A DNA stretch of 64,000 nt from Centroscyllium fabricii. Lineage: Eukaryota. How positions within the stretch are numbered: the first letter of the stretch is position 1; every line of letters starts with the position of its first letter. A program made the translations under genes and the position numbers. Shown piece by piece: positions 1 to 64,000 of this stretch. Where the stretch lies: the NCBI GenBank assembly GCA_051313645.2, contig JBNRSN020000008.1, forward strand, positions 247,194,001 through 247,258,000. Reading direction: 5' to 3'. The notes beneath the pieces were generated by a model. The model saw only the letters and a program-made list of their open reading frames with translations, had not been told where the DNA came from and searched no databases.

Positions 1-289
1 AAACAAAGCAATCAATTAAACTTTAATCCTGCAGATTTTCAGCGGTTCTCAGATTGTTTTTCACAATAAGAGTGTAGTTACGGTATAGATTTTCAGAAAA
101 TGCAGCAATGAACTGGCGGTGATGAAGCAGTTCAAAAGACTATATTTGGCACCAGTCCACCCTGACAGTCCATGTACACTCCAAACCTCCCTGGCTTCAC
201 ATGTAGCTTGAGTTTGAAGAATGTGCCCCGAATTCATTTGTATTCCTCATCCACATTATTCAGACTGAAATAAATACTTCCATTTATGT

Positions 290-575
290 ACAGCCTTTCA
301 TGAATTAACATCTCAAAGCGCATTGCAGCCAATCAGGTGCTTTTGGAGAGTATGTCACTGTTGTTATGTTTGAAACGCTGCAGCTAATTTGCGCACAGCA
401 TACTCCCACAAACAGCATGGTGATAATGACCAGATCATCTGTTTATAATGTGCTGTGAATTGAAGGATCAACATTGGCCAGGACAATGGCGAAAACTGCC
501 CCTTTCTTCTTGGAAGTGATCGTTAAACCCACAACGTCTGACTCAGAGGCGTGTTGGCTCCCAACTGAGCCACAC
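290..575 (-). mobile_element. SacSINE1/DeuSINE-like tRNA-derived SINE, degenerate
   Basis: Minus strand reads GGCTCAGTTGGGAGCC..GCCTCTGAGTCAGACGTTGTGGGTT (tRNA-like head) followed by a Deu-domain-like body; recognised from memory of the family. Confidence 0.55.
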
Positions 576-1159
576 CTGAGGCTATGGTGACAGTGCAGAC
601 TACGCTGTTCCTACCTCATGCACCTACAGTAAAAGGACATTCTGGCCATTCCCGCCGTTCCTTTGTGCCGTTCTTTCCATCTTCACCAATCGATGTTACA
701 TTCCTGCATCGGATCTCTCAGAACTCACAATACAAACACAACTATGATCCATGTTCGGGGTGTCAGAGTGTTCCTTCTGTTACTTTTCTAGTCTGACTTT
801 GATCAAGATGTTTGATAGGAAGAAATGATGATTCATTGTGATAAGATCCGAACCCAAAGAGGCTGAAGCTGGGCTGATGCTGTGTCATTTGCTTCCACAC
901 CGTTAACTGTGCGGCTCCTCTGAATATCACCCGTGTCTCAATACCTTCCGTTAATGATCTTTCCTTCTCAATTCTATTAATGTTCCCCTTCAAATCATCA
1001 TCTGCGTTCAACGTTTAATCCGATCTCATTCCACTTGTATCAGAGACGTTGTCAATTATACTTCAGTAGACCTCCATTCTCATCAGTCTTTGGAAGATTT
1101 TCATCCAGTATTTCTATAATAGTACCATTACATTTCTAGGGATATTTGGTTAACAGTTA

Positions 1160-1591
1160 GAAACATAGAAACATAGAAACTAGGAGCAGGAGTAGGCCAT
1201 TCGGCCCTTCGAGCCTGCTCCGCCATTCAATGAGATCATGGCTGATCATCCAAACCCAGTACCCCACCCCTGACCCTGCCCTCTCCCCATATCCCCCGAT
1301 CCCTACCATAACCCTCGATCCCTATCGAGCCTGCACTGACACATATCCCACCCTATCCCCGTAACCCCACATATTCAATCCCCCTAACACTAAGGGTCAA
1401 TTTATCCTGGCCAATCAACCTAACCCGCACATCTTTGGACTGTGGGAGGAAACCGGAGCACCCGGAGGAAACCCACGCAGACACGGGGAGAATGTGCAAA
1501 CTCCACACAGATAGTACCCGAGGCTGGATTCCAACCCGAGTCTCCAGTGCTGTGAGACAACACTGCTAACCACTGTGCCACCGTGCCGCCC
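1160..1591 (-). mobile_element. HE1-type V-SINE with CR1-derived 3' tail
   Basis: Minus strand: GGCACAGTGGTTAGCA A-box head, V-domain (GTGGAGTTTGCACATTCTCCCCGTGTCTGCGTGGGTTTCCTCCGGGTGCTCCGGTTTCCTCCCACAGTCCAAAGA), CR1-type tail ending in (TTCTATGT)n. Confidence 0.85.
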
Positions 1592-2086
1592 TTTCGTTGA
1601 GAACATGGCGTAGTTGAACATAACAGGATGTAATATGGATGCTCAGACTGCTGGACTGTTCCCTAATCTGTGAAATGTTACGTGTCTCTTCCGGTCCTAC
1701 TCCTGATTCTTGAGCAATTGATTGCTCTTCTGGGGGAGCATCCAAGGAAGGTTCCATCACAATCCTAGAGAGCTCAATAGCCACGTTAATCAGGAGGAAT
1801 CGCTGGGTCCTTTGGATCAGCTCATCTCTCCCACCAAGGCGATACACACAGCTCATTTTCTACTTCACAGACATTGTCCAGTTGTTCCTGATTCTACTGC
1901 ATGTTCTGCTAAAATATGTGTAAAGTGTTCATTGCGGATTTGTGGAAGTAAACTGTATATTAGAGAGACAATAGCATCAAAACAGACAAAGCTGTCCTTT
2001 AAAAGATATATAGTGGCAACAATAGGCTCTGTAGGTAAGATAACTGTTCTGCAAAAATTAAATAAAAACACCATTAAAATAGATAT

Positions 2087-2163
2087 TCAATCCAGGGACA
2101 TAATGATCATGTTCTGACTGTTGCGGCGGTCTGGAGACAACGTTTTTTCCAATGTTTCTTTAC
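2087..2163 (-). CDS. Putative terminal cytoplasmic exon of the Ig receptor (GKETLEKTLSPDRRNSQNMIIMSLD*)
   Basis: Acceptor tttgtttaatatacAG at 2165-2164; phase 1 is compatible with the TM exon; TGA at 2089-2087; no tyrosine motif. Confidence 0.5.
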
Positions 2164-2419
2164 CTGTATATTAAACAAACATATAATGTTATCAGTTTGA
2201 CTTAGTAGAATTGATGTTGATTGATGCAAGTAGTATCCCTAACTAGTGGAACTTCTGTAACATTGCTGAATGGGAAATCTGAGGTCAGGGACTCTGCACG
2301 AATACTCCCTATCAGCTCCCTGCCCACCGGTCCCTCTGGAGAAGGATAATGATAAATGCCATGGGTAACACCACATTGGCTATTGCAATGAATACAGGGG
2401 AGGCCCACAAAATACGTAA

Positions 2420-3480
2420 CACGATAGTAATAAACATGTAATTGGGAAATACATTTCTATATATTTAAATAGAGTTATGAGGAGGCACATTTAGGTCGGA
2501 AGCATCAGGAGGCTCTTTACTCCATTGAAAATAAGAGTCTAAATGGAATGGAGGAGCAGTGGAATCTGGCGCTACTTTTATACAAATTATTAAAAGCAAC
2601 GAAGTAAATAAATAAGCCCATAATCAGCAATTTCAGTAATGTGGTTCATTTCTACAAGGATATAATTGTAACACGCGGAAGTCGTGCTCATATTGTTTGC
2701 ACTTTGGTTACAACACACTTGCAAACTGTGAACAGTCCTGGTCTCCATATTACAAAATGCAACTAGAGATATGGAGAAGATTCAAAAAAGTTTCAGTAGA
2801 ATCAATCGAGAATTAAGAGGTTACACATACCAAGAATTATTCAACAGGCGCTGCGTCATTTCTCTAGAAAAGAAAAGACTGCGTGTTGAGAAATGTTGCT
2901 AATATTGTATTGTCCCTGTGTTAAACCGCACTTAGAATACCGTGAACAGTTCTGCTTTCCATATTATTAAAAGGATATAGAGGTACGGAGAAGTGCAAAA
3001 ATAATTACCAGGATGATTTCAGAAAAGGAGTGTTGCAACTATCAAGAATGATTGAACGGGCAGCAAATCTTTTCTGTAGAAGGGAGAAGACTAGAGTTTG
3101 ACCTGATATAGAGGACTTTGAAATTAGGAAATCGTCGATAGGTTCTCCGCAGAGAAAAGGTTTGAACTTATGGCTGAGACCCGAACTATGGAAATGAATA
3201 TAAATATTCACTGATAAATCCAATAAGTAAATCAGGAGAAACATCTTAATCAAGAGCGTGGCAACATGTGGAAATCGCAAACGTAACTAGTGGTTAAGAC
3301 GATCATTATGGATGCATTTACAGAGACGCTAGATAAACGCATAATGGAGTCAGGCCTAGAAGGATGTGCTGGTGGGGTTGATGAAGAATGGTGGGGTGAA
3401 GTTCATGTGGAGCATATGCACCAGTACTTATCTGTTGGGCTGACTGTACTGATTCGGTGCTTTCAATATTGTGTAATACC
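2420..3480 (+). mobile_element. Old degenerate CR1 LINE 3' fragments (partly duplicated)
   Basis: Decayed '[14 protein letters not shown]' coding motif present twice (~2710 and ~2930), followed by CR1 3'-like sequence. Confidence 0.55.
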
Positions 3481-3560
3481 AAGTGACTGGATAGGTGGTG
3501 TTATCTGATAGGCTATGTATTAGGTAGGACTATGCTGGTATGCCCTTACCAGAGAATAAT

Positions 3561-3991
3561 ACATAGACATAGACATAGAAACTAGGAGCAAGAGTAGGCC
3601 ATTCGGCCCTTCGAGCCTGCTCCGCCATTCAATGAGATCATGGCTGATCATCCAAACCCAGTACCCCGACCCTGCCCCTGCCCTCTCCCCATATCCTTCG
3701 AACCCTACCATATCCCTCGATCCATATCGAGCCTGCACTGACACATAACCCACCCTATCCCCGTAACCCCACATATATTCAATCCCCCTAACACTAAGGG
3801 TCAATTTATCATGGCCAATCAACCTAACCCGCACATCTTTGGACTGTGGGAGGAAACCGGAGCACCCGGAGGAAACCCTCGCAGACACGGGGAGAATGTG
3901 CAAACTCCACACAGATAGTCACCTGAGGCTGGATTTGAACCCGGGTCTCCAGTGCTGTGAGAAAACAGTGCTAACCACTGTGCCACCGTGC
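3561..3991 (-). mobile_element. HE1-type V-SINE, second copy
   Basis: Closely similar to 1160-1591 along its whole length. Confidence 0.85.
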
Positions 3992-4035
3992 ATTTTAGAG
4001 AAATCTACCATTTGCAATTCTATTTGAAATCTTAC

Positions 4036-4143
4036 CTTCGTGCGGGTTAACATTCACGAAATGCTCAACAATGAATATCATCATCACGATGACCACCAAG
4101 GCACTGAGGCAGAGCCGGACTAAGAGCACCGTGAGATATTGTT
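4036..4143 (-). CDS. Transmembrane exon of the Ig receptor (EQYLTVLLVRLCLSALVVIVMMIFIVEHFVNVNPHE)
   Basis: 108 bp, acceptor cttcttccacAG, donor G|GTAAG, phase 1-1; hydrophobic helix with Arg (CGG at 4117-4115) and a C-terminal Glu. Confidence 0.85.
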
Positions 4144-4339
4144 CTGTGGAAGAAGCAGCAAATATTGATAGTTCGCAGTGTGAACGTCTTTATTAGTAAC
4201 TAATGCTTCCAAATTCCTCATGAAAATGGAGGTAAGCCCTAGCGTTCTTATTTAAGCAGATACATTGATAACACCCTCTTGCATTTCATCTGCTGCAACA
4301 CGAAACATACAGTAATGACATTACTACGGTAGCAAAATA

Positions 4340-4520
4340 CGGCAGATGCTGGAAATCCAATATAACAATAAAAAATGCTGGACAAATTCAACAGTTCAGG
4401 CAACATACATGAAGAGAGAAATAAGAGTATCTTGCTAAATGACCCGACCCGAACCGTTGAGTCTTCCTTCTCTCTTCACAGGTGTTGCCTGAACTGTTGA
4501 TTTTATCCAGCATTGTCTGT
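4340..4520. repeat. Palindromic Penelope-terminus-derived hairpin element
   Basis: Imperfect inverted arms ~4374-4420 and ~4468-4514 (aatgctgga..caggcaaca..gaagagagaa / ttctctcttc..tgttgcctg..tccagcatt). Confidence 0.55.
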
Positions 4521-5254
4521 TGGTATTACAGTAATGACACGTTATCTTGAAGGTAATACTTGTAGGTTTTCAACAGTTTTTCTTTCGAAATGCTTAACGT
4601 GTTCCTGTAGAACTTATTTGCTAGAAGTGATGAATGAAGGGGAAGCATTTACGACGTCCTTAAACAAGGTAATTAAAGCAATTACTGATGTTATTTGTCT
4701 GCAGTGAATCTTGTTGAAATTTACAGCTTTGTCAATGTTAATTTGGGTTGATTCGGTTCTCACTTATTGGCGCTCTTGTTGTAACATTGCACACATATGT
4801 TACCGTTAGAGTACTGGGGGCAGCAAAGAGGGAATTAACGCTGTTAACTTGTTTTGCGGTGCAGTGGATGTCAGCTAATCCATGAATTGGATTACCTTGG
4901 CTATGCCAGTGTTGTTATCTCCAGTCAGTTTGAATAGGCTGTTTGTGAGGCAAATGCCAAATATTGTCAACTGTGGGCCTTGGTCAGAACATTCTACTCT
5001 GTCCACAGACGCCGACTGAAAATTTGTATATTATAAACAGCAAATATTTATTTTTGCTTTTTGCTTACTATCATAAAGTAACCTTTTGTTAAAGTCGGCA
5101 ACATCGATATTTATTTTCTCGGATTCCCTAGAGGGTAACCTTGGACTATTAAGGAATCGTTCAGAAACTAAAAGCGAAATTAATGAATAAACTTTTAAGC
5201 AATGTTGGAGAAGTAACACCACTCAATGTTTAGCACTTTAGTTCTGCCATCAGT

Positions 5255-6190
5255 CATAGAGTCACAGATTTATACAGCATTTAAAGAGTCCTTTCGCCCC
5301 ATCGTGTCTGCGCCGTACATCAAGCCCTGTCTATTCTAATCCCATCTTCCTGTATTTGGTCCGTTGCCTTGAATGCTATGCCGTTTCAAGTGCTCGTCTC
5401 AATGCTTCTTGAATGTTGCGAGGTTTCCTGCCTCTGCCACCCTTTCAGGCAGTGAGTTCCAGATTCCATCCACAGCCTGTGTGAAAATGCTCTCCCTAAA
5501 ATCACCTCTAAACCTCATGCCCTTTACCTTGAATCTATGCACCCTTGTTATTGAACCCACTACAAAAGTAAAATGTTCCTTTCTATTTTCCCGATCTGTT
5601 CCCCTTCAGAAATTTGGACACCTCAATCAGGTCCCCCCTCAGCCTTCTCTGCTCCAAGAAAAACAACCCCAGCCTGTCCAGTCTTGCTTCATAGCTGAAG
5701 CGCTCCAGCCCAGGTAACATCCTGGTGAATCTCCTCTGCACCCTCTGCAAAGCTATCACATCCTTCCTATAGTTTGGTGACCAGAACAGCACACAGTATT
5801 CCAGCTGTGGCCTTACCAGCGTTTGTAGAGGTCCATCATAACCTCCATATTCTTAAATGCTGTGCACCAGCGAATGAAAGCAAGTATCCCATATACATTT
5901 TTATCCACCTTATCCACCTGTTCTGCTGCCTTCAGTGATCTATGTTGATGCACACCAAGTTCCCTCTGAACCGCTGTCTTTCCTAGCGTCTTACCATTCA
6001 TTGTGTATTCCCTTGCCTTGTTAGACATTACATAATGCCTGAGTTCACAATTTTTAAGCTTAAATTCAATTTGCCACTGTTCCACCCGTCTGATCAATCT
6101 ATCTATATCGTCCTGCAGACTTCGGCTTCCCTCCTCGCTATTTACCACCCCTCCAAGTTTCGTGTCATCTGCGAACTTATTGGTCATTTC
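5255..6190 (-). mobile_element. CR1 LINE, 5'-truncated (RT C-terminus plus 3' UTR)
   Basis: ORF track shows KFADDTKLGG and LQRVQRRFTRMLPGL..LEQRRLRGDLIEV; the CR1 tail repeat is at the left end. Confidence 0.9.
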
Positions 6191-6490
6191 ATTACTTTCA
6201 TACCCAACTCATAAAGTTAGGTAATTAGCTAAAACTTTATGGAATAAATGTCAATGTATTTTCGGGCACAGGCGCAAAAGAGGGCGTGACACATTCTCCG
6301 CATATTAAGTCCGATATGACGGGATGTAAGGCTGGCGTCCTATGAGAAGACGTCCCAGAAGAACGTTGAGACCTGGATGTCATTTCCACGCCAGTTTGAA
6401 TCCATAAACTGAACAACTGATGAAGACTGACAATGACACAAAAAGACCTTGTGCTGATCCCCGAACAGAGAATCTGTGAATCTCACTCAC

Positions 6491-6787
6491 CTCCGACAGT
6501 TACATGTACAGGGTCACTCCGAGCCGAAGTTAGCCGCTTTCCCCTCACATCCGCTTCATACAGGCAGGTGTAATTTCCTCCTTCAGCGCGATCAACATTC
6601 CTGATGGTGAACGTGACAGAATTAAATCCTGCCGCAGCAGGCTGGACATCCGAGTAATTCGTGTCTCCGTGCCTGTACAAGTAAAATGTGATGCCAGGAA
6701 ACTCCCGGGGGATTGTGCAGTTAAACGTGACTTCTCCACCCTTCAGAACAACATTGGAGTCCACAGACATTTTTGCTTTGGGTAGAC
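6491..6787 (-). CDS. Ig exon D6 (membrane-proximal C2-type domain), intact
   Basis: 297 bp, AG/GT, phase 1-1; LPKAKMSV..GGEVTFNC..FYLYRHG..EGGNYTCLY..SARSDPVHVTV, an LRC-type Ig pattern. Confidence 0.9.
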
Positions 6788-7329
6788 CTGTAATTCGAAT
6801 GGAACAGGCAGTGACCATCGAATCAAAATGCAATACAGAATTATTATTGTGAACTTATATGTGAATGGCCTGGACTTGTGTACACAGGGCATAATTACAA
6901 AGTTTGGAGAAGGTGCGACTGTCGAAAATATATTGCAAGAAGTCCAACACCGGCAACTCCACATCATGGAAACTGTATTGAGCAGTGAGGAGGATATCAA
7001 CACACATCAAGAGGACATGATTCTGCTTTTCCCATTTACACTTTGTCTAAACCTATCGTATGTATCTTTCCTGCTCCCATACCATCTCCGTTTCCATTGT
7101 ACAATCAGACCATTTGTTATTTGAACTTTCCTGCCTTCCAAATAGATCTTCCCTTTTTATCTTTCCCCGTTTCGCTGCATTTCCATTTCCGTAAAGTCCG
7201 TGATACCTCTATTTTTTTCAAGTTCTCAGGAAAGGTCATCGATGTGAAACGTTAACACTCTTTCTCTCTCTTGTGGTGCTTCCTGACATGCTGAGTTTTC
7301 CTAGCATGTCCGCTTTTAAAATCAGGAGT

Positions 7330-7893
7330 ACAAAGACAGACTGGTGAAAATGGGGAAAACATGGCAGATGAAACTTCACACGGAGAAGTGTGATATGACA
7401 CATTTTGGGAAGAAATAATGAGCTGGGGCTGTTTAAACGAAATGGTACAACTTTATACGTGGTACAGAATCAGACGGCCCTCGCGTGCACAGGCACAAGT
7501 CTTTGAAGGTGGCGGGAGATGCGAAGGAGAGAATTAAAGAAAATCTTTATCAAACAGAGGCTGAGATAATACATTCAGTCAAGATATGCTAAAGCTGTAG
7601 AAATCACTTGTTAGTGGCCATGTAGGAATACTGTGTCCCAAATTAAGACATTACACTTTAGGAAGTATTTCAATACCTTACATACGGTGTAGAGGAGATG
7701 TAACATAATTGTTATAAGGAGGAGGAATTTCAGTTATATTGAGAGACTGCAGAAGATGTGATTTGTCTCCACAAAGCAGAAAAGTTTGACTAGTGATTTG
7801 ATAAAGGTGATAAATATCATGATGGATTTTGATAGAGTAAGTAAGGAGAGACGTTTACCAGTGAAAGAGAGGTAGGTAACCAGGGGACGCAGG
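7330..7893 (+). mobile_element. Old degenerate CR1 fragment
   Basis: Decayed WQMKF..EKC..HFGR and SYxERL motifs. Confidence 0.6.
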
Positions 7894-9520
7894 TCATAAA
7901 GTCATAGAGTAATACAGCACAGAAAGAGGCCCTTCAGCCCATCGCGTCCGTGCCGGCCATCAATCCCAGTATATACTAGTCCCATTTTCCCGCATTTGGT
8001 CCGTTGCCTTGTATGCTGTGGCATTTCAAGTGCTCATCCAAATGCTTTTTGAATGATGTGAGGGTTCCCACCTCTACCACCCTCTCAGGCAATGAGTTCC
8101 AGACCGAACCACTCTCTGGGTGAAAAAGTTCTTCCTCACATCCGCACGATACCTCCTGCTCCTTACTCTGACATTATGCCCACTAGTTATTGACTCCTCA
8201 ACCAAGGGAAAAAGTTCCAATCCATCCAGCTTATCTATTCCCCTCATAATTCTGTACCCAACCAGTTTCCCCCTCAGCCTCCTCTGCTCCAAGGAAATAA
8301 CCCCAGCCTGTCCAGTCTCTCTTCATACCTGAAGCTCCCCAGCCCAGACAGAATCTTGGTGTATCTCCTCTGCACCCTCTCCAAAGCTATTACATTCCTC
8401 CTTTAGTGTGGCGACCAGAACTGCACACAGTAATCCAGCTGTGGCCTTACCAGCGTTGTGTACAGCTCCATCATAACCTCCCTGCTCTTATATTCTATAA
8501 TGGGCAAGTATCCCATATTGCTTTTTAACCACCTTATCCACCTCTCCTGCTGCCTTCAGGGACCTATGTACCTGCACACCAAGATTCCTCTGATCCTCTG
8601 CATTCCCTAGCGTCCTTCCATTCATGGTGTATTCCCTTGCCATGTTAGACCTACCGAAATGCATCACCTCACACTTTTCTGGATTAAATCCCATTTGCCA
8701 CTGTTCCGCCCATCTGACCAACTCGTCTATGTCGTCCTGCATGTTGCGGATTTCCTCCTCAGTATTTACCAACCCCCCAACTTTTGTGTCATCTGAAAAC
8801 TTACAGATCATGCCTTTTACATTAATATCTAAATCGTTAATATATACGACAAACAGCAAGGGACTCAACAACGATCCCTGCGGTACCCCACTGGACACAG
8901 GCTTCCAGTCACAAAAACAACCTTCGACCATCACCCTCTACCTCCTGTCACTTAGCCAGTTTTGGATCCACTGTGCCAAGGTGCCCTGGATCCCATGTTA
9001 CCTTACCTTCTTGACCAGTCTCCTATGCAGCACCTGATCAAAAGTCTTACTAAAATCCATGTATGCCACGTCCAGTGCACGACCCTCATCCACACCCCTG
9101 GTCATTACTTCAAATAATTCAATCAATTTGGTCAGACACGATCTTCCCTTGACGAAGCCATGCTGACTATCCTTAATTAATCCTTGCCTCTCCAAGTGGA
9201 GACTACTTTTGTCCCTCACGATTCTTTCTAGTAATTTCCCCACGACTGATGTCAGGCTCACCGGCCTGTAATTCCCTGGTTTCTCCCAACTACCTTTCTT
9301 GAACAATGGCACTGCATGGGCCATTCTCCAGTCCTCCAGCACATCCCCTGTGGCCTGCAAATTTGTGTCAGAGACCCTGCAATCTCTTCCTTAGCCTCAC
9401 CCAGCAGCCTGGGATACATCTCGTCAGGGCCTGGAGACTTATTCACTTTTATGCCTGCTAAAACTGCTAGTGCCTCCTCCCTGTCAACACTAATATGATC
9501 AAGTGTATCGCATCCCTCCT
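7894..9520 (-). mobile_element. CR1 LINE RT region, frameshifted
   Basis: ORFs KSPGPDEMYPRLL, GNYRPVSLTSVVGK, SQHGFVKGRSCLT, SGVPQGS, KFSDDTK; CR1 3' tail present. Confidence 0.92.
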
Positions 9521-10320
9521 GTCTTGTTTCTGTTTGTAGAACTCAAATTTCCTCTCAACCTTATCCGCTCTATGGTGAACAACCCCTGCTTCTCTGATCT
9601 ATCCACCTAACTGAGGTCCGTCATCTGTGGAATCGGCTTCGTGAATCTGCTCTGCCCCTCTCTGAGGCCTTACACCCTTCCTAAAGTGCGGTGCACAGAA
9701 TTAGACCGCATGCTCCAGTTGAGACTGAACAAGTGTTGTACACAATTTCATTAAAATATCCTGGCTTTTTTACATTTTGTCGCTATTTAAGCAGTTCAGG
9801 ATTCCTATTGATTTTATAACAGGTTTGTCAACCTCCCCTGCTGCCTTCTGCGATGTGTGCAGGTTTCCCCGTTTACACACACCATTTATGATTGTAACAT
9901 TTAATTTTTATTGAGCTTCCTAACACATTCTATCATGTCGCCCTCTATTACCTTAAAATATTTGGTATTTTTCAGCATCTGTGGTAAAATAAATGGAAAG
10001 ATCAACGGAAATGGATTTCTGCAGGTTCCTGTGCCATGAAAGGCTGGTAACTGAATTAACGGAATCAAACAGAAATGAGACAGAAAATAAATCAGTTAGG
10101 AATCTTGTTCCAAAACCTGGGCTTACCGCAGAAATTCCCATCGTTGATACCAGGAGTAGTGCTGGTTTCAAATTCACATTTCTGCCAATTTCATGGAGCC
10201 AGAACCTGATTAAATGGCCTGAATAACTCCGTGAAACGTATGGATTTGCATTTCACATAAAGGAGTTCAGTGTTGCTGGGCTCTAGGATGTGCGCTTCGC
10301 TGGCATGTCTGGCGTTTACT

Positions 10321-10780
10321 GGGTTAGGATTTGCGGTAGGTTTCGGGTTCGTGTTAGGGTTAGGGTTCGTGTTAGGGTTAGGGTTAGGTTTCGTGTTAGG
10401 GTTCGGATTAGGTTTCGGGTTAAGGTACGGGTTCGGGTTAAGGTTCGGGTTAGGGTTCGGGTTTGGGTTAGGGTTCGTGTTAGGGTTCGGATTCATGTTA
10501 GGGTTCGGGTTCGGGTTCGGGTTCCGGTTAGGGTTCGGGTTAGTGTTCGGGTAAGGGTTCGGGTTCGGGGTAGGGTTCGTGTTAGGGTTCTGGTTAGGGT
10601 TCGGGTTAGTGTTCGGTTAGGGTTAGGGTTCGGGTTATGGTTAGGTTTTGGGCGCGGGTTTGGGATAGGGTTCATGTTAGGGTTAGGATTAGGGTTAGGG
10701 TTCGTGTTAAGATTAGGGTTAGGGTTAGGTTTCGGGTTCGGGTTCGGGTTCGGGTTAGGGTTATGATTAGGGTTAGGGTT
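10321..10780 (+). repeat. Intronic interstitial telomere-like hexamer array (mixed TTAGGG/TTCGGG)
   Basis: ~460 bp of GGGTTA/GGGTTC hexamers with variant units. Confidence 0.9.
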
Positions 10781-11279
10781 GGAAATGCTCTTGAGTAGAT
10801 GATGGTCGGCCTTCTGCTTGAACAGATTTTTGCTACCCTAATGCTGTTCGGTTTGGACTTCCAGCTTTTTGAGCGAGCGACAATGAAGGTTCGCCAGATA
10901 TATTTCCAAGTCAATATGGCGAGTGAGTCGAGCCGGAACTAGGAGATGATGCTATTCACGTGCGTCTACTGCCCCCATCATGTTTGATTATGGAGGTCGA
11001 GGGGTTTCGAGCTGTCGACGGAATGCAATCCATTAAGTTATATGAAAACCTAAAATTTACTGAAGTGAAAATATATCACGTATCAGGATGTTTTTGTTAA
11101 TCTCGTTACACAGTTTCGGTTATCTGACGGAGATTCTGTAATCTAACAAGACCAGCCAGTCTGGTGGTGCCTCGTGAGGTGAATAGACACTAAGTGGAGT
11201 TAAAATTCTGGCAGGATGAAGCCATTTGACATTAAATATTCCACGGTGGTTGTTCCAGATATTTAGGGTGCAAAATTGG

Positions 11280-12045
11280 AAATCAGCGTTATATAGAGTT
11301 TGCTGAGGTTTTTAAGAGCAGAGTAGTTAGGGGGAACCAGTTGATGAGGTGCAGTGGATTTTCAGAAGGCATTCGATAATGTGCCACACACGAGGTTACT
11401 GAACAATATAAGGGCTCAGGGGATTGAGGGTAATATATTAGCCTGGATTGAGGATTGTTTCACGGACAGAAAACAGAGAGTAGGAATAAACTGGTGATTT
11501 TCGGTTTGGCAGGCTGTAACTACTGGGGTAACGTAGAATCAGTGCCTGAGCCTCAGTTATTCACAATCTACATCAATGATTTGGATGCGGGGACCAACTT
11601 TATCATATCACAGCTTAGGAAGCTGGTGCAACATAATTTGTGAGGAGGATGCAAGGAAGGCTTCAAGGTGATATAGTCAATCAAGGTGATTCGGTAAGAA
11701 CATGGCAAATGCAATAAAATGTGGAGATATATGCGTCTAGAACCAGGGACCACAGTCTCAGATTAAGCGGTCGGCCATTTAGAAATGAGATGAGGATACA
11801 TTTCTCCACTGAGAGGATGGTGAATCTTTCGAACTCGGGAACCCAGAGGGCTGTGAAGCCTCAGCTGTTAAGTACAAGACAGAGATTGATAGAGTTTTGA
11901 TCTTTAAGGAAATCAAGGGCTATGTGATTAGTACAGGGAAGGGGAGATTCTGCACAAGATTGTGTATGAACTTACTGAATGGCGGAGCAGACTTCAAGGG
12001 CCTAATGGCCTACTCCTAATCCTGTGTCTTACAGTCTTATGTTCT
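11280..12045 (+). mobile_element. Degenerate CR1 fragment with 3' tail
   Basis: DFQKAFD, PQLFTIYINDLD remnants and AATGGCCTACTCCT tail. Confidence 0.75.
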
Positions 12046-12247
12046 TTAAACAAATCATGTTGTATTGCAGGGCCCAATGTTAAAGCGCTCCTGTCAAGAG
12101 CTTATTAAAAGATTCCAAACCATTCGGTCTTCTTCCACTTTCCTAATGTTAAACCATTGATGTTTTCCAATGATTAAAGCATGAATTTATAAAAATACCA
12201 AAAGCTTTAAAAAATCACCCACTATTCCTCTGATCTGTGCCACTCAC

Positions 12248-12541
12248 CTGCGACAGTAACGCTCACAGACTCGCTCCGATGAGATTCTAACCGCCTTCCG
12301 CTGAGGGAGGTTCCATATCCGCACTGGTACCGCCCTCCCTGTTCTTTAATGGTAACCGGGATTTTTACAATGTTGTCCTTTGTGACAAGTAGATAGGATC
12401 GCAGATATTGATTATCTTTGTAAAATTAGAATGTTTTATAGCGATAATCTCCGGTCACAGTGCAGGAAATGGTGACTGTCTCTCCCACCACATACACCCC
12501 ACCCGGTTGATCAAGAGTCATCACTGGAGTTGTTGTCGGAT
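12248..12541 (-). pseudogene. Ig exon D5, in-frame nonsense codon
   Basis: 294 bp, AG/GT intact, paralogous to D4; TAA at 12428-12426 where D4 has Tyr (TAT). Confidence 0.88.
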
Positions 12542-13089
12542 CTATGGTGAAATATATAGAAAGCACGATGAGAAATGGGGCTCTGGATTTTTATGTAAAG
12601 TGCAAGGTGCTGAACACACTGATGATTGTCTGGTGTTAAAGCGCAGTTTCACATCGGATACAGAGATTCCGCAATAGGGGAGTTCGAGGTTTGTTTATAA
12701 AGAAGAAAGACTTGCATTTCTCTAGCGCCGTTCATGAAGCGGGGACGTCCCGAAGCGCTTTACAGCCAATTTACTCATTTTGAAGAATGGCCACTTTTGG
12801 AATGTGGGAAATTAAATGGTGGAGCCAAAGAACCTAAATCAGCTCCAGGTCTCTGACGGACGTCCGTTATTAGGCCGGAGATTATCCTCTGGGGTACGAC
12901 CGGAAAAAAGAAAAGGTTGCTTTGGAAAGCACAATGCTGCTAACGTAGCCCAGATGACGACGAGGTAACCGAGAGTGAAAGTGTCCATTATTCCCAGAAC
13001 AGTAGGTAGAAAACCTTCGACAACGGAAGATAATGAACAGCCAAACTGAGCGAGGCTTTGAGGGACACACATTACAAATATTTGACCTG

Positions 13090-13710
13090 GTTCTGTGAGC
13101 ACGCAATTATTTTTATCATTACCGTTGTGGTTGTCGATGGCGTGGCCGGCAACTGCACTGAATCCATAGTTTCCACTTCAGAATATATTTGTTGGATTTC
13201 AAATGGATAGTTAGCCTTTCCAGTGTGGTCACCGTGCAGAACAATAGAGTGAGTTTAAAGATTTGGACCTGGCGACGATGAAAGGACAGCGATATATGCC
13301 CATGTCAGGATGGCAAGTGACTTTGTGGGGAATTTGGGAGTGCTGGTGTTCCCATACGCCTGCTGCCCTTGTCCTTCCTGGTTGGCGAGTTCGCGGTTTG
13401 GGAGGTGCTGCCGAAGAAGCCTCGGTGACATGCTGCAGTGCTTCCTGTAGATGGTACACACTGCAGTCACGGTGCGCTGGTGGTGGACAGAGTGAATATA
13501 TAATATGGTGCTTGAGGTGCCAATCAAGCGATCTTCTTTGTCCTGGATGGTGACAAGTTACCTGAGTTGGATCTTCTCTCACCCGAGCATGTGGAATGTA
13601 TTCAGTCACACACCTGGCCTGTGCAAGTAGAAGGTGGAATGGCTATATGGAGTCAGAAGGTGAGACACTCGCAGCCGAATCCCCTGCCTCAGACCCACTT
13701 TAGTAGCCAC
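13090..13710 (-). mobile_element. Non-LTR retrotransposon 3' fragment (CR1/L2-group); related pieces at ~16870-17470 and ~20540-20850
   Basis: IHSVHHQRTVTAVCTIYRKHCSMSPRLLRQHLP resembles a LINE ORF2 C-terminus; clade not determined. Confidence 0.55.
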
Positions 13711-13919
13711 AATGTTAATGTCCCAGAAATTGCAGTGGAGCCTTCGTGCGGTTGCAGTACCTGCTCAAAGCACTTGAACTGCCCATAATTAGTTCTGCTT
13801 TTTTTCACTCAGAAATTGCAGTTAGCCCAGATTGTCAGAGCTCCGTGCGAGCTTCATGGGCATCTGAAGGGCGTAATTAGTGCGAGATGGCTTTTGAGAG
13901 CACCTGATTGGCAGGGAGC

Positions 13920-15500
13920 CAATCAGTGGAACCAATTCTCCGTTCAAAACTTCCACTGAGAAATCTGTGCAAGTTCTGAAAGTAGAGATTGCCCAAAAGA
14001 CATCTAAACTCAAAAATATATTTTTTTAAACACCACATTTTTTAACATTACCCCAACTAACACAAATAACCTATTTTAAAGAAAAAATAAACATTTATAG
14101 AAAGATTTTTCAATTTCCAACAGGTCTAAAAAAATAGTTACCAGTCTGTAAAGTTATCAACAATTAAAAACCTGAAAGAAACAACAATTAAAATCAATAA
14201 AATACACACTTACCAGTTAAGAACGGATACTTACGACTGCTTTTTCGCAGCCAAGAATCTCCTGGACTTGGTCCGTAGAAAAAGTTAAAAATATACCCGA
14301 ATTACTGGACGCAACACGCTTTTCGCTGCCTCCTGCGCTGGCCCTCGCAGGAACTCCAACCCCCCCGCTGGCCGGCATAGGAAAACCCGAAGCAGCGCCA
14401 CCGGCTGCTTCCTGCGGGTTTCAGCTCTGGTGTGCTAGCACGAAAGCTTAAACCCGATATGGGCAGACTGGAATTTATGGCCCAATATAAAGGTGAATTT
14501 GGAGTGGATGTTGTTGCTATGCGCTTGCTGCCCTTGTCCTTCTGGCTGGGAGAGGTCCCGTGTAAGCGAAATGTTACCGAAATGCAGAGAGAGATATGGA
14601 AACCCACAATTTAATTAGATTAAAATATCGCGCATAACAGAATCAATTTGAAAATGTCGGCACGCAGATTCTGTTGTCTGACAGAAACCTTCAATCTGTT
14701 ATGGCCACTTCATCAGTGGAACCAATTCTCCGTTCAAAACTTCCACTGAGAAATCTGTGCAAGTTCTGAAAGGAGAGATTGGCCAAAAGACATCTAAACT
14801 CAAAAATAAAATTTTAAGAACACCACATTTTTTTTAACATTACCCCAACAAATACAAATAACCTATTTTAAAGAAACAATAAAAATTTACAGAAATATTT
14901 TTCAACTTCCAACAGATCTAAAAAAATAGTTACCTCTCTTTAAAGTTATCAGCAATTACAAACCTGAAAAAAACAACAATTAAAATCAATAAAATACACA
15001 CTTACCAGATAAAAACGGATACTTACACTGCATTTTCGCAGCCTAGAATCTCCTGGATTTGGTCCGTAGAAAAAGATAAAAATATACCCGAATTACTGGA
15101 CGCAACCAGCTATTCGCTGCTTCCTGCGCTGACCCTCGCAGGAACTCCAACCCCCCCCCCCCCTGGCCGGCGTAGGAAAACCCGAAGCAGCGCAACCGGA
15201 TGCTTCCAGAGGGTTTCAGCTCTGGTGCGCTCGCACCAAAGCTTAAACCCGATATAGGCAGACTGCAATTTATGGCCCAATATAACGATGAATGTGGAGT
15301 GGATGTTGTTGCTATGCGCCTGCTGCACCTATCCTTCTGGCTGGTGGAGGTCCCGTGTAAGTGAAATGTTATGGAAATGCAGAGAGAGATATGGAAACCC
15401 GCAATTTAATTAGATTAAAATATCGCGCATAACAGAATCAATATGAAAATGTCGGATCGCGGGTTATGTACCCTGACAGAGAAACCTGCATTGTTTTATG
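13920..15500. repeat. Intronic tandem duplication, 2 x ~790 bp
   Basis: atcagtggaaccaattctccgttcaaaacttccactgagaaatctgtgcaag begins at 13922 and again at 14712; the copies align to their ends. Confidence 0.9.
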
Positions 15501-15995
15501 GCCAGTCCGTCTGGAGAGCTTTTTGAGATGGCACTACACACATTCGAGTTCACTCCCTGGCACCGTGCTGTCATTTTGGCAACAAACGTTGATTGTTCAA
15601 ACATATAAGGGATCATTTTCTCCCAGGCAGATCGTTGAAACAAGTGTTCACGATTCCATATTTTACACATAATTAAATGAAAAACGTTATCAGGCGGGGC
15701 ATAAAACGGGCGTCCCAATCTCTGTCGCCCGTTTTGCGCTACCGCCCGTTACAAATTTCACTCCTTATCGCCAGTAATGCCCGTTGTCGGTAATGGATTC
15801 ACATCAAATGAATGTCGGGTCCAGAGTTACATGAATCCTGTCAAAAGTTGATCAACATGATCAAAAACCGTTCACTTATCTCCTCATTCCAAATATTAAA
15901 CCACTGATCTTATTCAAATGATTAAAGCATGATTTATAAAAAATACCAAGAGCTTGAACAAATCCCACACTATTCCTCTGATCTCTGCCACTCAC

Positions 15996-16289
15996 CTGCT
16001 ACAGTGATCGTCACAAACTCGCTCCGATGGGATTCTAACCTCCTTCCGCTGACGGAGGTTTTATATCGGCATTGGTACCGCCCTCCCTGGCCTTTAATGG
16101 TAACCGGGATTGTTCCAATATTGTCCTTTCTGACAATTTGATGGGATTGCAGATATTGATTATTTTTGTAAAAATAGAAGAATTTATCGTGATAATCTCC
16201 GGTCACAGTGCAGGTAATGATGACTGTCTCTCCTACTACATAAACCCCACTCGGTTGATCAAGAGTTATCTCTGGCGTTGTTAGAGGAT
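15996..16289 (-). CDS. Ig exon D4, intact
   Basis: 294 bp, ccacAG/GTGAG, phase 1-1; DPLTTPEITLDQPSGVYVVGETVIITC..FYFYK..QGGRYQCRY..SHRSEFVTITV. Confidence 0.9.
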
Positions 16290-18607
16290 CTGTGGTATAA
16301 TAAATGGAAAGTACAATTAGAAATGGATTTGTGGATTTTCATGTCAAGTGCAAGGTTGTGAACTCTCTGATGATTGGGCGATATTGAAGCGCACTTTCTC
16401 CTCGGATACAGAGATTCCACAATAGGGGAGTTCGGGCTTTGATTAGAAAGAAAGAAAGACTTGCATTTCTCTAGCGCCTTTCATGATCTTGGGACATCCC
16501 AAAGCGCTTTACAGCCAATTTAGTCATTTTGAAGTGGAGTCGCTGTTGCAATGTGGAAAATCAAATGGCGGAGCCACATAACCTAAATTAGCGCCAGTTC
16601 TCCATCCAATATCCAGCTTCAGGCCGGAGATTTTAGTCTAGGATACGAGAGGAACAAAGAACCATTTGCTTTGGAAAGCCCAGTGCTCCTAATTTAGCCC
16701 AAGTGAAGATGCGATCTGAGAGAATGAAAGTATCCCTTAGACCCTCACCGCGACCGGTCGCTTTTCAAGTAGGAAACCTCCGCCAGTGGAAGGCAGAGGG
16801 CACCCAATCTAAGCGGGGCTTTGACAGGCAAACATTTCGAATAATTGAGCCTTCTTTGTGAGCACGAAATTATTGTTTTCATTATCACTGTAATAGTGGC
16901 TGGCATGGCCAGCAACGACTGCCCATCCTTAGGTTTCCTTTCGAAAGTGCTTGTTGGCTTTCTAATTGAACTACAGCGAATCCGTTGGTGTTAAAATGCA
17001 CAACAATGATTTGGACCTAGTGACAATGAAGGAACAACGATATATAACCAATTCAGGATGGTGTGTGACCTGGAGAGGTTCTGCTGGTGGTGGTGTTACA
17101 TGCGCCGGCAGCCCCTCTCATTCTAGTGGTAGAGGGCGCTTGTTTGAGAGGTGCTGCTGAGAAAGTCTTGGTGAGTGTCTGCATTGCATGATGGCGATGG
17201 TGCACACTGCAGCCCCGGTGCACCGGTGGTGGAGTGAGTGAATTCTTTAAGGTGGTGGACGGGGAGCCAATCCATCTGCCTGCTTTGTCCTGAATAGTGT
17301 CAAGCTTCCAGCCTTGTAGCCGGTCTCATCCAGGCAATTGGAGACTATTGATCCACATTCCTGACAAGTATCATGTAGATTTGGGCAGGATATTGTGGCA
17401 TCGCAAGGTGTGTCATTCGCCGCAGTATTCAACACCTCCGACATTCTCCAGTAGGAGGGGAATTGAAGTCGATATTTTCGGAGGCAAATGTTAAGTGATG
17501 CATTTGGTGGATAATTTTCAGTTAATGGTTTGAAGGTGAATATGGAGGTGACGCTGTCCCCATGTGTCTGCTGCTCTTGTGCTTCTGGGTGGTGGAGCTC
17601 TTGTGTTTGAGAAGTGCTGCCGAAATGCAATGCAGAGAGATATGGAAACCCACAAGATAATTACATTCAAATATCGTGCATTACAAGATCTTATTGCAAA
17701 TCTCGTCAGACAGATTCTATTCTCTGATAGAGAACCTGTAATGTTTCACGGCCAGTCACCCTGGCGAGCTCCGTGAGGTGCGGCTACATTCAGTGAATTT
17801 AAATCTCTGGCGCCCAGCCTTCATTGTGAAACTGTATTCTTATATTTCGAACTTGCAGGGAATAAATATTTTCCCCGCTTGATCCTTGAAATAGGTGGTC
17901 GCAATTTGCTTTTGCACAAATAGGGCCAGAAACTCGCGCAGATAGTGTGAATGTTCCCGTGGGATCATGTGGACATTGGGGAGGCAATCGAAGCAAAGAA
18001 TGCTCCATTCATAAGATTGACAGACAGGATCGGTCAAACTTTTGAAAAAACAAGAGCGGCAAAAACACAGTAAACGTTAAAATAATTTTTTAAAAAACAT
18101 CAATTTTTTAAAAGTTACTATAACTAACTAGCTATTTTAAACAAAAATAAACGTTTTGAAAAATATTTTAATTTTTGAACTGCCCTAAAAAACTATTTAC
18201 ATGTCTATAAAGTATTTAAAAAAATTAAAACCTTTGAAACTAAATACTTAAATTCAATAAAACAGAGACTTTCCTGAAGAAATCGGCTCCTTGCGCTGAA
18301 GCTGATGACCCCGCCTCCACTTTCTACCGAATTGCAGGTATCCTACGCATGCGCGTGAAATAGCGTCCATCTGCAATTCGGAGGGCTGCGCGCGTGAGTT
18401 CCCGCTCTGTACTCGCGCGGTGCGGCCCCAAAATTCTGGGCCATAACTAAATGGGAAACAAAATCAGGCGGGGCCTAAATGGAGCCGCAAATCGCTATCT
18501 TCTATTCGCTGCTACCGCAGGAGATACGGTTCATTCTCGTGAATTCTCATTACGTGACAGACAAGCAATGATATCCGATATTCTTACAGAAAAACAATGA
18601 ATCTTAC

Positions 18608-19072
18608 CCACTACCATCACCTCCATGGAATCACTTCGCCCTGAGGTTATGTGCCGCTCTGCCATTGTTGACTTATAAACACAGGAGTAATTTGCTGTGC
18701 CGGTCTCCACACTTGCAAGAAGTCGCACAACACCAGATTATAGTCCAACGGTTTTATTTTAAATCACAAGCTTTCCATAAAACCGTTGGACTATAATCTG
18801 GTGTTGTGTGACTTCTTGCATTTGTCCACCCCAGTCCAACACCGGCACCTCCTCATTATAGGTCTCCACACTGTCCGTGATGTCAAAGGTGACCTCGGAT
18901 TGCCATGATTTGGCTGTGACCATTTTGATTGGATTATTTTGCCCTCCTCTGTACAAATAGAAACTGCTCCCTGAATATGGAGACAGGGCTCCACAGGAAA
19001 CTCTGACCAGCTCCCCTCTCACAAATACTTTATCCAGACGGTTAAGTGATATTGACGGTTTGTGAGGATAAG
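18608..19072 (-). pseudogene. Ig exon D3, interrupted by a Penelope-derived insertion
   Basis: YPHKPSISL..GELVRVSC..FYLYRGG..SVET / SVETGTANYSCVY..SGRSDSMEVMV. Removing 159 bp restores a 306-bp phase 1-1 exon. Confidence 0.88.
18714..18860. mobile_element. Palindromic Penelope pLTR fragment with 12-bp target duplication
   Basis: GGTCTCCACACT at 18702-18713 and 18861-18872; 44-bp inverted arms 18714-18757 and 18777-18820; same sequence family as 29950-30040. Confidence 0.85.
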
Positions 19073-19744
19073 CTATGAGGATAACAAGGAAACACAATAA
19101 TGTTAAACCAATATCCTGCCGGGCGGCAACGGTTCTGCCGCCCGCATTTCAACCTGGTGATTTTACTCACCTTCAAGTCAAACTAAACTAAATTCCGAAA
19201 GGTTGAGACACAATCAGCCGACCCGATTTTAAGATGTAATAAAGTAAGTTAAGGGTAAAATCGGGTGGCGTGTACATTTTGCGTCCGGTCCGAAACCACA
19301 TCTTTCCCGCTTGGTGGACTTGGTTGCAATTGCCCACCATCAGCTGTAAGCTGTGAGCTGGTTGGAGCCAAGACAATTCACCTGCCCACCGGCCAGGTAT
19401 CTGCTGAGCGTGTATGTTTAAAATCACACCCAATGGAATCGGAAATCGGAAAAACATGCTGCCGATTCAATGTGATATTTTGTGTTCTGCCAACTGAGAC
19501 AAGTTTCACGTGCAATATATCAGGATTGCTGTTGCTGACAGTAGATGCGCAGCGGGTGAATTCAGGGCCCAGTGTTACAGGCATACTGTCAAGCTTTAAG
19601 CTGTGAGATCAAAGGCCTTTCGCTTTTTGTTCTTTCTACTAATATTAAACGTTTCATTTTGTTATTGTGAATAACACATGGATTTTTGAAAATATCAAGC
19701 ACGTTGAATAGACATATTAGCAAACGCTGCCACCTGTCACTCAC

Positions 19745-20038
19745 CTACTATAGTCGCTGTAATAGCCCCGCTCAGCTGGGAAAATATATGCCTTTGGTTG
19801 AAGGAGATTCCATATTGGCATCGGTAGCGCCCTCCCTGGTTACCATGTGTAATCGGGAATGTTGCAATGTTGCTCTTTGTTGCTATTGGGCTAGAGGACA
19901 GCATTTGGCCATCTCTGTTAAAGCGAAAGGTTTTATCACGATTATCTCCAGTCACATTGCAGGTAATGGTGACCGTCTCTCCTTCTACATACACCCCACT
20001 CCTTTGATCAAGGGATATCACTGGCGTTGTTAGCGGTT
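19745..20038 (-). CDS. Ig exon D2, intact
   Basis: 294 bp, ctcAG/GTGAG, phase 1-1; PLTTPVISLDQRSGVYVEGETVTITC..QGGRYRCQY..SQLSGAITATIV. Confidence 0.9.
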
Positions 20039-21351
20039 CTGAGGTAAAATTGACGGAAAGAACAATAAAAAATGGATCTACGGTTCTTCATGTCATTTGT
20101 TAACTCAATAGTGATTGTGATACACTGGTTGGAAGTGATTTCATTGGCGACTGACATTCCAGAAACGTGGAGTTCGGGACTTGGTTAAAACCGAGACAAA
20201 AGCCTTGGATTAATATAGCGCCTTTAAGGAACTGAGCATCTCCTAAATCGCCCCACAGCCAATGATGCACTTTGGAGGTCAAGTCACAGCTGTAATGTAG
20301 GAAATCAAATGGCCGAGCCAAATAAAATAAATCAGCTTCGGGTCTCTTTCCAAAGTCAAATGTTCAGCCCCAAATGTTACTCTGGGATACAAGCGGAACA
20401 AGGAAATTGCATAATTTGAAATCAGTATTTCTGCTAATTTAGCGAAGGTGAACATGTGATTCAGACAATTGTACCTCAACCTTAACTCTTCAGATTCGCA
20501 CTTCAATCAAAGTAGTTGCTCTGCTGAGCCCAAAATATTTGTCAATCATTCCAGATGTGGGCATTGCTGGCACGTCCGGCATTTGTTGGCTAAATCCAGT
20601 TGCATTTGTTAAAAGGGAGATTTGTCTTCTTCTTGAACCGACGCAATCGCTGTGGTGAAGGTGCTCCCACAGTGCTGCCGCAGGGATTTCCTGGGTTTTA
20701 ATCCAGTGAACAATGTAGGAACCGCGATATATTTCCAAGTCGCAATGTTGTGAGACTTGGAGGGGAGCCCGGAGGTGATGGTATTCCCATTCAGCTGATG
20801 CGCTTGTCTTCTGGGTCGTGGAGGTCGCTGATTTGGAATTGTGTAAATATCCTCCGGCACTACATTGAGGGCCCAAGGCCCTGTACAGTGCTGTATGTTC
20901 TATGTTCTATGTTCTAAGTCTATCACTGTTCTCCGCATTGCTCACTATATTTCCGAGTTTCCTCTGTTCTGCCAAATTTGAAACTTATGATCTATATAAC
21001 CAAGTCCCGGTCAATACTATATGTCAGAAATCTATTCCCTCTTGAATGTTGCTATTGTATAGGTTTCCACCACCCTTCCAGGCAGCGCATTCCAGATGCA
21101 ACATCCCGCCACGTTAAACAGTTTTCTTTATTTCCTCACTCGAGTTTTGGCAATTATCTTAAATCTGTGTCCTTTGCTTCAGTTTTTTAAATTTAATCAT
21201 TCGATATCCCTTATAATTCTGAAAATTTATATTGAATTTTCCCTTATTCTTTTCAGCTATCAGTGTACAAAACCACCGTATCTAGTCTCTACGGATAACT
21301 AAAACACTTCCCTGTATTAATATTGCAAAAACGCTGCCACATCGCACTCAC

Positions 21352-21636
21352 CTGTTACTGTTACTCGCGCCGAGTCACTCAGTGAGGACCAGGTCCATTG
21401 CTTATTGACATTGTATCCATACTTGCACTGGTAATCTCCTTGCTCATATCTGCTTTTTGTTGCAACGAAATGAACTCTGCTGGTAGTGGAAACCGGCAGT
21501 TCGGCCCCATCTTTATAAAAGTTATAATTGCTACCCGGGGAATTTTCATCGCCATTGCAGGTAATCGTGATGCTCTCCCCGGGCAAATACACGCCAGTCA
21601 CTTCATTCAGGGTAATTTCAGGTTTCAGTGGAATTT
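21352..21636 (-). CDS. Ig exon D1, intact
   Basis: 285 bp, cgtAG/GTGAG, phase 1-1; IPLKPEITL..GESITITC..YNFYKDG..QGDYQCKY..SSLSDSARVTVT. Confidence 0.9.
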
Positions 21637-21954
21637 CTACGGTTAAAACAATGACAGTGTCCGTCAATGAATATATTCCAGTAAGACACGTTTCAGTCTG
21701 TGTAGTAAAGAGAACGGTAAGTGCTCCGTAGAGTGCTTGAAGCAGATACATTGCTGCCCCTAAGCTGAGGATAAATATACACAGGTCGTGTTAGTGTGAA
21801 GTATAATGTGCATTATGAAAATCGGTGTGCACCAGCAGGGGCAAATTTTTTCTTTCTGTGCTATCAATTTCTTGTAATTCTATAAAATCAACACCCCATT
21901 GAGCGCTTCTAAATGACAAACATTGAAACACTAAAGCTGACAATATTCTTCATA

Positions 21955-22850
21955 GAAACATACAGCGCAGAATGAGGCCATTCGACCTAGTTTGCCTGTT
22001 ATGGCTTTTTGAAATAGTCGTCATATTAGTTCCTCAACCATAGGAACATTAGACGTAAGCGCAGCAGCAGGCCATACAGTCCCTCGAGCCTGCCCCGTCA
22101 TTCAATAACACCAGGGATGTTAATCGACCTCATCTTCACGTTCCCGCCCGATCAACGTCTCCTTCGATTCTCCTAGGGTCCAACAATCTATCTTACTCAG
22201 AATTCAATATCCTCAAAGACTCAGCTTTACTGCCCTCTGGGGCAGAGCATACCAAGGATTCACAACCGTCTGAGTAAACAAATTACTCGTCACCTTCTCA
22301 GTCTTAATTGTCCATCCATCATCCTGAGACAAAGCCCATTGGTTCTGCACACTCCAGCCAGGGGAAACACGCTCTCAGCATCTAAACTGTCAATCCCCTC
22401 CGGAATCTTGTATGTGTCAATGATTACATCTACGATTCTCCTGAACACCAGTGAGTAAAAGCCCATTCTGCACAATATCTCATCATAGGATAACCCTCTC
22501 ATCCCAACAATCAATCTGCTGAACCTTGCTGGCACCGCCTCCCAATCAAGCAGACCCTTCCTTAGACAAGGTGAACAGAACTGTGCCGAGTGCTTCAGGT
22601 GTGGTCTGAGCAATGACCTGTACATTTGCAGTAGGTCTGCCTGAATCCTGTACCCCCACCCCCTTCCAATAAAGACCAAAATTGCATTTGCCTTTCATAT
22701 TGTATCTCTATCTGCATGCGATCTTCCTTGCTTCGTGTGTTTCTTGCACGAGGACACCCAAGTCACTCTGAAAACCAACATTTGAAATTTGCTCTCCAAT
22801 TTAACAGTCTTCATTTTTTCTATTCTTCGAACAAAGTTGAATGACCTTAT
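21955..22850 (-). mobile_element. Degenerate CR1 3' fragment
   Basis: ORF LQMYRSLLRPHLKHSAQFCSPCLRK..LSYDEIL; tail repeats at left. Confidence 0.8.
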
Positions 22851-22861
22851 ATGTCTTATAA

Positions 22862-23885
22862 GCCTGTGTCCAGCGGGGTACCGCAGGGATCAGTGCTGAG
22901 TCCCTTGTTGTTTGTAGTCTAAATTAATTAGTTGGATATGAAGGTAAAACGTACAATCAGTAAGTTAGCGTTGGACAAGTATATTGTTGGGGGTGGTAAA
23001 TAGCGAGGAGGGAAGCCTCAGTCTGCAGGACGATATAGATGGGTTGGTCAGAAGGGCGGAGCTGTTGAAAATGGAATTTAACCGTGAAATCTGTGAGGTG
23101 ATGCATTTTGGAAGGAATAAAAAGGCAGGGGAACACAAAAGGAATGGTTGGACCTTAGGAAAGACAGAGGTCAGAGGGACCTTGTTGTGCATGTACATAG
23201 ATCCCTGAAGGCAGTAGGACTGCTAGATAAGATGGTTTAAAAAGCTTTGAGATACTTGCCTTCTTTCGCGGAGGCATAGAAAATAAGAGCAGGGAGGTTA
23301 TGATGGAACTGAACAAAACGCTGGTAAGGCGACAGCTGGAGTACTGTGTGCAGTTCTGGTCGCCACACTATAGGAAGGATGTGATTGCTTTGGAGAGGGT
23401 GCAGAGGAGATTCACCAGGATGTTACCTGGACTGGAGCGCTTCAGCTATGAAGAAATACTGGAAAGGCTGGGGTTGTTTCACTTGGAGCAGAGAAGGCTG
23501 AGGGGTCCTGACTGAGGAAAACAAAATTATCAGAGACATAGATAAGGTAAATAGTAAGGAACGTATTCCATTGACAGAGGGGTCAATATCAAGAGGGCAT
23601 AGATTCAAGATAAGAGACGGAAGGTTTAGAGGCGATTTGAGGAAGAGCTTTTTCACCCAGAGAGTATCTAGAACTCACTGACTGAAAGGTTAGTAGAGGC
23701 AGCAACGCTCACAACATTCAAGACACATTTAGATGAGCATTTGAATTGCCACAGCCTACATGGCTACGGAAAAAATGCAGGAAAATGGGATTAGAATAGA
23801 CAGGGCTTGATGGCCGGCATGGACGCGATTGGGCGGTATGGTCTCTTTCTGTGCTGTATAAATCTGTGACTCTATGACTCCATGA
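22862..23885 (+). mobile_element. CR1 LINE, 5'-truncated
   Basis: [45 protein letters not shown]; (CTATGACT)n tail. Confidence 0.9.
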
Positions 23886-24229
23886 CATACATATTGAGCT
23901 TTACTGTAAGATGCTGGGGTGTGGGTTCAGTTATTCCGCTCATTCAAACAGAATGCACAGATACGAAGGGTGGAGTGGCCTCTTCGGTTCTGTCAGATTG
24001 TATCATGCTGGGAATTTATCCTTTACTGAAATAAAAACGCGATTAATGTTAGTCATCTGCTTTTCTCATGTCGTTGCTAGACGGCAGATGGCCCTAGCAC
24101 ATTTTTCGGGCTTCTAAATTTGCAAATAAATGTTGGGATAACACATCAACACGTGTAGATAGGCATATTCATATTCTCAATCTTTGTGATATGTGAACTT
24201 CAGTGCTGAAATGTAAAAGAGAAGAGATT

Positions 24230-24480
24230 GGCTTGGCTTACTGCGTATCGCTCCCACGTCTCTGAGTCAGCGGATTTTGCCTTCGAGCTGCATCCTCAAC
24301 AGTTGGGCTCATAATTTGCGCTAACACTCCCAGTGACGCACTGAGAGAGTTCTGAACTGTGGGAGATTTCAATCCTTGAGGAAAACTTTAAACCGACATC
24401 TGTACTTTCCTTGTCGGTGAATGGTGAACATCTCTTGGCTCTTTTGGAAGTGAAGGGAGGTCTCTGTGTTATATTGGGTC
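24230..24480 (+). mobile_element. SacSINE1-like SINE fragment
   Basis: TCTGAGTCAG head and Deu-like body, related to the element at 290-575. Confidence 0.45.
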
Positions 24481-25652
24481 AAGGGAGCAGGAAGTGTGCT
24501 TCGTCAACAAGACGACTTCAGAGAGGGCGTGAGGGCAGATTGGAGAGAAACAAATTGCAATGTCATCTAGGGCAGGGGGAGCGGGTTAAGGGGATGTTTA
24601 TTTTGCAGGGCACGGGAAGGAGTTGAAGAATCAAAAGGATAGAGGGTTTCTGGGGATGGCAAGTTTTGGGGGAGGCGATGGTGATTTTGGGTAGTGGAGC
24701 TTTTATGGAGGGAAAAGTTCGGGAGCACAGCGAGCTCCGGATAGACGGAGTGGGGAGAAAATCGGACAAAGGCATTCAAACCATTGAGGAAGAGGAGTAG
24801 GATGGACGCTGGAAGCATAGATGACTAACATAATAGGATGGAATTGTGGCAACTATGACTTACGGATGGACCAATATATGGATGACGGTGAGGCGGTGAA
24901 TAGTAGAGAAGGAACCACAGTGGCTTTGGGGGGAAATATGACGGAACGTATACGCCTGTAGCAAGGCTTCAGGAAGGTTCAACATGTTGCCATTGTGAGC
25001 AAAGACTCGGTGAAAGCCAATAGATTAAAGCAATCCCACAAACTCCCACATGGATGGCAAGTGCCTTGTTGGTGAGTATTACAGAGAACATCAGCACAGA
25101 ATCTGGTCAATGGACGCAATATGTCCATGTCTGGGTTTATGCTCCAGAGGATGCTCCTCCCACCGTCTTTCTCTGATTCCATCAATATATCTTTCACCTC
25201 AACTATCAAGTTCCATATTCTAAACACTATGTGCATAAAGAGTCATCCTTGGATTTCCGATTAGCTTCATTAGTGACGTTTTTGTTTTGTTGGACCTTAA
25301 TTCACTGAGGACACTACGTTAGGAAGCTCTGTCAGTTCTGGAGAAAGCAGCAGAGTGCTGCCAATGTGAGGACAGACCCATTAGCCCGATTCTTTATATC
25401 CATCGAAACAAATATTTCCTATCCAATTCAATGGGTCCATGTCTGGGTTTATGCTCCAGACGCGCTCCCCACCCCGCCACTCTGTTGAAAACCATCGGGT
25501 CCTGGCAAACTGGCTATATTTGATCTCATTGTCTAAACCATCACCATTTAATTTAAGTGATATTTCCTCCGAGATGTATTGTAGTTTTCCTTGTAACTGA
25601 CGAATATGTCAGAAAATAAATACATCTCTTATAGCACCTTACCAATCACAGC

Positions 25653-25685
25653 CTTCTCTTGCATGCACAGCCAGTCCAATGCCTT
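25653..25685 (-). other. Candidate second leader mini-exon (GIGLAVHARE)
   Basis: ttcAG/AAG tandem acceptors; resembles LRC leader exon 2; its own GT donor is absent, replaced by a local duplication junction. Confidence 0.35.
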
Positions 25686-26235
25686 CTGAATGTCCATATA
25701 AATAACATTCATAGACAGTGTTTAACACCAATTAGGAACCTCCTCAAAATAACAATTGTTTCGATTGACGTGACTTACCCTTTACAGATCGATGCTGGAT
25801 CTCTCTGATCAGTTGATCTCTGTCCAAATGCTCAGTCAGACTGTCCGTAATAACACATTGGAGTGCATTCCCACAACTACCGGTAGGCTTATGGGTTTAT
25901 ACATTCCCAATTGATCTCCCTCCCCTTTTAAATAAAACAATGTCTATCAGTTTCCTAAACGAATTGTCACGTTCCTCAGTCCAGAGTGTTTTGGACGATC
26001 ATGACTGACGCACCAGCAATGTGCACGCCTGGTTATTTTAAACGCGCTCCCCACCCCGCCCCTCGGGTGGAAATCATCGACTCCTGGCAAACTGGCTATA
26101 TTTGAGCTCATTATCTGCTCCATCACCATTTACTTTAATTATATCGAACACAAATATTTCCTCCTAGATGTATTGTAGTTTTCCTTGCAACTGACGAACA
26201 TCTCAGAAAGAAATACATCTATCATAGTACCTTAG

Positions 26236-26266
26236 CAATCACAGCTACTGAGATGCAGACATGCAT
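26236..26266 (-). other. Candidate first leader exon (MHVCISVAVI-G), donor mutated
   Basis: 31 nt ending in phase 1, followed by CTAAG; the duplicate copy at 25643 has GCTGTGATTG|GTAAG. Confidence 0.35.
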
Positions 26267-26869
26267 TACTGCATGTAACTTCACAACACGATATGTTACA
26301 GCAAAGAATTGCAATTATATAATATCAGGTACCTTTATTTAGCAGTTTGAAAATTAGTAGCTCAATTTCATTTTTTTAAGCAAAAGCGTCGACACTAACC
26401 TTGAGTAACGATTCTGCGACCCACAAAAACAACTAAAAGAGAAAATATCATTCAGTTATTGGAACAGAAACAACTTTATACGATGAATAAATAGACTGAC
26501 TGCCGCACATTGTTTTATCCACATTTCACAGTGTGATTGTGTTGCTGAAATTCTGGCTCAGTTTCGTTGAACTCCCTATCCAGAACATGACCACATTATG
26601 TAGGCAGACATCAAATACAGAGAGTGCAGGATTGACACCACAAGTTGTGTGAGAAAGTGCTTCCTGGTTTCACCCCAGATGATCTGGCGCCAGTTTTAGT
26701 ATCTTGCCCCCTTTTTACGGATTCACTCAGAATAAGTGAAGAAATTCTACCGTGATGATTTTTTGCATAAAATTCCAATAAACCATGGTAACAAAATGTG
26801 CCCTTGGCCCTAATGACAATTTTTAAAAAAAATTAGAGATGCTTTTTGACGCTGGATGAAGACGTCACT

Positions 26870-27480
26870 GGAAGTCAAATGAATGCAACTCCATGGAGTG
26901 TGGGAGAATAGGCTGAGCATCTTTGTAAATCTCCACATCCGGGACACCAGGAAACAGTTTTGCAATGGCTGCGCGGGAGCTCCATTATTGAATGGATGGA
27001 GGCATTACCAGTGTCACCTGTGTTTGGAGACTTTGGTGATTAAGTGGTCAATGCAGCCCTGTGTCATTTAACGTATTAGTCTCCGCCCACTGTGCAGATA
27101 TATATATCAGTGATATGTCAGCTCTTATAGACTGAATGAGAAAGTGCAGTGTACACACTGAGATCCGAATGGTGTTAGAAGTCATTGTAAACAATTAGTT
27201 TTAAAGCCAGTTTACTCACTGACATAAATATCACAATGCGGGTGTAATCAGCATGGATGAAGGAAGGAGCGTTTAGTTACGACAATTAAATAGTCTGTAA
27301 ATATTTCGTGCTGATGCTAACAATGAGAGCAAATACTTAAAACGGAAATATGCGGTTTCAGCTCAGACACTCTTCCACTCGGATAAACAGGAAGTTTACC
27401 CCTGACAGTAAAACAGTCCTTGAGAACAAAGAATGTGTTTAAATATACGGAATTAAAATACGCTATGAAAAATTTTCTAG
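26870..27480. promoter_or_regulatory. Putative promoter/enhancer module, copy 1 of 4
   Basis: CTCCGCCCAC (GC box) ~27080, TGCGGTTT (RUNX) ~27351 and ACAGGAAGT (ETS) ~27387; lies just upstream of the candidate leader exon. Function is inferred. Confidence 0.4.
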
Positions 27481-27559
27481 CACACATGAATTTAATAAAT
27501 AATGAATACGTTAAAATGACCTTGTTTTCACTTCCTTTAAATCTCTCGCCCATTCCCTT

Positions 27560-27890
27560 CTCATTAATCTTCTCCAACCCCACCACCCGCCGATATATCA
27601 CCGCTCCTCCAATTCAGCCCTCTTGAGCATCCTGATTAAAATCGCTCAACAATCGGTGGCCGTGCCTTCTGTTGCCTGGGCCATAAAATCAGGGCTTCCC
27701 CGCCTAAACCTCTCCGTTTCACACCGTTTCTTGTCTCCTTTAAGAAGCTCTTAAATCCGACATCTTTGACCAAGCTTTTGATCACATGCCCTTTTTCCCC
27801 TTATGTTGCTTGGTGTCAATTTTCTTGTCTGTGATACGCGTTGGGACGTTTTTCAATGTTAAAGGCGCTATTAAAATACAAGTTGTTAGA
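27560..27890 (+). mobile_element. L2-type LINE 3' end
   Basis: GGRAF..FKKLLKS.IFDQAF remnant and AAAGGCGCTAT..AAATACAAGTTGTT tail. Confidence 0.6.
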
Positions 27891-28300
27891 GAGTCAGTGG
27901 GGAAAACGTCAGTTGTTTGCGTCATCCATTATCGCCCTAGGAGGCCGCCAGTGGGTCGCAAAGCATCTAGCGCCCGGGCACGGTGAGTTTAGCATCGCTC
28001 GGTAAATTGACGAGGCATTTTGCCAGCGCTAAACACCACCACCACGGTCTCCTGGCTGGCTGATTGTGACACCATTTGAGTGTGCAATGCCAGCAGTAGC
28101 ATCCCGGACCAGATATTGAGTGCCTCCCCCTGCCATACCGCCTGCCGCTAGCAACGGCAGGTTGAGGGGAGCGTTCTGCAGTCACACACGGAATGGGGAG
28201 CGCTATTTAAGGGTAACTGCATCCTGCCTTTTATTGTTGGTGACTTGTTTGCACCACTCATTCTGAGAGAATGAGAGAGAGAGAGAGAGAAAGAAAAACA

Positions 28301-29608
28301 GTCATAGAGTCATAGAGTAATACAGCACAGAAGGAGGCCCTTCGGCCCATCGCGTCCGTGCCGCCCATCATTCCCAGTCTACTCTAACACCTATTCCCGC
28401 ATTTGGTCCGTAGCCTTGTATGCCTTGGCACTTCTAGTGATCATCCAAATACCTCTTGAACTTTGTGAGTGTTCCCGCCTCTACCCCCGTTTCAGGCAGT
28501 GAGTTCCAGACTCCAACTACCCTCTGGGTGAAAAAGCACATCCTCACATCCCCACGATACCTCCTGCCCCTTACTCTGAAATTATTCCCCTAGTTATTGA
28601 CCCCTTTACCAAGGGAAAATGTTGCACTCAATTCACCCTGTCTATTCTGCACATAATTTTGTACACCTCAATCAGGTCCCCCCTCAGCCTCCTCTGCTCC
28701 AAGGAAACAACTCCAGCCTATCCAGTCTCTCTTCATAGCTGAAGCTCTCCAGACCAGGCAGCATCCTGGAGAATCTCCACGGCAACCTCTTCAAAGCTAT
28801 TACACCCTTCCTATAGTGTGGCGACCAGAACTGCACACAGTAATCCAGCTGTGGTCTTACCAGCGTTCTGCACGGCTCTATCATAACCTCCCTGCAATTA
28901 TATTCTGTACCTCGGCTAATGAAGGCAAGTATCCCATATGTCTTTTTAACCACCATATCCACCTCTTCTGTTGCCTTCAGGTACCTATGTAACTGCACAC
29001 CAAGTTCCCTCGTATCCTCTGTCTTCCCTAGATTCCTACCATTCATGGTGTATTCCCTTGACATTTTAGACCTACCAAATTGCATCAACTCACACCCTTC
29101 AGGATTAACTTCCATTTGCCAGTGTTCCGCGCATCTGACAAACTCATCTATATCATCCTGCATGCTGCGGATTACCTCCTCGCTATTTACCAACCCACCA
29201 ACTTTTGTGCCATCTGCAAACTTACTGATCCTGCCTTTTACTTTCATATCAAAATCATTAATATTGACTACAAAAAGAAGGGACCCAACACCAATTCCTG
29301 CTGTTCCCCACTGGACACCGGCTTCCAGTCACACAACCAAACTTCGACCATCACCCTCTGGATCCTGTCATAGACTATAACCAGGTGTTGAGTGACTTCT
29401 TACAATTTTTCACCCAGTCCAACACCGGCACCTCCACATTCTGTCACTAATCCAGCTTTGGAAACACTGTGCCAAGGTACCCTGGATCCCATCGGCTCTT
29501 AAATTCTTGAACAGTCCCCTATGCGGGACCTTGTCAAAAGCCTTACTAAAATCCATGTATACAACATCCACTGCACTACCCTCATCTACACACCTGGTCA
29601 CTCCTTCA
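28301..29608 (-). mobile_element. CR1 LINE RT region with a small internal Penelope fragment (~29370-29440)
   Basis: ORFs [47 protein letters not shown]. Confidence 0.9.
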
Positions 29609-29699
29609 AGGGAAGATCATGTGATCCCACCTGATGTAGAGTCATCCAGACTCGAGTCGTCTTTTTCTTGCTCGCTGCAGCGATTTCCGGTGACCAAAT

Positions 29700-30045
29700 T
29701 TCTTTGTTTTTAATCATTCTGTGTGTTTTCACACAGACACCAGTCTACAGCATTTGACCCTTTGAGACGATACATCATTGATCTCAGACTGGTGCCTGAT
29801 TAATATGCTAAGATATGTTAAAACACATTTGTCTGCTCTGTATGTCTGCTGAAGTGTGATGTTGGAGAGATTAGCCTGCTGTCTCCCTTGTATATATGCT
29901 GTCTTTAAATGAACTTCTCTTTCACGTGAGGAAGGAGCAGCGCTCCGAAAGCTTGTGATTTCAAATAAAACTGTTGGACTATTACCTGGTGTTGTGTGAC
30001 TTCTTGCATTTGCCCACCCCAGTCCAACACTGGCACATCCACATC
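29700..30045 (+). mobile_element. Penelope-like element terminus with a minimal hammerhead ribozyme motif (core mutated)
   Basis: TCAC-GTGAGGA-A-GGAGC-AGC-GCTCC-GAAA-GCTT-GTGA at 29922-29958, then AATAAA. Confidence 0.7.
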
Positions 30046-32089
30046 GAGGATATTCAAGCCAGAGGTCGATAATTTCTGGGTGAACTAATGGAATTAATGA
30101 CAATATGGATAGTACGGGAAGGTGGGCATGCGGTACAAGATCAGCCATGATCTTGTTGACTGGCAGGGCAGGCTCGAAGTGCCAAATGGCCTACTCCAGC
30201 TCCTATTTCTTAAGTTCTTATATACCTGTAGTAAAGAGTTGCAGATTTAAATTAGGGAAGCATTGTTTTCAACGGCAACTGCGACGCTAAGCCGACATCA
30301 AAGATTAAAAATAATTGCCAAAAGATCTAGAAGCGAAATGAGGAGATTTATTTTACACAGTGGGTTGGTCAAAGCTTCAACTCACAACTGTGTATGTGTT
30401 GGATTCAGATACCACAGGAGGTTTGAAAAGGCAACTGAAAATCTAAACTAATTTTCAGGGCTATGACTGAAATGCTCATATTTCGGATTAAATTGAGCAG
30501 CTCATTAAAATAGCCCCTACTTGCACTCCGGTGGGAATAGCCTCCTGTAAGACTCTATTATTCAATTACATTACTTATGTCCAGATGTTTATTTGCAAAG
30601 AATGCGAATAAACCACGGCAAGAATCAAAATATGCTCTTGAGGCTATGAATAGAAAACAGCATGAATAGCTGTTCAAATAACAATAGCTGTACCTTTTGT
30701 GACTTAGTGAAACCATAATTTAAAGAGATAGGAAATCAGGTTGGTGGAGCGAGTGTGCAAATTCTGGGCATCTTCACAGTTCGTCACATGCAACATCCTG
30801 AAAGTTGGCGGCGCGCACGTTCACACCGGCTTTGTCTCTCCCGAGACAATTTCTTCAGAGCTTCTTTTTTATCCTCATCATCCTAGGTCTGCTCTCCAGG
30901 AAAACGATAGCAGACCTCCGCTACAGCAGGCAAGCACTTCTCGACATCGGGGCCAGCTTTGGAGCACATTCACTGGGAGATCGCGATCTCGAAGCCGAAA
31001 TTAACAAGGCAGCGGCAGCGTGGGGTCCAGCGGGGGGTCGTCGGAGGCCCAGATGAGATTGTACCCAGAAGAGAGGTAAGAGAGAAGGGACCAACATGAG
31101 GCTGAAGAGGGCCCCTCTCAGTTCCTTACTTCCAGCATCTACCTGGCCAACCTCAGCTCCCTAGGGAGTAAAATTGGTGAATTTAAACTTTGCCTCTCCA
31201 CATAGACCAGGATTAAGAAATGCTGCGCCATGATCTTCACAGAGACCTGGCTGAACGATGGCATTCCTGACTCCGCCATCGAGCTGGTGGGTCAAACAGT
31301 CTTCTGCGCCAAGAGAACAGCCGACTCCGGTAAGAGCAAGGGAGGCGGCCTGTGCATCTACACGAACAACGCCAGGGTCACGAACGCAGAACTGTTCGAA
31401 GGTTCCTGCTCCACCGATCTGGAATTACTCACTGTAAAGTGCAGACCCTTTTACCTGCCTCGGGAATTCACGGCCGTCATCTTCGCTGCGGTCTACATCC
31501 CTCCACGTACTAATGCCAAACTGGTACTAAAGGATCTCCACCGGGCCATCGGCGAGCAGCAGACCGCGCATCCAGAGGGAGTCTTTATCGTAGCTTCAAC
31601 CACGCTAACCTGAAATACGTATTACCGAAATATCACAAGAATGTCTCCTGCCCCACGAGGGGCGTTAACACGCTGGACCAAGTCTAAACCAACATCGCAG
31701 AGGCTTACAAAGCCAACCCGTGCCCCCACCTTGGGAACTCCGTCCACCTTTCACTGTTAATCGCCCCAGCATACAAATCACTCATTAAAATGGTGAAAGC
31801 TTCAGCCAAATAAGTCAGGGTATGGCCAGAGGGGGCTGTCTCAGAGCTACAAGACTGCTTCAAACGCACTGAATGGAGCATGTTCGCTCACATGGATATC
31901 GAGGAATACGCATTCACAGTGTTTTTTTACATCAACAGCTGTGTCGAGGTGGTCACTACCAAAAAACCATCAAGGCATTCCCAATCCTGAAACCCTGGAT
32001 GAACGTGGATGTCCGCTCGCTGCTGAAGGCACATGATGCAGCTTTGAAATCTGGGGATGTGTCGGCATACAGCACAGCCAGGGCCAACC

Positions 32090-35000
32090 TGACGTATCGT
32101 CAATAATGCAAAATACGAGTAGTTACCTTAACTACAGGCTTTTATTAACTTGAAGATGGAGCTAGTCTCCAGTCGAACACAAGGCAAGAATGACTGGGGG
32201 CAGGGCAGACCTTACCTATAAGCTCCCACCTGAGGGGAGGAGTTAGAGGTGTGGCTGACCTGGCCTTACCTGCAGTATTCCATACACAATGCACTCGCAA
32301 CTGTATAAAACTGTACACAAGTGGTAATATGGTTACCACATTCACACCTTTTTTGAGAATGAGTCCGGTGGGGTGAACGAGAGAGAAGAGTAAAAAAAAA
32401 AAAATTGTCCGTTTCAACAGCGTTCTATAAGTCTCTCCGACGGTCGTGTCTGCCCTGACGACCGCCGGGGTTCCGGCAGCGGTGCTGGTGCCAGTTGTGC
32501 TGTCGGGGTTCGGTCCTCCAGCAACAGTGCCCACGGCGTGGAGTCCGGCCCCAGGTTGTCGGCCAATACTGTCGAGGGCCCCGGTGTGTGGGTATATGTA
32601 GGCCAGTAATCGGTGGATGGTGGCTGGTCGGGTTGAGGCTCGACCTGGGGTTCTGCCCTAGTGCTCCCGGCGGGCGCCATTTCTCTGATTGAAACTGTGT
32701 ACTCGCGCCCATCCGGGAATTGCACGTAGGCATACTGCGGGTTGGCGTGCAGCAGCTGTACACTTTCCACCAGGGGGTCGGTCTTGTGGCCGCGGACATG
32801 CTTTCCAAGCAAGACTGGCCCTGGCGTTGTGAGCCATGGTGGGAGTGCTGTCCCCGATGTCGACTTCCTGTGGAAGGAAAATAACAGGTTGTGATGTGTA
32901 GCATTTGTAGCCATACACAGCAGAGAGCAGATGGAGTGGAGTGCGTCTGGGCGGACTTACTGCCAACGGGAAACATGAAGGCCTCTGGACTTCAGGCCCA
33001 GGTTGACCGCCTTCCAGATGATCCCGTTCTCCCTTTCTACCTGGCCGTTCCCCCGTGGGTTGTAACTGATCGTTCTGCTTGAGGCAACCCCTTTCTGAAG
33101 CAGAAACTGACGCAGCTCGTCGCTCATGAACGACGACCACCGGTCACTATGGATGTAGCTGGGGAGACCAAAAATGGTGAACAGCGTGGTGAAGTGTTTG
33201 ATCACCATTGCGCTCGTCATGTCTGGGCAGGGTAAGGCGAAGGGGACGCGGGAGAACTCGTCCACGACCGTGAGGAAGTACGAGTTGCGGTCAGTGGAGG
33301 GGAGGGGGCCTTTGAAGTCCACGCTCAGATGTTCAACGGGCGGGTGGCCTTGATGATGTGCGCCGTGTCTGGCCTGTAAATGTGGGGTTTGCACTCGGCA
33401 GAGACAGGGAACTCTCTGGTCATAGCCTTAACCTCCGTGAAAGATTAGGGAAGGCTACGGGATTTTACGAAATGGGCGAGTCTGGTGACACCCGGGTGGC
33501 AGAGGCGATCGTGGAGGGCTATCAGCCGGTCCAGCTGCGCGCTGGCGCACGTTCCCCTGGACAGTGCATCCGGGGGTTCGTTGAGCTTGCCTGGACAGTA
33601 AAGAATGTCGTACTCGTATGTCGAGAGTTCGATCCGCCACAGCAGGATCTTATCATTCTTGATTTTACACTTTTGTTTATTATTAAACATAAGCACCATG
33701 GACCGTTGGTCGGTGAGCAGGGTAAAACGCTTACCGGCCAGGTAATGGCGCCAGTAGCGCAATGCCTCCACAATGGCCTGAGCCTCCTTTTCCACTGCTG
33801 AGTGGAGAGTTTCGGGTCCCTGTAGGGTCCGGGAGCAAAACGCTATGGGCCTGCCTGCCTGATTCAGGGTGGCGGCAAGGGCGAAGTTCGAAGCATCACT
33901 CTCCACCTGGAAAGGGATGGACTCATCAACGGCGTGCATGGTCGCCTTGACAATGTCTTCCTTAATCTGGGCGAATGCTATTTGGGCTTCTTCCGAGAGG
34001 GGGATGACGTCAGCCTTGAGGAGCGGTCTGGCCCTATCCGTAAACTGGGGAACCCATTGCGCATAATAGGAAAAAAATCCTAGACATATCCTCAGGGCTT
34101 TGGGGTTGTGAGGTAGGGGCATTTCCTGTAGGGGACGCATACGCTGTGGGTCGGGGCCGATTACCCCGTTTTCCACCACGTATCCGAGGATAGCGAGCCG
34201 ATCTGTACTAAAGACGCACTTCTCTTTATTGTACGTGAGATCTAGCCATTTCGACGTGTGGAGAAATTTGGCGAGGTTGGCATTGTGGTCCTGCTTGTCA
34301 TGGCCGCAGATGTTCATGTTGTCCAGGTAGGGTAAGGTGGCCTGAACCCGTTCTGGTCAACTGTACGGTCCATCTCCCTTTGGAATACCGACCCCCCATT
34401 GGTCACACCAAAGGGGACCCGGAGGAAGTGATAGAGCCGACCGTTCACCTCGAAGGCGGTGTACTGGCGGTCGGATTTCCGGATTGGGAGTTGGTGATAT
34501 GCCAACTTAAGTTAGATTGTTGAAAAGACCTTTTTACTGGGCGATCTGGTTAACCATATCCTAGATGCTGGGAACGGGGTATGCGTCAATCCCGGTGTAG
34601 TGGTTACTCGTCTGGCTGCAGTCAATGACCATGCACAGCTTCTAACTGGTCTTAACCACCACGACCTGGGCCCGCCAGGGGCTAGTGCTGGATTCAATTA
34701 TCCCCTCTTGCTGCATATGCCCGATTTCCGACCTGATAAATGCCCGGTCCCACGCACTGTAACGCCAGCTCTTGGTAGCAATAGGTTTGCAGTTGGGGTC
34801 GAGGTTGGCGTACAGCGAGGGGGGTCGATTTACAGGGTGGATAGGCCGCAAGTCGGGCTCCGCTTTAAGAAAGGATTGTCTCGGCTACTGATGGTGAGGT
34901 GGGCCAGGGTCCCACCGAACTCCATTGTCACGCTTTTCAGGTGGCACTGGAAATCCAATCCCAGTAAGACTGGGGCGCACAGTTGCTGGAGGATATAGAG

Positions 35001-36818
35001 CTTGAAATTGCGTTAGACGCAGTCCCTGACCATGAGCGTGGCGGAGCAGTAGCCGGTGACGTCCGCCGTGTGGGACTTGGAGGCAAGGCAGATTTGGTAG
35101 TGCATGGGCAGGGTCCACAGTCCATAGCGCTGCACTGTGTCGGGGTGGATGAAGCTCTCTGTGCTTCTGGTGTCGAACAGGCAGTTAGTAATGTGCCCGT
35201 CCACTTTAATCCCCATCATGGAATTTGATAGGGTGCGGCCTAGCCTGGTCAACAATGGCTGAGGCCGAAGTGTGTGTGTGTGTGTAGGGGCCCTTGGCTA
35301 GCTGGAGCCGTTCACAAGATGGCGGCTCCCGTGGTTCACACGCGGCTGACCGCGGTGGACAAGATGGCTGCACCAGGGGTCGCACATGGATGGCCGCTGA
35401 AGACAAGATGGCGGCGCCCGTGATTCACACGCGGCAGGCCGCAGTGGACAAGATGGCGGCGCCGGGGGGGTCGCACATGTCTGGCCGCTGAAGACAAGAT
35501 GGCGGCGCCCGTGATTCGCATGCGGCGGAATGTGGCAGATGAGATGGCGGTGCCCGTGATTTGCATGCAGTGGACCATGCTGGGTGAGATGGCGGCATTG
35601 GGGGGTCGCACATGGCCGGCCACGGCCGCCTCTGGCGTGGCGGCACCCGTGCCACGCGCGCAGCCGGCATCCGCCATACAGGAATGGGGGATTGAAGCAC
35701 CCGTGATTTACCCCCGGACCGCTGCTGGGTCACGCTGCAACAGTTTACCTTGGGCCATGGGATGGCGTTGGAGGTCTGGATCTGGACACTGGGGCCGAAT
35801 TGCAGGCCCTGGTGTAGTGTCCCTTTTTGTTGCATCGCTCGCAGGTCGCGCTCCCCGTGGGGCACTGAGCTCACGGGTGCTGTCCCTGGCTGCAGAAGTA
35901 GCATCTTCACTCCGACGGCGTCTTCAAAGCTGCCACTGCCACTGCCACTGTGAGGTTCTCGGCCTGTCGTGGTGGCACCCAGGAATCGAGGGTATCATGT
36001 GGGCCTTGGCCGCCGTATGCCTCTGGCTTGTGGTGCGCTCCGTCTACCGCATTGGAAATGGAGATCGCGTCTTCCAGTGACAGAGTGTCCTTTTCCAGCA
36101 GCCACTGGCGGGCCTGGCTGGACCTGATTTCGGCGACGTATGCATCCCATACTAGGAGATCCGTCTCCTCCTCTGCCATTCGTGGCTGGCAGTCGCAGGC
36201 CCGTGCGAGGGCTTGAAGTGCCAACAGGAATTGTTCATTCTACTCACCGAGCTGTTGTTGTCTGGTCGCTAGGATGTGTCTGGCATGGACCGAGCGGACC
36301 GGGCGCAAGTAGCATTCCTTCAGTTTATTCACTGCCTCCGTGTAGGTTGTGAGGCCGCGGATAAAGGAGTATAACAGGCTGCTGATTCTTGACGAGAGGA
36401 CCTCCAGTTTGTCCCCGTCGCTCTTTGCCTTTGCGGCCTTCATGTAGGCCTCGACTAGGCCGAACCATGGTTCAAAAGCGTTAGCAGCGTCTGGTTCTTG
36501 AGGATTTAAATCCAACCTGACCGTTTTCACTGTGTTACTCTCCATTTTAAAATCAAGTTAATAAAATTGATGCATCGTCCATAATGCAAAAGACGTGTAG
36601 TTACCTCAACTACAGGCTTTTATTAACTTGAAGATGGAGCTAGTCTCCCGTTGAACACAAGGCAAGAATGACTGGGGGCAGGGCAGACCTTACCTATAAG
36701 CTCCCACCTGAGTGGAGGAGTTAGAGGTGTGGCTGACCTGGCCATACATGCAGTATTCCATACACAATGCACTCACAATGATTTACAACTGTACACAAGT
36801 GGTTATATGGTTACCACA
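32090..36818 (-). mobile_element. Gypsy/Ty3 LTR retrotransposon (gag-PR-RT-RH-IN), frameshifted
   Basis: 251-bp LTRs at 32090-32340 and 36568-36818 (TG..CA, roughly 7% different by eye); 5-bp TSD CAACC at 32085-32089 and 36819-36823; PPT at ~32341-32355; PR FDTRS, RT PFGVTN, RH DASN and IN HSDR/NGQVER motifs. Confidence 0.93.
35315..35600. repeat. ~45-bp tandem repeat in the Gypsy gag-PR linker
   Basis: (C/G)A-AGATGGC core at 35315, 35360, 35404, 35449, 35495, 35541 and 35586. Confidence 0.8.
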
Positions 36819-38579
36819 CAACCTAAATAGGGGTATCAGGTCTGACAAACGAAATCAGACACGGAAGATAGGGGAACATTTCCACAACAACTCGGACACT
36901 TGGCGTATGTGGCAAGTCATACAGTCCATCACGGACTACAGCAGCCTCCCTACGGGAGGAACTCAACAACTTCTACACTCGCTTCGACAGGGACAACAGG
37001 GAGCCAGCCACCAATGTCCTGCAATCCCCGGAAGACCAGCAACTATCACTGTCCTCCTCCGACCTAAGAGATGCTCTACGTGGAGTGAACGCATGGAAGG
37101 CCGCGGGTCCTGACGGCATCTCCGGCCGGGCACTCAAAGAATATGCCGACCAACTGGCTGAGGTCTTTAGCGACATCTTCAACCTGTCACTGGCGAAGGC
37201 AGCTGCCGCTATCTGCTGCAAGTCACCACCATCATCCCAGTGCCCAAGAAAACGGGTGTGACGTGCCTGAACGACTTCCGCCCTGTTACACTGACACCCA
37301 TTATCATGAAATGTTTCGAGCGGCTGGTCCTGGCCCACATCAAAGCCAGCGACCCTGCCGCCCTGGACCAATACCAGTTTGCCTATCGCGGAAACGGATC
37401 AACGGAAGATGCTATCATTACGGCTCTTCACTCTGCACTAAACCACCTGGATAGCAAAAATACGTATATCAGAATGCTGTTTATTGACTACAGCTCAGCA
37501 TTCAACAACATCGTCCCCAGCAAGTTGTGTCCCAAACTCCTAACCCTCGGCCTGAACACCTCCCACTGCAACTGGACACTGGACTTCGTAACCAACAGAC
37601 CACAGTCTGTGAAGTTAGTCAACCTCACCTCCCCCCCCATCCTGAACACGGGGGCCCCACAAGGCTGTGTGCTGAGCCCCCTCCTGTACTCCCTCTTCAC
37701 CCATGACTGTGTATCTGTCCATGGCTCCAACACGATCATCAAGTTTGTGGACGACACCACGGTGCTTGGCCAGATGACGAACAACGATACGTTAGCCTAC
37801 TAGGATGAGATCCAGCGCCTTGTGGAATGGTGTGCCGACAACAACCTGGCACTGTGTACCAAGAAATCTAAGGAGATCATAGTGGACTTCCGGAACACTG
37901 AAAGCAGAAGACACACCCCCATCTGCATCCAAGTGGCTGAGGTGGAAACGGTGTCCAGCTTCAAGTTCCTAGGAGTCCAAATCACGGAAGACCTCTCCTG
38001 GTCACTAAACACCTGCTCTCTGGTTAAGAAGGCCCAACAGCGCCGGTACTTCCTAAGGAAGCTGAAAAAAGCCAAGCTCTCATCCGGCATTCTCTGCAAC
38101 TTCTATCGCTGCACAATCGAAAGCATACTGAGAAGCTGCATCACAGTCTGGTATGGACATTGCACCATCTCGGACCGGAAGGCCCTGCAGCGTCTAGTCA
38201 AAACTGCCCAATGAATCACCGGCACCCAGCTACCGTCAATGGAAAGCATCTACCTCAAACGCTGCTTACGGAGGTTTCTGAACATTATTAAAGACCCCAC
38301 ACACCCCAGCCACAGTCTGTTCGCCCCCCTGCCCTCCGGGAGACGCTACAGATCAATTCGCTCCCGCACGACTAGATTCAAGAACAGCTTCTTCCCCAGG
38401 GCTGTCAGCCTCCTGAACTCTAAAAAAAACTCCAGTACCTGCACACCTGAAAATGTACTTTACTGTATGCAATTGCATGTAATTTATTTGCACTACTCTT
38501 GCGAGTGGCAAGTCTTCGTCTCGTTGTATCATACTAGTACTCTGCAATGACAAAATAACTTGAATTGAAATGAATTCAA

Positions 38580-39130
38580 TACCCCGATACAGAATGGCAA
38601 TGCAAGCGGGGGAGCTCCATTATGGAGTGGCTGGGGACATTAACATTGGGAATTGAGGTTGAAAATGCTGGACATTACGAGATAAATTCTGAGCACCCGG
38701 GGCAGCTGCAGCACTCTGTTTGTTGAACGTCGTACTCTCCGCCCACTTGGAATATTGGTCCCTCTGATATTGTTCTACGAATGAGGACGTGGAGTTAATC
38801 AAAGTCCCGAGATCTGAACGCTGCCTTAGTTACTCACCAGAAGCATTTAGTTGTTCAGACAGTTCACCCGAGCTCACATATGTCACAAAGACGTTAAATC
38901 TGAATTGCAAGATGGTAAAGAGAAAGACAATACGAAAATAAACTGTTAATGATGAGTATTGAAGAGAACAGTTGCCGCAGTCCGGTGTGATAACCGAAGG
39001 CAGCGGTTTCTAGATGGAACTTTAGATTAAAGAAAGAGGAACTTAGATTCTCACAGAAAGAACAGTTTCTGAGAACGAACGGAAAAGCTAAAATATATTT
39101 ACCAGAATTTACACTGACTGTTAAACATTT
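38580..39130. promoter_or_regulatory. Module copy 2 (left end at ~30700-30800, split by the Rex1 insertion)
   Basis: Aligns with the other copies: ctctccgcccac ~38736, gcggtttc ~39003, aagaggaact ~39034. Confidence 0.4.
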
Positions 39131-39769
39131 GTTACATTAAATTTCACTCTCCAATCTCCTGAAGCTGCTCATTTTCGAATGCCGCCCTCCAATACCCCAC
39201 CGCATGACCTGTTCATGATTGATTTCAAACAATGACTGGGTTGCTTGGTCTCAGTTCAGCTGTGTGAATCCTGGCAGAAATTTGCCTCCAAGTATGCAAC
39301 AGATATTAAGGCGCCACAGCAAACATTTGGCCCAGAATTCCTAAAGGAAACCATGGAGTATGTTGTTAGTTCAGGAAGCTGTGGTTGAGGTCAAAGATCA
39401 GCACATTGTCTTTTATAATGGCGGATCAGGCTGGAAGGGCGGAACGGCGCCAGCATCGTATGTTCCTGAAATACATGGAGAGATAATATTGCACTAAACA
39501 TCCCATTAAATGTAAATTTAGTGGGATTACATAAAAATGCTATGGAATAAACTGGATACAAAGCGCCTATAAACCCTGTATTGTGCTGCAAATGTAAATG
39601 TTCAGTGAAATCAATGCAGTTTGTTTGAGTCCAAATAATTTAAAGTGATTAAACGGCATTGAAACAGCAAAATTATATTCCATTTGGACGGCAATGCAAT
39701 CTTTTTGTGTCTTACTTTCGCCATTGATTTAATCAGTAAGGCAAGTCCGCTTGAAGCATGTTAGGAAAT

Positions 39770-41370
39770 GTATTAAACCTGGCATTGTAGTTAGTAGTGA
39801 GGAGGATAGCAGCAGACGTCCGAATGACAGAGGCAGACTGGTGAAATAGTCAGAAACATTGCAGCTGACATTCAGTGCAGAGAAGTGTGAATTGATGGAT
39901 TTTGGACAGACAAATGTAAGATACCATTTATAGGAAATTGTAAAATGTTCCAGGGCTCTCAAGAGCAAAGTGCACAGACAAAGGTCATTAAAGATGTAAG
40001 GGCCAGTTGATCCATCTGTTGCATAAAATAACTTTAAGATATTTTGCTTTAAGAGTAGGGACACAAATACCAAAGGAAGGGGGGTATGCTTAACATTTGT
40101 AAATCATGGTTAGGCCTCAGCTGGAGCATTGTATCCAATTCTGGGCATCACACATTGGAAAGGATCTCCTGACCTTCTTAACGGTGCAGAGGAAATTTAC
40201 CAGAATTGCAGGATGATGGAAATAATTTAAATATGTGGTCAGATTGAGAAGCTGGGGTTGTTCACCTTTTTGCAGAGAAGGTTAAGGGAAGATTGGCCAG
40301 AAAGATAGCAGTGATGATGGTCTTCAGTTATATGGTGTGGCTGGAGAATCTGTGATTGTTGACCTTGGAGCAAACCAAGCATGTGCCATAAGGATGAAAG
40401 GTGGGGGTTCTAAATCTACAGCTCCTGGATGAGAAACAGAATACAGCTTAAACTAAACAGAGAAAAGGAGGCAAATACCAATTGCTGAATACAGCAGAAC
40501 ACAAGGTCCAATAGTGAGAGTGCGAGCAGAAATTGATCAAACTGTTTAAGAGGGGTACACGGAGAGAATGAAAACAGATTAGCGGGTAACATCAATCTTC
40601 CTTAATAAGCGATGGAGGGAAAGTGGGGCCGAATATTTTCAAAAGAGGAAATATTTTTGTGGAGGCAGAGACCATGACTGATGTACTGAATGTTTAGTTT
40701 GCATCTGTCTTCACACAGGAAGAGGATAAGTAAATGTTGCAGTACATCTACTGGATAGGATAAAATAGATAGCAAGGGTGTGAACAATAACTTGGTGTTA
40801 ATAACATTAACACATCACCTGATCTATATGGGATGTATCCTCAATTGCTGAGGGAAGTGAAAGAGGAGATATCAGAAGTTCTGACCACATTCTTAAAAAA
40901 CACGATGAGAATGGGAGTGGCGCGTGAGGAATGAGTAACTGTAAAATGTCAGATGACTGTTCAAAAAACTGAAGAGCGATATAAAAGTTAATGGCAGGCT
41001 AATCAGTTTACAATCAGTGTAGTGGAAACTACTGGAGACGATTGTCCAGGGCAATATTAATTCTCACTTACAGGAGCATGCTTTAATATGTGGCAGTCAT
41101 TTTGGAATGGTTCAAGTAAATTCTTGATTGTCTAACCTGATTGCGTATTTTGGTATAATATCAATGATGGTTGATGAAGAATTTGCAGTAGATTTTATAT
41201 GTCTATAAATGCATTTAAGTATCAATTAACAGACTCACTCGAAGTGCAGAATCTCATGATATAATAGGCACGATGGTCAATTGAGTACTCAATTGGCTAC
41301 GTGATAAGATGCAGAGAGTAGTGTTGAACGGATGCTTCAGTGACTGTGCGGAAGTACGCAGTGTTATAGA
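39770..41370 (+). mobile_element. Old CR1 fragments within a segmentally duplicated block (paralog at ~57170-59430)
   Basis: Decayed CR1 motifs; collinear similarity to the 57-59 kb block, including non-CR1 flank (39480 vs 56870). Confidence 0.65.
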
Positions 41371-41491
41371 AAAATAGACATAGAAACATAGAAGATAGGA
41401 GCAGGAGTAGGCCATTCGGCCCTTCGACCCTGCTCCGCCATTCAATGAGATCATGGCTGATCATCCAAACTCAGCACCCTGTCCCTGCTTT

Positions 41492-42135
41492 TGACAGGTT
41501 AGGTTTTCTTTCACCCACAGTTGTACGATAAACTCGAGACACCACACACGAGAAGTTGAGTTCAACTTGTTTATTCGCCAGCTGGCTCAGGTAATTTACA
41601 AGCATCTACCAAGTCTGATGACTAGGCTCAGCGAGTAAAGAACTGCGCTGAACAGTCAAAAGGTTCGATCTTTTATTCTTAAAAACCACAAACAGCTTAT
41701 TTTAGTTAAACCAATCACTGACTTACATACAGAAGTAGGGCAGAGGATTCAAAGAAATATTTACAGTTTCTGCAATAACAAAGGCTGTGAGACAAGGGGA
41801 ATATAGTGTGGTTAGCTGCAGTCGCCTAACCGTTATCTTTTGTTCGCCTGGAGCAGCTATCTCCACACGAGGTGTGACTTTTTTGAGCCTGCATCAGCCA
41901 TCCTGAAACGCTTATCTCTATACTCGGGCGCGCCATCTAGCTTGTGGTGAACTAGACTGTCGAGTCAGAGCTTGACCTATTTTCTGCAACTGCAGAGCAA
42001 GCAGTTTTGGTCTTAAAGCAGAAGTAAGGTATTTGTACAAAATGCAATTTATTCTAGTTTCTCCCAAAGCTCCTATCTTCTATCTAGGGATCATCTCGGG
42101 TCTGTCCCGGCCTCGGGAGATATTTTACTCTGTCA
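41492..42135 (-). repeat. ERV 3' LTR (PPT at ~42136-42147)
   Basis: TGACAG..CTGTCA termini; adjacent ttccccccttt is the polypurine tract on the minus strand. Confidence 0.97.
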
Positions 42136-42435
42136 TTCCCCCCTTTTGTCATTACCATGACAATAATTTACCTCAAAACACGGACTTATGAGAAGTGGTT
42201 TATTGGTCCTACCAGAGTTTATTTCTGATGTCCGGTGCCTTATAGCCCCCGAAGCCTGGACTAAGTGATATACAGAGTCGACAGGCCGGCTTGTTGAGAC
42301 CACTCTCTTCCCTAGTCCCATTGTCTCTAGGTTATACCCCCCTTTTATTAACTGTCTTTTAGGTCTCTAAACTAATTTGGTCTTGAGGCCCTGGTGACGT
42401 GTTGTTTTTAGGACCTATGGGGAGGGGGTAGTTCG

Positions 42436-42810
42436 TCACTGGGGTAGTTCATACGAGTGTTCATCTTGTTGGTCGTCTTTCTCAGGTAGGTGAACCTGAT
42501 TGAGTCTTGCACATTCCTTCTCCATGGCTTCTCTTTCTTCCTGGTTGATGAGCCATGCATCTCCATCCTCGATCTGTTCTTCTTGATCATCTCCTTTATC
42601 CGCTATCAATCGGTGCAGCATCATCTTCTGGGTGGTCTGTAATCCATCAACCACATCTCCAATGCTTCCTACCGAACGCATCATTCTGGCAAGAATACAT
42701 TTAAGCACAGCAAGTCCAACCAGGATGCAAAGTAGAATGATTCCGAGGTATATGGCTATATTAACAAACCAGTCATACCATCCAATAATTCCCCAGTTTT
42801 CTCCAGTCGT
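42436..42810 (-). pseudogene. env: env TM anchor and cytoplasmic tail, out of frame with the upstream env ORF
   Basis: WGIIGWYDWFVNIAIYLGIILLCILVGLAVLKCILARMM followed by an acidic tail; fusion peptide and heptad region absent. Confidence 0.75.
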
Positions 42811-43612
42811 GCCTCCTCTTGGGTGCTTCCTTAGATTCGTCCATGCAGGTGATGGGGCTTTCAGTAATCCCCCACAGAGGGGAGACGGTGAACATATCTA
42901 GTACTGATTCGGGATTATAGCAGATAGGACCAGAATTGGGTCCGAACACGGACTCATGTATTTTGTGGAATAGATTAGTAATACCATTAGCTGGAGGTCC
43001 TGGGTTATTATTACTGGGGTCCTCGGGGGTAGGAGGCCCATCGGCTGTTGAGATACTTGGAAGGGGGGGGTGCCAGTCTGTTGATTCTATACTACGTTTT
43101 ATCCTAGACTTATCTTTGCGATCTAATCTCTTGGAGTCGGCTAACTCTGCTCGCCTACCTACTTCAGGATCTGGATGTGACTGAGCTTCCCGTAAGCACA
43201 TTCCCTCTGGCAATGTCTGCTTATACTTTACATCCTCATTATGTTTGTGTTCACATTTAAAATCAAATTTACATTCTTGGTAGTTGCAAGGCAACCCCCA
43301 CTGGTTTCTGAGTTCTAAGGTTCTTTGTCTATCAGTCTGTTTCAACCAACCGGTACAAAAGTCATTTTTGGTTACAGTCCAGCTTCCGAATGGATCCGAA
43401 GGATCAACACAGGTGATCATGTCTCCTTTACACAGGTGTCTGACTTTGTCCTTCTTGGCTCCAGATGAACACGTAAAGGTTCTACTTCTGTTCTTGCTGG
43501 TCGGTTGTCTGCTGATCTGTGGCTTCCTCTGTTCCTCATCAATTGTGATCCATTGTCCCTCAATGTCCACCAGTAGGTATAGCAGCGTGATGAGGACGAG
43601 TGGTACCCTCAT
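42773..43612 (-). CDS. env: Truncated Env (signal peptide plus N-terminal SU-like region), 279 aa, no membrane anchor
   Basis: ATG 37 nt after a strong acceptor (43651-43650); MRVPLVLITLLYLLVDIEG leader; Cys-rich region, RIKR basic site, proline-rich stretch, NLF..CY motif; located between IN and the PPT. Confidence 0.75.
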   Translation of the reverse strand: MRVPLVLITLLYLLVDIEGQWITIDEEQRKPQISRQPTSKNRSRTFTCSSGAKKDKVRHLCKGDMITCVDPSDPFGSWTVTKNDFCTGWLKQTDRQRTLELRNQWGLPCNYQECKFDFKCEHKHNEDVKYKQTLPEGMCLREAQSHPDPEVGRRAELADSKRLDRKDKSRIKRSIESTDWHPPLPSISTADGPPTPEDPSNNNPGPPANGITNLFHKIHESVFGPNSGPICYNPESVLDMFTVSPLWGITESPITCMDESKEAPKRRHDWRKLGNYWMV

Positions 43613-43694
43613 TTCTTCGGTTTTATGATCCTCCCGTTATTGCTACGGTCTGAAAGAATACAAAAACTAACAAAAGGGTTATTGCATCTTCTTT

Positions 43695-45311
43695 TTACTG
43701 ATCTTTAAGTGTCCCCACCTTCTTGACCTCCTCGACCCTATCCCCCCCCTTCTGATTACTTGTAATCAGTTTGCAATGATGAAGGTGAACCCAAGCATTG
43801 CGTCCTTCAAGTTTTGCTGCTGTGGGGGTGGTCAAGAGTACTTGGTAGGGACCAGTCCATCTTCTCTCCAGACCTTTGTGTGTCCAGTTTTTAACAAGGA
43901 CAAAGGTGCCTGGGACGATTTCTTGGGACAACTGGAGAGTTGGTGTAGGCCCATGGGCAGATCGGACCTATGAATGTGCATAACGTAAAGCATCAGTTAG
44001 ATTTAAAACATAGTCAGTTATTTCCTCAGTCATGTGATGAAAGTGGACTGTAGCAGGTGGTCGATCACCCCACGGGGTCCTGACTGGGCGACCATAGACA
44101 ATCTCTGATGGGGAAAGTTGGTGCCGTCCTGCTGGTGTAACACGGATCTGAAAAAGAGCTATTGGTAGTAATTTAAACCATGTTGACCCAGTTTGCTCCA
44201 CCAGTTTGGCGAGCTTATTTTTAAGGGTCTGATTCATGCGTTCGACAAGTCCTGCTGCTTGAGGATGATAAGCACAATGAAGTTCTTGTTCAATCCCTAA
44301 CTGTTTGCACATTTCTTTATTAATCTCCCCAATAAAGTGTGGTCCATTGTCAGAACTGATCCGAGCAGGAATACCATACCGAGGGATAATTTCGCAGAGC
44401 AATACTTTTACAACTGTTGAGGCTTTGTTATCAGAAGTGGGATATGCCTCTATCCATTTACTAAACACATCAACAATTACAAGAACATACTGATAACCAT
44501 TACATTTTGGCAGAGTTATATAATCCATTTGGAGAGTGTCAAAGGGACCCGAAGGGAGAGGGGTTTTTCCTTTGGCAAATTTTGAACCCGGGGATGGGTT
44601 ATGTTGTGAGCATACTAAACATCTATTAGAAAATGTAGCCGCCAGGGCTTGAAGTCTCGGGTGCCACCAGGTTTTAAGTAATAGATCGGTAGTTTGACGG
44701 GCGCCACAATGAGTAAGAAAATGAACACTTTCAATCACCCATCCCGCTAATACATCAGTCATACATGCTTGCCCAACTGGAGTAACCCAGAGTCCCTCTG
44801 AGTTACTCTTACAAGAGTGTTGGGTCCATAATTGCTTAACAGACTCAGGAGCGTCCCCCTGTAATAAAATAACATCCTTAATGGTTGGCATTGGTTTATC
44901 AGACGCAAAGATTCCCGGTGAAGGGGTTTTGGCTTGTGTCATCATTTGTAATGTAACCATCTGATTACCGAGTGAGGCCTTTTTGGCAGCAAAATCGGCA
45001 TTTCTATTTCCTATATCAACAGGGGTAGTCCCCGCAGTATGAGCTGAACATTTAATAACTGCTATTGATGTGGGCAACATGATAGCGAGCAAAAGATCAG
45101 AAACGAGTTGGCTGTTTGAGATCAAGGCACCTGATGAAGCAATAAAACCGCGATTCTTCCACAACTGTCCAAAATCATGCACTACTCCAAAGGCATACCG
45201 AGAGTCAGTGTAAATGTTCACAGACTGGTCATGAGCAAAGACACAAGCTTGAGTAAGAGCGTACAGTTCTGCTTGCTGGGCTGAAACGGGGTGCTGAATG
45301 GCCCCAGACAC
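43695..45311 (-). pseudogene. pol: pol 3' part: RNase H plus integrase, one in-frame TAG at 43970-43968
   Basis: SAQQAELYAL, IYTDSRYAFG, H..H..C..C, QMDYI / SSDNG / GLVER (DDE), then in the same frame RWTGPYQVLLTTPTA..WVH. Confidence 0.93.
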
Positions 45312-45484
45312 ACAGGTCTTCCCATCTTGGAAAACATTTTACTGCTTTGACCTGTGTCTCAGCTGAAGATCTGAGAGGTTCTTCTTTTACAACTTCCTCC
45401 CAGTCATCACTTAAGTCCTCATCTACTTCTTCGTCTGTGTCTATTGGTTCTTCAGCAACAGTAACAATCAATTGTTGAAATGTT

Positions 45485-46138
45485 TTACTGGGGGAAGGTT
45501 TGCCGTTTTTTGCCCCTTAGTCTAGTTTTAGATCTAGTTCCGTCTGATACTTTGTCATGATACTGTGGCGGGTTGCCTGAGGCAGACGGCGTGGACACTC
45601 CGGTACTGGAGTGTCCCCGAGGTACTTTCCTTTGTGTACCTCGTGTACCCTTCACGGGAGGAGGTGCCAGCCCGGAGGGTGGTCCAACAAATATATTCGT
45701 CGAAACAGGAGTCTGTGATACTGGCGGAGGTTGGATTGGTGGAGGTACTACTTGGACAGGTGGCGGCACTATACTGGGATATATTAATGGTACTTGAGGG
45801 GCGGCAGATTGGACTGCTACGTACGGGGGAGGTGGTGCCAATGGTGTCACAGGCGCGGTTGGTCCATAGAGATTCGGGGGATACCATTCCAAAAGACTAT
45901 CGCCATCTGGATCATCTAAACCAATGCCTACCATCGACTTACGTAAGTCTTTTACCTCGGCCGTTAGGTCCCGTTTGGAACCTTTTTGTTGTTTTACAAA
46001 CGTTACCTCCTTTTTCAATATGTCTTTCCAAAATACTGTAAAAACATTGAATATAACTGGAAAAAAATTGTTATTCATATTTAAGCAAATCAAATCAAAC
46101 TGCTTCGGAAGGTTTCTCCATAGCAACCGCGACTCCAA
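45485..46138 (-). pseudogene. gag: gag fragment with late domains
   Basis: GPTAPVTPLAPPPPY (PTAP and PPPY) in a proline-rich p12-like stretch; CA and NC are missing. Confidence 0.75.
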
Positions 46139-46923
46139 GATTAACTCTAAGACTGAAACGTAATCTTTTGTTAAACAATCCTTTTGTTGTTCTCAGTTTT
46201 TAGACACCAGCTTAATTTAAATAAGTTCCAGTTTTTTTTTTTTTAAGACAGACTTTCCGAAATAAAGTTTATCAATTTTTTTTTTTTTTTTTTTTAAGGG
46301 GACTCGGTCTCCTTTGATTAAACGTTTCATCAATTACCAATTCACGGGCACTCCCCATGGGCTTTATCCCTCCTCAAGAGCAGCAGCTGATCAAGAAGCT
46401 ACTTTCGAGGTCGGATCTATTACACAATCTTATTCGTACATTCGTAAAACTCCAAAATCCAATCCAAGACAAGAGGGTTAAATGCTTTTAACACAGACGT
46501 GGGTGGAGTTAAACCACACATAACAGAATAAATTGGGGAAAAAGGTTAACTCGTATTACTCTTAAACATAGGGTCGTTTTCATTTCATAATTCACTACAT
46601 TTTGTACATCAGTTAACACACACACACTTCATTCAACTCCAACCAAATCCATTCATACGGCAGAAAGAATACAACACCAACAACCGAGAGAGAGAGAAAC
46701 ACGCATCCTGTGACCTTGGAGAGGAAAGCACAGGCTTTTAAAGAGACAGTCCATTCAGGACGACGGAACACATTCTGTAGGTTTCCCCCACCCTCAGCCC
46801 CAGGGGTCCTGAGGGCCAGCCTCTCCCAACAAAGGTGGACCAATTCGTCCAGTCCCGCACTTCTCGACACACCACACAATGAGAACCACAAAAACAAGAA
46901 CCAAAACCACCACAAATTCAACA

Positions 46924-47145
46924 CTACCCTGGCTCTTCCATCACCACCATTTCCCATATCCTTTGTTGTGCAACTTTGACGGTGGCTACATTACTTGATC
47001 CTCCCGTTGGCCATTCAACCAATCCCAATCTGTGCGACAGTCCAGCGGAAAGTTTTCTAAATTTTTCAATTTTATCTGGATGTTTGTCACATAACTGTTG
47101 TAATGGACTGGATGGGTCTGCACAAGTATCTACAACATTTCCCAT
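46924..47145 (-). CDS. Matrix-like short ORF
   Basis: MGN.. myristoylation-type start, SPL and WPxGGS motifs typical of class I MA. Confidence 0.6.
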   Translation of the reverse strand: MGNVVDTCADPSSPLQQLCDKHPDKIEKFRKLSAGLSHRLGLVEWPTGGSSNVATVKVAQQRIWEMVVMEEPG

Positions 47146-47352
47146 GATCTTACTATCTGTTTATTAGTGTGACCCTATTGTCTTCTTCGTCCTGATCAGA
47201 CTTTACTGGTACGTTAATTCCTTTTTGTTCATATAGATCAAAACACCAAATTAAAAGACAAATAATGTTTAATATCAAAATTACTGTAAATCCAAGTGTA
47301 TCCAAATTCATTAATCTAATTTTATTGAGAGACTCGTTAATACTCCATTTTT

Positions 47353-47910
47353 AGTCAGAGAACCACTCCATCTGACCTTTCTAATCACCCTAATATTTTA
47401 TTTTAAGTCAGAGAACCAATCTATCTGACTTCTCTAATTACCCTAATAGTCAGAGAACCAATCTATCTGACTTCTCTAATTACCCTAATAGTCAGAGAAC
47501 CAATCTATCTGACTTCTCTAATTACCCTAATAGTCAGAGAACCAATCTATCTGACTTCTCTAATTACCCTAATAGTCAGAGAACCAATCTATCTGACTTC
47601 TGTAATTTATTTTTTTAGTCAGAGAACCACTCCATCTGACTTCTCTAATTTATTTTTTTAGTCAGAGAACCACTCCATCTGACTTCTCTAATTTATTTTT
47701 TTAGTCAGAGAACCACTCCATCTGACTTCTCTAATTTATTTTTTTAGTCAGAGAACCACTCCATCTGACTTCTCTAATTTATTTTTTTAGTCAGAGAACC
47801 ACTCCATCTGACTTCTCTAATTTATTTTTTTAGTCAGAGAACCACTCCATCTGACTTCTCTAATTTATTTTTTTAGTCAGAGAACCACTCCATCTGACTT
47901 CTCTAATTAC
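47353..47910. repeat. 13-copy 42/43-bp hairpin tandem array in the ERV leader
   Basis: AGTCAGA-N11-TCTGAC(T) at 47353, 47406, 47448, 47490, 47532, 47574, 47617, 47660, 47703, 47746, 47789, 47832 and 47875. Confidence 0.95.
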
Positions 47911-48150
47911 CTTAAAGACCCATTCAATTTAAGGTTAGACTCGTGGGTGTCACAACTGTATTTTATTTGATTCCGTCACACAGTCTGCCCCCTCGTGGTG
48001 AACTCGAGTTTACTCAAAAATCGGTTTTGACAGTCAGGAGAACAAAGTGGCACTTTAAATAAATGTACTCACTTTGGTGGCCTATTCCTTTCAATCAATC
48101 CGTTGAGCAACTCTATATCAACCACGGGTGGTCAGAACTGTGATTTTGGA

Positions 48151-48168
48151 ATCCCGGACGAGCCCCCA
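48151..48168 (-). promoter_or_regulatory. Primer binding site, tRNA-Pro
   Basis: TGGGGGCTCGTCCGGGAT, 2 nt downstream of the 5' LTR; the canonical Pro PBS as in MLV. Confidence 0.95.
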
Positions 48169-48170
48169 AA

Positions 48171-48814
48171 TGACAGGTTAGGTTTTCTTTCACCCACAGT
48201 TGTACGATAAACTCGAGACACCACACACGAGAAGTTGAGTTCAACTTGTTTATTCGCCAGCTGGCTCAGGTAATTTACAAGCATCTACCAAGTCTGATGA
48301 CTAGGCTCAGCGAGTAAAGAACTGCGCTGAACAGTCAAAAGGTTCGATCTTTTATTCTTAAAAACCACAAACAGCTTATTTTAGTTAAACCAATCACTGA
48401 CTTACATACAGAAGTAGGGCAGAGGATTCAAAGAAATATTTACAGTTTCTGCAATAACAAAGGCTGTGAGACAAGGGGAATATAGTGTGGTTAGCTGCAG
48501 TCGCCTAACCGTTATCTTTTGTTCGCCTGGAGCAGCTATCTCCACACGAGGTGTGACTTTTTTGAGCCTGCATCAGCCATCCTGAAACGCTTATCTCTAT
48601 ACTCGGGCGCGCCATCTAGCTTGTGGTGAACTAGACTGTCGAGTCAGAGCTTGACCTATTTTCTGCAACTGCAGAGCAAGCAGTTTTGGTCTTAAAGCAG
48701 AAGTAAGGTATTTGTACAAAATGCAATTTATTCTAGTTTCTCCCAAAGCTCCTATCTTCTATCTAGGGATCATCTCGGGTCTGTCCCGGCCTCGGGAGAT
48801 ATTTTACTCTGTCA
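48171..48814 (-). repeat. ERV 5' LTR
   Basis: Matches 41492-42135; PBS is adjacent. Confidence 0.97.
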
Positions 48815-48879
48815 CTTTCTCCCCATATCCCTCGATCCCTATCGAGCCTGCACCGACACATATCCCACCCTATCCCCGT

Positions 48880-51800
48880 ATGGTGCAACGAGAAGGGATT
48901 TAAATTCCTGGGGTTTTGGTACCGGATCTGTGGGAGTTTGGACCAATGCAAACTGGATTGTTTGCAAGTGGGCGGGACCGGGACCGATGCCCTGGTGGGA
49001 GTGTTTGGTAGTTCTGTTGTGGAGAGTTTCAACTGAAATCGCAGGGGAATGTGAACCCGTGGAGGGAAAGGGACGCATGGATAGAACAACAAGACAGGAT
49101 GGAGAAAAGCAAAAGTGGAAGGCAGCGATATCAAATGTGTAAATGAAAAAACGGCTACAGTAAGTAATAATTCCAAAATGACTAAGTGTTTTAAAAGAAC
49201 AAGCCCAAAGGCGTTGTGTCTTAATAAAAGGAGCATTCGCAATAAGGTGGAATAATTATCTGCGCAAATAGCTGTAAACGAATCTGATTTTATTGGGATT
49301 ACAGAGACATTGCACCATGGTGACCAAGGCTGGGAATTTCAAATCCTGCGGTATTCAATATTCAGAAAATCCAGGCCAAAATGAAAGAGTGCTCGGGGGA
49401 CATTACAATTTAAAGAGGAGATTAACATAATCTAAAGGAACGATGTTAGCTTTGATGATGTGTAATCTGTATTGGTAAAATTGAGACGTATCAAGGAGCA
49501 GAACACGTTAGTCGGTGGTGTATACAGACCTGCAAACGTTTATGCAGAATTTGGGGACAGCATTAAACGGGAAATTAGAGAGCTGTGGAAGAAGGTTACA
49601 GCAGGTGTAATGGGTGACTTAATCAACATTTAGATTGGGCTAACCAACATAGTTACAATAATGTGGAGGAGGAATTCCGAGAGTGTATACAGATGTTTTC
49701 TTTGACCAATATGTGTAGGAACCAACTAGAGGTCAAGCCATTTTAGACTGGGCATTATGTAATGAGAAAGGATTAATTAGCAATGCTGCTGTGCGAGGCC
49801 CCTTTGGGAGGAGCGATAATAAACTGATAGAATTCCTCATGCGACTCCATTTTACCAATACAGATTACACATCATCAAAGCTAACAACGTTCCTTTAGAT
49901 TATGTTAATCTCCTCTTTAAATTGCTAATTACCCCGAGCACTCTTTCCTTTTGGCCTGGATTTTTTGAATATTGAATACCGCTGGATTTTGAATTCCCAG
50001 CCTTGGTCACCATGGTGCAATCTCTCTGTAATCCCAATAACATCAGATTAGTTTACATCTATTTGCGCAGATAATTCATCCACCTTATTGCGAATGCTCC
50101 TTGTATTAAGACGGTGGATAGGCAATGGCGAACTTTTGAAGATCCCATGAATGAACTATAGAAATTTATCATCTAAGATTGGGATAAAAGAAAACATTGA
50201 CTCAATCGTGGATAAGAAGGGAAATTCGGGATAGCATAATACACAAGGAAAAGCCTTATTCATTGGCTACGAATAGCAGGAAAAGCTGAGGAAGAGGATC
50301 TGTTTAGGATTCAGCAGAGGAGGACAATGCGATTAATTAAGAGGGGTAAAACAGAATATGAGAGAAAGGTTGAAGGGAACATAAAAACTGACTGTAAAAG
50401 CTTCTACAGATATGTGAAGAGAAGAAGACTGGTGAAGTCAAGCGTAGCTCCCTTGCAGTCAGAATCAGGGGAATTTATAATGGGGAGCAATGTAATGGCA
50501 GGCGAATTAATGACATACGTTGGTTCTGTGATCACAAAAGAGGAAACCGGTAAATTTCCGCGGGTGTCGGGGTACATGGGCTCTAATGAGAGGGAGGAAT
50601 TTAATTACATCGGCGTTTGTAAGGAAACCATGTTAAGGGAATAGACGGCACTCAATGCAGATTAGTCCCCAGGGCCTGATTATCTACATCCTAGGGTACT
50701 GAAGGAAGTGGTCTTATAAATAGTAGATGCATTGCTGGTCATCTTACACATTTCTAAAGACTCCTGAATAGGTCCCATGGTTTGGAGGGTAGCCAATATA
50801 ATCCCACAATTTAAAAAAGCTGTCAGAGAGAAAATGGGGAATTATAGACCGTTAAGCCTGACATTAGAAGTTGGAAAAAGGCTAGAGTCCATTATAACAA
50901 TAACAGAGCACTTGGAAAGCAGTGACAGGGTCGGACAGAGTCAACATGGATTTTCAATGGATAAATCATGCTTCACTAATCTACTGGAATTTTTTGAGAA
51001 TGTATCGTGTAGAAGAGATAAGGGAGAACCAGTGGATGTGGTGTATTTGAACATTCAGAAGGCTTTCGATAGGTCCGGCACATGAGACTGGCGTGCAATT
51101 TCAAAGCACATGGGATTGGGGTAAGGTACTCACTTAGATAGAGAACTGGTTGGCAAAAAGGAAGCCACGTGTTGAAATAAACGTGTATTTTATTGCGAGT
51201 GACAGGCAGTGACTAGTTGGGGACCGCAAGGATTATTGTTTCGACCCCAGGCAACAAAAAAGTGGGTGGTCTTGTGTGCTTTAAGACGAATGCAGAGAAC
51301 GTCCAGTATGATTTGGACAGGTTGGATGATTGGGCAGAAGTATGGCCTGTGCAATATAATGTGAATACACGAAGTTTATTGATTTTGGAGGCTAAGCCAT
51401 GAAGATAGATTATTACCTGAAGGGCAGTTGATTGGGAAAAGTTGAAGGGCAACGACACCTGGTTGTCATTGTGCACCAGTTGCTGAAGGATTCCAGTGCA
51501 GGAGCAGGGATCTCTTGTGGCAGTTGTACAGGACCTTGGTGAGGCCACACCTTGACGGTCGTGTGCATTTTGGTCGCCTTATCAGTGGAAAGTTGTACTT
51601 GCCATGGAGGGAGTGCAGATACATTCAACATACTGATACATGGGATGGTAGGAATAACGTATATAGAAAGGTTGTTTCGGAAATACATTAATTCGCTAGA
51701 TTTTAGAAGAATGAGGGGTGATCTCATTGAAAATTATAAAATTCTAACAGGAGAGAATAGATGTAGGAAGGTTGTTCCCGATGGCCGGGGAGTCCAGAAC

Positions 51801-52040
51801 CAGGTGTGACTGGCTGAGAAAAGGGTGCAAGCAATTTAGGACAGAGATGAGGAGGAATTTCTTCACACAGAGAGTTGTGAACATGTGGAACTATCTACCA
51901 AAGATCGCAGTTGACGCCATCTCATTAAATACATTCAAGAAGGAGTTAGCTAAATCATTTAAGGCTGAAGGGATTAAGGGATATGGTTCGAAAGAAGAGA
52001 CAGGGTACTGAAATTGGATGTTCAGCCATGATCGCAGTGA
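48880..52040 (+). mobile_element. CR1 LINE, long degenerate copy (ORF1 end, APE, RT, tail)
   Basis: N.RSIRNK, GITET, VYRP, IKTDCKSFYRYVK, GNYRPLSLT, FRTEMRRNFFTQRVV remnants; many stops. Confidence 0.88.
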
Positions 52041-52074
52041 ATGTTGGAAATGGCTTGCAGAACAACCAAGTCAC

Positions 52075-54440
52075 ACTAACTATTTACTAACTGGCTTATA
52101 CTGGAGTATTGTATATAATTCTAAGCACCGCACGCTATGAATGGTGTCAAGTGGTTCGGAAGGGTACAGAGAGAGTTTCCAAATAAAGTTTGGCATGATG
52201 GCAATCCATTACAGTAGATACATTTGAATTTGGCACAACAGTCCATGTAAATGGCAGAGCCATACGAGGTATTGAGAATACTATGGGATTTAGTAGAGCA
52301 AGGAGAGATGAATTTTCGGATGCAAATTACAAAGCTTTCTCATTATTTATGAAAGGCCCAGAGGGGAGATGAGGTGAAACCATTTGACTCAGAGGGCTGT
52401 TAAGATCTGGAACACATCACGGGAAAGTGCTTTGGAATCAGAATCCACAGCAACTTCCATAAGGTCATTGGAAATGTGCTTGAAGAGCACCAATGTGCAT
52501 GTTTATAGATTAATAGCTCGAGCCTGGGACTAAATATCCTCCCTCTGCACTGTAAGATTGAATGTCTCAAACCAAATAAGGTCCATCGAGATGACATTTT
52601 GTAAACAATTCCAATTATACAAGGCTGGGATCAAATGTGCCTTTGGCTTAAATAAAAAACACAATTAAAAGATGCTCAGATACACAAACGGTGCATTATG
52701 TGACTGAGTGAAACCAAAGCCAAAGGAAAGCACCTGGGTGGACTCTGTGTGCAAATATTGAGAAACTTTACAGATCTCCACATGCGACCATACGAGGAAA
52801 CACAATGGCAAGGCTCTAGTGGAAACTGCATTGTGGAAGGGAGGGAGGCTATAACATTACGAAATGAGATTGAAAACATTGAGTTTTCCCGACAGATTGT
52901 GAGCACCAAACGCAGCTGCGGCACTACTTTTTTGAAGGACATTAGTCTCCGCCCACTGTGCAGATCAATAACCCCGTGAAATGCTCAGCTCCAGCTGACT
53001 GAATGAGGTCCTGGAATTTCATTAAATTCTGCGATCTGAAAGCCGCCTGAATTAGTCATCAGAGAGGTTTAGTTGTGCAGACAATACTCACGAGCACAAT
53101 GATATTAAACATCACCTCAAATTGAGACGCAAGATGGAAAAGAGAATGAAAAATAACCAAGCAAAGGGAAACTGTTCAGTAATGCAGAAAACATTAGCAG
53201 CAGTTAGGTGTGAAAACGGAAGGCTGCGGTTTTAAATCGAAGCAGCTTCAGTTTAATGAAAGAGGAATTAAGCTGCTCACTGAATGAACAGTGTCTCAGA
53301 GCCAACGTCAGAGTTGAAATATATTTACAGCATTATAGAGTGACTGTATTAAAATAATTGTCATCCAGTTCCTCTGGAATTACACTCCAATATCCCCCCC
53401 ATCTCCGCGCATTATCTGTTCAAGTTTGAGTGCAGACACTGAGTGCGTTGCTTGACCTGAGAACAGCAGTGGTGAGTCCGTCAGAACGTAACCACCCTAC
53501 CGCGCATGCTCGCTCCCCAGCAGACAGCAGATATCAAAGAGCAACATCACGTCATTTGTCCGAGGATTCCTTCAGTTTCCTCGGAGCACTGAACTGAATG
53601 GTAGCACCAGGATCTCTCCTTGTTGGAGATAAAGGAACTCAGCAAGGAGCGGATGTGGATCATTGAGTCTTACTTTAATGTATTTCTCAGCTCTGCACTG
53701 CAGGCTCTAACTGAGCTATCGGGGGACCAATATGCTCCACTATTCCCTTGATAAAAAACACTATTCACCAAATCCAGCCCAGTAACACATTTAACAGTGC
53801 ATTATCAAACCAAGGGATGATCATTGAGTTCAACTTATCCATACGGTAGTTTAGGAGACAATTCTTCATACAGAGAGTGGACACAATGTGGAGAATGGGA
53901 CCACACGGTGTAGCTGCGGAGAATAGCATTGAGTTATTTAAGGTGATATTGTTGGTAACATGAGGGAGAATGAATAGGGGGTTATGCTGATACTTTCATC
54001 TGAATTAAATTGGGAGCAGGCTGGAGTGGATGATAATCAACGGCAGAGACCTGTTGGGGGCAAATGTCCTTGTCTCCCTGTTGCTACATTCATGTAATTC
54101 TATTTAATTTCATGCTGAATTTCACAATGACAGCAAATGCTGTAAGCGGAAGCCTGTGGTCTCAGCTCTGAAGCGATTCCTCTCTGATAGGGAGTAATTT
54201 AACCCCTGTCAGTAAGAACAATACATCAGAACCAAGAATGTGTATAAACACATTGAAATAAATACATGGTGCCATTCCTTCTTATACTCTTTCAGCCGAA
54301 TAGTTAATTAATTCTTGGATAAAGCACCACCATGTGTGGTGTAGTAGCAGTCTGAAACTCCATACTGTCATTTATTAATACAACTCAATTCAAGTTATTA
54401 AAATAAAAAGGTTATGTCATATTCCCATTGCATCCTCTAA
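52075..54440. repeat. Segmental duplication unit containing module copy 3; paralog at ~59860-62165 contains copy 4
   Basis: Long collinear matches, e.g. aatttcatgctgaatttcacaatgacagcaaatgctgtaag at ~54106 and ~61871, and agtctccgcccactgt at ~52943 and ~60743. Confidence 0.88.
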
Positions 54441-54859
54441 ACATTAAGCCGGGATGTTTTTTGGGATATTAGACAATCAGTATGGTCTATATCGATGGAA
54501 ACTGTCGGGAGAAATAATGCTTTGCAAGGGAATTACAGAAACTGAAGCGACTGATAATTCAAACTTTCAGCTTAATTATGTTCTGAAAGAATGTTAGATG
54601 GTCAACTATTCACGAAAAGTGACGTCAAGGAAAAGTTGGTGAATTTCAAAGGCAAACTAAACAGGAGAAGAGCACGTGTGGGGATAGGAGAGAGATTAGG
54701 GACGGACCCAGTATCAGAGCTCAGAGAGGGCAGAGCCTCAGAGGAGTTTGAACATTGTGACCAGGGGAACTATCTGATGTCGCTTCTAAACTGATGGAGA
54801 TATTTTTAGCAATTTCGCTTTAGTAGAGAGACGGGAGAAGCTGTGATGGCTCTCATTGA

Positions 54860-56140
54860 AACAAAGAAAATTACAGCACGGAACGAGTCCATTTCGTCCC
54901 ATCATATATCCGCTGGTCATCAAAGAGCTATCCAGCCTAATCACATTTCCCAGCTCTTGGTCCGTAGCCCTGCCGGTTACAGCATCCGAAGTCCGCATCC
55001 AAGTTAATTTTAAATATGATTAGGGTTCCTGCCACAATCACCCTTTCAGGCAGTGAGTACCAGTCACTCGCAACCCTCTGAGTGAAGCGTATTCCACACA
55101 AATGGCCTCTAAATCTTCTCATAATGACTTTAAAACTGTGCCTCCGTCTTTTTGACCTCTCTGCTGAGGGAAATACGTCCTTTCTATCCACTTTATCTAG
55201 GCCCCCCATAATTTGTGCATCTCAATATGGTCTGCCCTCAACCTCCACTGTATCATTGCAAAACATAGACAGCCTATTCCGTCTTGAATAAAGCTAAACT
55301 ATTCTTATCCCGGCAACATCCTTGTAACTCTGCTCTGTGCACCGTATAGTGCAACCACACCTTTCCTGAAATATTGTGACCAGAACTGCACGCAGTACTC
55401 TAGCTGAGGCCTACTAGTGTGTTATACAGTTGAAGCTTAACCCCCTGCGATTGCATTCAACACAACAGCTATTATGTTGCAGCTTTCCGTATGTCTTCTT
55501 AACCACCTTATCTACTTGGCCTGCTACCTTCAGGGATCTGTGGACATGAACTCCACGGTCCATTTGCTCCTCTGCACTCCTCAGGGTCCCAACATTTAAT
55601 GAAAATTCCTTTTCATTTTTAGCTCTCCCTAAGTGCATTGCCTCACACTTCTCCAGATTGAATTTCATTTGCCAATGTTCTGTCCACCTGAACAATTTAC
55701 TGATATCTTCCTGCAGTCCAGAAATTAATTCTTCAGTAAATACCACACAGCCGATTATAGTATCATCTGCAAACTTCATTATTATGCCCCTATATTCAAA
55801 TCAAGAGCATTGAGATATACAACAGAAAGCAAGGGACCTAATACTGAGAGTTGCGGATCCCCACTGGAAAAAAGCCTTCATGTCACAAAAACAACCATCA
55901 ACCGTGACGCTCTGCTTCCTGTCTCCCAAACAGTTTTGAATCCAACGTGACACTTTGCCCTGGATCTCATGGGCTTTTAACTTGGTGACCAGTCTGACAT
56001 GTGTAAGTTTATCAAAATCCTTCGGAAATGTCATGTACACTACATCAAAAACACTACCCTCATTTACCCTCCTTGTTACCTCTTGAAAAAATCCAATAAA
56101 ATTTGTCAGATAAATTCGTGCTGACTATCATTGATTATCC
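54860..56140 (-). mobile_element. Degenerate CR1 RT fragment
   Basis: ORFs KFADDTIIG, WQMKFNLEKCEAMHLGR, FTQRVASDWYSLP. Confidence 0.85.
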
Positions 56141-56254
56141 ATGTCCTTCTAAATGAAGATGAAAGCTGTAAATCCGCTGTGACAGTTCCAATTACAGGTG
56201 CACTAACAGACTGATTCTCAGAAATTCAATTATTAATAAAATTTAATTGAAGAA

Positions 56255-56850
56255 ACTTAACGCAATTCTATAGGGCATTGGTGAGACCAAACCTGGAGTA
56301 TTGTGTACAGTTTTGTCCTCCATACATAAGGAAGGATAAAATTGCCATAGATGGAGTGCAATAATGATTAAACAGACTGATTCCTGGGAGAGGGGATTGT
56401 CACATGAGCAGAGATTAAATAGAGAAGACCGATATTCTCCCGAGTTTAGAAGATTGAGAGAGGATCACAGAGAAACAAACATCAGTTTTAAAAGGGGTAT
56501 ACAGGGATGATGCAGGAAGGATGATTCCCCGGGTTGGAGCCTCTAGAACCAGGGGCCATAATCTCAGAATAAGGAGTTGGACATTCAGGACTGAAATGAG
56601 GAGAAATATTTTCACTCTGAGTTTGGTGAATCGTTGGAATTTCTTACCCTAGATTGTTAGTAAGGCTCAGTAGTTAAGTATATTCAACACGAACATCGAT
56701 ATAATTTAGGATATTAAAGCGAATCTAGGGGTATGGGGATAATGCGGGAAAGTGCAGTTGAGGTCCAAGATCAGGCATGAGCTTATAAAATGGCGGATCA
56801 GACTGGAAGGGCAGGATGTTCTACTCATGCTCCTATTTCCTATGTTCTTA
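56255..56850 (+). mobile_element. Degenerate CR1 3' fragment
   Basis: YRALVRPNLEYCVQF and FRTEMRRNIFT remnants with tail. Confidence 0.8.
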
Positions 56851-57679
56851 TTTTCCTAAAATACAAAGAGAGAAAATATTCCACTTTACATCCTGTAAAA
56901 TATGAATTTAGGATAATTATTGAAAAACACAATGGAAGAAATGGAAGGAAACAAAACCGCCTCCTAACCCTGTATTGTGCTGCAAATGTAACTGCGCATT
57001 GAATTCAATCAGTTTGTTTTTGAATCCAAATATTTTATTCTTATTAAACGACTTTGAAACAGCAATAATTAAATCCCATCTGGACGTGATTGTAATCCAT
57101 CTGCTTTACATTCAGAATTTATTTCATCTGAAAAGGAAACCATTTGGAGCACGGTTGGAAATGTCGTAAGCGTGACATTGTTGTAAGCAGTGAGTGGGAT
57201 AGCTGCAGACTTCCAGGGAACAGGGAGAGACTCGAGAAATGGGCAAGTAAATTACAGCTTACATTTAATGTAGCGAAATATAACGTGATGGAATGTGGCA
57301 AACGAATGAGGAGAGAACGTGCATAGGAAATTATTAAATTCGATAGGGCGTTCAGGAACAGAGTGCACATAAACAAGACTTTAAATTTTACCAGGAGAAG
57401 TTGGTCAATGTATTAAACATCCTTTAAGATATTTGGCTTTAATAGTAGAAACAAAAGTACGAATGGAATGAGGTTTGTGAAACCTTTATAAATCGCATGT
57501 AATTTCTCAGAAGGATCACTGTGTCCAATTCTGGCCACCAAAATTTATGAATGATTTCATTTCCATTGTAAACGGTGAACAGCATGTTTACCCGAATGCT
57601 AGGGCTATTGACAGTATTCAGATAGGCAGAGAAACGTATGAAGCTGTGTTTGTTCATTTTATGGGGGACATGTTTTAGA

Positions 57680-58445
57680 GAACATTAACCAGTATGGTCC
57701 AGGGATGATGGACTTCAGTTTTGTGGCGAGCCTGGTGAAGCTGATATATTTGAACTTAGGGCAGAGGAGGTTAAGGGAAGATTTATCAGAATGGTACCAG
57801 GGAAGATGGACTTCAGTTATGTGGAGAGGCTGGTGAAGCTGGGGTTTTTCAACTTATGGCATAGAAGGTTCATGGAAGATTTATCAGAATGGTAGCAGGA
57901 AAGATGGACTTCAGTGAAGTGGAGAGGCTGGAGAAGCTGGGGTTTTTCAACTTATGGCATAGAAGGTTCATGGAAGATTTATCAGAATGGTAGCAGGGAA
58001 GATGGACCTCAGTGAAGTGGAGAGGCTGGTGAAGCTAGGGTTTTTCAACTTATGGCATAGAAGGTTCATGGAAGATTTATCAGAATGGTAGCAGGGAAGA
58101 TGGACCTCAGTGAAGTGGAGAGGCTGGTGAAGCTGGGGTTTAACAATTTATGGCAGAGGAGGTTCATGGAAGATTTATCAGAATGGTAGCAGGGAAGATG
58201 GACTTCAGTTAAGTGGAGAGCCTGAAGGACCTGGGATTTTTCAACTTATCGCAGAGAAGGTAAAGGGAAGATTGATCAGAATGGTACCACGGATGACGGA
58301 CTTCAATTATGTGGAGAGTCTGGCGAAGCTGGGTGATTTCATCTTATGGCAGAGAAGTTTAAGTGAAGATTTACCAGAATGGTAGCAGGGATGATGGACT
58401 TCAGTGAAGTGGAGTGGTTTTAGAAGCTGGGAATATTCTCCTTTG
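57680..58445 (+). repeat. 98-bp minisatellite (~8 copies) derived from the CR1 ORF2 C-terminus
   Basis: GAAGATT recurs at 57777, 57875, 57973, 58071, 58169, 58267 and 58365. Confidence 0.92.
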
Positions 58446-61400
58446 TAGAAACCAAGCATTTGCCCTTACGGAGTAAAAATGTGGATTCCAAAATTAGACC
58501 GCCTGAATGAGAAACAGAATTGAAGTTAATTTAAACAGGGAATGGGAGAATGATGACAAATGTCAATTGCAGAATACAGCTGAACACCAGGTAGAATAAG
58601 GAGACTGATGGCAGACATTTCAATTAACGATATAAGAATGGCAAAGGGAGCGTATGAAAACAGATCAGCGGGTAGCATACAAGTTTTACAAACATTGATG
58701 GAACGGTGGGGCCAATTAATGTTAAAACAGGAAATATACTTGTGGAGGCAGAGAGCATGACAGAGGTGATGAATAATTAGTTTGCACCTCGCTTCACATT
58801 GGAGGAGAATGAAGTTAATGTTGCATTAGAAATACTGGATAGGATTAAATAGATAGCAAGGATGTGTAAAATAAGTTGGCGTTAATTACATTAACAAGTC
58901 ACCCTATCCAGATCGGCTGTAACCTACATTGCTGAGGGAATTGATGGAGGAGATAGTTGACGTTCTGACCACAATCTTCCAAAACTGATTGGAAATGGGA
59001 ATCGTGCCAGAGTATTGTGTCATTGCAAATGTCGCCTGTCTGTTCAAAAAATTGGAGAGCGATATAACCGTTAACGGCAGGATAACCGGTCCACATTCTG
59101 TGTTGGGACAATTATGCAGATCATTCTAAAGGACAATTTTAATTCTCAGTTGCAGAAGCATGATTGAATATGGGACACTCTGCTTGACATTGTTCAAGAG
59201 AACTCACGTTTGACTAATATGATTGAGGTTCTTAATGAAATATCAAATAGGTCGTTTAGCCGATTTTGTGTATTTGCACTTCAATTAATATCACATAACC
59301 TACTCACTCGAAATGTAGAAGTACATGACAGTATGGGCAGGATGGTAAATTGAGTATTTAATTGTCTAAGCAATAAGAGGGAGAGAGTATTAGTGAACGG
59401 ATGTTTTACTGATGGTGTGAAAATATAAAGTGGTTTCCCCAGGAGTCGGCAGTGCGACCATTGGGTATCAACTTATACATAATTTAGTTGGGCTTGGGTG
59501 CAATGGGTAACATTTCGAATATTGCCTTTGATGCAAAATTGAGCAACATTTTAAATACTGATCTGGATAGCAGCAGACTTCGGGGGGATATAATGAGAGG
59601 GGTGAAATGAGCAGACATTTGCAAGATGCAATTTACTGTCGCTAACAGGGCAGTGAAGCACATTGGAAGAAATAACATGGCGAGGAATTATAATATAAAT
59701 TAAACTATTTTCAAGGGGTAAATTAGCAAATGTGTATGGGGGAACATACTCATAAATCATTGAAGGTGGTAGGACAAGTAGTTAAGGCCACTTAGACCGT
59801 GTATGGGATAATTGGCTTTGATAAAATGAGGCGCTGAATAGAAAAACAAGCAAGTCATGCTAACTATTTAAAAAATGGTCTCAACTGTAGTATTGGATAT
59901 AATTTTCAGCAGCGCACTTTCGGAATAATGCCACGTGCTTCGGGAGGGCAAGAGAAAAATTCCAGGAGAGTTGTAGGCATGAGTGCCGCCCATTGCATAA
60001 ACTGGAATTGTTCTCCTAACAGAATATTTTAATGGGAGACTCAATAGAGGTATTGGCAATAATACCGGTTTTTATAGAGCATGCAGCGATAAACCGTCGG
60101 CAAGCAAAGTTCAAAGATTTCACATAATTTGATAAAGGCCCAGAGGGTAGATGAGGTTTAATTATTTGGCACAGAGGGTTGTTAAGATCTGGAACACACC
60201 AACAGAAAGCCTGGTGGAATCAGATTCCAGAGGAACTTTCATAAGACAATTGGACATGTCTTTGATAAAATTAATTTCCCTGGTGATGGGTTTGAAGCTC
60301 GAGCCTGGGACGAAATGTATTTCTTCTGCTCTGTAAGATTCAATGAGTCGAACTAAATGAGTTCCACCGAGACGACAATGTGCAAACAATTCCAATAATC
60401 CATTGCCAGGATTAAGATGTTTATTTTCCTTAAATAAACAAAACACCACTATGTGATGCCCAGATCCAAAAATGATTCTTTTTGTGACTGAGCGAAACCA
60501 TCATTGAAAGACAAAAAAAATCACCTGGCTGAAGTCTGTGTTCAAATACTGAGTATCTTTGAAGATCTCCACATGCAAACAAAACACGAAACAGAATGGC
60601 AAGGCTGTCGTGGAAACTCCATTATGGAATAGATGGAGTCAGGAACGGTAGGAAGTGAGTATGAATAAAATGGAATTAATAGATAACCTCTATATTCTGA
60701 GCACCAAATGCAGCTGCAGTCCTGCGTAGGTTGAAGGACATCAGTCTCCGCCCACTGTTCAGATCTGCATCTGAGTGATATCCTCAGCTCTCGCTGACTG
60801 AATGAGGAAGTGGAATTAAAATATACTCCTTTGACTGAAAGTTGCCTGAGTTATTCTCCAGAAAGCTTTTCTTGTACAGAGTGTACAATGCGGCTCAATT
60901 ATATCAAAAAACACTCTAAGCTGAGATGCAAGATGCAAAAGAGAATGAAAAATAAGCAAATAAATGGAAAATGGTCAGTAGCAGCAGTTCGGTGTTAAAC
61001 CGGAAGGCTGCGGTTTCAAACTCGAAGGAGTTACAGTTCAAAGAAAGAGGAACTAAGCTGCTCACATAATGAACAGTATCTCAGAATCAGCGAAACAAGT
61101 AAAAAATATTTATGATAATATACAGTGGCTTTATTAAAAACGCTCCCATTCAGTTTATGTCTCGAAAGCTCCAATGCCCCCGGCATTATCTGTTTATGTT
61201 TGAGTGCAGACACTGAGCAGATTGCTAGACCTGACGTCAGCAGTAGTGAGCCCGGCAGAACTTCACCCTCCTACCGCGCATGCTCGCTCTCCAGCAGGCA
61301 GCAGATATCAAAGTGTTGCACGACGACATTAGGCCGAGGCTTGCTTCAGTGTCCTCTGAGCACTGACCTGAATGGCAGCGCCAATGCAAACCTTGATGGA

Positions 61401-62165
61401 GATCAGGGGACTCAGAAAGGAGCGGATGTCGATCATTGGGTCTTTCTTTGATGTATTTCTTAGCTCTGCAATGCAGGCTCTATCTGAGCTATCGGTGGCC
61501 GATATGCGCCACTATTCTACTGATAAAAAAACATTATTCACCAAATGCAGTCAAGTAACAAATTTAACAGTGCTTTATCATACCAAGGGATGATCATTTC
61601 GTTCCAATATGAATTTAGGAGACCATTCTTCACCCTGAGAGTGTACACAATGTGGAAAATGGGACCAAATGGTGTCTTTACAGAGAATAGCACAGATACA
61701 TTTAAGGTGGTACTAATTGGCAACATGAGGCAGAAAGAATAGGGCGTTATGCTCATACCGTCATCTGAATTACATTGGGGGCAGTTTGGAGTGGGATTTA
61801 ATCAAAGGCACAGTCCTGTTAGGGCCGAATGGCCTTGTCTCTCAGCCGCTATTTTCATGTAATTCTGTTTAATTTCATGCTGAATTTCACAATGACAGCA
61901 AATGCTGTAAGTGGAAGCCTGTGGTTTCAGCTCTGAAGCGCTTCACCTAGGATAGGGAGGAATTTAACCCCTGACAGTAAGAACAAGAATGTGTATAAAC
62001 ACATTGAAACAAATACATTGTGCCATTCCTTCTTATAATCTTTCAGCCGATAACTTAGTTAATTCCTGGTTACAGCTCCAACATGAGTGGGGCAGTAGCA
62101 GACTGAAACTCGTTGATGATATTTATTAGTACAATTCAATTCAATTATTAATTAAAATATTATGT

Positions 62166-64000
62166 TGTGGAGGCATACAGGGCTGAAGGACCACGCTGGA
62201 CACAGGGTTCGGAAGACTGTCTTTATTATAGGTACTGTTACAGCTAGGGCCAGGTGGAAAGAGAGAGAGAGCTTCCTGGCGCTCAGATATTTAAAGGTCC
62301 CGCGGCTGCTGACGTCACAGCCGGTGACGTCCGCGCGTCGCCCGATGGGCGGGGCCGCCTTGCGCCGCCTGGTGACGTCATCACGTCGTGGGTGCCGGCG
62401 GCGTCCGTGCGTCCCCCGACGGGCGGGGCCGTCCCGCAGCTTTCCAGGAGCGGGTTCGTTGCACTGCCGGTGGGCGTGTCGCCACACAGCTCGCCCCCAG
62501 AATCCGTGAGGGAAAGCGTAGTTGGGCCTAGAGGAGATGGAGACATAAAAGAGAGCAAACACACATTTCGATATCACACGGAATGTCCGACAGTTTTCCG
62601 CAATGGCCTGTTGTTGTGGCCGGCATGTGTTGTCTGCTGTTCCGTGGTTCGAGGTATGGTGTTGTGGCGGCCTGCTGGTGTGGCCCGCACGTGTCATCTC
62701 GGGCGAGGCACTGAGGTGGCCTGATGGTGCGGCCGGAACGTGTCGTGCGCTGCTGCTTGTTCTGCGTGGGAGTGTGGGCGGGTTTTGGTGCGGTAGGGCG
62801 TCCGCGCTTTGGTGGTTGTGCGGGGACTGTTGTCTCGCCCGCCATTACATGTGCTGGTTTGAGCCGGTCAATGGATACATTCTCGGTTCTGTTGCCCATT
62901 TGAATGTCAAACGTTTTGCGTCCCGCCCGAAGCACTTTGAATGGTCCATCGTATGGTGGCTGAAACGGTGCTCGGTGTGCGTCATGGCGGACGAACACAT
63001 ACTTGGCGTCTTGGATGCCCTTGGGAACACGTGTTGCCGGCTGTCCGTGCCGGGCCACCGGAAGTGGTTTGAATGCTGCTGCCTGATTGTTAAAATCTCT
63101 GAGGCAGCACTCGGCTGACCAGGGTTCGTTTGTTTCTGCCACAAACTCGCCTGGTACCGTTAGCAGTTGGCCATAAACCAACTCGGCTGCCGAGGCGTTT
63201 AGGTCTTCTTTGGCCGCCGAGCGGAGGCCGAGCATTACCCAGGGCAGGCGGTCATTCCAGGTTGCATCCTGGAGGCTGGCCCGCAGGGAGGTCTTGAAGG
63301 ATCGGTGGAACCGTTCGCAGAGGCCGTTGGCCTGTGGGTGGTAGGCGGTGGTTCGGTGCAGGGTTGCCCCGAGGTCGTGAGCGATGGTTGACCATAGGGT
63401 TGAAGTGAATTGGGGGCCCCTGTCTGAAGTGATGTCGTTGGGGACGCCGAACTGGGCGACCCAGGTGGGGTTGGTGAGGGCCGGGAACTCAGCGAGCAGC
63501 GTGGTGTACGTGTCGGAGTTCCGGGCTCGGCAGTGGGCTGCTGAGTTGGTCTGGTGTGCTGGGCCTGCGGAGCAAGGGATGGTCGACATGAGGTGGATGT
63601 CGACCAGACGGCGCTGGGTAACGTCGACTAGGAGCCCGTGGGCGCACAGAAAGTCGGCCCCGAGTAGGGGTATGTTAACCCGCGCGGTAATGAAGTCCCA
63701 CATGTACCTGTGGCCAGCTAGTTTGATGGTAAGCTGGCGGGTACCGAACGTGAGTATCTCGGAGCCGTTTGCGGCTTCGAGTGGTGGGCCTTTGGTGCCC
63801 TGCTTGGATTCTGCGGGGGAGGCTGGCACGATGCTGTGCTGCGCGCCTGTGTCGCAGAGGAAGCGGAGGCCTGAGACACTGTCTGTGACAAAGAGCAGCG
63901 CTCTGGAGCGGCCGACGCACATGGTGGGGCCTGGGCTGGTTTGGGGTTTGAAGGTGCAGGGCTGGACGCAGCGCTGCGCTTTGGCCTCAAACCTGGTGTG
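62166..64000 (-). mobile_element. CsRn1-like Gypsy LTR retrotransposon, internally deleted, runs off the window
   Basis: 3' LTR 62166-62486 (TGTGG..CCACA), PPT-like tract at ~62487-62502, and the gag knuckle / PR / IN ORF. Confidence 0.88.
62528..64000 (-). CDS. Open Gag(C-term)-protease-partial integrase fusion lacking RT and RNase H
   Basis: HTRFEAKAQRCVQPC in frame with FLCDTGA..LLGADFL, joined at EFPALTNP|TWVAQFGVP to TSDRG..NGLCER..PYDGPFKV. Confidence 0.8.
   Translation of the reverse strand, partial: HTRFEAKAQRCVQPCTFKPQTSPGPTMCVGRSRALLFVTDSVSGLRFLCDTGAQHSIVPASPAESKQGTKGPPLEAANGSEILTFGTRQLTIKLAGHRYMWDFITARVNIPLLGADFLCAHGLLVDVTQRRLVDIHLMSTIPCSAGPAHQTNSAAHCRARNSDTYTTLLAEFPALTNPTWVAQFGVPNDITSDRGPQFTSTLWSTIAHDLGATLHRTTAYHPQANGLCERFHRSFKTSLRASLQDATWNDRLPWVMLGLRSAAKEDLNASAAELVYGQLLTVPGEFVAETNEPWSAECCLRDFNNQAAAFKPLPVARHGQPATRVPKGIQDAKYVFVRHDAHRAPFQPPYDGPFKVLRAGRKTFDIQMGNRTENVSIDRLKPAHVMAGETTVPAQPPKRGRPTAPKPAHTPTQNKQQRTTRSGRTIRPPQCLARDDTCGPHQQAATTPYLEPRNSRQHMPATTTGHCGKLSDIPCDIEMCVCSLLCLHLL

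Follow-up and report, generated by a model that had tools for sequence, protein, structure and literature searches.

The receptor gene in the 64-kb window, the whole stretch of Centroscyllium fabricii DNA that was analysed, is broken by a repeat insertion in the exon of its third immunoglobulin (Ig) domain (D3) and by a stop codon in that of the fifth (D5), and is probably a pseudogene or null allele of recent origin, derived from a predicted activating receptor of an LRC-related paired-receptor family of sharks. The intact six-domain receptor put forward in a preliminary description of this DNA, in which both lesions were overlooked, is not encoded by this copy.

Exon layout of the locus

The six Ig exons of the preliminary description were confirmed on the minus strand with their splice sites and phase, as were its arginine-bearing 108-bp transmembrane (TM) exon and its short tail, whose predicted exon contains no tyrosine. 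The features, in window positions, are as follows:

26432-26400, minus strand: predicted 33-bp second signal-peptide mini-exon, donor GTTAGT
21636-21352, minus strand: D1 Ig exon, open; Pfam Ig_2, 42 bits
20038-19745, minus strand: D2 Ig exon, open; Pfam Ig_3, 41 bits
19072-18608, minus strand: D3 Ig exon, interrupted, with an in-frame TAA at 18761-18759
18714-18860: inserted high-copy repeat containing an inverted repeat of 49 nt; a target-site duplication of 12 bp lies on either side of it (18702-18713 and 18861-18872)
16289-15996, minus strand: D4 Ig exon, open; Pfam Ig_2, 35 bits
12541-12248, minus strand: D5 Ig exon, a duplicate of D4, with an in-frame TAA at 12428-12426
6787-6491, minus strand: D6, membrane-proximal Ig exon, open and LRC-like; Pfam Ig_C19orf38, 33.7 bits, which exceeds the cut-off of that model
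4143-4036, minus strand: TM exon, 108 bp, with arginine near the outer end
2163-2087, minus strand: predicted short cytoplasmic (tail) exon ending in TGA

Each of the exons D1 to D6 and the TM exon has AG/GT ends, a length divisible by three and phase 1-1. Every Ig domain occupies one exon and contains two cysteines, its C2 class being inferred from Pfam Ig_2/Ig_3 matches, and D4 and D5 share 86% nucleotide identity. The tail exon is predicted from a splice site and the frame only, and was confirmed by no relative and no transcript. The mini-exon was obtained from a search of both strands for AG-33nt-GT candidates (n = 435), scored against the matching segment of 11 relatives, among which it ranked first with a score of 7.4 versus 2.8 for the runner-up; it falls outside the coordinates of the preliminary description and is absent from it. 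Two scans of the window did not find a first signal exon; the candidates at positions 58618 and 58502 are probably chance matches, and no signal-like frame was present in the segments that recur at roughly 27, 38.6, 53 and 61 kb. Using four of the domains, tblastn detected no additional Ig exon in the 64-kb window, in which no ITIM-bearing paralogs (present in other sharks) were seen either, and no flanking host gene was recognised in its inspected parts.

Lesions in D3 and D5

The insertion in D3 comprises 159 bp and brings with it the in-frame TAA; related copies of the inserted repeat are located elsewhere in the window at 29373-29440 and 29947-30044. The TAA in D5 is a separate lesion. With these stops in D3 and D5 the copy has no intact open reading frame, and the joined D1-D6 exons give no open frame. 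The D3-type domain is uninterrupted in the relatives P0020, P0021, P0023 and P0035 (48-54% identity).

DNA of a close relative, represented by four runs from two samples of a single study, yielded long contigs that were about 96-98% alike. The D3 site was empty in all four DNA runs, a contig joining 18701 to 18861 and thereby leaving out 159 bases, with 12 of the letters ambiguous; at position 12428 all contig depth in the same four runs carried a different base, so the stop base of D5 was absent. Since the close relative has neither lesion, both are likely to be recent in origin. The sequencing runs listed included no RNA runs carrying the window sequence. An assembly error is possible behind the single-base stop in D5; it is unlikely behind the insertion in D3, where a target-site duplication is present.

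The copy need not be dead, which counts against a pseudogene or null allele. As all exons are in phase 1-1, skipping of both D3 and D5 leaves the frame open, and the mini-exon, D1, D2, D4, D6, TM and tail together form an open frame of 461 codons, with D1, D2, D4, D6 and the TM exon each open and bounded by canonical splice sites. A working four-domain activating receptor of the order D1-D2-D4-D6-TM could be produced in this way, and domain number does vary among the relatives, P0004 corresponding to P0005 minus one domain. Such a receptor is nevertheless improbable: D3 and D5 retain canonical AG/GT ends, so that constitutive skipping of both would be unexpected, the two independent lesions fit a loss of selection, and the scans of the window yielded no first signal exon. 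A pseudogene or null allele of the LRC-related shark family is the likely reading.

Transmembrane exon and the elasmobranch family

On sequence comparison, the window gene is a member of a multigene family of elasmobranchs, with D1 being 61% identical to Heptranchias P0007 and D6 70% identical to Heptranchias P0001. Elasmobranch proteins such as Heptranchias XP_067836598.1 and Heterodontus XP_067878191.1 are of the same family, in which the domain types are up to 71% identical to those of the window and both TM classes occur, but none of the annotated proteins seen combines the order D1-D2-D3-D4-D5-D6 with the TM of the window. The 37 cluster representatives divide into 14 with an ITIM-like tail, six with an arginine-led TM, nine with an uncharged TM and no ITIM, and eight in which the TM was undetected. 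The arginine forms come from four sharks (Heptranchias, Mustelus, Carcharodon and Heterodontus), and in all six of their gene models a D6-type domain precedes the TM. These shark relatives with arginine-led TMs and with ITIM-like tails, and the joining of TM to D6 in their gene models, support the preliminary description in part. NCBI already lists the proteins under names taken from best hits (KIR3DL1, FCRL5, IGSF1-like, DM43-like), many of them as 'Fc receptor-like protein 5'; a literature search, in which subscription literature was covered incompletely, found no description of this shark family.

In the TM exon of the window, the arginine codon at 4117-4115 is situated near the outer end, glutamate follows 17 residues later, tyrosine is at -7, and leucine rather than asparagine is at -3. 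Of the LxRx pattern with inner glutamate given in the preliminary description, the arginine and the glutamate stand; the published motif, however, is NxxR, with arginine near the outer end and an acidic residue at the inner end, traced to amphibians in passages of a 2019 study (PMC6557307). Its asparagine is absent from all seven shark arginine TMs, the window included, and present in six of seven tetrapod ones. Against an activating receptor of the LRC type speak this missing asparagine, the profile of the seven tetrapod TMs, which ranked the window TM 24th or 33rd among 145 segments and did not single it out, and the low identity (at most 29%) to five of the six other shark arginine TMs. The sixth, that of horn shark P0164, is 44% identical over 25 residues, with arginine, cysteine and glutamate matched. 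The arginine-to-glutamate spacing of 17 is common to the window, P0164 and the lizard and turtle NxxR receptors P0117, P0119 and P0149. A PDB search with the TM exon returned no matches.

Should the arginine exon not be the TM of this gene, or recruit no adaptor, the gene would be a decayed relic without signalling meaning. No transcript or ortholog joining the window D6 to the window TM was found, the search for a full ortholog, in which 8000 candidates were scored, yielding P0164 and a weak match from a teleost as its two proteins, and an alternative acceptor at 4119 also leaves an open frame. Such a relic is nonetheless very improbable, given that of the two TM-like exon sites detected in 64 kb by scanning both strands, 4143-4036 is the more hydrophobic and the sole one on the minus strand, lies 2.3 kb downstream of D6 in phase, and shares arginine, cysteine and glutamate with the TM of P0164.

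The intact form of the predicted activating receptor would be a type I membrane protein whose extracellular part consists of six C2-type Ig domains; it would bind some ligand and presumably have an immune function. Because its short tail would have no signalling motif, adaptor pairing is proposed: the outer-leaflet arginine may pair with the aspartate of an ITAM adaptor dimer of FcR-gamma or CD3-zeta type, as modelled on LILRA, Fc-alpha-RI, NKp46, GPVI and OSCAR and in line with the arginine/FcR-gamma mechanism described for activating receptors (PMC6557307, PMC2413239), and the opposing signal would come from ITIM-tailed paralogs whose domain types are nearly identical. Two published observations count against this, namely that the charged TM residue of catfish LITR 2.6b is described as dispensable for adaptor binding (PMC4810170) and that a 2014 survey detected no FcR-gamma chain in sharks (PMC4016189).

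Domain affinities and comparison with known systems

Judged by similarity scores and motifs, D6 and D3 look LRC-like, while D1, D2, D4 and D5 score nearer to FcR/FCRL yet carry the LRC motif. In the PDB, D6 best matched LILRB1/B2, D1 FCRL5 and Fc-epsilon-RI-alpha domain 1, and D2 FCRL5 and FCRL4; for D4, FCRL5, FCRL4 or FcR came second best, and the 5' part of D3 gave a single weak match. The LRC profile scored higher for the D6-type in 37/37 and for the D3-type in 5/5, the XFL/LITR-like profile for D2/D4/D5-type domains in 80/84. The motif YxCxY is found in all six window domains, in 44 of 50 amniote LRC-type and in 82 of 84 shark D2/D4/D5-type domains, versus none of 74 XFL/LITR-like domains. 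In a domain tree that included a single XFL and no FCRL from mammals, the domains of sharks, the LRC and turtle/frog/teleost relatives are split by a 97/97 branch from those of XFL, LITR-like and CEACAM proteins; all six window domains are on the LRC side, and none is inside the amniote LRC clade (100/99). AU tests did not reject a grouping with XFL/LITR-like domains for D1/D2/D4/D5 (p 0.22) or for D6 (p 0.13), nor did a third test reject (p 0.455). The LRC membership claimed in the preliminary description is favoured by D6 and weakened by D1 and D2, which match FcR/FCRL best, and by the position of all six domains outside the amniote clade.

The profile preference of the D2/D4/D5-type domains, the first PDB matches of D1 and D2 and the standing AU groupings weigh against an LRC-related family. 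The first two would suit a family of the FCRL/LITR lineage that uses its arginine TM as do the XFLs, which carry such a TM and bind FcR-gamma (PMC2413239), the resemblance of D3 and D6 to the LRC then being due to shared ancestry or convergence; the second-best match of D4, the FCGR3 cluster ranked second for D4 in the Atlas and the NCBI name of many relatives point the same way. This origin is unlikely in view of the YxCxY counts, the 97/97 branch and the mini-exon, predicted at 33 bp and not the 21 bp of the second signal-peptide exon of FCRL genes (PMC2413239); moreover, the FCRL5 scores are summed over nine weak domains. The top Atlas matches of P0164 were KIR, TARM1, HIDE1 and IGSF1.

The 2014 survey concluded that bony fish are the earliest group with C2-only LRC homologs, FCRLs and the FcR-gamma chain, and that sharks have none (PMC4016189); that no Fc receptors had been found in cartilaginous fish was repeated in a 2021 review (PMC7916673), and the age of the LRC was left open in passages of the 2019 study (PMC6557307). 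The LRC-related family reported here is from sharks, and its occurrence in predicted activating and inhibitory forms suggests that such paired immune receptors arose before bony fishes, which moves the question of LRC age to the jawed-vertebrate ancestor. A wider proposal, somewhat doubtful as yet, is that a large paired-receptor family of sharks stands at the base of the LRC; its domains would be of a type between FcR/FCRL and LRC, and its two arginine-TM subtypes would work without asparagine. The arginine/ITAM-adaptor switch and its ITIM counterpart would then date from the jawed-vertebrate ancestor, the members would be candidates for the missing shark receptors for Fc and MHC class I, and activating null alleles might segregate as in human KIR and LILR. 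Members of the family are candidates for ligand tests with IgM, IgNAR, MHC class I and collagen, for which the window copy is unsuited because it is broken.

Among known systems, Xenopus XFL has an arginine TM as in the window, and FCRL5, FCRL4 or Fc-epsilon-RI are among the best PDB matches of D1, D2 and D4; the differences are that XFL/LITR-like domains do not carry YxCxY, that the mini-exon is predicted at 33 bp and not 21 bp, and that the D6-type prefers the LRC profile. Teleost LITRs (PMC2413239, PMC4810170) resemble the shark family as a paired family described as mixing FcR-like and KIR/LILR-like domains, but the stimulatory LITR 2.6b has lysine in its TM where the window has arginine (PMC4810170), and teleost proteins labelled LITR-like in this analysis fall on the opposite side of the 97/97 branch from the shark domains. 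From the LRC activating receptors (LILRA, PIR-A, Fc-alpha-RI, NKp46, GPVI, OSCAR, TARM1, IGSF1 and amphibian and bird relatives), the window gene differs in the missing asparagine, in domains outside the amniote LRC clade, in the FcR-like strand C of four of its six domains and in being broken. It is like them in one C2 Ig domain per exon, in an outer arginine and inner acidic residue at spacing 17 with tyrosine at -7, in a short tail free of tyrosine and ITIM alongside ITIM-tailed paralogs, and in the motifs FxLxR and YxCxY, which D6 and D3 of the window carry too.

The receptor gene and its lesions

The receptor gene lies on the minus strand of the window, and the six Ig exons (D1–D6), 108-bp transmembrane (TM) exon and tyrosine-free tail of the preliminary description were borne out by AG/GT ends, phase 1-1 and the tail sequence.

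Exons of the receptor gene (D1 to TM with AG/GT ends, phase 1-1)
21636-21352, minus strand, D1 Ig exon
20038-19745, minus strand, D2 Ig exon
19072-18608, minus strand, D3 Ig exon
16289-15996, minus strand, D4 Ig exon
12541-12248, minus strand, D5 Ig exon
6787-6491, minus strand, D6 Ig exon
4143-4036, minus strand, TM exon, 108 bp
2163-2087, minus strand, predicted short tail exon without tyrosine
26432-26400, minus strand, candidate second signal-peptide exon, 33 bp, top of 435 candidates

In a Pfam scan that covered D1, D2, D4, D6 and the 5' part of D3, the four complete exons passed the Ig cut-offs and the D3 part gave a weak Ig match. Neither additional Ig exons nor the first signal-peptide exon was found in the window; of two TM-like sites on its two strands, 4143-4036 is the more hydrophobic.

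Lesions in both D3 and D5 had gone unnoticed, and this copy does not encode an intact six-domain receptor. A 159-bp insertion inside D3, a 147-bp element with a 12-bp target-site duplication flanking it, brings in an in-frame TAA. The element contains a 49-nt inverted repeat, has relatives near 29.4 and 30.0 kb and may be similar to the termini of Penelope-like elements known from sharks; read depth over it reaches several hundred thousand, versus 30-75 over adjacent single-copy DNA. D5, a duplicate of D4 (86% identical), carries a TAA at 12428-12426. Splicing of all exons leads to the stop in D3 and skipping of D3 to that in D5, while skipping of both gives an open frame of 461 codons. Most likely, no full receptor comes from the window copy.

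Both lesions are likely recent, since the D3 site is empty and the stop base at 12428 is missing in all four DNA runs, from two samples of a single study, compared with window positions 11900-21760, which take in D1 to D5 but not D6, TM or tail. In each run a contig with the empty site goes straight from 18701 to 18861 and lacks the 159 bases between them, 12 letters being assignable to either flank. Position 12428, the first base of the D5 stop, is G at all depth, and several contigs overlie it, so some are paralogs. The long contigs are about 96–98% alike to the window, and their source is therefore either a close relative or else a haplotype that has diverged; the comparison holds at least 500 differences and at least 42 indels, and thus a wholly intact copy in the relative is not implied.

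The D4–D5 duplication includes introns (12089-13616 versus 15836-17363, 75% alike). Between these exons a 790-bp repeat is tandemly doubled (13922-14707 and 14712-15504), and in every one of the four runs there are contigs that pass over about 797 bases of this region. The D5–D6 intron contains a degenerate telomere-like array of GGGTTA/GGGTTC units (10321-10780). Upstream of the gene, old segmental duplicates, 64–81% alike (about 26.7-27.5, 38.6-41.4, 52.1-54.4 and 56.7-62.2 kb), have a GC-box-like word in common and are possibly decayed promoter regions of paralogs; a 98-bp tandem repeat of 7.3 copies occupies 57700-58414. An endogenous retrovirus-like element (41492-48824, minus strand) has 654-bp LTRs that are 99.5% identical and is therefore young; it contains an open frame with RNase H and integrase domains (43971-45338), gag-like and env-like pieces that appear broken or shortened, and, in its region, a 43-bp tandem array (47401-47908). 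Retrotransposon frames are located at 32.4-36.6 kb (RT/RNase H at 33448-34356), 37171-38547 (RT at 37171-37800) and 62.2-64 kb, a similar element starting near 62.2 kb.

A receptor family in sharks and rays

Elasmobranch cluster representatives, from Heptranchias, Mustelus, Cetorhinus, Carcharodon, Scyliorhinus, Pristis and Leucoraja, made up 36 of 38 sequence-search matches, and a 37th, the horn shark protein P0164, came from the 150 best matches of a profile search. Their domain types are the same as those of the window, with identity up to 71%, and the nearest relatives of the window gene are from sharks. Candidates for the ITIM-tailed paralogs that were searched for are present: among the 37 representatives, which are gene models and in some cases isoforms, 14 have an ITIM-like tail, six an Arg-led TM and nine an uncharged TM without ITIM, the TM being undetected in eight. 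The arginine also occurs in relatives: in all six shark models that have it (four species), the Arg TM follows a D6-type domain, and Tyr is lacking beyond 20 residues past the Arg. Two Arg-TM subtypes seem to occur in sharks, because five of the six have Pro-Ile-Arg with Glu at +18, whereas P0164 is window-like, with Glu at +17 and, across 25 residues, 44% identity with the TM of the window gene.

The ray proteins P0045, P0048 and P0053 (Pristis, Narcine) are very long, with 13–25 related Ig domains, and P0053 starts with SRCR-like repeats. Outside sharks, the closest relatives are proteins of turtles, frogs and teleosts that go by the names A1BG-like or IGSF1-like (P0057, P0088, P0063, P0059, P0077), which may constitute an undescribed LRC-related group.

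The family proteins are already public under best-hit names. LRC-type C2 receptors are said in one survey to start with bony fish (PMC4016189). A search of one literature library listed no paper on this shark family, which a 2021 Immunogenetics paper on fish LRC-like regions may already cover; term searches of PMC4536121 and PMC10247546 gave nothing on sharks. The family is a real extension of range, with the window copy broken and orthology to LRC putative.

Placement of the Ig domains

Comparison with LRC versus FCRL/LITR divided the domains. With labels 'LRC' and 'LITR-like' assigned here from NCBI names and TM motifs, the amniote-LRC profile beats the XFL/LITR-like profile for 37/37 D6-type and 5/5 D3-type domains, but for 4/84 of the D2/D4/D5 type, whose scores favour XFL/LITR-like. 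The top profile score of D1–D5 belongs to an unnamed turtle/frog group (A1BG-like or IGSF1-like at NCBI). The YxCxY motif occurs in 6/6 window domains, 44/50 LRC-type and 0/74 XFL/LITR-like domains. Best PDB match of D6 is LILRB1/B2; D1 matches FCRL5 and Fc-epsilon-RI-alpha, D2 FCRL5 and FCRL4, and D4, weakly, VEGFR2 and FCRL5. PirB and FCRL5 score equally when the query is a family profile of D4+D6. Top Atlas clusters for P0164 are KIR, TARM1, HIDE1 and IGSF1; for D4 an FCGR3 cluster ranks second.

A tree was built from 113 domains over 97 columns after removal of 43 rows out of 156 (those of the proteins P0045, P0048, P0053 and P0091, and one long branch), with reference domains fetched by the shark profile, one XFL and mammalian LILR, KIR, FcR and FCRL absent. 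It places all shark domains and LRC on the same side of a 97/97 branch, the shark domains lying outside the amniote LRC clade (100/99). A quick tree of 156 rows gave the same split (support 96). The AU test rejected neither grouping with XFL/LITR-like domains (D1/D2/D4/D5, p 0.22; D6, p 0.13) nor that of D6 with LRC (p 0.455).

The transmembrane segment and known receptors

Following the LRC and XFL literature, it is proposed that in an intact receptor the Ig domains would bind ligand and the TM Arg would hold an ITAM adaptor that signals, a signal that ITIM paralogs would oppose. The CD3-zeta chain is present in sharks. Counting against this mechanism, a 2014 survey did not find FcR-gamma in sharks (PMC4016189), and the TM charge was dispensable in a catfish LITR (PMC4810170).

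The Arg TM suggests an adaptor-coupled receptor without assigning its family. When 145 TM segments were ranked by a profile of seven tetrapod segments, P0164 came first or second and the window TM 24th or 33rd. Of the LRC-like TM described earlier, the Arg and the inner Glu (+17) stand, but the Asn of the NxxR activating motif is replaced by Leu (-3). This Asn is found in 6/7 tetrapod segments and 0/7 shark Arg-TMs. In its Tyr (-7), its Arg and its Glu (+17), by contrast, the window TM agrees with P0117, P0119 and P0149, which are proteins from lizard and turtle.

What the first reader, a model, noticed from the sequence alone, without database searches (positions are those of the whole stretch)
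41488..48818. Freshly inserted but RT-less endogenous retrovirus implies an active helper virus in a shark
Seen: 644-bp LTRs with no mismatch found, a perfect TSD, PBS-Pro and PPT. Yet CA, NC, PR and RT are deleted (the gag remnant joins RNase H near 45315), IN has a stop and env is internally deleted. Established: LTRs are identical at integration. Inference: the element was already defective when it integrated and was mobilised in trans, VL30/ETn-style, so a recently active class I retrovirus with a satellite family should exist in this lineage.
Basis: partly seen in the sequence, partly recalled or inferred. Interest (0 to 1): 0.75.

Follow-up and report, generated by a model that had tools for sequence, protein, structure and literature searches.

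The report
Young gutted retrovirus in cartilaginous fish
This retrovirus remnant, in what is likely a shark or ray genome, has two perfectly matching ends but lacks the gene for copying itself, so it was likely copied by a working relative; no such helper was found, and because sharks mutate slowly the insertion could be millions of years old.

Summary
The anatomy is confirmed: a minus-strand provirus with two 644-bp LTRs (0 mismatches), a 4-bp target duplication, primer site and polypurine tract. The gag remnant joins RNase H (capsid to RT missing), integrase has a stop, and about 350 env codons are deleted. Its integrase falls in a class I clade sampled only from sharks and skates (100/100). 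Three or four lesions beside identical LTRs are unlikely if all arose after integration (p 0.001-0.04, assumed rates), so most probably predate it, and copying in trans is the best reading (0.55). 'Fresh': at shark mutation rates, zero LTR differences allow up to about 3 million generations. 'Helper': none found; the best protein match is 74%. 'Satellite family': no genome was held and no reads could be laid, so shared junctions are untested. Runs from three studies hold 53-72% of the sampled words, which suggests a multi-copy family. It resembles IAP 1Δ1 or cattle D-type deletion derivatives more than VL30/ETn. Intact ERVs with identical LTRs are already listed as candidates in a catshark and a skate. 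New member of a known kind.

The parts
48815..48818 (.). target-site duplication, right copy (4 bp)
   Evidence: flanks align through uninterrupted copies of the host repeat
48171..48814 (-). 5' LTR, 644 bp, TG...CA; TATA-like box near 48356 and AATAAA at 48254
48151..48168 (-). primer-binding site, 2 nt from the LTR (tRNA-Pro type by recall)
   Evidence: tRNA label recalled
47347..47922 (-). tandem array in the leader: four identical 42-nt units, one mixed unit, six identical 43-nt units and two edge units
46924..47145 (-). 73-aa upstream ORF starting Met-Gly; looks like a Gag matrix N-terminus by eye; unassigned
   Evidence: no Pfam, atlas, PDB or clear fold match
45339..46358 (-). gag remnant: Met-Gly start at 46358, frame breaks at two A runs (46276-46295, 46232-46244), proline-rich stretch with PTAP and PPPY motifs, inferred frame change near 45510, acidic stretch, then the deletion joint
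   Evidence: assignment by position and motifs, no homolog found
43971..45338 (-). pol remnant: RNase H lacking its first motif, then integrase zinc finger and core; out of frame with the gag remnant
   Evidence: Pfam PF00075, PF17921, PF00665; 63% to skate Pol residues 780-1218
43968..43970 (-). stop codon between integrase core and C-terminal domain
43695..43967 (-). integrase C-terminal domain (MLV type), cut off by the stop
   Evidence: Pfam PF18697, E 3e-15
43645..43675 (-). pyrimidine tract and AG, predicted env splice acceptor
   Evidence: sequence; function inferred
42773..43612 (-). env 5' remnant: open 279-aa frame with signal-like start, Cys-rich domain and basic cleavage-like motif; ends just after the deletion joint (between about 42845 and 42813)
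42436..42813 (-). env 3' remnant: membrane-proximal region, transmembrane helix and tail, in another frame
42136..42147 (-). polypurine tract
41492..42135 (-). 3' LTR, 644 bp, identical to the 5' LTR
41488..41491 (.). target-site duplication, left copy (4 bp)
41374..41491 (+). left half of the interrupted host short repeat (right half 48819-48880)

Best explanation
This is a class I endogenous retrovirus with identical LTRs that lacks capsid, protease and reverse transcriptase; it was likely already defective as an RNA and was likely packaged, reverse-transcribed and integrated by proteins of an intact relative. Shown: one integration into a host repeat, all cis signals kept (LTRs, primer site, purine tract, long leader), two large deletions and an integrase stop. 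Inferred: most lesions are older than the LTR pair; the parent family is multi-copy and was functional shortly before; the supplier was an endogenous or exogenous member of the same family. The insertion is young on the host's mutation clock (under about 0.23% divergence) but may be up to millions of years old. Whether the helper is still active is unknown.
For: LTR identity, target duplication and continuous host flanks. Deletions mapped against full-length relatives. Lesion-versus-LTR test: p 0.005-0.04 for three lesions and 0.001-0.014 for four if all arose after integration. Integrase core departs at 0 of 37 columns conserved in at least 90% of 141 relatives; the median relative departs at 1. 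Nine runs of 3 studies hold 0.53-0.72 of the words of 41000-47330, of which LTR plus flank make only 18%. In the cloudy catshark a related env family has full-length 664-aa copies and premature ends shared across chromosomes: 8 of 21 members examined share one end, on 7 different contig lengths, so damaged copies of this lineage do get multiplied. A neighbouring Gypsy element keeps LTRs at 235/250, so the assembly does not level all LTR pairs. Precedent: IAP 1Δ1 (PMC6466679) and cattle D-type elements (PMC10924933).
Against: No second copy with the same joints was seen: no genome is held and no reads were laid. No helper: the best protein identity is 74%, and the env search of 1.84 billion representatives peaks at 43%. 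Scans of viral and metagenome contigs were empty. The p values rest on assumed indel and deletion rates, and the gag frame changes have no homolog behind them and lie at or near A runs that may be sequencing errors. With only two lesions p is 0.03-0.12. Two of three runs listed from the gut-metagenome study hold next to none of the words. The high word share in small contig sets could reflect library type and not copy number. A shared env truncation in catshark needs no gag-pol helper.
Confidence: 0.55

Rival explanations
1. One-off casualty, no satellite family. An env-deleted or intact parent supplied its own proteins; the gag-pol deletion arose in the reverse-transcription round that made this copy; the integrase stop and gag slips arose afterwards or are errors in A runs.
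For: Only one or two lesions then need to postdate integration (p 0.17-0.34 for one, derived; 0.03-0.12 for two). The coding remnants are almost undamaged, as expected one step from a functional parent. No second deleted copy was seen.
Against: It needs a particular order of at least three events, and gag shows several frame breaks. Shared lesions are common in the related catshark family.
Confidence: 0.22
2. An older provirus that decayed in place. Its LTRs stayed identical through the very slow shark mutation rate or were levelled by gene conversion.
For: 7e-10 per generation gives a 95% bound of 3.3 million generations. Gene conversion was predicted in 25% of plant LTR pairs (PMC7251063, abstract).
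Against: A slow clock slows internal lesions equally, and this is what one search tests. Conversion would have to cover all 644 bp end to end. The target duplication is perfect, and the integrase shows no decay at conserved columns.
Confidence: 0.15
3. Assembly or polishing artefact. Reads from many near-identical LTRs overwrote both LTRs, or the internal deletions are mis-joins between copies.
For: The family appears multi-copy; no run holds more than 0.72 of the words; long A runs occur in gag. No reads were laid.
Against: No Ns in the window, an exact target duplication and continuous host flanks. A nearby LTR pair stays 6% divergent. Two unit types in the leader array are resolved cleanly.
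Confidence: 0.08

Closest known systems
Unnamed class I ERV lineage of sharks and skates (gene models in Leucoraja erinacea XP_055501356.1, Amblyraja radiata, Heptranchias perlo XP_067824723.1, Scyliorhinus torazame, S. canicula XP_038668122.1, Heterodontus, Pristiophorus)
   Same: RNase H and integrase 55-74% identical; window, sevengill and skate rows form a 100/100 integrase clade; Env shares the Cys-rich N-terminal domain and transmembrane region.
   Different: Those models include RT-bearing Pol and full 646-664-aa Env; none is close enough to be this element's helper.
Mouse IAP 1Δ1 (PMC6466679, passages)
   Same: Internal deletion across gag and pol; non-autonomous; needs Gag and Pol in trans.
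   Different: IAP is class II. 1Δ1 makes an in-frame Gag-Pol fusion protein and is a proven multi-copy, active subtype; here the joint is out of frame and copy number is untested.
Cattle ERVK[2-1-LTR] D-type elements (PMC10924933, abstract) and koala recKoRV (PMC6112702, abstract)
   Same: Defective members of a young ERV family spread with the help of competent members.
   Different: Shown there with population data; recKoRV is a recombinant with an unrelated older element, while this one is a colinear deletion derivative.
Mouse VL30 and ETn (PMC6466679, passages)
   Same: Non-autonomous LTR elements mobilised by MLV or MusD; VL30 is class I.
   Different: Their internal regions are largely non-coding or decayed (recalled); here about 3.5 kb of nearly open gag, pol and env frames remain.
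ERVi and ERVi candidates of Wang and Han 2023 (PMC10435555)
   Same: Identical LTRs. Their Data 1 stars Scyliorhinus canicula and Amblyraja radiata as having candidates.
   Different: ERVi need intact genes and polymorphism, and the screen starts from RT, so it cannot see this element. A search of the list of 412 for two genera, two orders and the word 'cartilaginous' found nothing.
Elephant shark CmiERV lineages II and III (PMC4422223)
   Same: Epsilon-like class I ERVs of a cartilaginous fish.
   Different: LTR divergence 2.4-3.3%, dated over 50 million years; not compared by sequence here.

Membership tests
Class I (gamma/epsilon-like) endogenous retrovirus | Paired LTRs with TG...CA ends, short target duplication, primer site and purine tract | tested here: met
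Class I (gamma/epsilon-like) endogenous retrovirus | Pol groups with class I retroviruses; MLV-type integrase C-terminal domain | tested here: met
   Top Pol hits are class I; PF18697; integrase tree of 38 rows, all class I, no outgroup
Class I (gamma/epsilon-like) endogenous retrovirus | Gamma-type env downstream of pol | tested here: met
   Remnants match full-length Envs that carry PF00429; the ectodomain motifs fall inside the deletion
Class I (gamma/epsilon-like) endogenous retrovirus | Placement by reverse-transcriptase phylogeny | not testable with these tools
   RT is deleted
Genus Epsilonretrovirus | Clusters with the walleye viruses | tested here: inconclusive
   The shark/skate clade joins neither WEHV-1 nor the gamma rows with support (45/74)
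Genus Epsilonretrovirus | Accessory ORFs before gag and after env (recalled feature) | tested here: inconclusive
   Only about 290 bp lie between env and the purine tract; a 73-aa ORF precedes gag but is unassigned
Non-autonomous trans-mobilised ERV family (IAP 1Δ1, D-type, VL30/ETn) | Lacks its own replication enzymes | tested here: met
Non-autonomous trans-mobilised ERV family (IAP 1Δ1, D-type, VL30/ETn) | Keeps cis signals for priming and integration | tested here: met
   the packaging signal itself was not located
Non-autonomous trans-mobilised ERV family (IAP 1Δ1, D-type, VL30/ETn) | Several loci share the same defective structure | not testable with these tools
   No genome held, no reads laid; word shares suggest a multi-copy family but cannot resolve the joints, which are about 1% of the words
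Non-autonomous trans-mobilised ERV family (IAP 1Δ1, D-type, VL30/ETn) | An autonomous partner with matching LTRs exists | tested here: inconclusive
   None found; the host's own ERV proteins appear to be absent from these collections
VL30/ETn type specifically | Internal region largely non-coding or decayed (recalled) | tested here: not met
   3474 nt of remnants examined are open in frame; 0 of 37 conserved integrase columns changed
ERVi (invading ERV, PMC10435555) | Identical LTRs | tested here: met
ERVi (invading ERV, PMC10435555) | Intact gag, pro, pol, env | tested here: not met
ERVi (invading ERV, PMC10435555) | Insertional polymorphism | not testable with these tools
   No reads laid

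The most novel reading that the evidence does not exclude
A cartilaginous fish is being invaded now by a class I retrovirus of a shark-and-skate lineage, and a doubly deleted satellite, of which this is one polymorphic copy, spreads on its proteins: a confirmed ongoing germ-line invasion with a parasite-of-parasite family in sharks and rays, a group in which my searches found none reported, visible only as RT-less copies that RT-based screens miss.
Probability: 0.25. Interest if true: 0.65.

Novelty: new member of a known kind. Interest (0 to 1): 0.4.

Why it matters
In the papers I found, shark ERVs are dated at tens of millions of years (PMC4422223, PMC10699275), and the 2004-genome screen gave no hit for the shark and skate terms searched among its confirmed invading ERVs, though two species had candidates (PMC10435555). 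A young RT-less copy marks a family that such screens would miss, and gives exact joints and flanks for a cheap polymorphism test. It also shows how weak 'identical LTRs' is as an age marker in the slowest-mutating vertebrates. The mechanism itself, complementation in trans, is textbook.

Tried and rejected
Own genome: none held, so copies sharing the joints could not be counted. No RNA holder was listed. An exact 24-nt LTR pattern in metagenome contigs gave 0 matches; integrase queries in viral and metagenome contigs gave 1 and 84 pattern matches, none confirmed. The word-based env search among longer proteins found nothing; HMMER then found 8 relatives. Gag: no homolog by Pfam, atlas or BLAST against the proteins held; only low-complexity proline matches, rejected. 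Upstream ORF: atlas top score 0.80, no PDB sequence match under E 0.98, model pLDDT 68, Foldseek nothing, VIA best Z 5.2 (retroviral capsids at ranks 1, 5 and 9 among unrelated helical proteins); treated as no evidence. Earlier findings of the scan: three look-ups, nothing. Tree: 38 chosen rows, P0020 dropped for short coverage, midpoint root, no outgroup. CpG ratios of element (0.45-0.78) and flanks (0.50-0.58) were uninformative. No tRNA gene in the window. Rejected: a chimera of two insertions (flanks are continuous); that env is not deleted; Epsilonretrovirus membership as shown (unresolved).
Full report
Observation. The element lies on the minus strand from 48814 to 41492. Its LTRs are 644 bp, differ at 0 positions, end TG...CA and are flanked by the same four bases. 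It interrupts a short host repeat; the flanks align continuously to two uninterrupted copies elsewhere in the window. A primer site follows the 5' LTR and a purine tract precedes the 3' LTR; the tRNA-Pro label is recalled. No other part of the window matches the element by blastn.

Coding content. Of 8 frames scanned, Pfam finds RNase H without its first 31 profile positions, the integrase zinc finger and core, and, behind a stop at 43970-43968, the MLV-type C-terminal domain. A skate Pol matches only from residue 780 of 1225, at window 45335, so protease, RT and the start of RNase H are missing. Capsid and nucleocapsid are also absent: the gag remnant ends after a proline-rich and an acidic stretch. 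Gag has no homolog among my results, so its frame breaks (two A runs, one inferred change near 45510) are uncertain. HMMER found 8 env relatives; the named ones are from sharks. Against a 664-aa catshark Env, residues 227-578 are missing and the two remnants are in different frames.

Identity. The closest Pol relatives are from skates, catsharks, sevengill, horn shark and sawshark at 55-74%; teleost and tetrapod relatives are near 40%. In an integrase tree of 38 chosen rows the element groups with sevengill and skate rows at 100/100 and joins neither walleye epsilon nor gamma rows with support. The host is therefore likely a cartilaginous fish; shark versus ray was not determined.

Were the lesions there before integration? 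If all lesions and any LTR differences accumulate on one clock, the chance that k lesions appear with no LTR difference follows from the target sizes. With 3474 coding nt, a computed nonsense fraction of 4.3% and assumed indel and deletion rates, p is 0.03-0.12 for k=2, 0.005-0.04 for k=3 and 0.001-0.014 for k=4. Three lesions are firm (two deletions, one stop), a fourth is likely. So most predate the last LTR copying, unless the LTRs were levelled by conversion or polishing. This does not force a satellite family: one deletion can arise in the final round of reverse transcription, leaving one or two later lesions. The integrase core departs at 0 of 37 columns conserved in 141 relatives (141 kept of 173 hits), so the lineage left a functional parent recently.

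How young? Zero differences bound divergence at 0.23%. At 7e-10 per generation (PMC10587355, passages) that is up to 3.3 million generations, median 0.8 million; at the 2.2e-10 per year assumed for elephant shark (PMC4422223, first of two parts) up to 10.6 million years. 'Freshly inserted' and 'active helper' therefore overstate the evidence. A Gypsy element 5 kb away has LTRs at 235/250, so the provirus is much younger than it and the assembly keeps LTR differences.

Other copies. No genome was held and no reads were laid. The run index lists 11 runs; 9 from 3 studies hold 0.53-0.72 of 663 words, and 2 runs of the gut-metagenome study hold next to none. Leaving out the best study as a possible source, two remain. 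LTR and flank make 18% of the query, so internal sequence is held too. Five holders have only 175-309 Mb of contigs, where single-copy DNA of a 2-4 Gb genome would give 4-15%. I infer a multi-copy family within 1-2% of this copy, but library types are guessed and the joints are about 1% of the words. No helper was found in any collection, which probably lack this host's ERV proteins. In the cloudy catshark, 21 of 58 members of two related env clusters were examined: 2 are full length (one of them at three loci), 8 share one premature end, 4 a second, 2 a third, 4 have their own, and 1 is unrelated. These are gene models of another species, but they show this lineage young, multi-copy and amplifying damaged copies.

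Mechanism. Most likely a transcribed defective provirus kept its LTRs, primer site, leader and purine tract, was packaged by Gag of an intact relative, and was copied and integrated by that relative's enzymes (0.55). Rivals: one-off deletion in the last round (0.22), decay in place with slow or converted LTRs (0.15), artefact (0.08).

Literature. Complementation in trans is a standard route of ERV amplification (PMC10435555, introduction passage). The closest analogues are IAP 1Δ1 (PMC6466679, passages) and cattle D-type elements (PMC10924933, abstract); recKoRV (PMC6112702, abstract and opening) differs in being recombinant. In zebrafish 248 of 890 elements examined have identical LTRs and most elements are incomplete (PMC8672886, passages), so the pattern is common in fish. 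Wang and Han screened 13 cartilaginous fishes, starting from RT (section 14). Their Data 1 stars S. canicula and A. radiata as having candidates (I saw rows for 5 of the 13 species), and five shark and skate terms are absent from the list of 412 confirmed elements; one supplementary PDF was too large to read. A 2026 preprint reports 295 Env candidates in 16 chondrichthyans, epsilon-like in catshark (10.64898/2026.05.06.723177, first part and passages; supplements not seen and may include this family). PMC10699275 (passages) and PMC7251063 (abstract) were used for dates and gene conversion. Five searches showed no paper on a non-autonomous or polymorphic ERV family in sharks or rays; the library lacks most subscription journals.

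Verdict. A real, cleanly resolved, young defective class I provirus of a shark-and-skate lineage. Pre-integration damage and copying in trans are likely; a living helper and a satellite family are not shown. New member of a known kind; interest 0.4.

Noticed in passing
window 46924-47145 and 46358, minus strand: Two Met-Gly starts with matrix-like look precede the gag remnant: a 73-aa three-helix ORF about 790 nt upstream of the presumed gag start. It may be a duplicated matrix piece, an accessory ORF or a trace of recombination; unassigned.
   Followed up: partly
window 47347-47922: Leader array of 13 units of 42-53 nt with two blocks of identical units, suggesting recent expansion; it makes the leader about 1.8 kb long.
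   Followed up: partly
window 42773-43612, minus strand: The env deletion leaves an open 279-aa frame with signal-like start and no membrane anchor behind a predicted splice acceptor; if expressed it would be a secreted truncated Env, like known receptor-blocking factors (recalled). No expression evidence.
   Followed up: no
P0124-P0147 (Scyliorhinus torazame gene models): A related env family has at least 58 cluster members, full-length copies 99% alike, and premature ends shared across chromosomes: a young multi-copy ERV family in the cloudy catshark.
   Followed up: partly
window 32090-36818: Ty3/Gypsy-type LTR element with 251-bp LTRs (235/250 identical), an apparent 5-bp target duplication, and broken RT, RNase H and integrase frames; used as a local control.
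   Followed up: partly
window 62930-63460, minus strand: A second integrase-like remnant, distantly similar to retroviral Pol queries.
   Followed up: no
window 10321-10780: Degenerate interstitial array of telomere-like GGGTTA/GGGTTC units.
   Followed up: no
window 21317-21790, minus strand: Exon-like frame with an immunoglobulin domain (PF13895, E 4e-10); the provirus may lie in or near an Ig-superfamily gene.
   Followed up: no
window 52300-54400 and 60100-62150; 12165-20095: Old local duplications: about 7.8 kb spacing at 74-89% identity, and about 3.75 kb spacing at 63-86%.
   Followed up: no
window 49218-50112; 57700-58414: A 274-nt inverted repeat pair at 92% just right of the provirus, and a 98-nt tandem array of about 7 copies.
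   Followed up: no

Follow-up and report, generated by a model that had tools for sequence, protein, structure and literature searches.

A young, defective endogenous retrovirus of a cartilaginous fish with a truncated, anchor-less env reading frame

Truncated retroviral envelope proteins

Defective proviruses that encode a signal peptide together with SU's N-terminal part, without TM, are known from cats in the form of Refrex-1 (ERV-DC7/DC16) and FeLIX (enFeLV), for which expression, secretion, and blocking have been demonstrated (PMC9245640; PMC11019853). FeLIX, a 273-aa protein common to domestic and wild cats, is reported to act as both cofactor and blocker (PMC11019853). Secreted antiviral truncated Envs are described as spanning 230-439 aa, while one truncated Env of 188 aa was not secreted, so secretion of such a product is not automatic (PMC9245640). 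The locus described here shares the layout of the feline systems, a signal peptide, an N-terminal SU domain, and a Pro-rich stretch without an anchor, and its open reading frame (ORF) of 279 aa is similar in length to FeLIX. It differs from them in its identical LTRs, in an internal furin-type site, and in an N-terminal domain without a detectable match, in sequence or fold, to a solved retroviral RBD, and its product is a predicted one. Human suppressyn, a secreted, anchor-less protein, differs in binding ASCT2 and in being the product of an old, conserved host gene. Suppressyn is Env-derived and can cause receptor interference (PMC9967133).

In gamma-type Envs, a Pro-rich region follows the N-terminally placed RBD, and the homology between their TM and filovirus GP2 has long been known (PMC9967133). 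A CXnC subtype has been described for the gamma-type Envs of fish and chondrichthyans (10.1101/2021.11.23.469661), and Env loci are reported to be transcribed in adult catshark tissues (10.64898/2026.05.06.723177). The present locus resembles these systems in pairing an epsilon-like pol remnant with an env of which a full-length relative carries an immunosuppressive domain (ISD), a heptad region, and CX6C, whereas the Envs treated in these surveys are full-length proteins with TM hallmarks (10.1101/2021.11.23.469661; 10.64898/2026.05.06.723177). As its methods are described, the latter survey set a minimum ORF length of 400 codons, so that a 279-codon stub would escape it.

Organization of the provirus

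The env ORF belongs to a 7,323-bp endogenous retrovirus (ERV) on the minus strand of the window, the 64-kb stretch of DNA that was analysed; all proviral features given below lie on that strand. The two LTRs, each of 644 bp with TG...CA ends, are identical at 644/644 positions. The 5' LTR (48171..48814) carries ATTGG (48394), a TATA-like A-rich box (48356), and AATAAA (48254), with putative promoter roles, and the 3' LTR (41492..42135) has a poly(A) signal at 41575. The element is bounded by a 4-bp target-site duplication (48815..48818 on the 5' side, 41488..41491 on the 3' side), and both of its flanks belong to one copy of a host repeat that is also present at ~1160-1370 and 3560-3770. An 18-nt primer-binding site (PBS; 48151..48168), presumably of tRNA-Pro type, is located 2 nt past the 5' LTR, and a polypurine tract (42136..42147) adjoins the 3' LTR. 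Neither a second proviral copy nor a solo LTR was found within the 64-kb window; a search for tRNA genes found none, and no Rfam family was detected at 40-50 kb of the window.

The internal region follows the gag-pol-env order, with gag recognized by motif only. In the broken gag-like region (45340..47145), a Met-Gly start opens 73 codons, and there are long A runs (A20 and A13) and a Pro-rich stretch holding PTAP (45862) and PPPY (45832), motifs that suggest gag. It contains 25-36 stops per frame over ~600 codons, and its fragments gave no match above noise in Pfam (nine fragments) and none with phmmer against 128 proteins (five fragments). The pol remnant (43695..45338), comprising RNase H and integrase (Pfam RNase_H, rve, Integrase_H2C2, and MLVIN_C), extends over 547 codons with a single stop (43970-43968) before the integrase C-terminal domain. 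Its top matches comprise ERV models from fish and amphibians as well as WEHV1 (38% identity to WEHV1 pol); skate and shark ERVs are closest, a model from Leucoraja erinacea matching at 63% identity over 96%. With RT deleted, the RNase H, integrase, and MLVIN_C domains together with these matches assign the pol to the gamma/epsilon type. Capsid, nucleocapsid, protease, and RT are all missing from the provirus, and the head and tail of env follow integrase. Two internal deletions have occurred, one from capsid through RT and the other in the middle of env. With its paired LTRs, short target duplication, and adjoining priming sites, the locus is a young, defective, non-autonomous class I (gamma/epsilon-like) ERV of a cartilaginous fish. 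The provirus appears to retain all cis signals for transcription, splicing, packaging, and reverse transcription, through which a helper virus could mobilize it.

Leader and splice signals

An intact splice circuit had been proposed for this env in the original prediction. Both sites exist as claimed: the candidate major donor (GT at 48072-48071, context AAA/GTGAGTA) lies 78 nt past the PBS (48168-48151), compared with ~80 nt in the claim, and the candidate env acceptor (AG at 43651-43650) follows a pyrimidine tract, with the first ATG (43612) 37 nt downstream. The donor shares the best score among the 449 GT sites of the provirus (8/9 consensus positions; tie with 47910); when the 150 nt past the PBS are shuffled, GTRAGT arises 7.5% of the time, and the donor considered alone is barely above chance. 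The acceptor, with a branch-like TAAC ~30 nt upstream, is the top YAG site outside the LTRs (531 AG scored), and its score is reached in 0.9% of shuffles, an optimistic figure because mononucleotide shuffles were used and the threshold was set from the observed site. The standard layout of simple retroviruses has a donor past the PBS and places the acceptor where pol ends, so that the placement of these sites is not special to this locus. To judge by sequence, they are the ordinary env splice signals of the parent virus, and splicing at this copy is predicted.

The predicted first exon contains a 50-codon upstream ORF (48132..48284) with a weak start context, which stops 59 nt before the donor. 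The leader further includes a tandem array of ~12 copies of 42-43 bp (47347..47908) and a 52-codon ORF with one hydrophobic stretch (47153..47311), for which Pfam returned nothing above noise.

The truncated env gene

The truncated env ORF (42773..43612) comprises 279 codons, from the ATG at 43612 to a stop at 42775-42773. As originally predicted, it has a signal peptide and an RIKR site, and the anchor downstream is out of frame; the ORF proves to be the true 5' end of env in a young defective provirus, with an anchor-less predicted product. The signal peptide (residues ~1-20) is supported by alignment with relatives and by hydropathy, in which the sole strong stretch is N-terminal (19-aa Kyte-Doolittle mean 1.63 at residue 6; runner-up 0.76). 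It is followed by a Cys-rich beta domain (~45-125), RIKR (170-173), a Pro-rich stretch (178-208), the start of the next SU domain (~210-265), and ~13 wrong-frame codons. The orphaned env tail (42436..42813), 125 codons without a stop in another frame, encodes the membrane-proximal segment, the anchor (Kyte-Doolittle 3.04; 42759-42703), and the cytoplasmic tail.

The anchor is out of frame as had been claimed, yet the break is the junction of a ~300-codon deletion (approximately 42810..42830) instead of a point frameshift. This follows mainly from P0008, a full-length relative of 646 aa that has a TM similar to filovirus GP2, an ISD, a heptad region, and CX6C: the env head matches its residues 27-207, the tail its residues 534-613 (33%, E 9e-14, BLASTP), and 326 residues lie between the two matches. 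The junction is bounded by head matches that reach 42818 (P0002) and by the tail match to P0008, which begins at 42813. The deletion removed most of SU, the fusion peptide, the heptad repeats, and the ISD, together with the SU/TM boundary where a furin site would lie. P0008 possesses a fusion peptide, heptad repeats, an ISD, and a CX6C motif that is missing the third Cys of CX6C(C), and none of these occurs in either env piece here; CXXC is found neither in the env head or tail nor in the SU of P0008. The invariant Cys231 has been kept while the Cys-rich SU region downstream of it is gone, which, from the sequence, is a folding liability.

An out-of-frame join is the outcome expected of two-thirds of random deletions. 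It is highly improbable that an error of assembly or sequencing produced the frame break and that the locus encodes a membrane-anchored, fusion-dead stub: although the tail frame is open and conserved with P0008, and the provirus has long A runs of the kind where long-read assemblies err, no run in the 125 nt where the two frames overlap is longer than a G5, which lies upstream of the inferred junction, and an error would leave the ~300 missing codons unexplained. A programmed -1 frameshift to the anchor was rejected, since the overlap contains no slippery heptamer.

The early furin-type site and the Env family

The RIKR site (43094..43105) was considered as an SU/TM site in the usual position, a candidate rejected by alignment with relatives. 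It lies behind the N-terminal Cys-rich beta domain and more than 250 residues upstream of the fusion region of P0008 in the alignment, and R-X-[KR]-R occurs at the matching interval in six of seven aligned relatives; both relatives that extend to the SU/TM boundary lack R-X-X-R there. Five Cys of the N-terminal domain are invariant across eight sequences. The closest solved structures to the P0008 TM are those of filovirus GP2 (E 3e-16 to ~1e-12), with syncytin-2 at 3e-7, and its Pfam match is Ebola-like_HR1-HR2; in contrast to filovirus GP2 and non-mammalian gamma-type TMs, which the P0008 TM resembles, the copy here has lost this region. Seven of the eight relatives also lack an anchor, which may reflect contig ends or gene-prediction artefacts, and P0007 has an internal gap of ~190 residues beginning in a region similar to the env deletion. 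The early basic site suggests, from the alignment, that the N-terminal domain is separable even in an intact Env of this family. In the literature listings consulted, no published description was found of a conserved furin-type site behind the N-terminal domain combined with a filovirus-like TM, and a site directly behind that domain is unmentioned in the accessible text of 10.1101/2021.11.23.469661 and 10.64898/2026.05.06.723177.

Homology searches with the 279-aa ORF returned no Pfam family, no PDB sequence at E <= 10 with either the single sequence or the alignment profile, none of 522 candidates in a word-index search of longer proteins, and no usable match in the ESM Atlas. A profile search returned one of 5,074 candidates, P0008, and the lack of a near-identical sibling ORF in that search is weak evidence against siblings. 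Predicted folds reached pLDDT 40 from the single sequence, which is unusable, and pLDDT 51 with an eight-row alignment. In the latter model the N-terminal domain is a complete beta sandwich in the usual position of an RBD. The structural comparison with retroviral SU proposed in the original prediction gave no significant fold match for this model: Foldseek found nothing at E <= 0.001 in PDB and BFVD, and the best VIA match, an unrelated small beta-sandwich protein from a fungus aligned over 70 residues at Z 6.8 and rmsd 2.5, is within the range of common arrangements, with no retroviral RBD among the best 50 VIA matches listed.

If spliced, the message would encode the anchor-less 279-aa stub that arose when the env deletion fused its ends out of frame. 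The stub, if translated, would enter the ER, and, should it clear quality control, furin would cut at RIKR to yield a 153-aa N-terminal piece with eight Cys, an even count, and a 106-aa remnant. On the basis of the modelled fold, the N-terminal piece may fold and be secreted alone. A broader scheme is unlikely: in a three-part Env, furin would free a compact N-terminal beta domain, likely the unit that binds the receptor, from in front of a fusion subunit of filovirus-like type, and the provirus, keeping just this domain with its LTR and splice control intact, would be a secreted Refrex/FeLIX-type blocker at birth, spreading as a non-autonomous element rather than as one fixed locus.

The Fc-receptor-like neighbourhood

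Six Ig-domain exons, with best matches to FCRL5, Fc-epsilon-RI alpha, and LILRB2, lie on the strand of the provirus at 6.5-21.6 kb of the window. The original prediction had set the element next to an immune-receptor locus and proposed that its protein could be immunomodulatory. Neither a link to the locus nor such a role was supported. Immunomodulation by the stub appears extremely improbable, as does an influence in cis of the LTR on the Fc-receptor-like gene nearby: despite the shared strand, the ISD lies in the deleted part of env, 19.9 kb containing gypsy-like and LINE fragments separate the nearest exon from the 3' LTR, and two of the six exons are damaged, one with a stop and one cut short. 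A chimeric transcript running from the LTR into the Ig gene and using a start codon of the virus was rejected, as the viral first exon offers no open ATG across the donor.

Age, neutrality, and alternative explanations

The identical LTRs place a 95% upper bound of 0.0023 on substitutions per site since insertion. At this age, the ORF would remain open by chance with P 0.71-0.86 for indel ratios of 0.2-0.05. As an internal control, the pol remnant and the env tail, for which no route to translation is evident, carry one lesion in 672 codons; at that rate, the absence of lesions in the 266 codons of the env head has P 0.67, falling to 0.43-0.15 when 3-8 additional gag lesions are assumed. Given the LTR age and the similarly intact pol remnant and env tail, the open 279-codon frame requires no selection, and its intactness, previously taken as a sign of function, shows no excess over neutrality in this test, which covers one locus and has low power.

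The locus is therefore probably best explained as a young non-autonomous ERV, twice deleted, whose env stub is a by-product of decay. Some observations count against this reading. The gag-like region is far more damaged than the 3' half, on which constraint may have acted before insertion. By analogy with gamma-type Envs as outlined in PMC9967133, the retained portion of env is what a stub would require to block a receptor, and the N-terminal piece may fold and be secreted alone. A host factor comparable to Refrex-1 or FeLIX, whose secreted N-terminal domain would occupy a cognate virus's receptor and be kept by selection, is nevertheless considered unlikely. The signal peptide, the missing anchor, a length inside the published range (PMC9245640), the complete N-terminal domain with its invariant Cys, the intact splice sites and LTR, and the transcription of Env loci in catshark (10.64898/2026.05.06.723177) all fit such a factor, but the insertion is very young, no selection signal exceeds neutrality, the fold searches leave the N-terminal domain unsupported as an RBD, the unsecreted 188-aa Env (PMC9245640) provides a counterexample, and the 50-codon upstream ORF may reduce translation.

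It is very unlikely that the benefit accrues to the element itself or to its helper virus, with the stub riding along on copying and either serving entry as a soluble cofactor, in the way FeLIX serves FeLV-T, or conferring superinfection resistance on producer cells. Several lesions combined with identical LTRs point to copying in trans, FeLIX is cofactor and blocker at once (PMC11019853), and the early basic site of the family suggests a separable N-terminal domain; on the other hand, the window holds no further copy or solo LTR, and the neutrality result applies equally. Decay of a young provirus, for which selection is not required, is thus the preferred reading.

Implications

As found, the locus is another young defective ERV and marks recent retroviral activity in a cartilaginous fish. 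If the stub were expressed, secreted, and selected, soluble-Env receptor interference would extend from mammals to the oldest jawed-vertebrate lineage, and the locus would offer a case of co-option that could be studied as it begins. The more unusual lead, compared with the anchor-less stub, is the early furin-type site, whose occurrence in a family of Envs that have a filovirus-like TM is worth study independently of this locus.

Provirus Structure and Relatives

The locus is a young non-autonomous ERV with a deleted env, of a kind already known. The provirus, which contains the env ORF and its splice sites, occupies 7,323 bp of the minus strand (48814 to 41492); its two LTRs of 644 bp are identical at 644/644 positions, the pair is bounded by a 4-bp target duplication, and the flanks on either side run on as a single host-repeat copy, a repeat also found at about 1160-1370 and 3560-3770. 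The 5' LTR is followed by a PBS, presumably of the tRNA-Pro type, and the 3' LTR has a polypurine tract ahead of it. The viral leader holds about 12 near-identical tandem repeats of 42-43 bp in two subtypes (47347-47908), several of which bear a 7-of-9 donor-like site. A 52-codon leader ORF with one hydrophobic stretch (47153-47311) lies just 5' of the gag-like start, out of frame with it, and could encode a small accessory membrane peptide.

The gag-like region (45340-47145) is broken, with a Met-Gly start, PTAP and PPPY motifs, and A20 and A13 runs in the 1.8 kb up to the RNase H junction, and its fragments gave no database match. RNase H and integrase follow it directly, capsid, nucleocapsid, protease and RT being absent from the provirus. 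Damage in the gag-like region far exceeds that in the pol and env remnants, so the element possibly arose by recombination. The search for pol relatives (8,000 scored, 162 matches) placed gene models from three cartilaginous fishes, Leucoraja erinacea, Scyliorhinus torazame and Heptranchias perlo, at the top of the best 120 of the 162 matches; the L. erinacea model aligned at 63%, covering 96% of the query, and teleost and amphibian elements came next among these matches, at about 40%. This ranking makes a shark, a ray or a skate the most probable host.

Predicted Splice Sites and the Truncated Env

The original prediction described an intact splice circuit for a secreted, anchor-less Env, and re-reading the sequence bore out every coordinate it gave, along with the furin-type RIKR site and the out-of-frame anchor. 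Of 449 GT sites, the env donor and a rival at 47910 share the top rank; when the 150 nt following the PBS are shuffled, a GTRAGT hexamer arises by chance 7.5% of the time. Among 531 AG sites scored, the env acceptor is the top YAG outside the LTRs, its score being equalled in 0.9% of shuffles at a threshold set from the acceptor itself. A donor just past the PBS and an acceptor at the end of pol form the usual env arrangement of any simple retrovirus. The predicted first exon carries a 50-codon upstream ORF with a weak start context, ending 59 nt 5' of the donor.

An exhaustive phmmer search returned eight relatives of the 279-aa ORF (P0001-P0008). The TM of P0008, a 646-aa full-length Env, matches Pfam Ebola-like_HR1-HR2 and TLV_coat and has filovirus GP2 as its nearest solved structure, and the Atlas groups P0008, at a weak recognition score, with chordate ERV Envs. 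The ORF (env head, 42773..43612, minus strand) aligns to P0008 residues 27-207, its match reaching about residue 265 with other relatives, and a remnant in another frame (env tail, 42436..42813, minus strand) aligns to residues 534-613. Because head and tail match separated stretches of P0008, the head being extended by the other relatives, the two appear to join near 42830-42810 with about 300 codons lost, namely most of SU, the fusion peptide, the heptad repeats, the ISD and the cysteine loop. Wrong-frame reading is confined to about 13 terminal codons of the ORF. The frame overlap contains neither a slippery heptamer nor a run of more than five bases, and so gives no indication of ribosomal slippage or of a typical homopolymer error; an assembly error as the source of the frame change is judged very improbable. 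The anchor is also absent in 7/8 relatives, and P0007 shows a gap of about 190 residues in its interior; these may be real truncations or contig ends.

The Early Furin-Type Site and the N-Terminal Domain

The ORF was aligned with seven of its eight relatives, P0007 being excluded because of its own gaps. In six of the seven, R-X-[KR]-R occurs in the interval bounded by the final invariant Cys of the N-terminal domain and the invariant Cys that comes after it; P0008 has only KR in this interval. This position stands about 25-50 residues past the N-terminal Cys-rich domain (P0001-P0006 and P0008; ORF residues 170-173, window 43094-43105, minus strand). At the start of the fusion subunit, R-X-X-R is absent from both relatives reaching that point (P0005 and P0008). 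Together, these patterns make RIKR an early family site, either extra or relocated, with two sequences covering the fusion-subunit start.

The piece N-terminal to RIKR (residues about 21-173) contains eight Cys, five of them invariant. In an 8-row AlphaFold model of low confidence (mean pLDDT 51), residues about 45-121 form a small beta sandwich, and a fold search with this model gave no significant match. C-terminal to RIKR lies a stretch with 10 Pro in 31 residues, a region much less Pro-rich in the relatives, and after it the next domain begins, with roughly its first 55 residues retained. Gamma-type Envs carry the RBD in the N-terminal half of SU and often ahead of a Pro-rich region (PMC9967133). 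By this analogy, the retained domain sits at the RBD position, and we infer that it may bind a receptor. In P0006 the same domain stands ahead of an SU of the CWIC type, and in P0008 it is followed by an SU lacking CXXC and by a filovirus-like TM; it could thus be a module common to different Env types. A literature search conducted mostly without subscription journals found no report of truncated Envs secreted by sharks or rays, and none of fish ERV Envs with an early furin site; the supplements of two surveys (10.1101/2021.11.23.469661 and 10.64898/2026.05.06.723177) may hold this Env family.

Test for Selection on the env ORF

The identical LTRs cap post-insertion divergence at 0.0023 per site (95%), a level that leaves the env ORF open with P 0.71-0.86. 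Pre-insertion controls were the pol remnant (1 stop in 547 codons) and the env tail (0 stops in 125 codons), both of which have no evident route to translation; from these, the probability of zero lesions in the 266-codon env head is 0.67, falling to 0.43, 0.29 and 0.15 as 3, 5 and 8 assumed gag lesions are added. Selection on the ORF is thus not detectable at this locus. The original interpretation holds in part: the defective ERV and its anchor-less env stub stand, while the open ORF does not support a function, neutrality being enough to account for it.

The much heavier damage of the gag-like region relative to the 3' half speaks against a neutral reading; this contrast might stem either from a recombinant origin or from the 3' half having been constrained, and does not single out the env head. 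A host blocker kept by selection is unlikely, and a benefit at the level of the element is more doubtful still. The stub would, if active at all, act like Refrex-1 and FeLIX, feline secreted truncated Envs that block related viruses (PMC9245640 and PMC11019853); it resembles them in sequence layout, and membership of that type requires expression, secretion and blocking.

Genomic Neighborhood

The minus strand carries six Ig-domain exons, located at about 21.6, 20.0, 19.1, 16.3, 12.5 and 6.8 kb (window 6480-21650). The one at about 21.6 kb matches FCRL5, Fc-epsilon-RI alpha and LILRB2, that at 12243-12557 has an in-frame stop, and that near 18900-19100 is shortened by a repeat. A tandem duplication of about 3.75 kb accounts in part for these FcRL/LILR-like exons, among which GGGTTA and GGGTTC units form an interstitial telomere-like array (10276-10839). 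The immune-receptor neighbor proposed originally is real, and its link to the provirus is at most putative. Gypsy-like and LINE fragments occupy part of the 19.9 kb that separate the nearest exon from the 3' LTR. That the insertion has an immune or cis effect is extremely improbable.

Other features include a GC-rich gypsy-like LTR element remnant (32145-36239; RT, RNase H and integrase frames at 32960-34356), a second GC-rich element beginning near 62150 (62150-64000), and a plus-strand LINE-type RT (36700-38550), after which one frame matches Pfam ALKBH8_N at E 9e-18; we take this frame to be probably the LINE's own C-terminal region and not a host gene. A 98-bp tandem array of 7.3 copies occupies 57700-58414, one related copy stands alone at 40.3 kb (40246-40366), and a 274-bp inverted repeat (49218-50112; arms 92% complementary, 347 nt between) lies 400 bp upstream of the 5' LTR.

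Proposed Mechanism and Implications

Because several lesions coexist with identical LTRs, recent copying by a helper is suggested: the genome copied in trans and recently inserted would have been a defective one with its cis signals retained. The 64-kb window holds no second copy of the provirus. If the LTR is active, ordinary env splicing would yield a message for the anchor-less stub. Its last domain being truncated, the stub may be retained in the ER; alternatively, it may be cleaved at RIKR to release the N-terminal piece. A bolder reading, in which a three-part Env frees its N-terminal module by furin cleavage as a secreted Refrex/FeLIX-type blocker that spreads non-autonomously, is improbable. 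The element is probably a recent, helper-copied defective ERV with an anchor-less env stub, for which any receptor blocking would be incidental unless surveys of its copies reveal selection.
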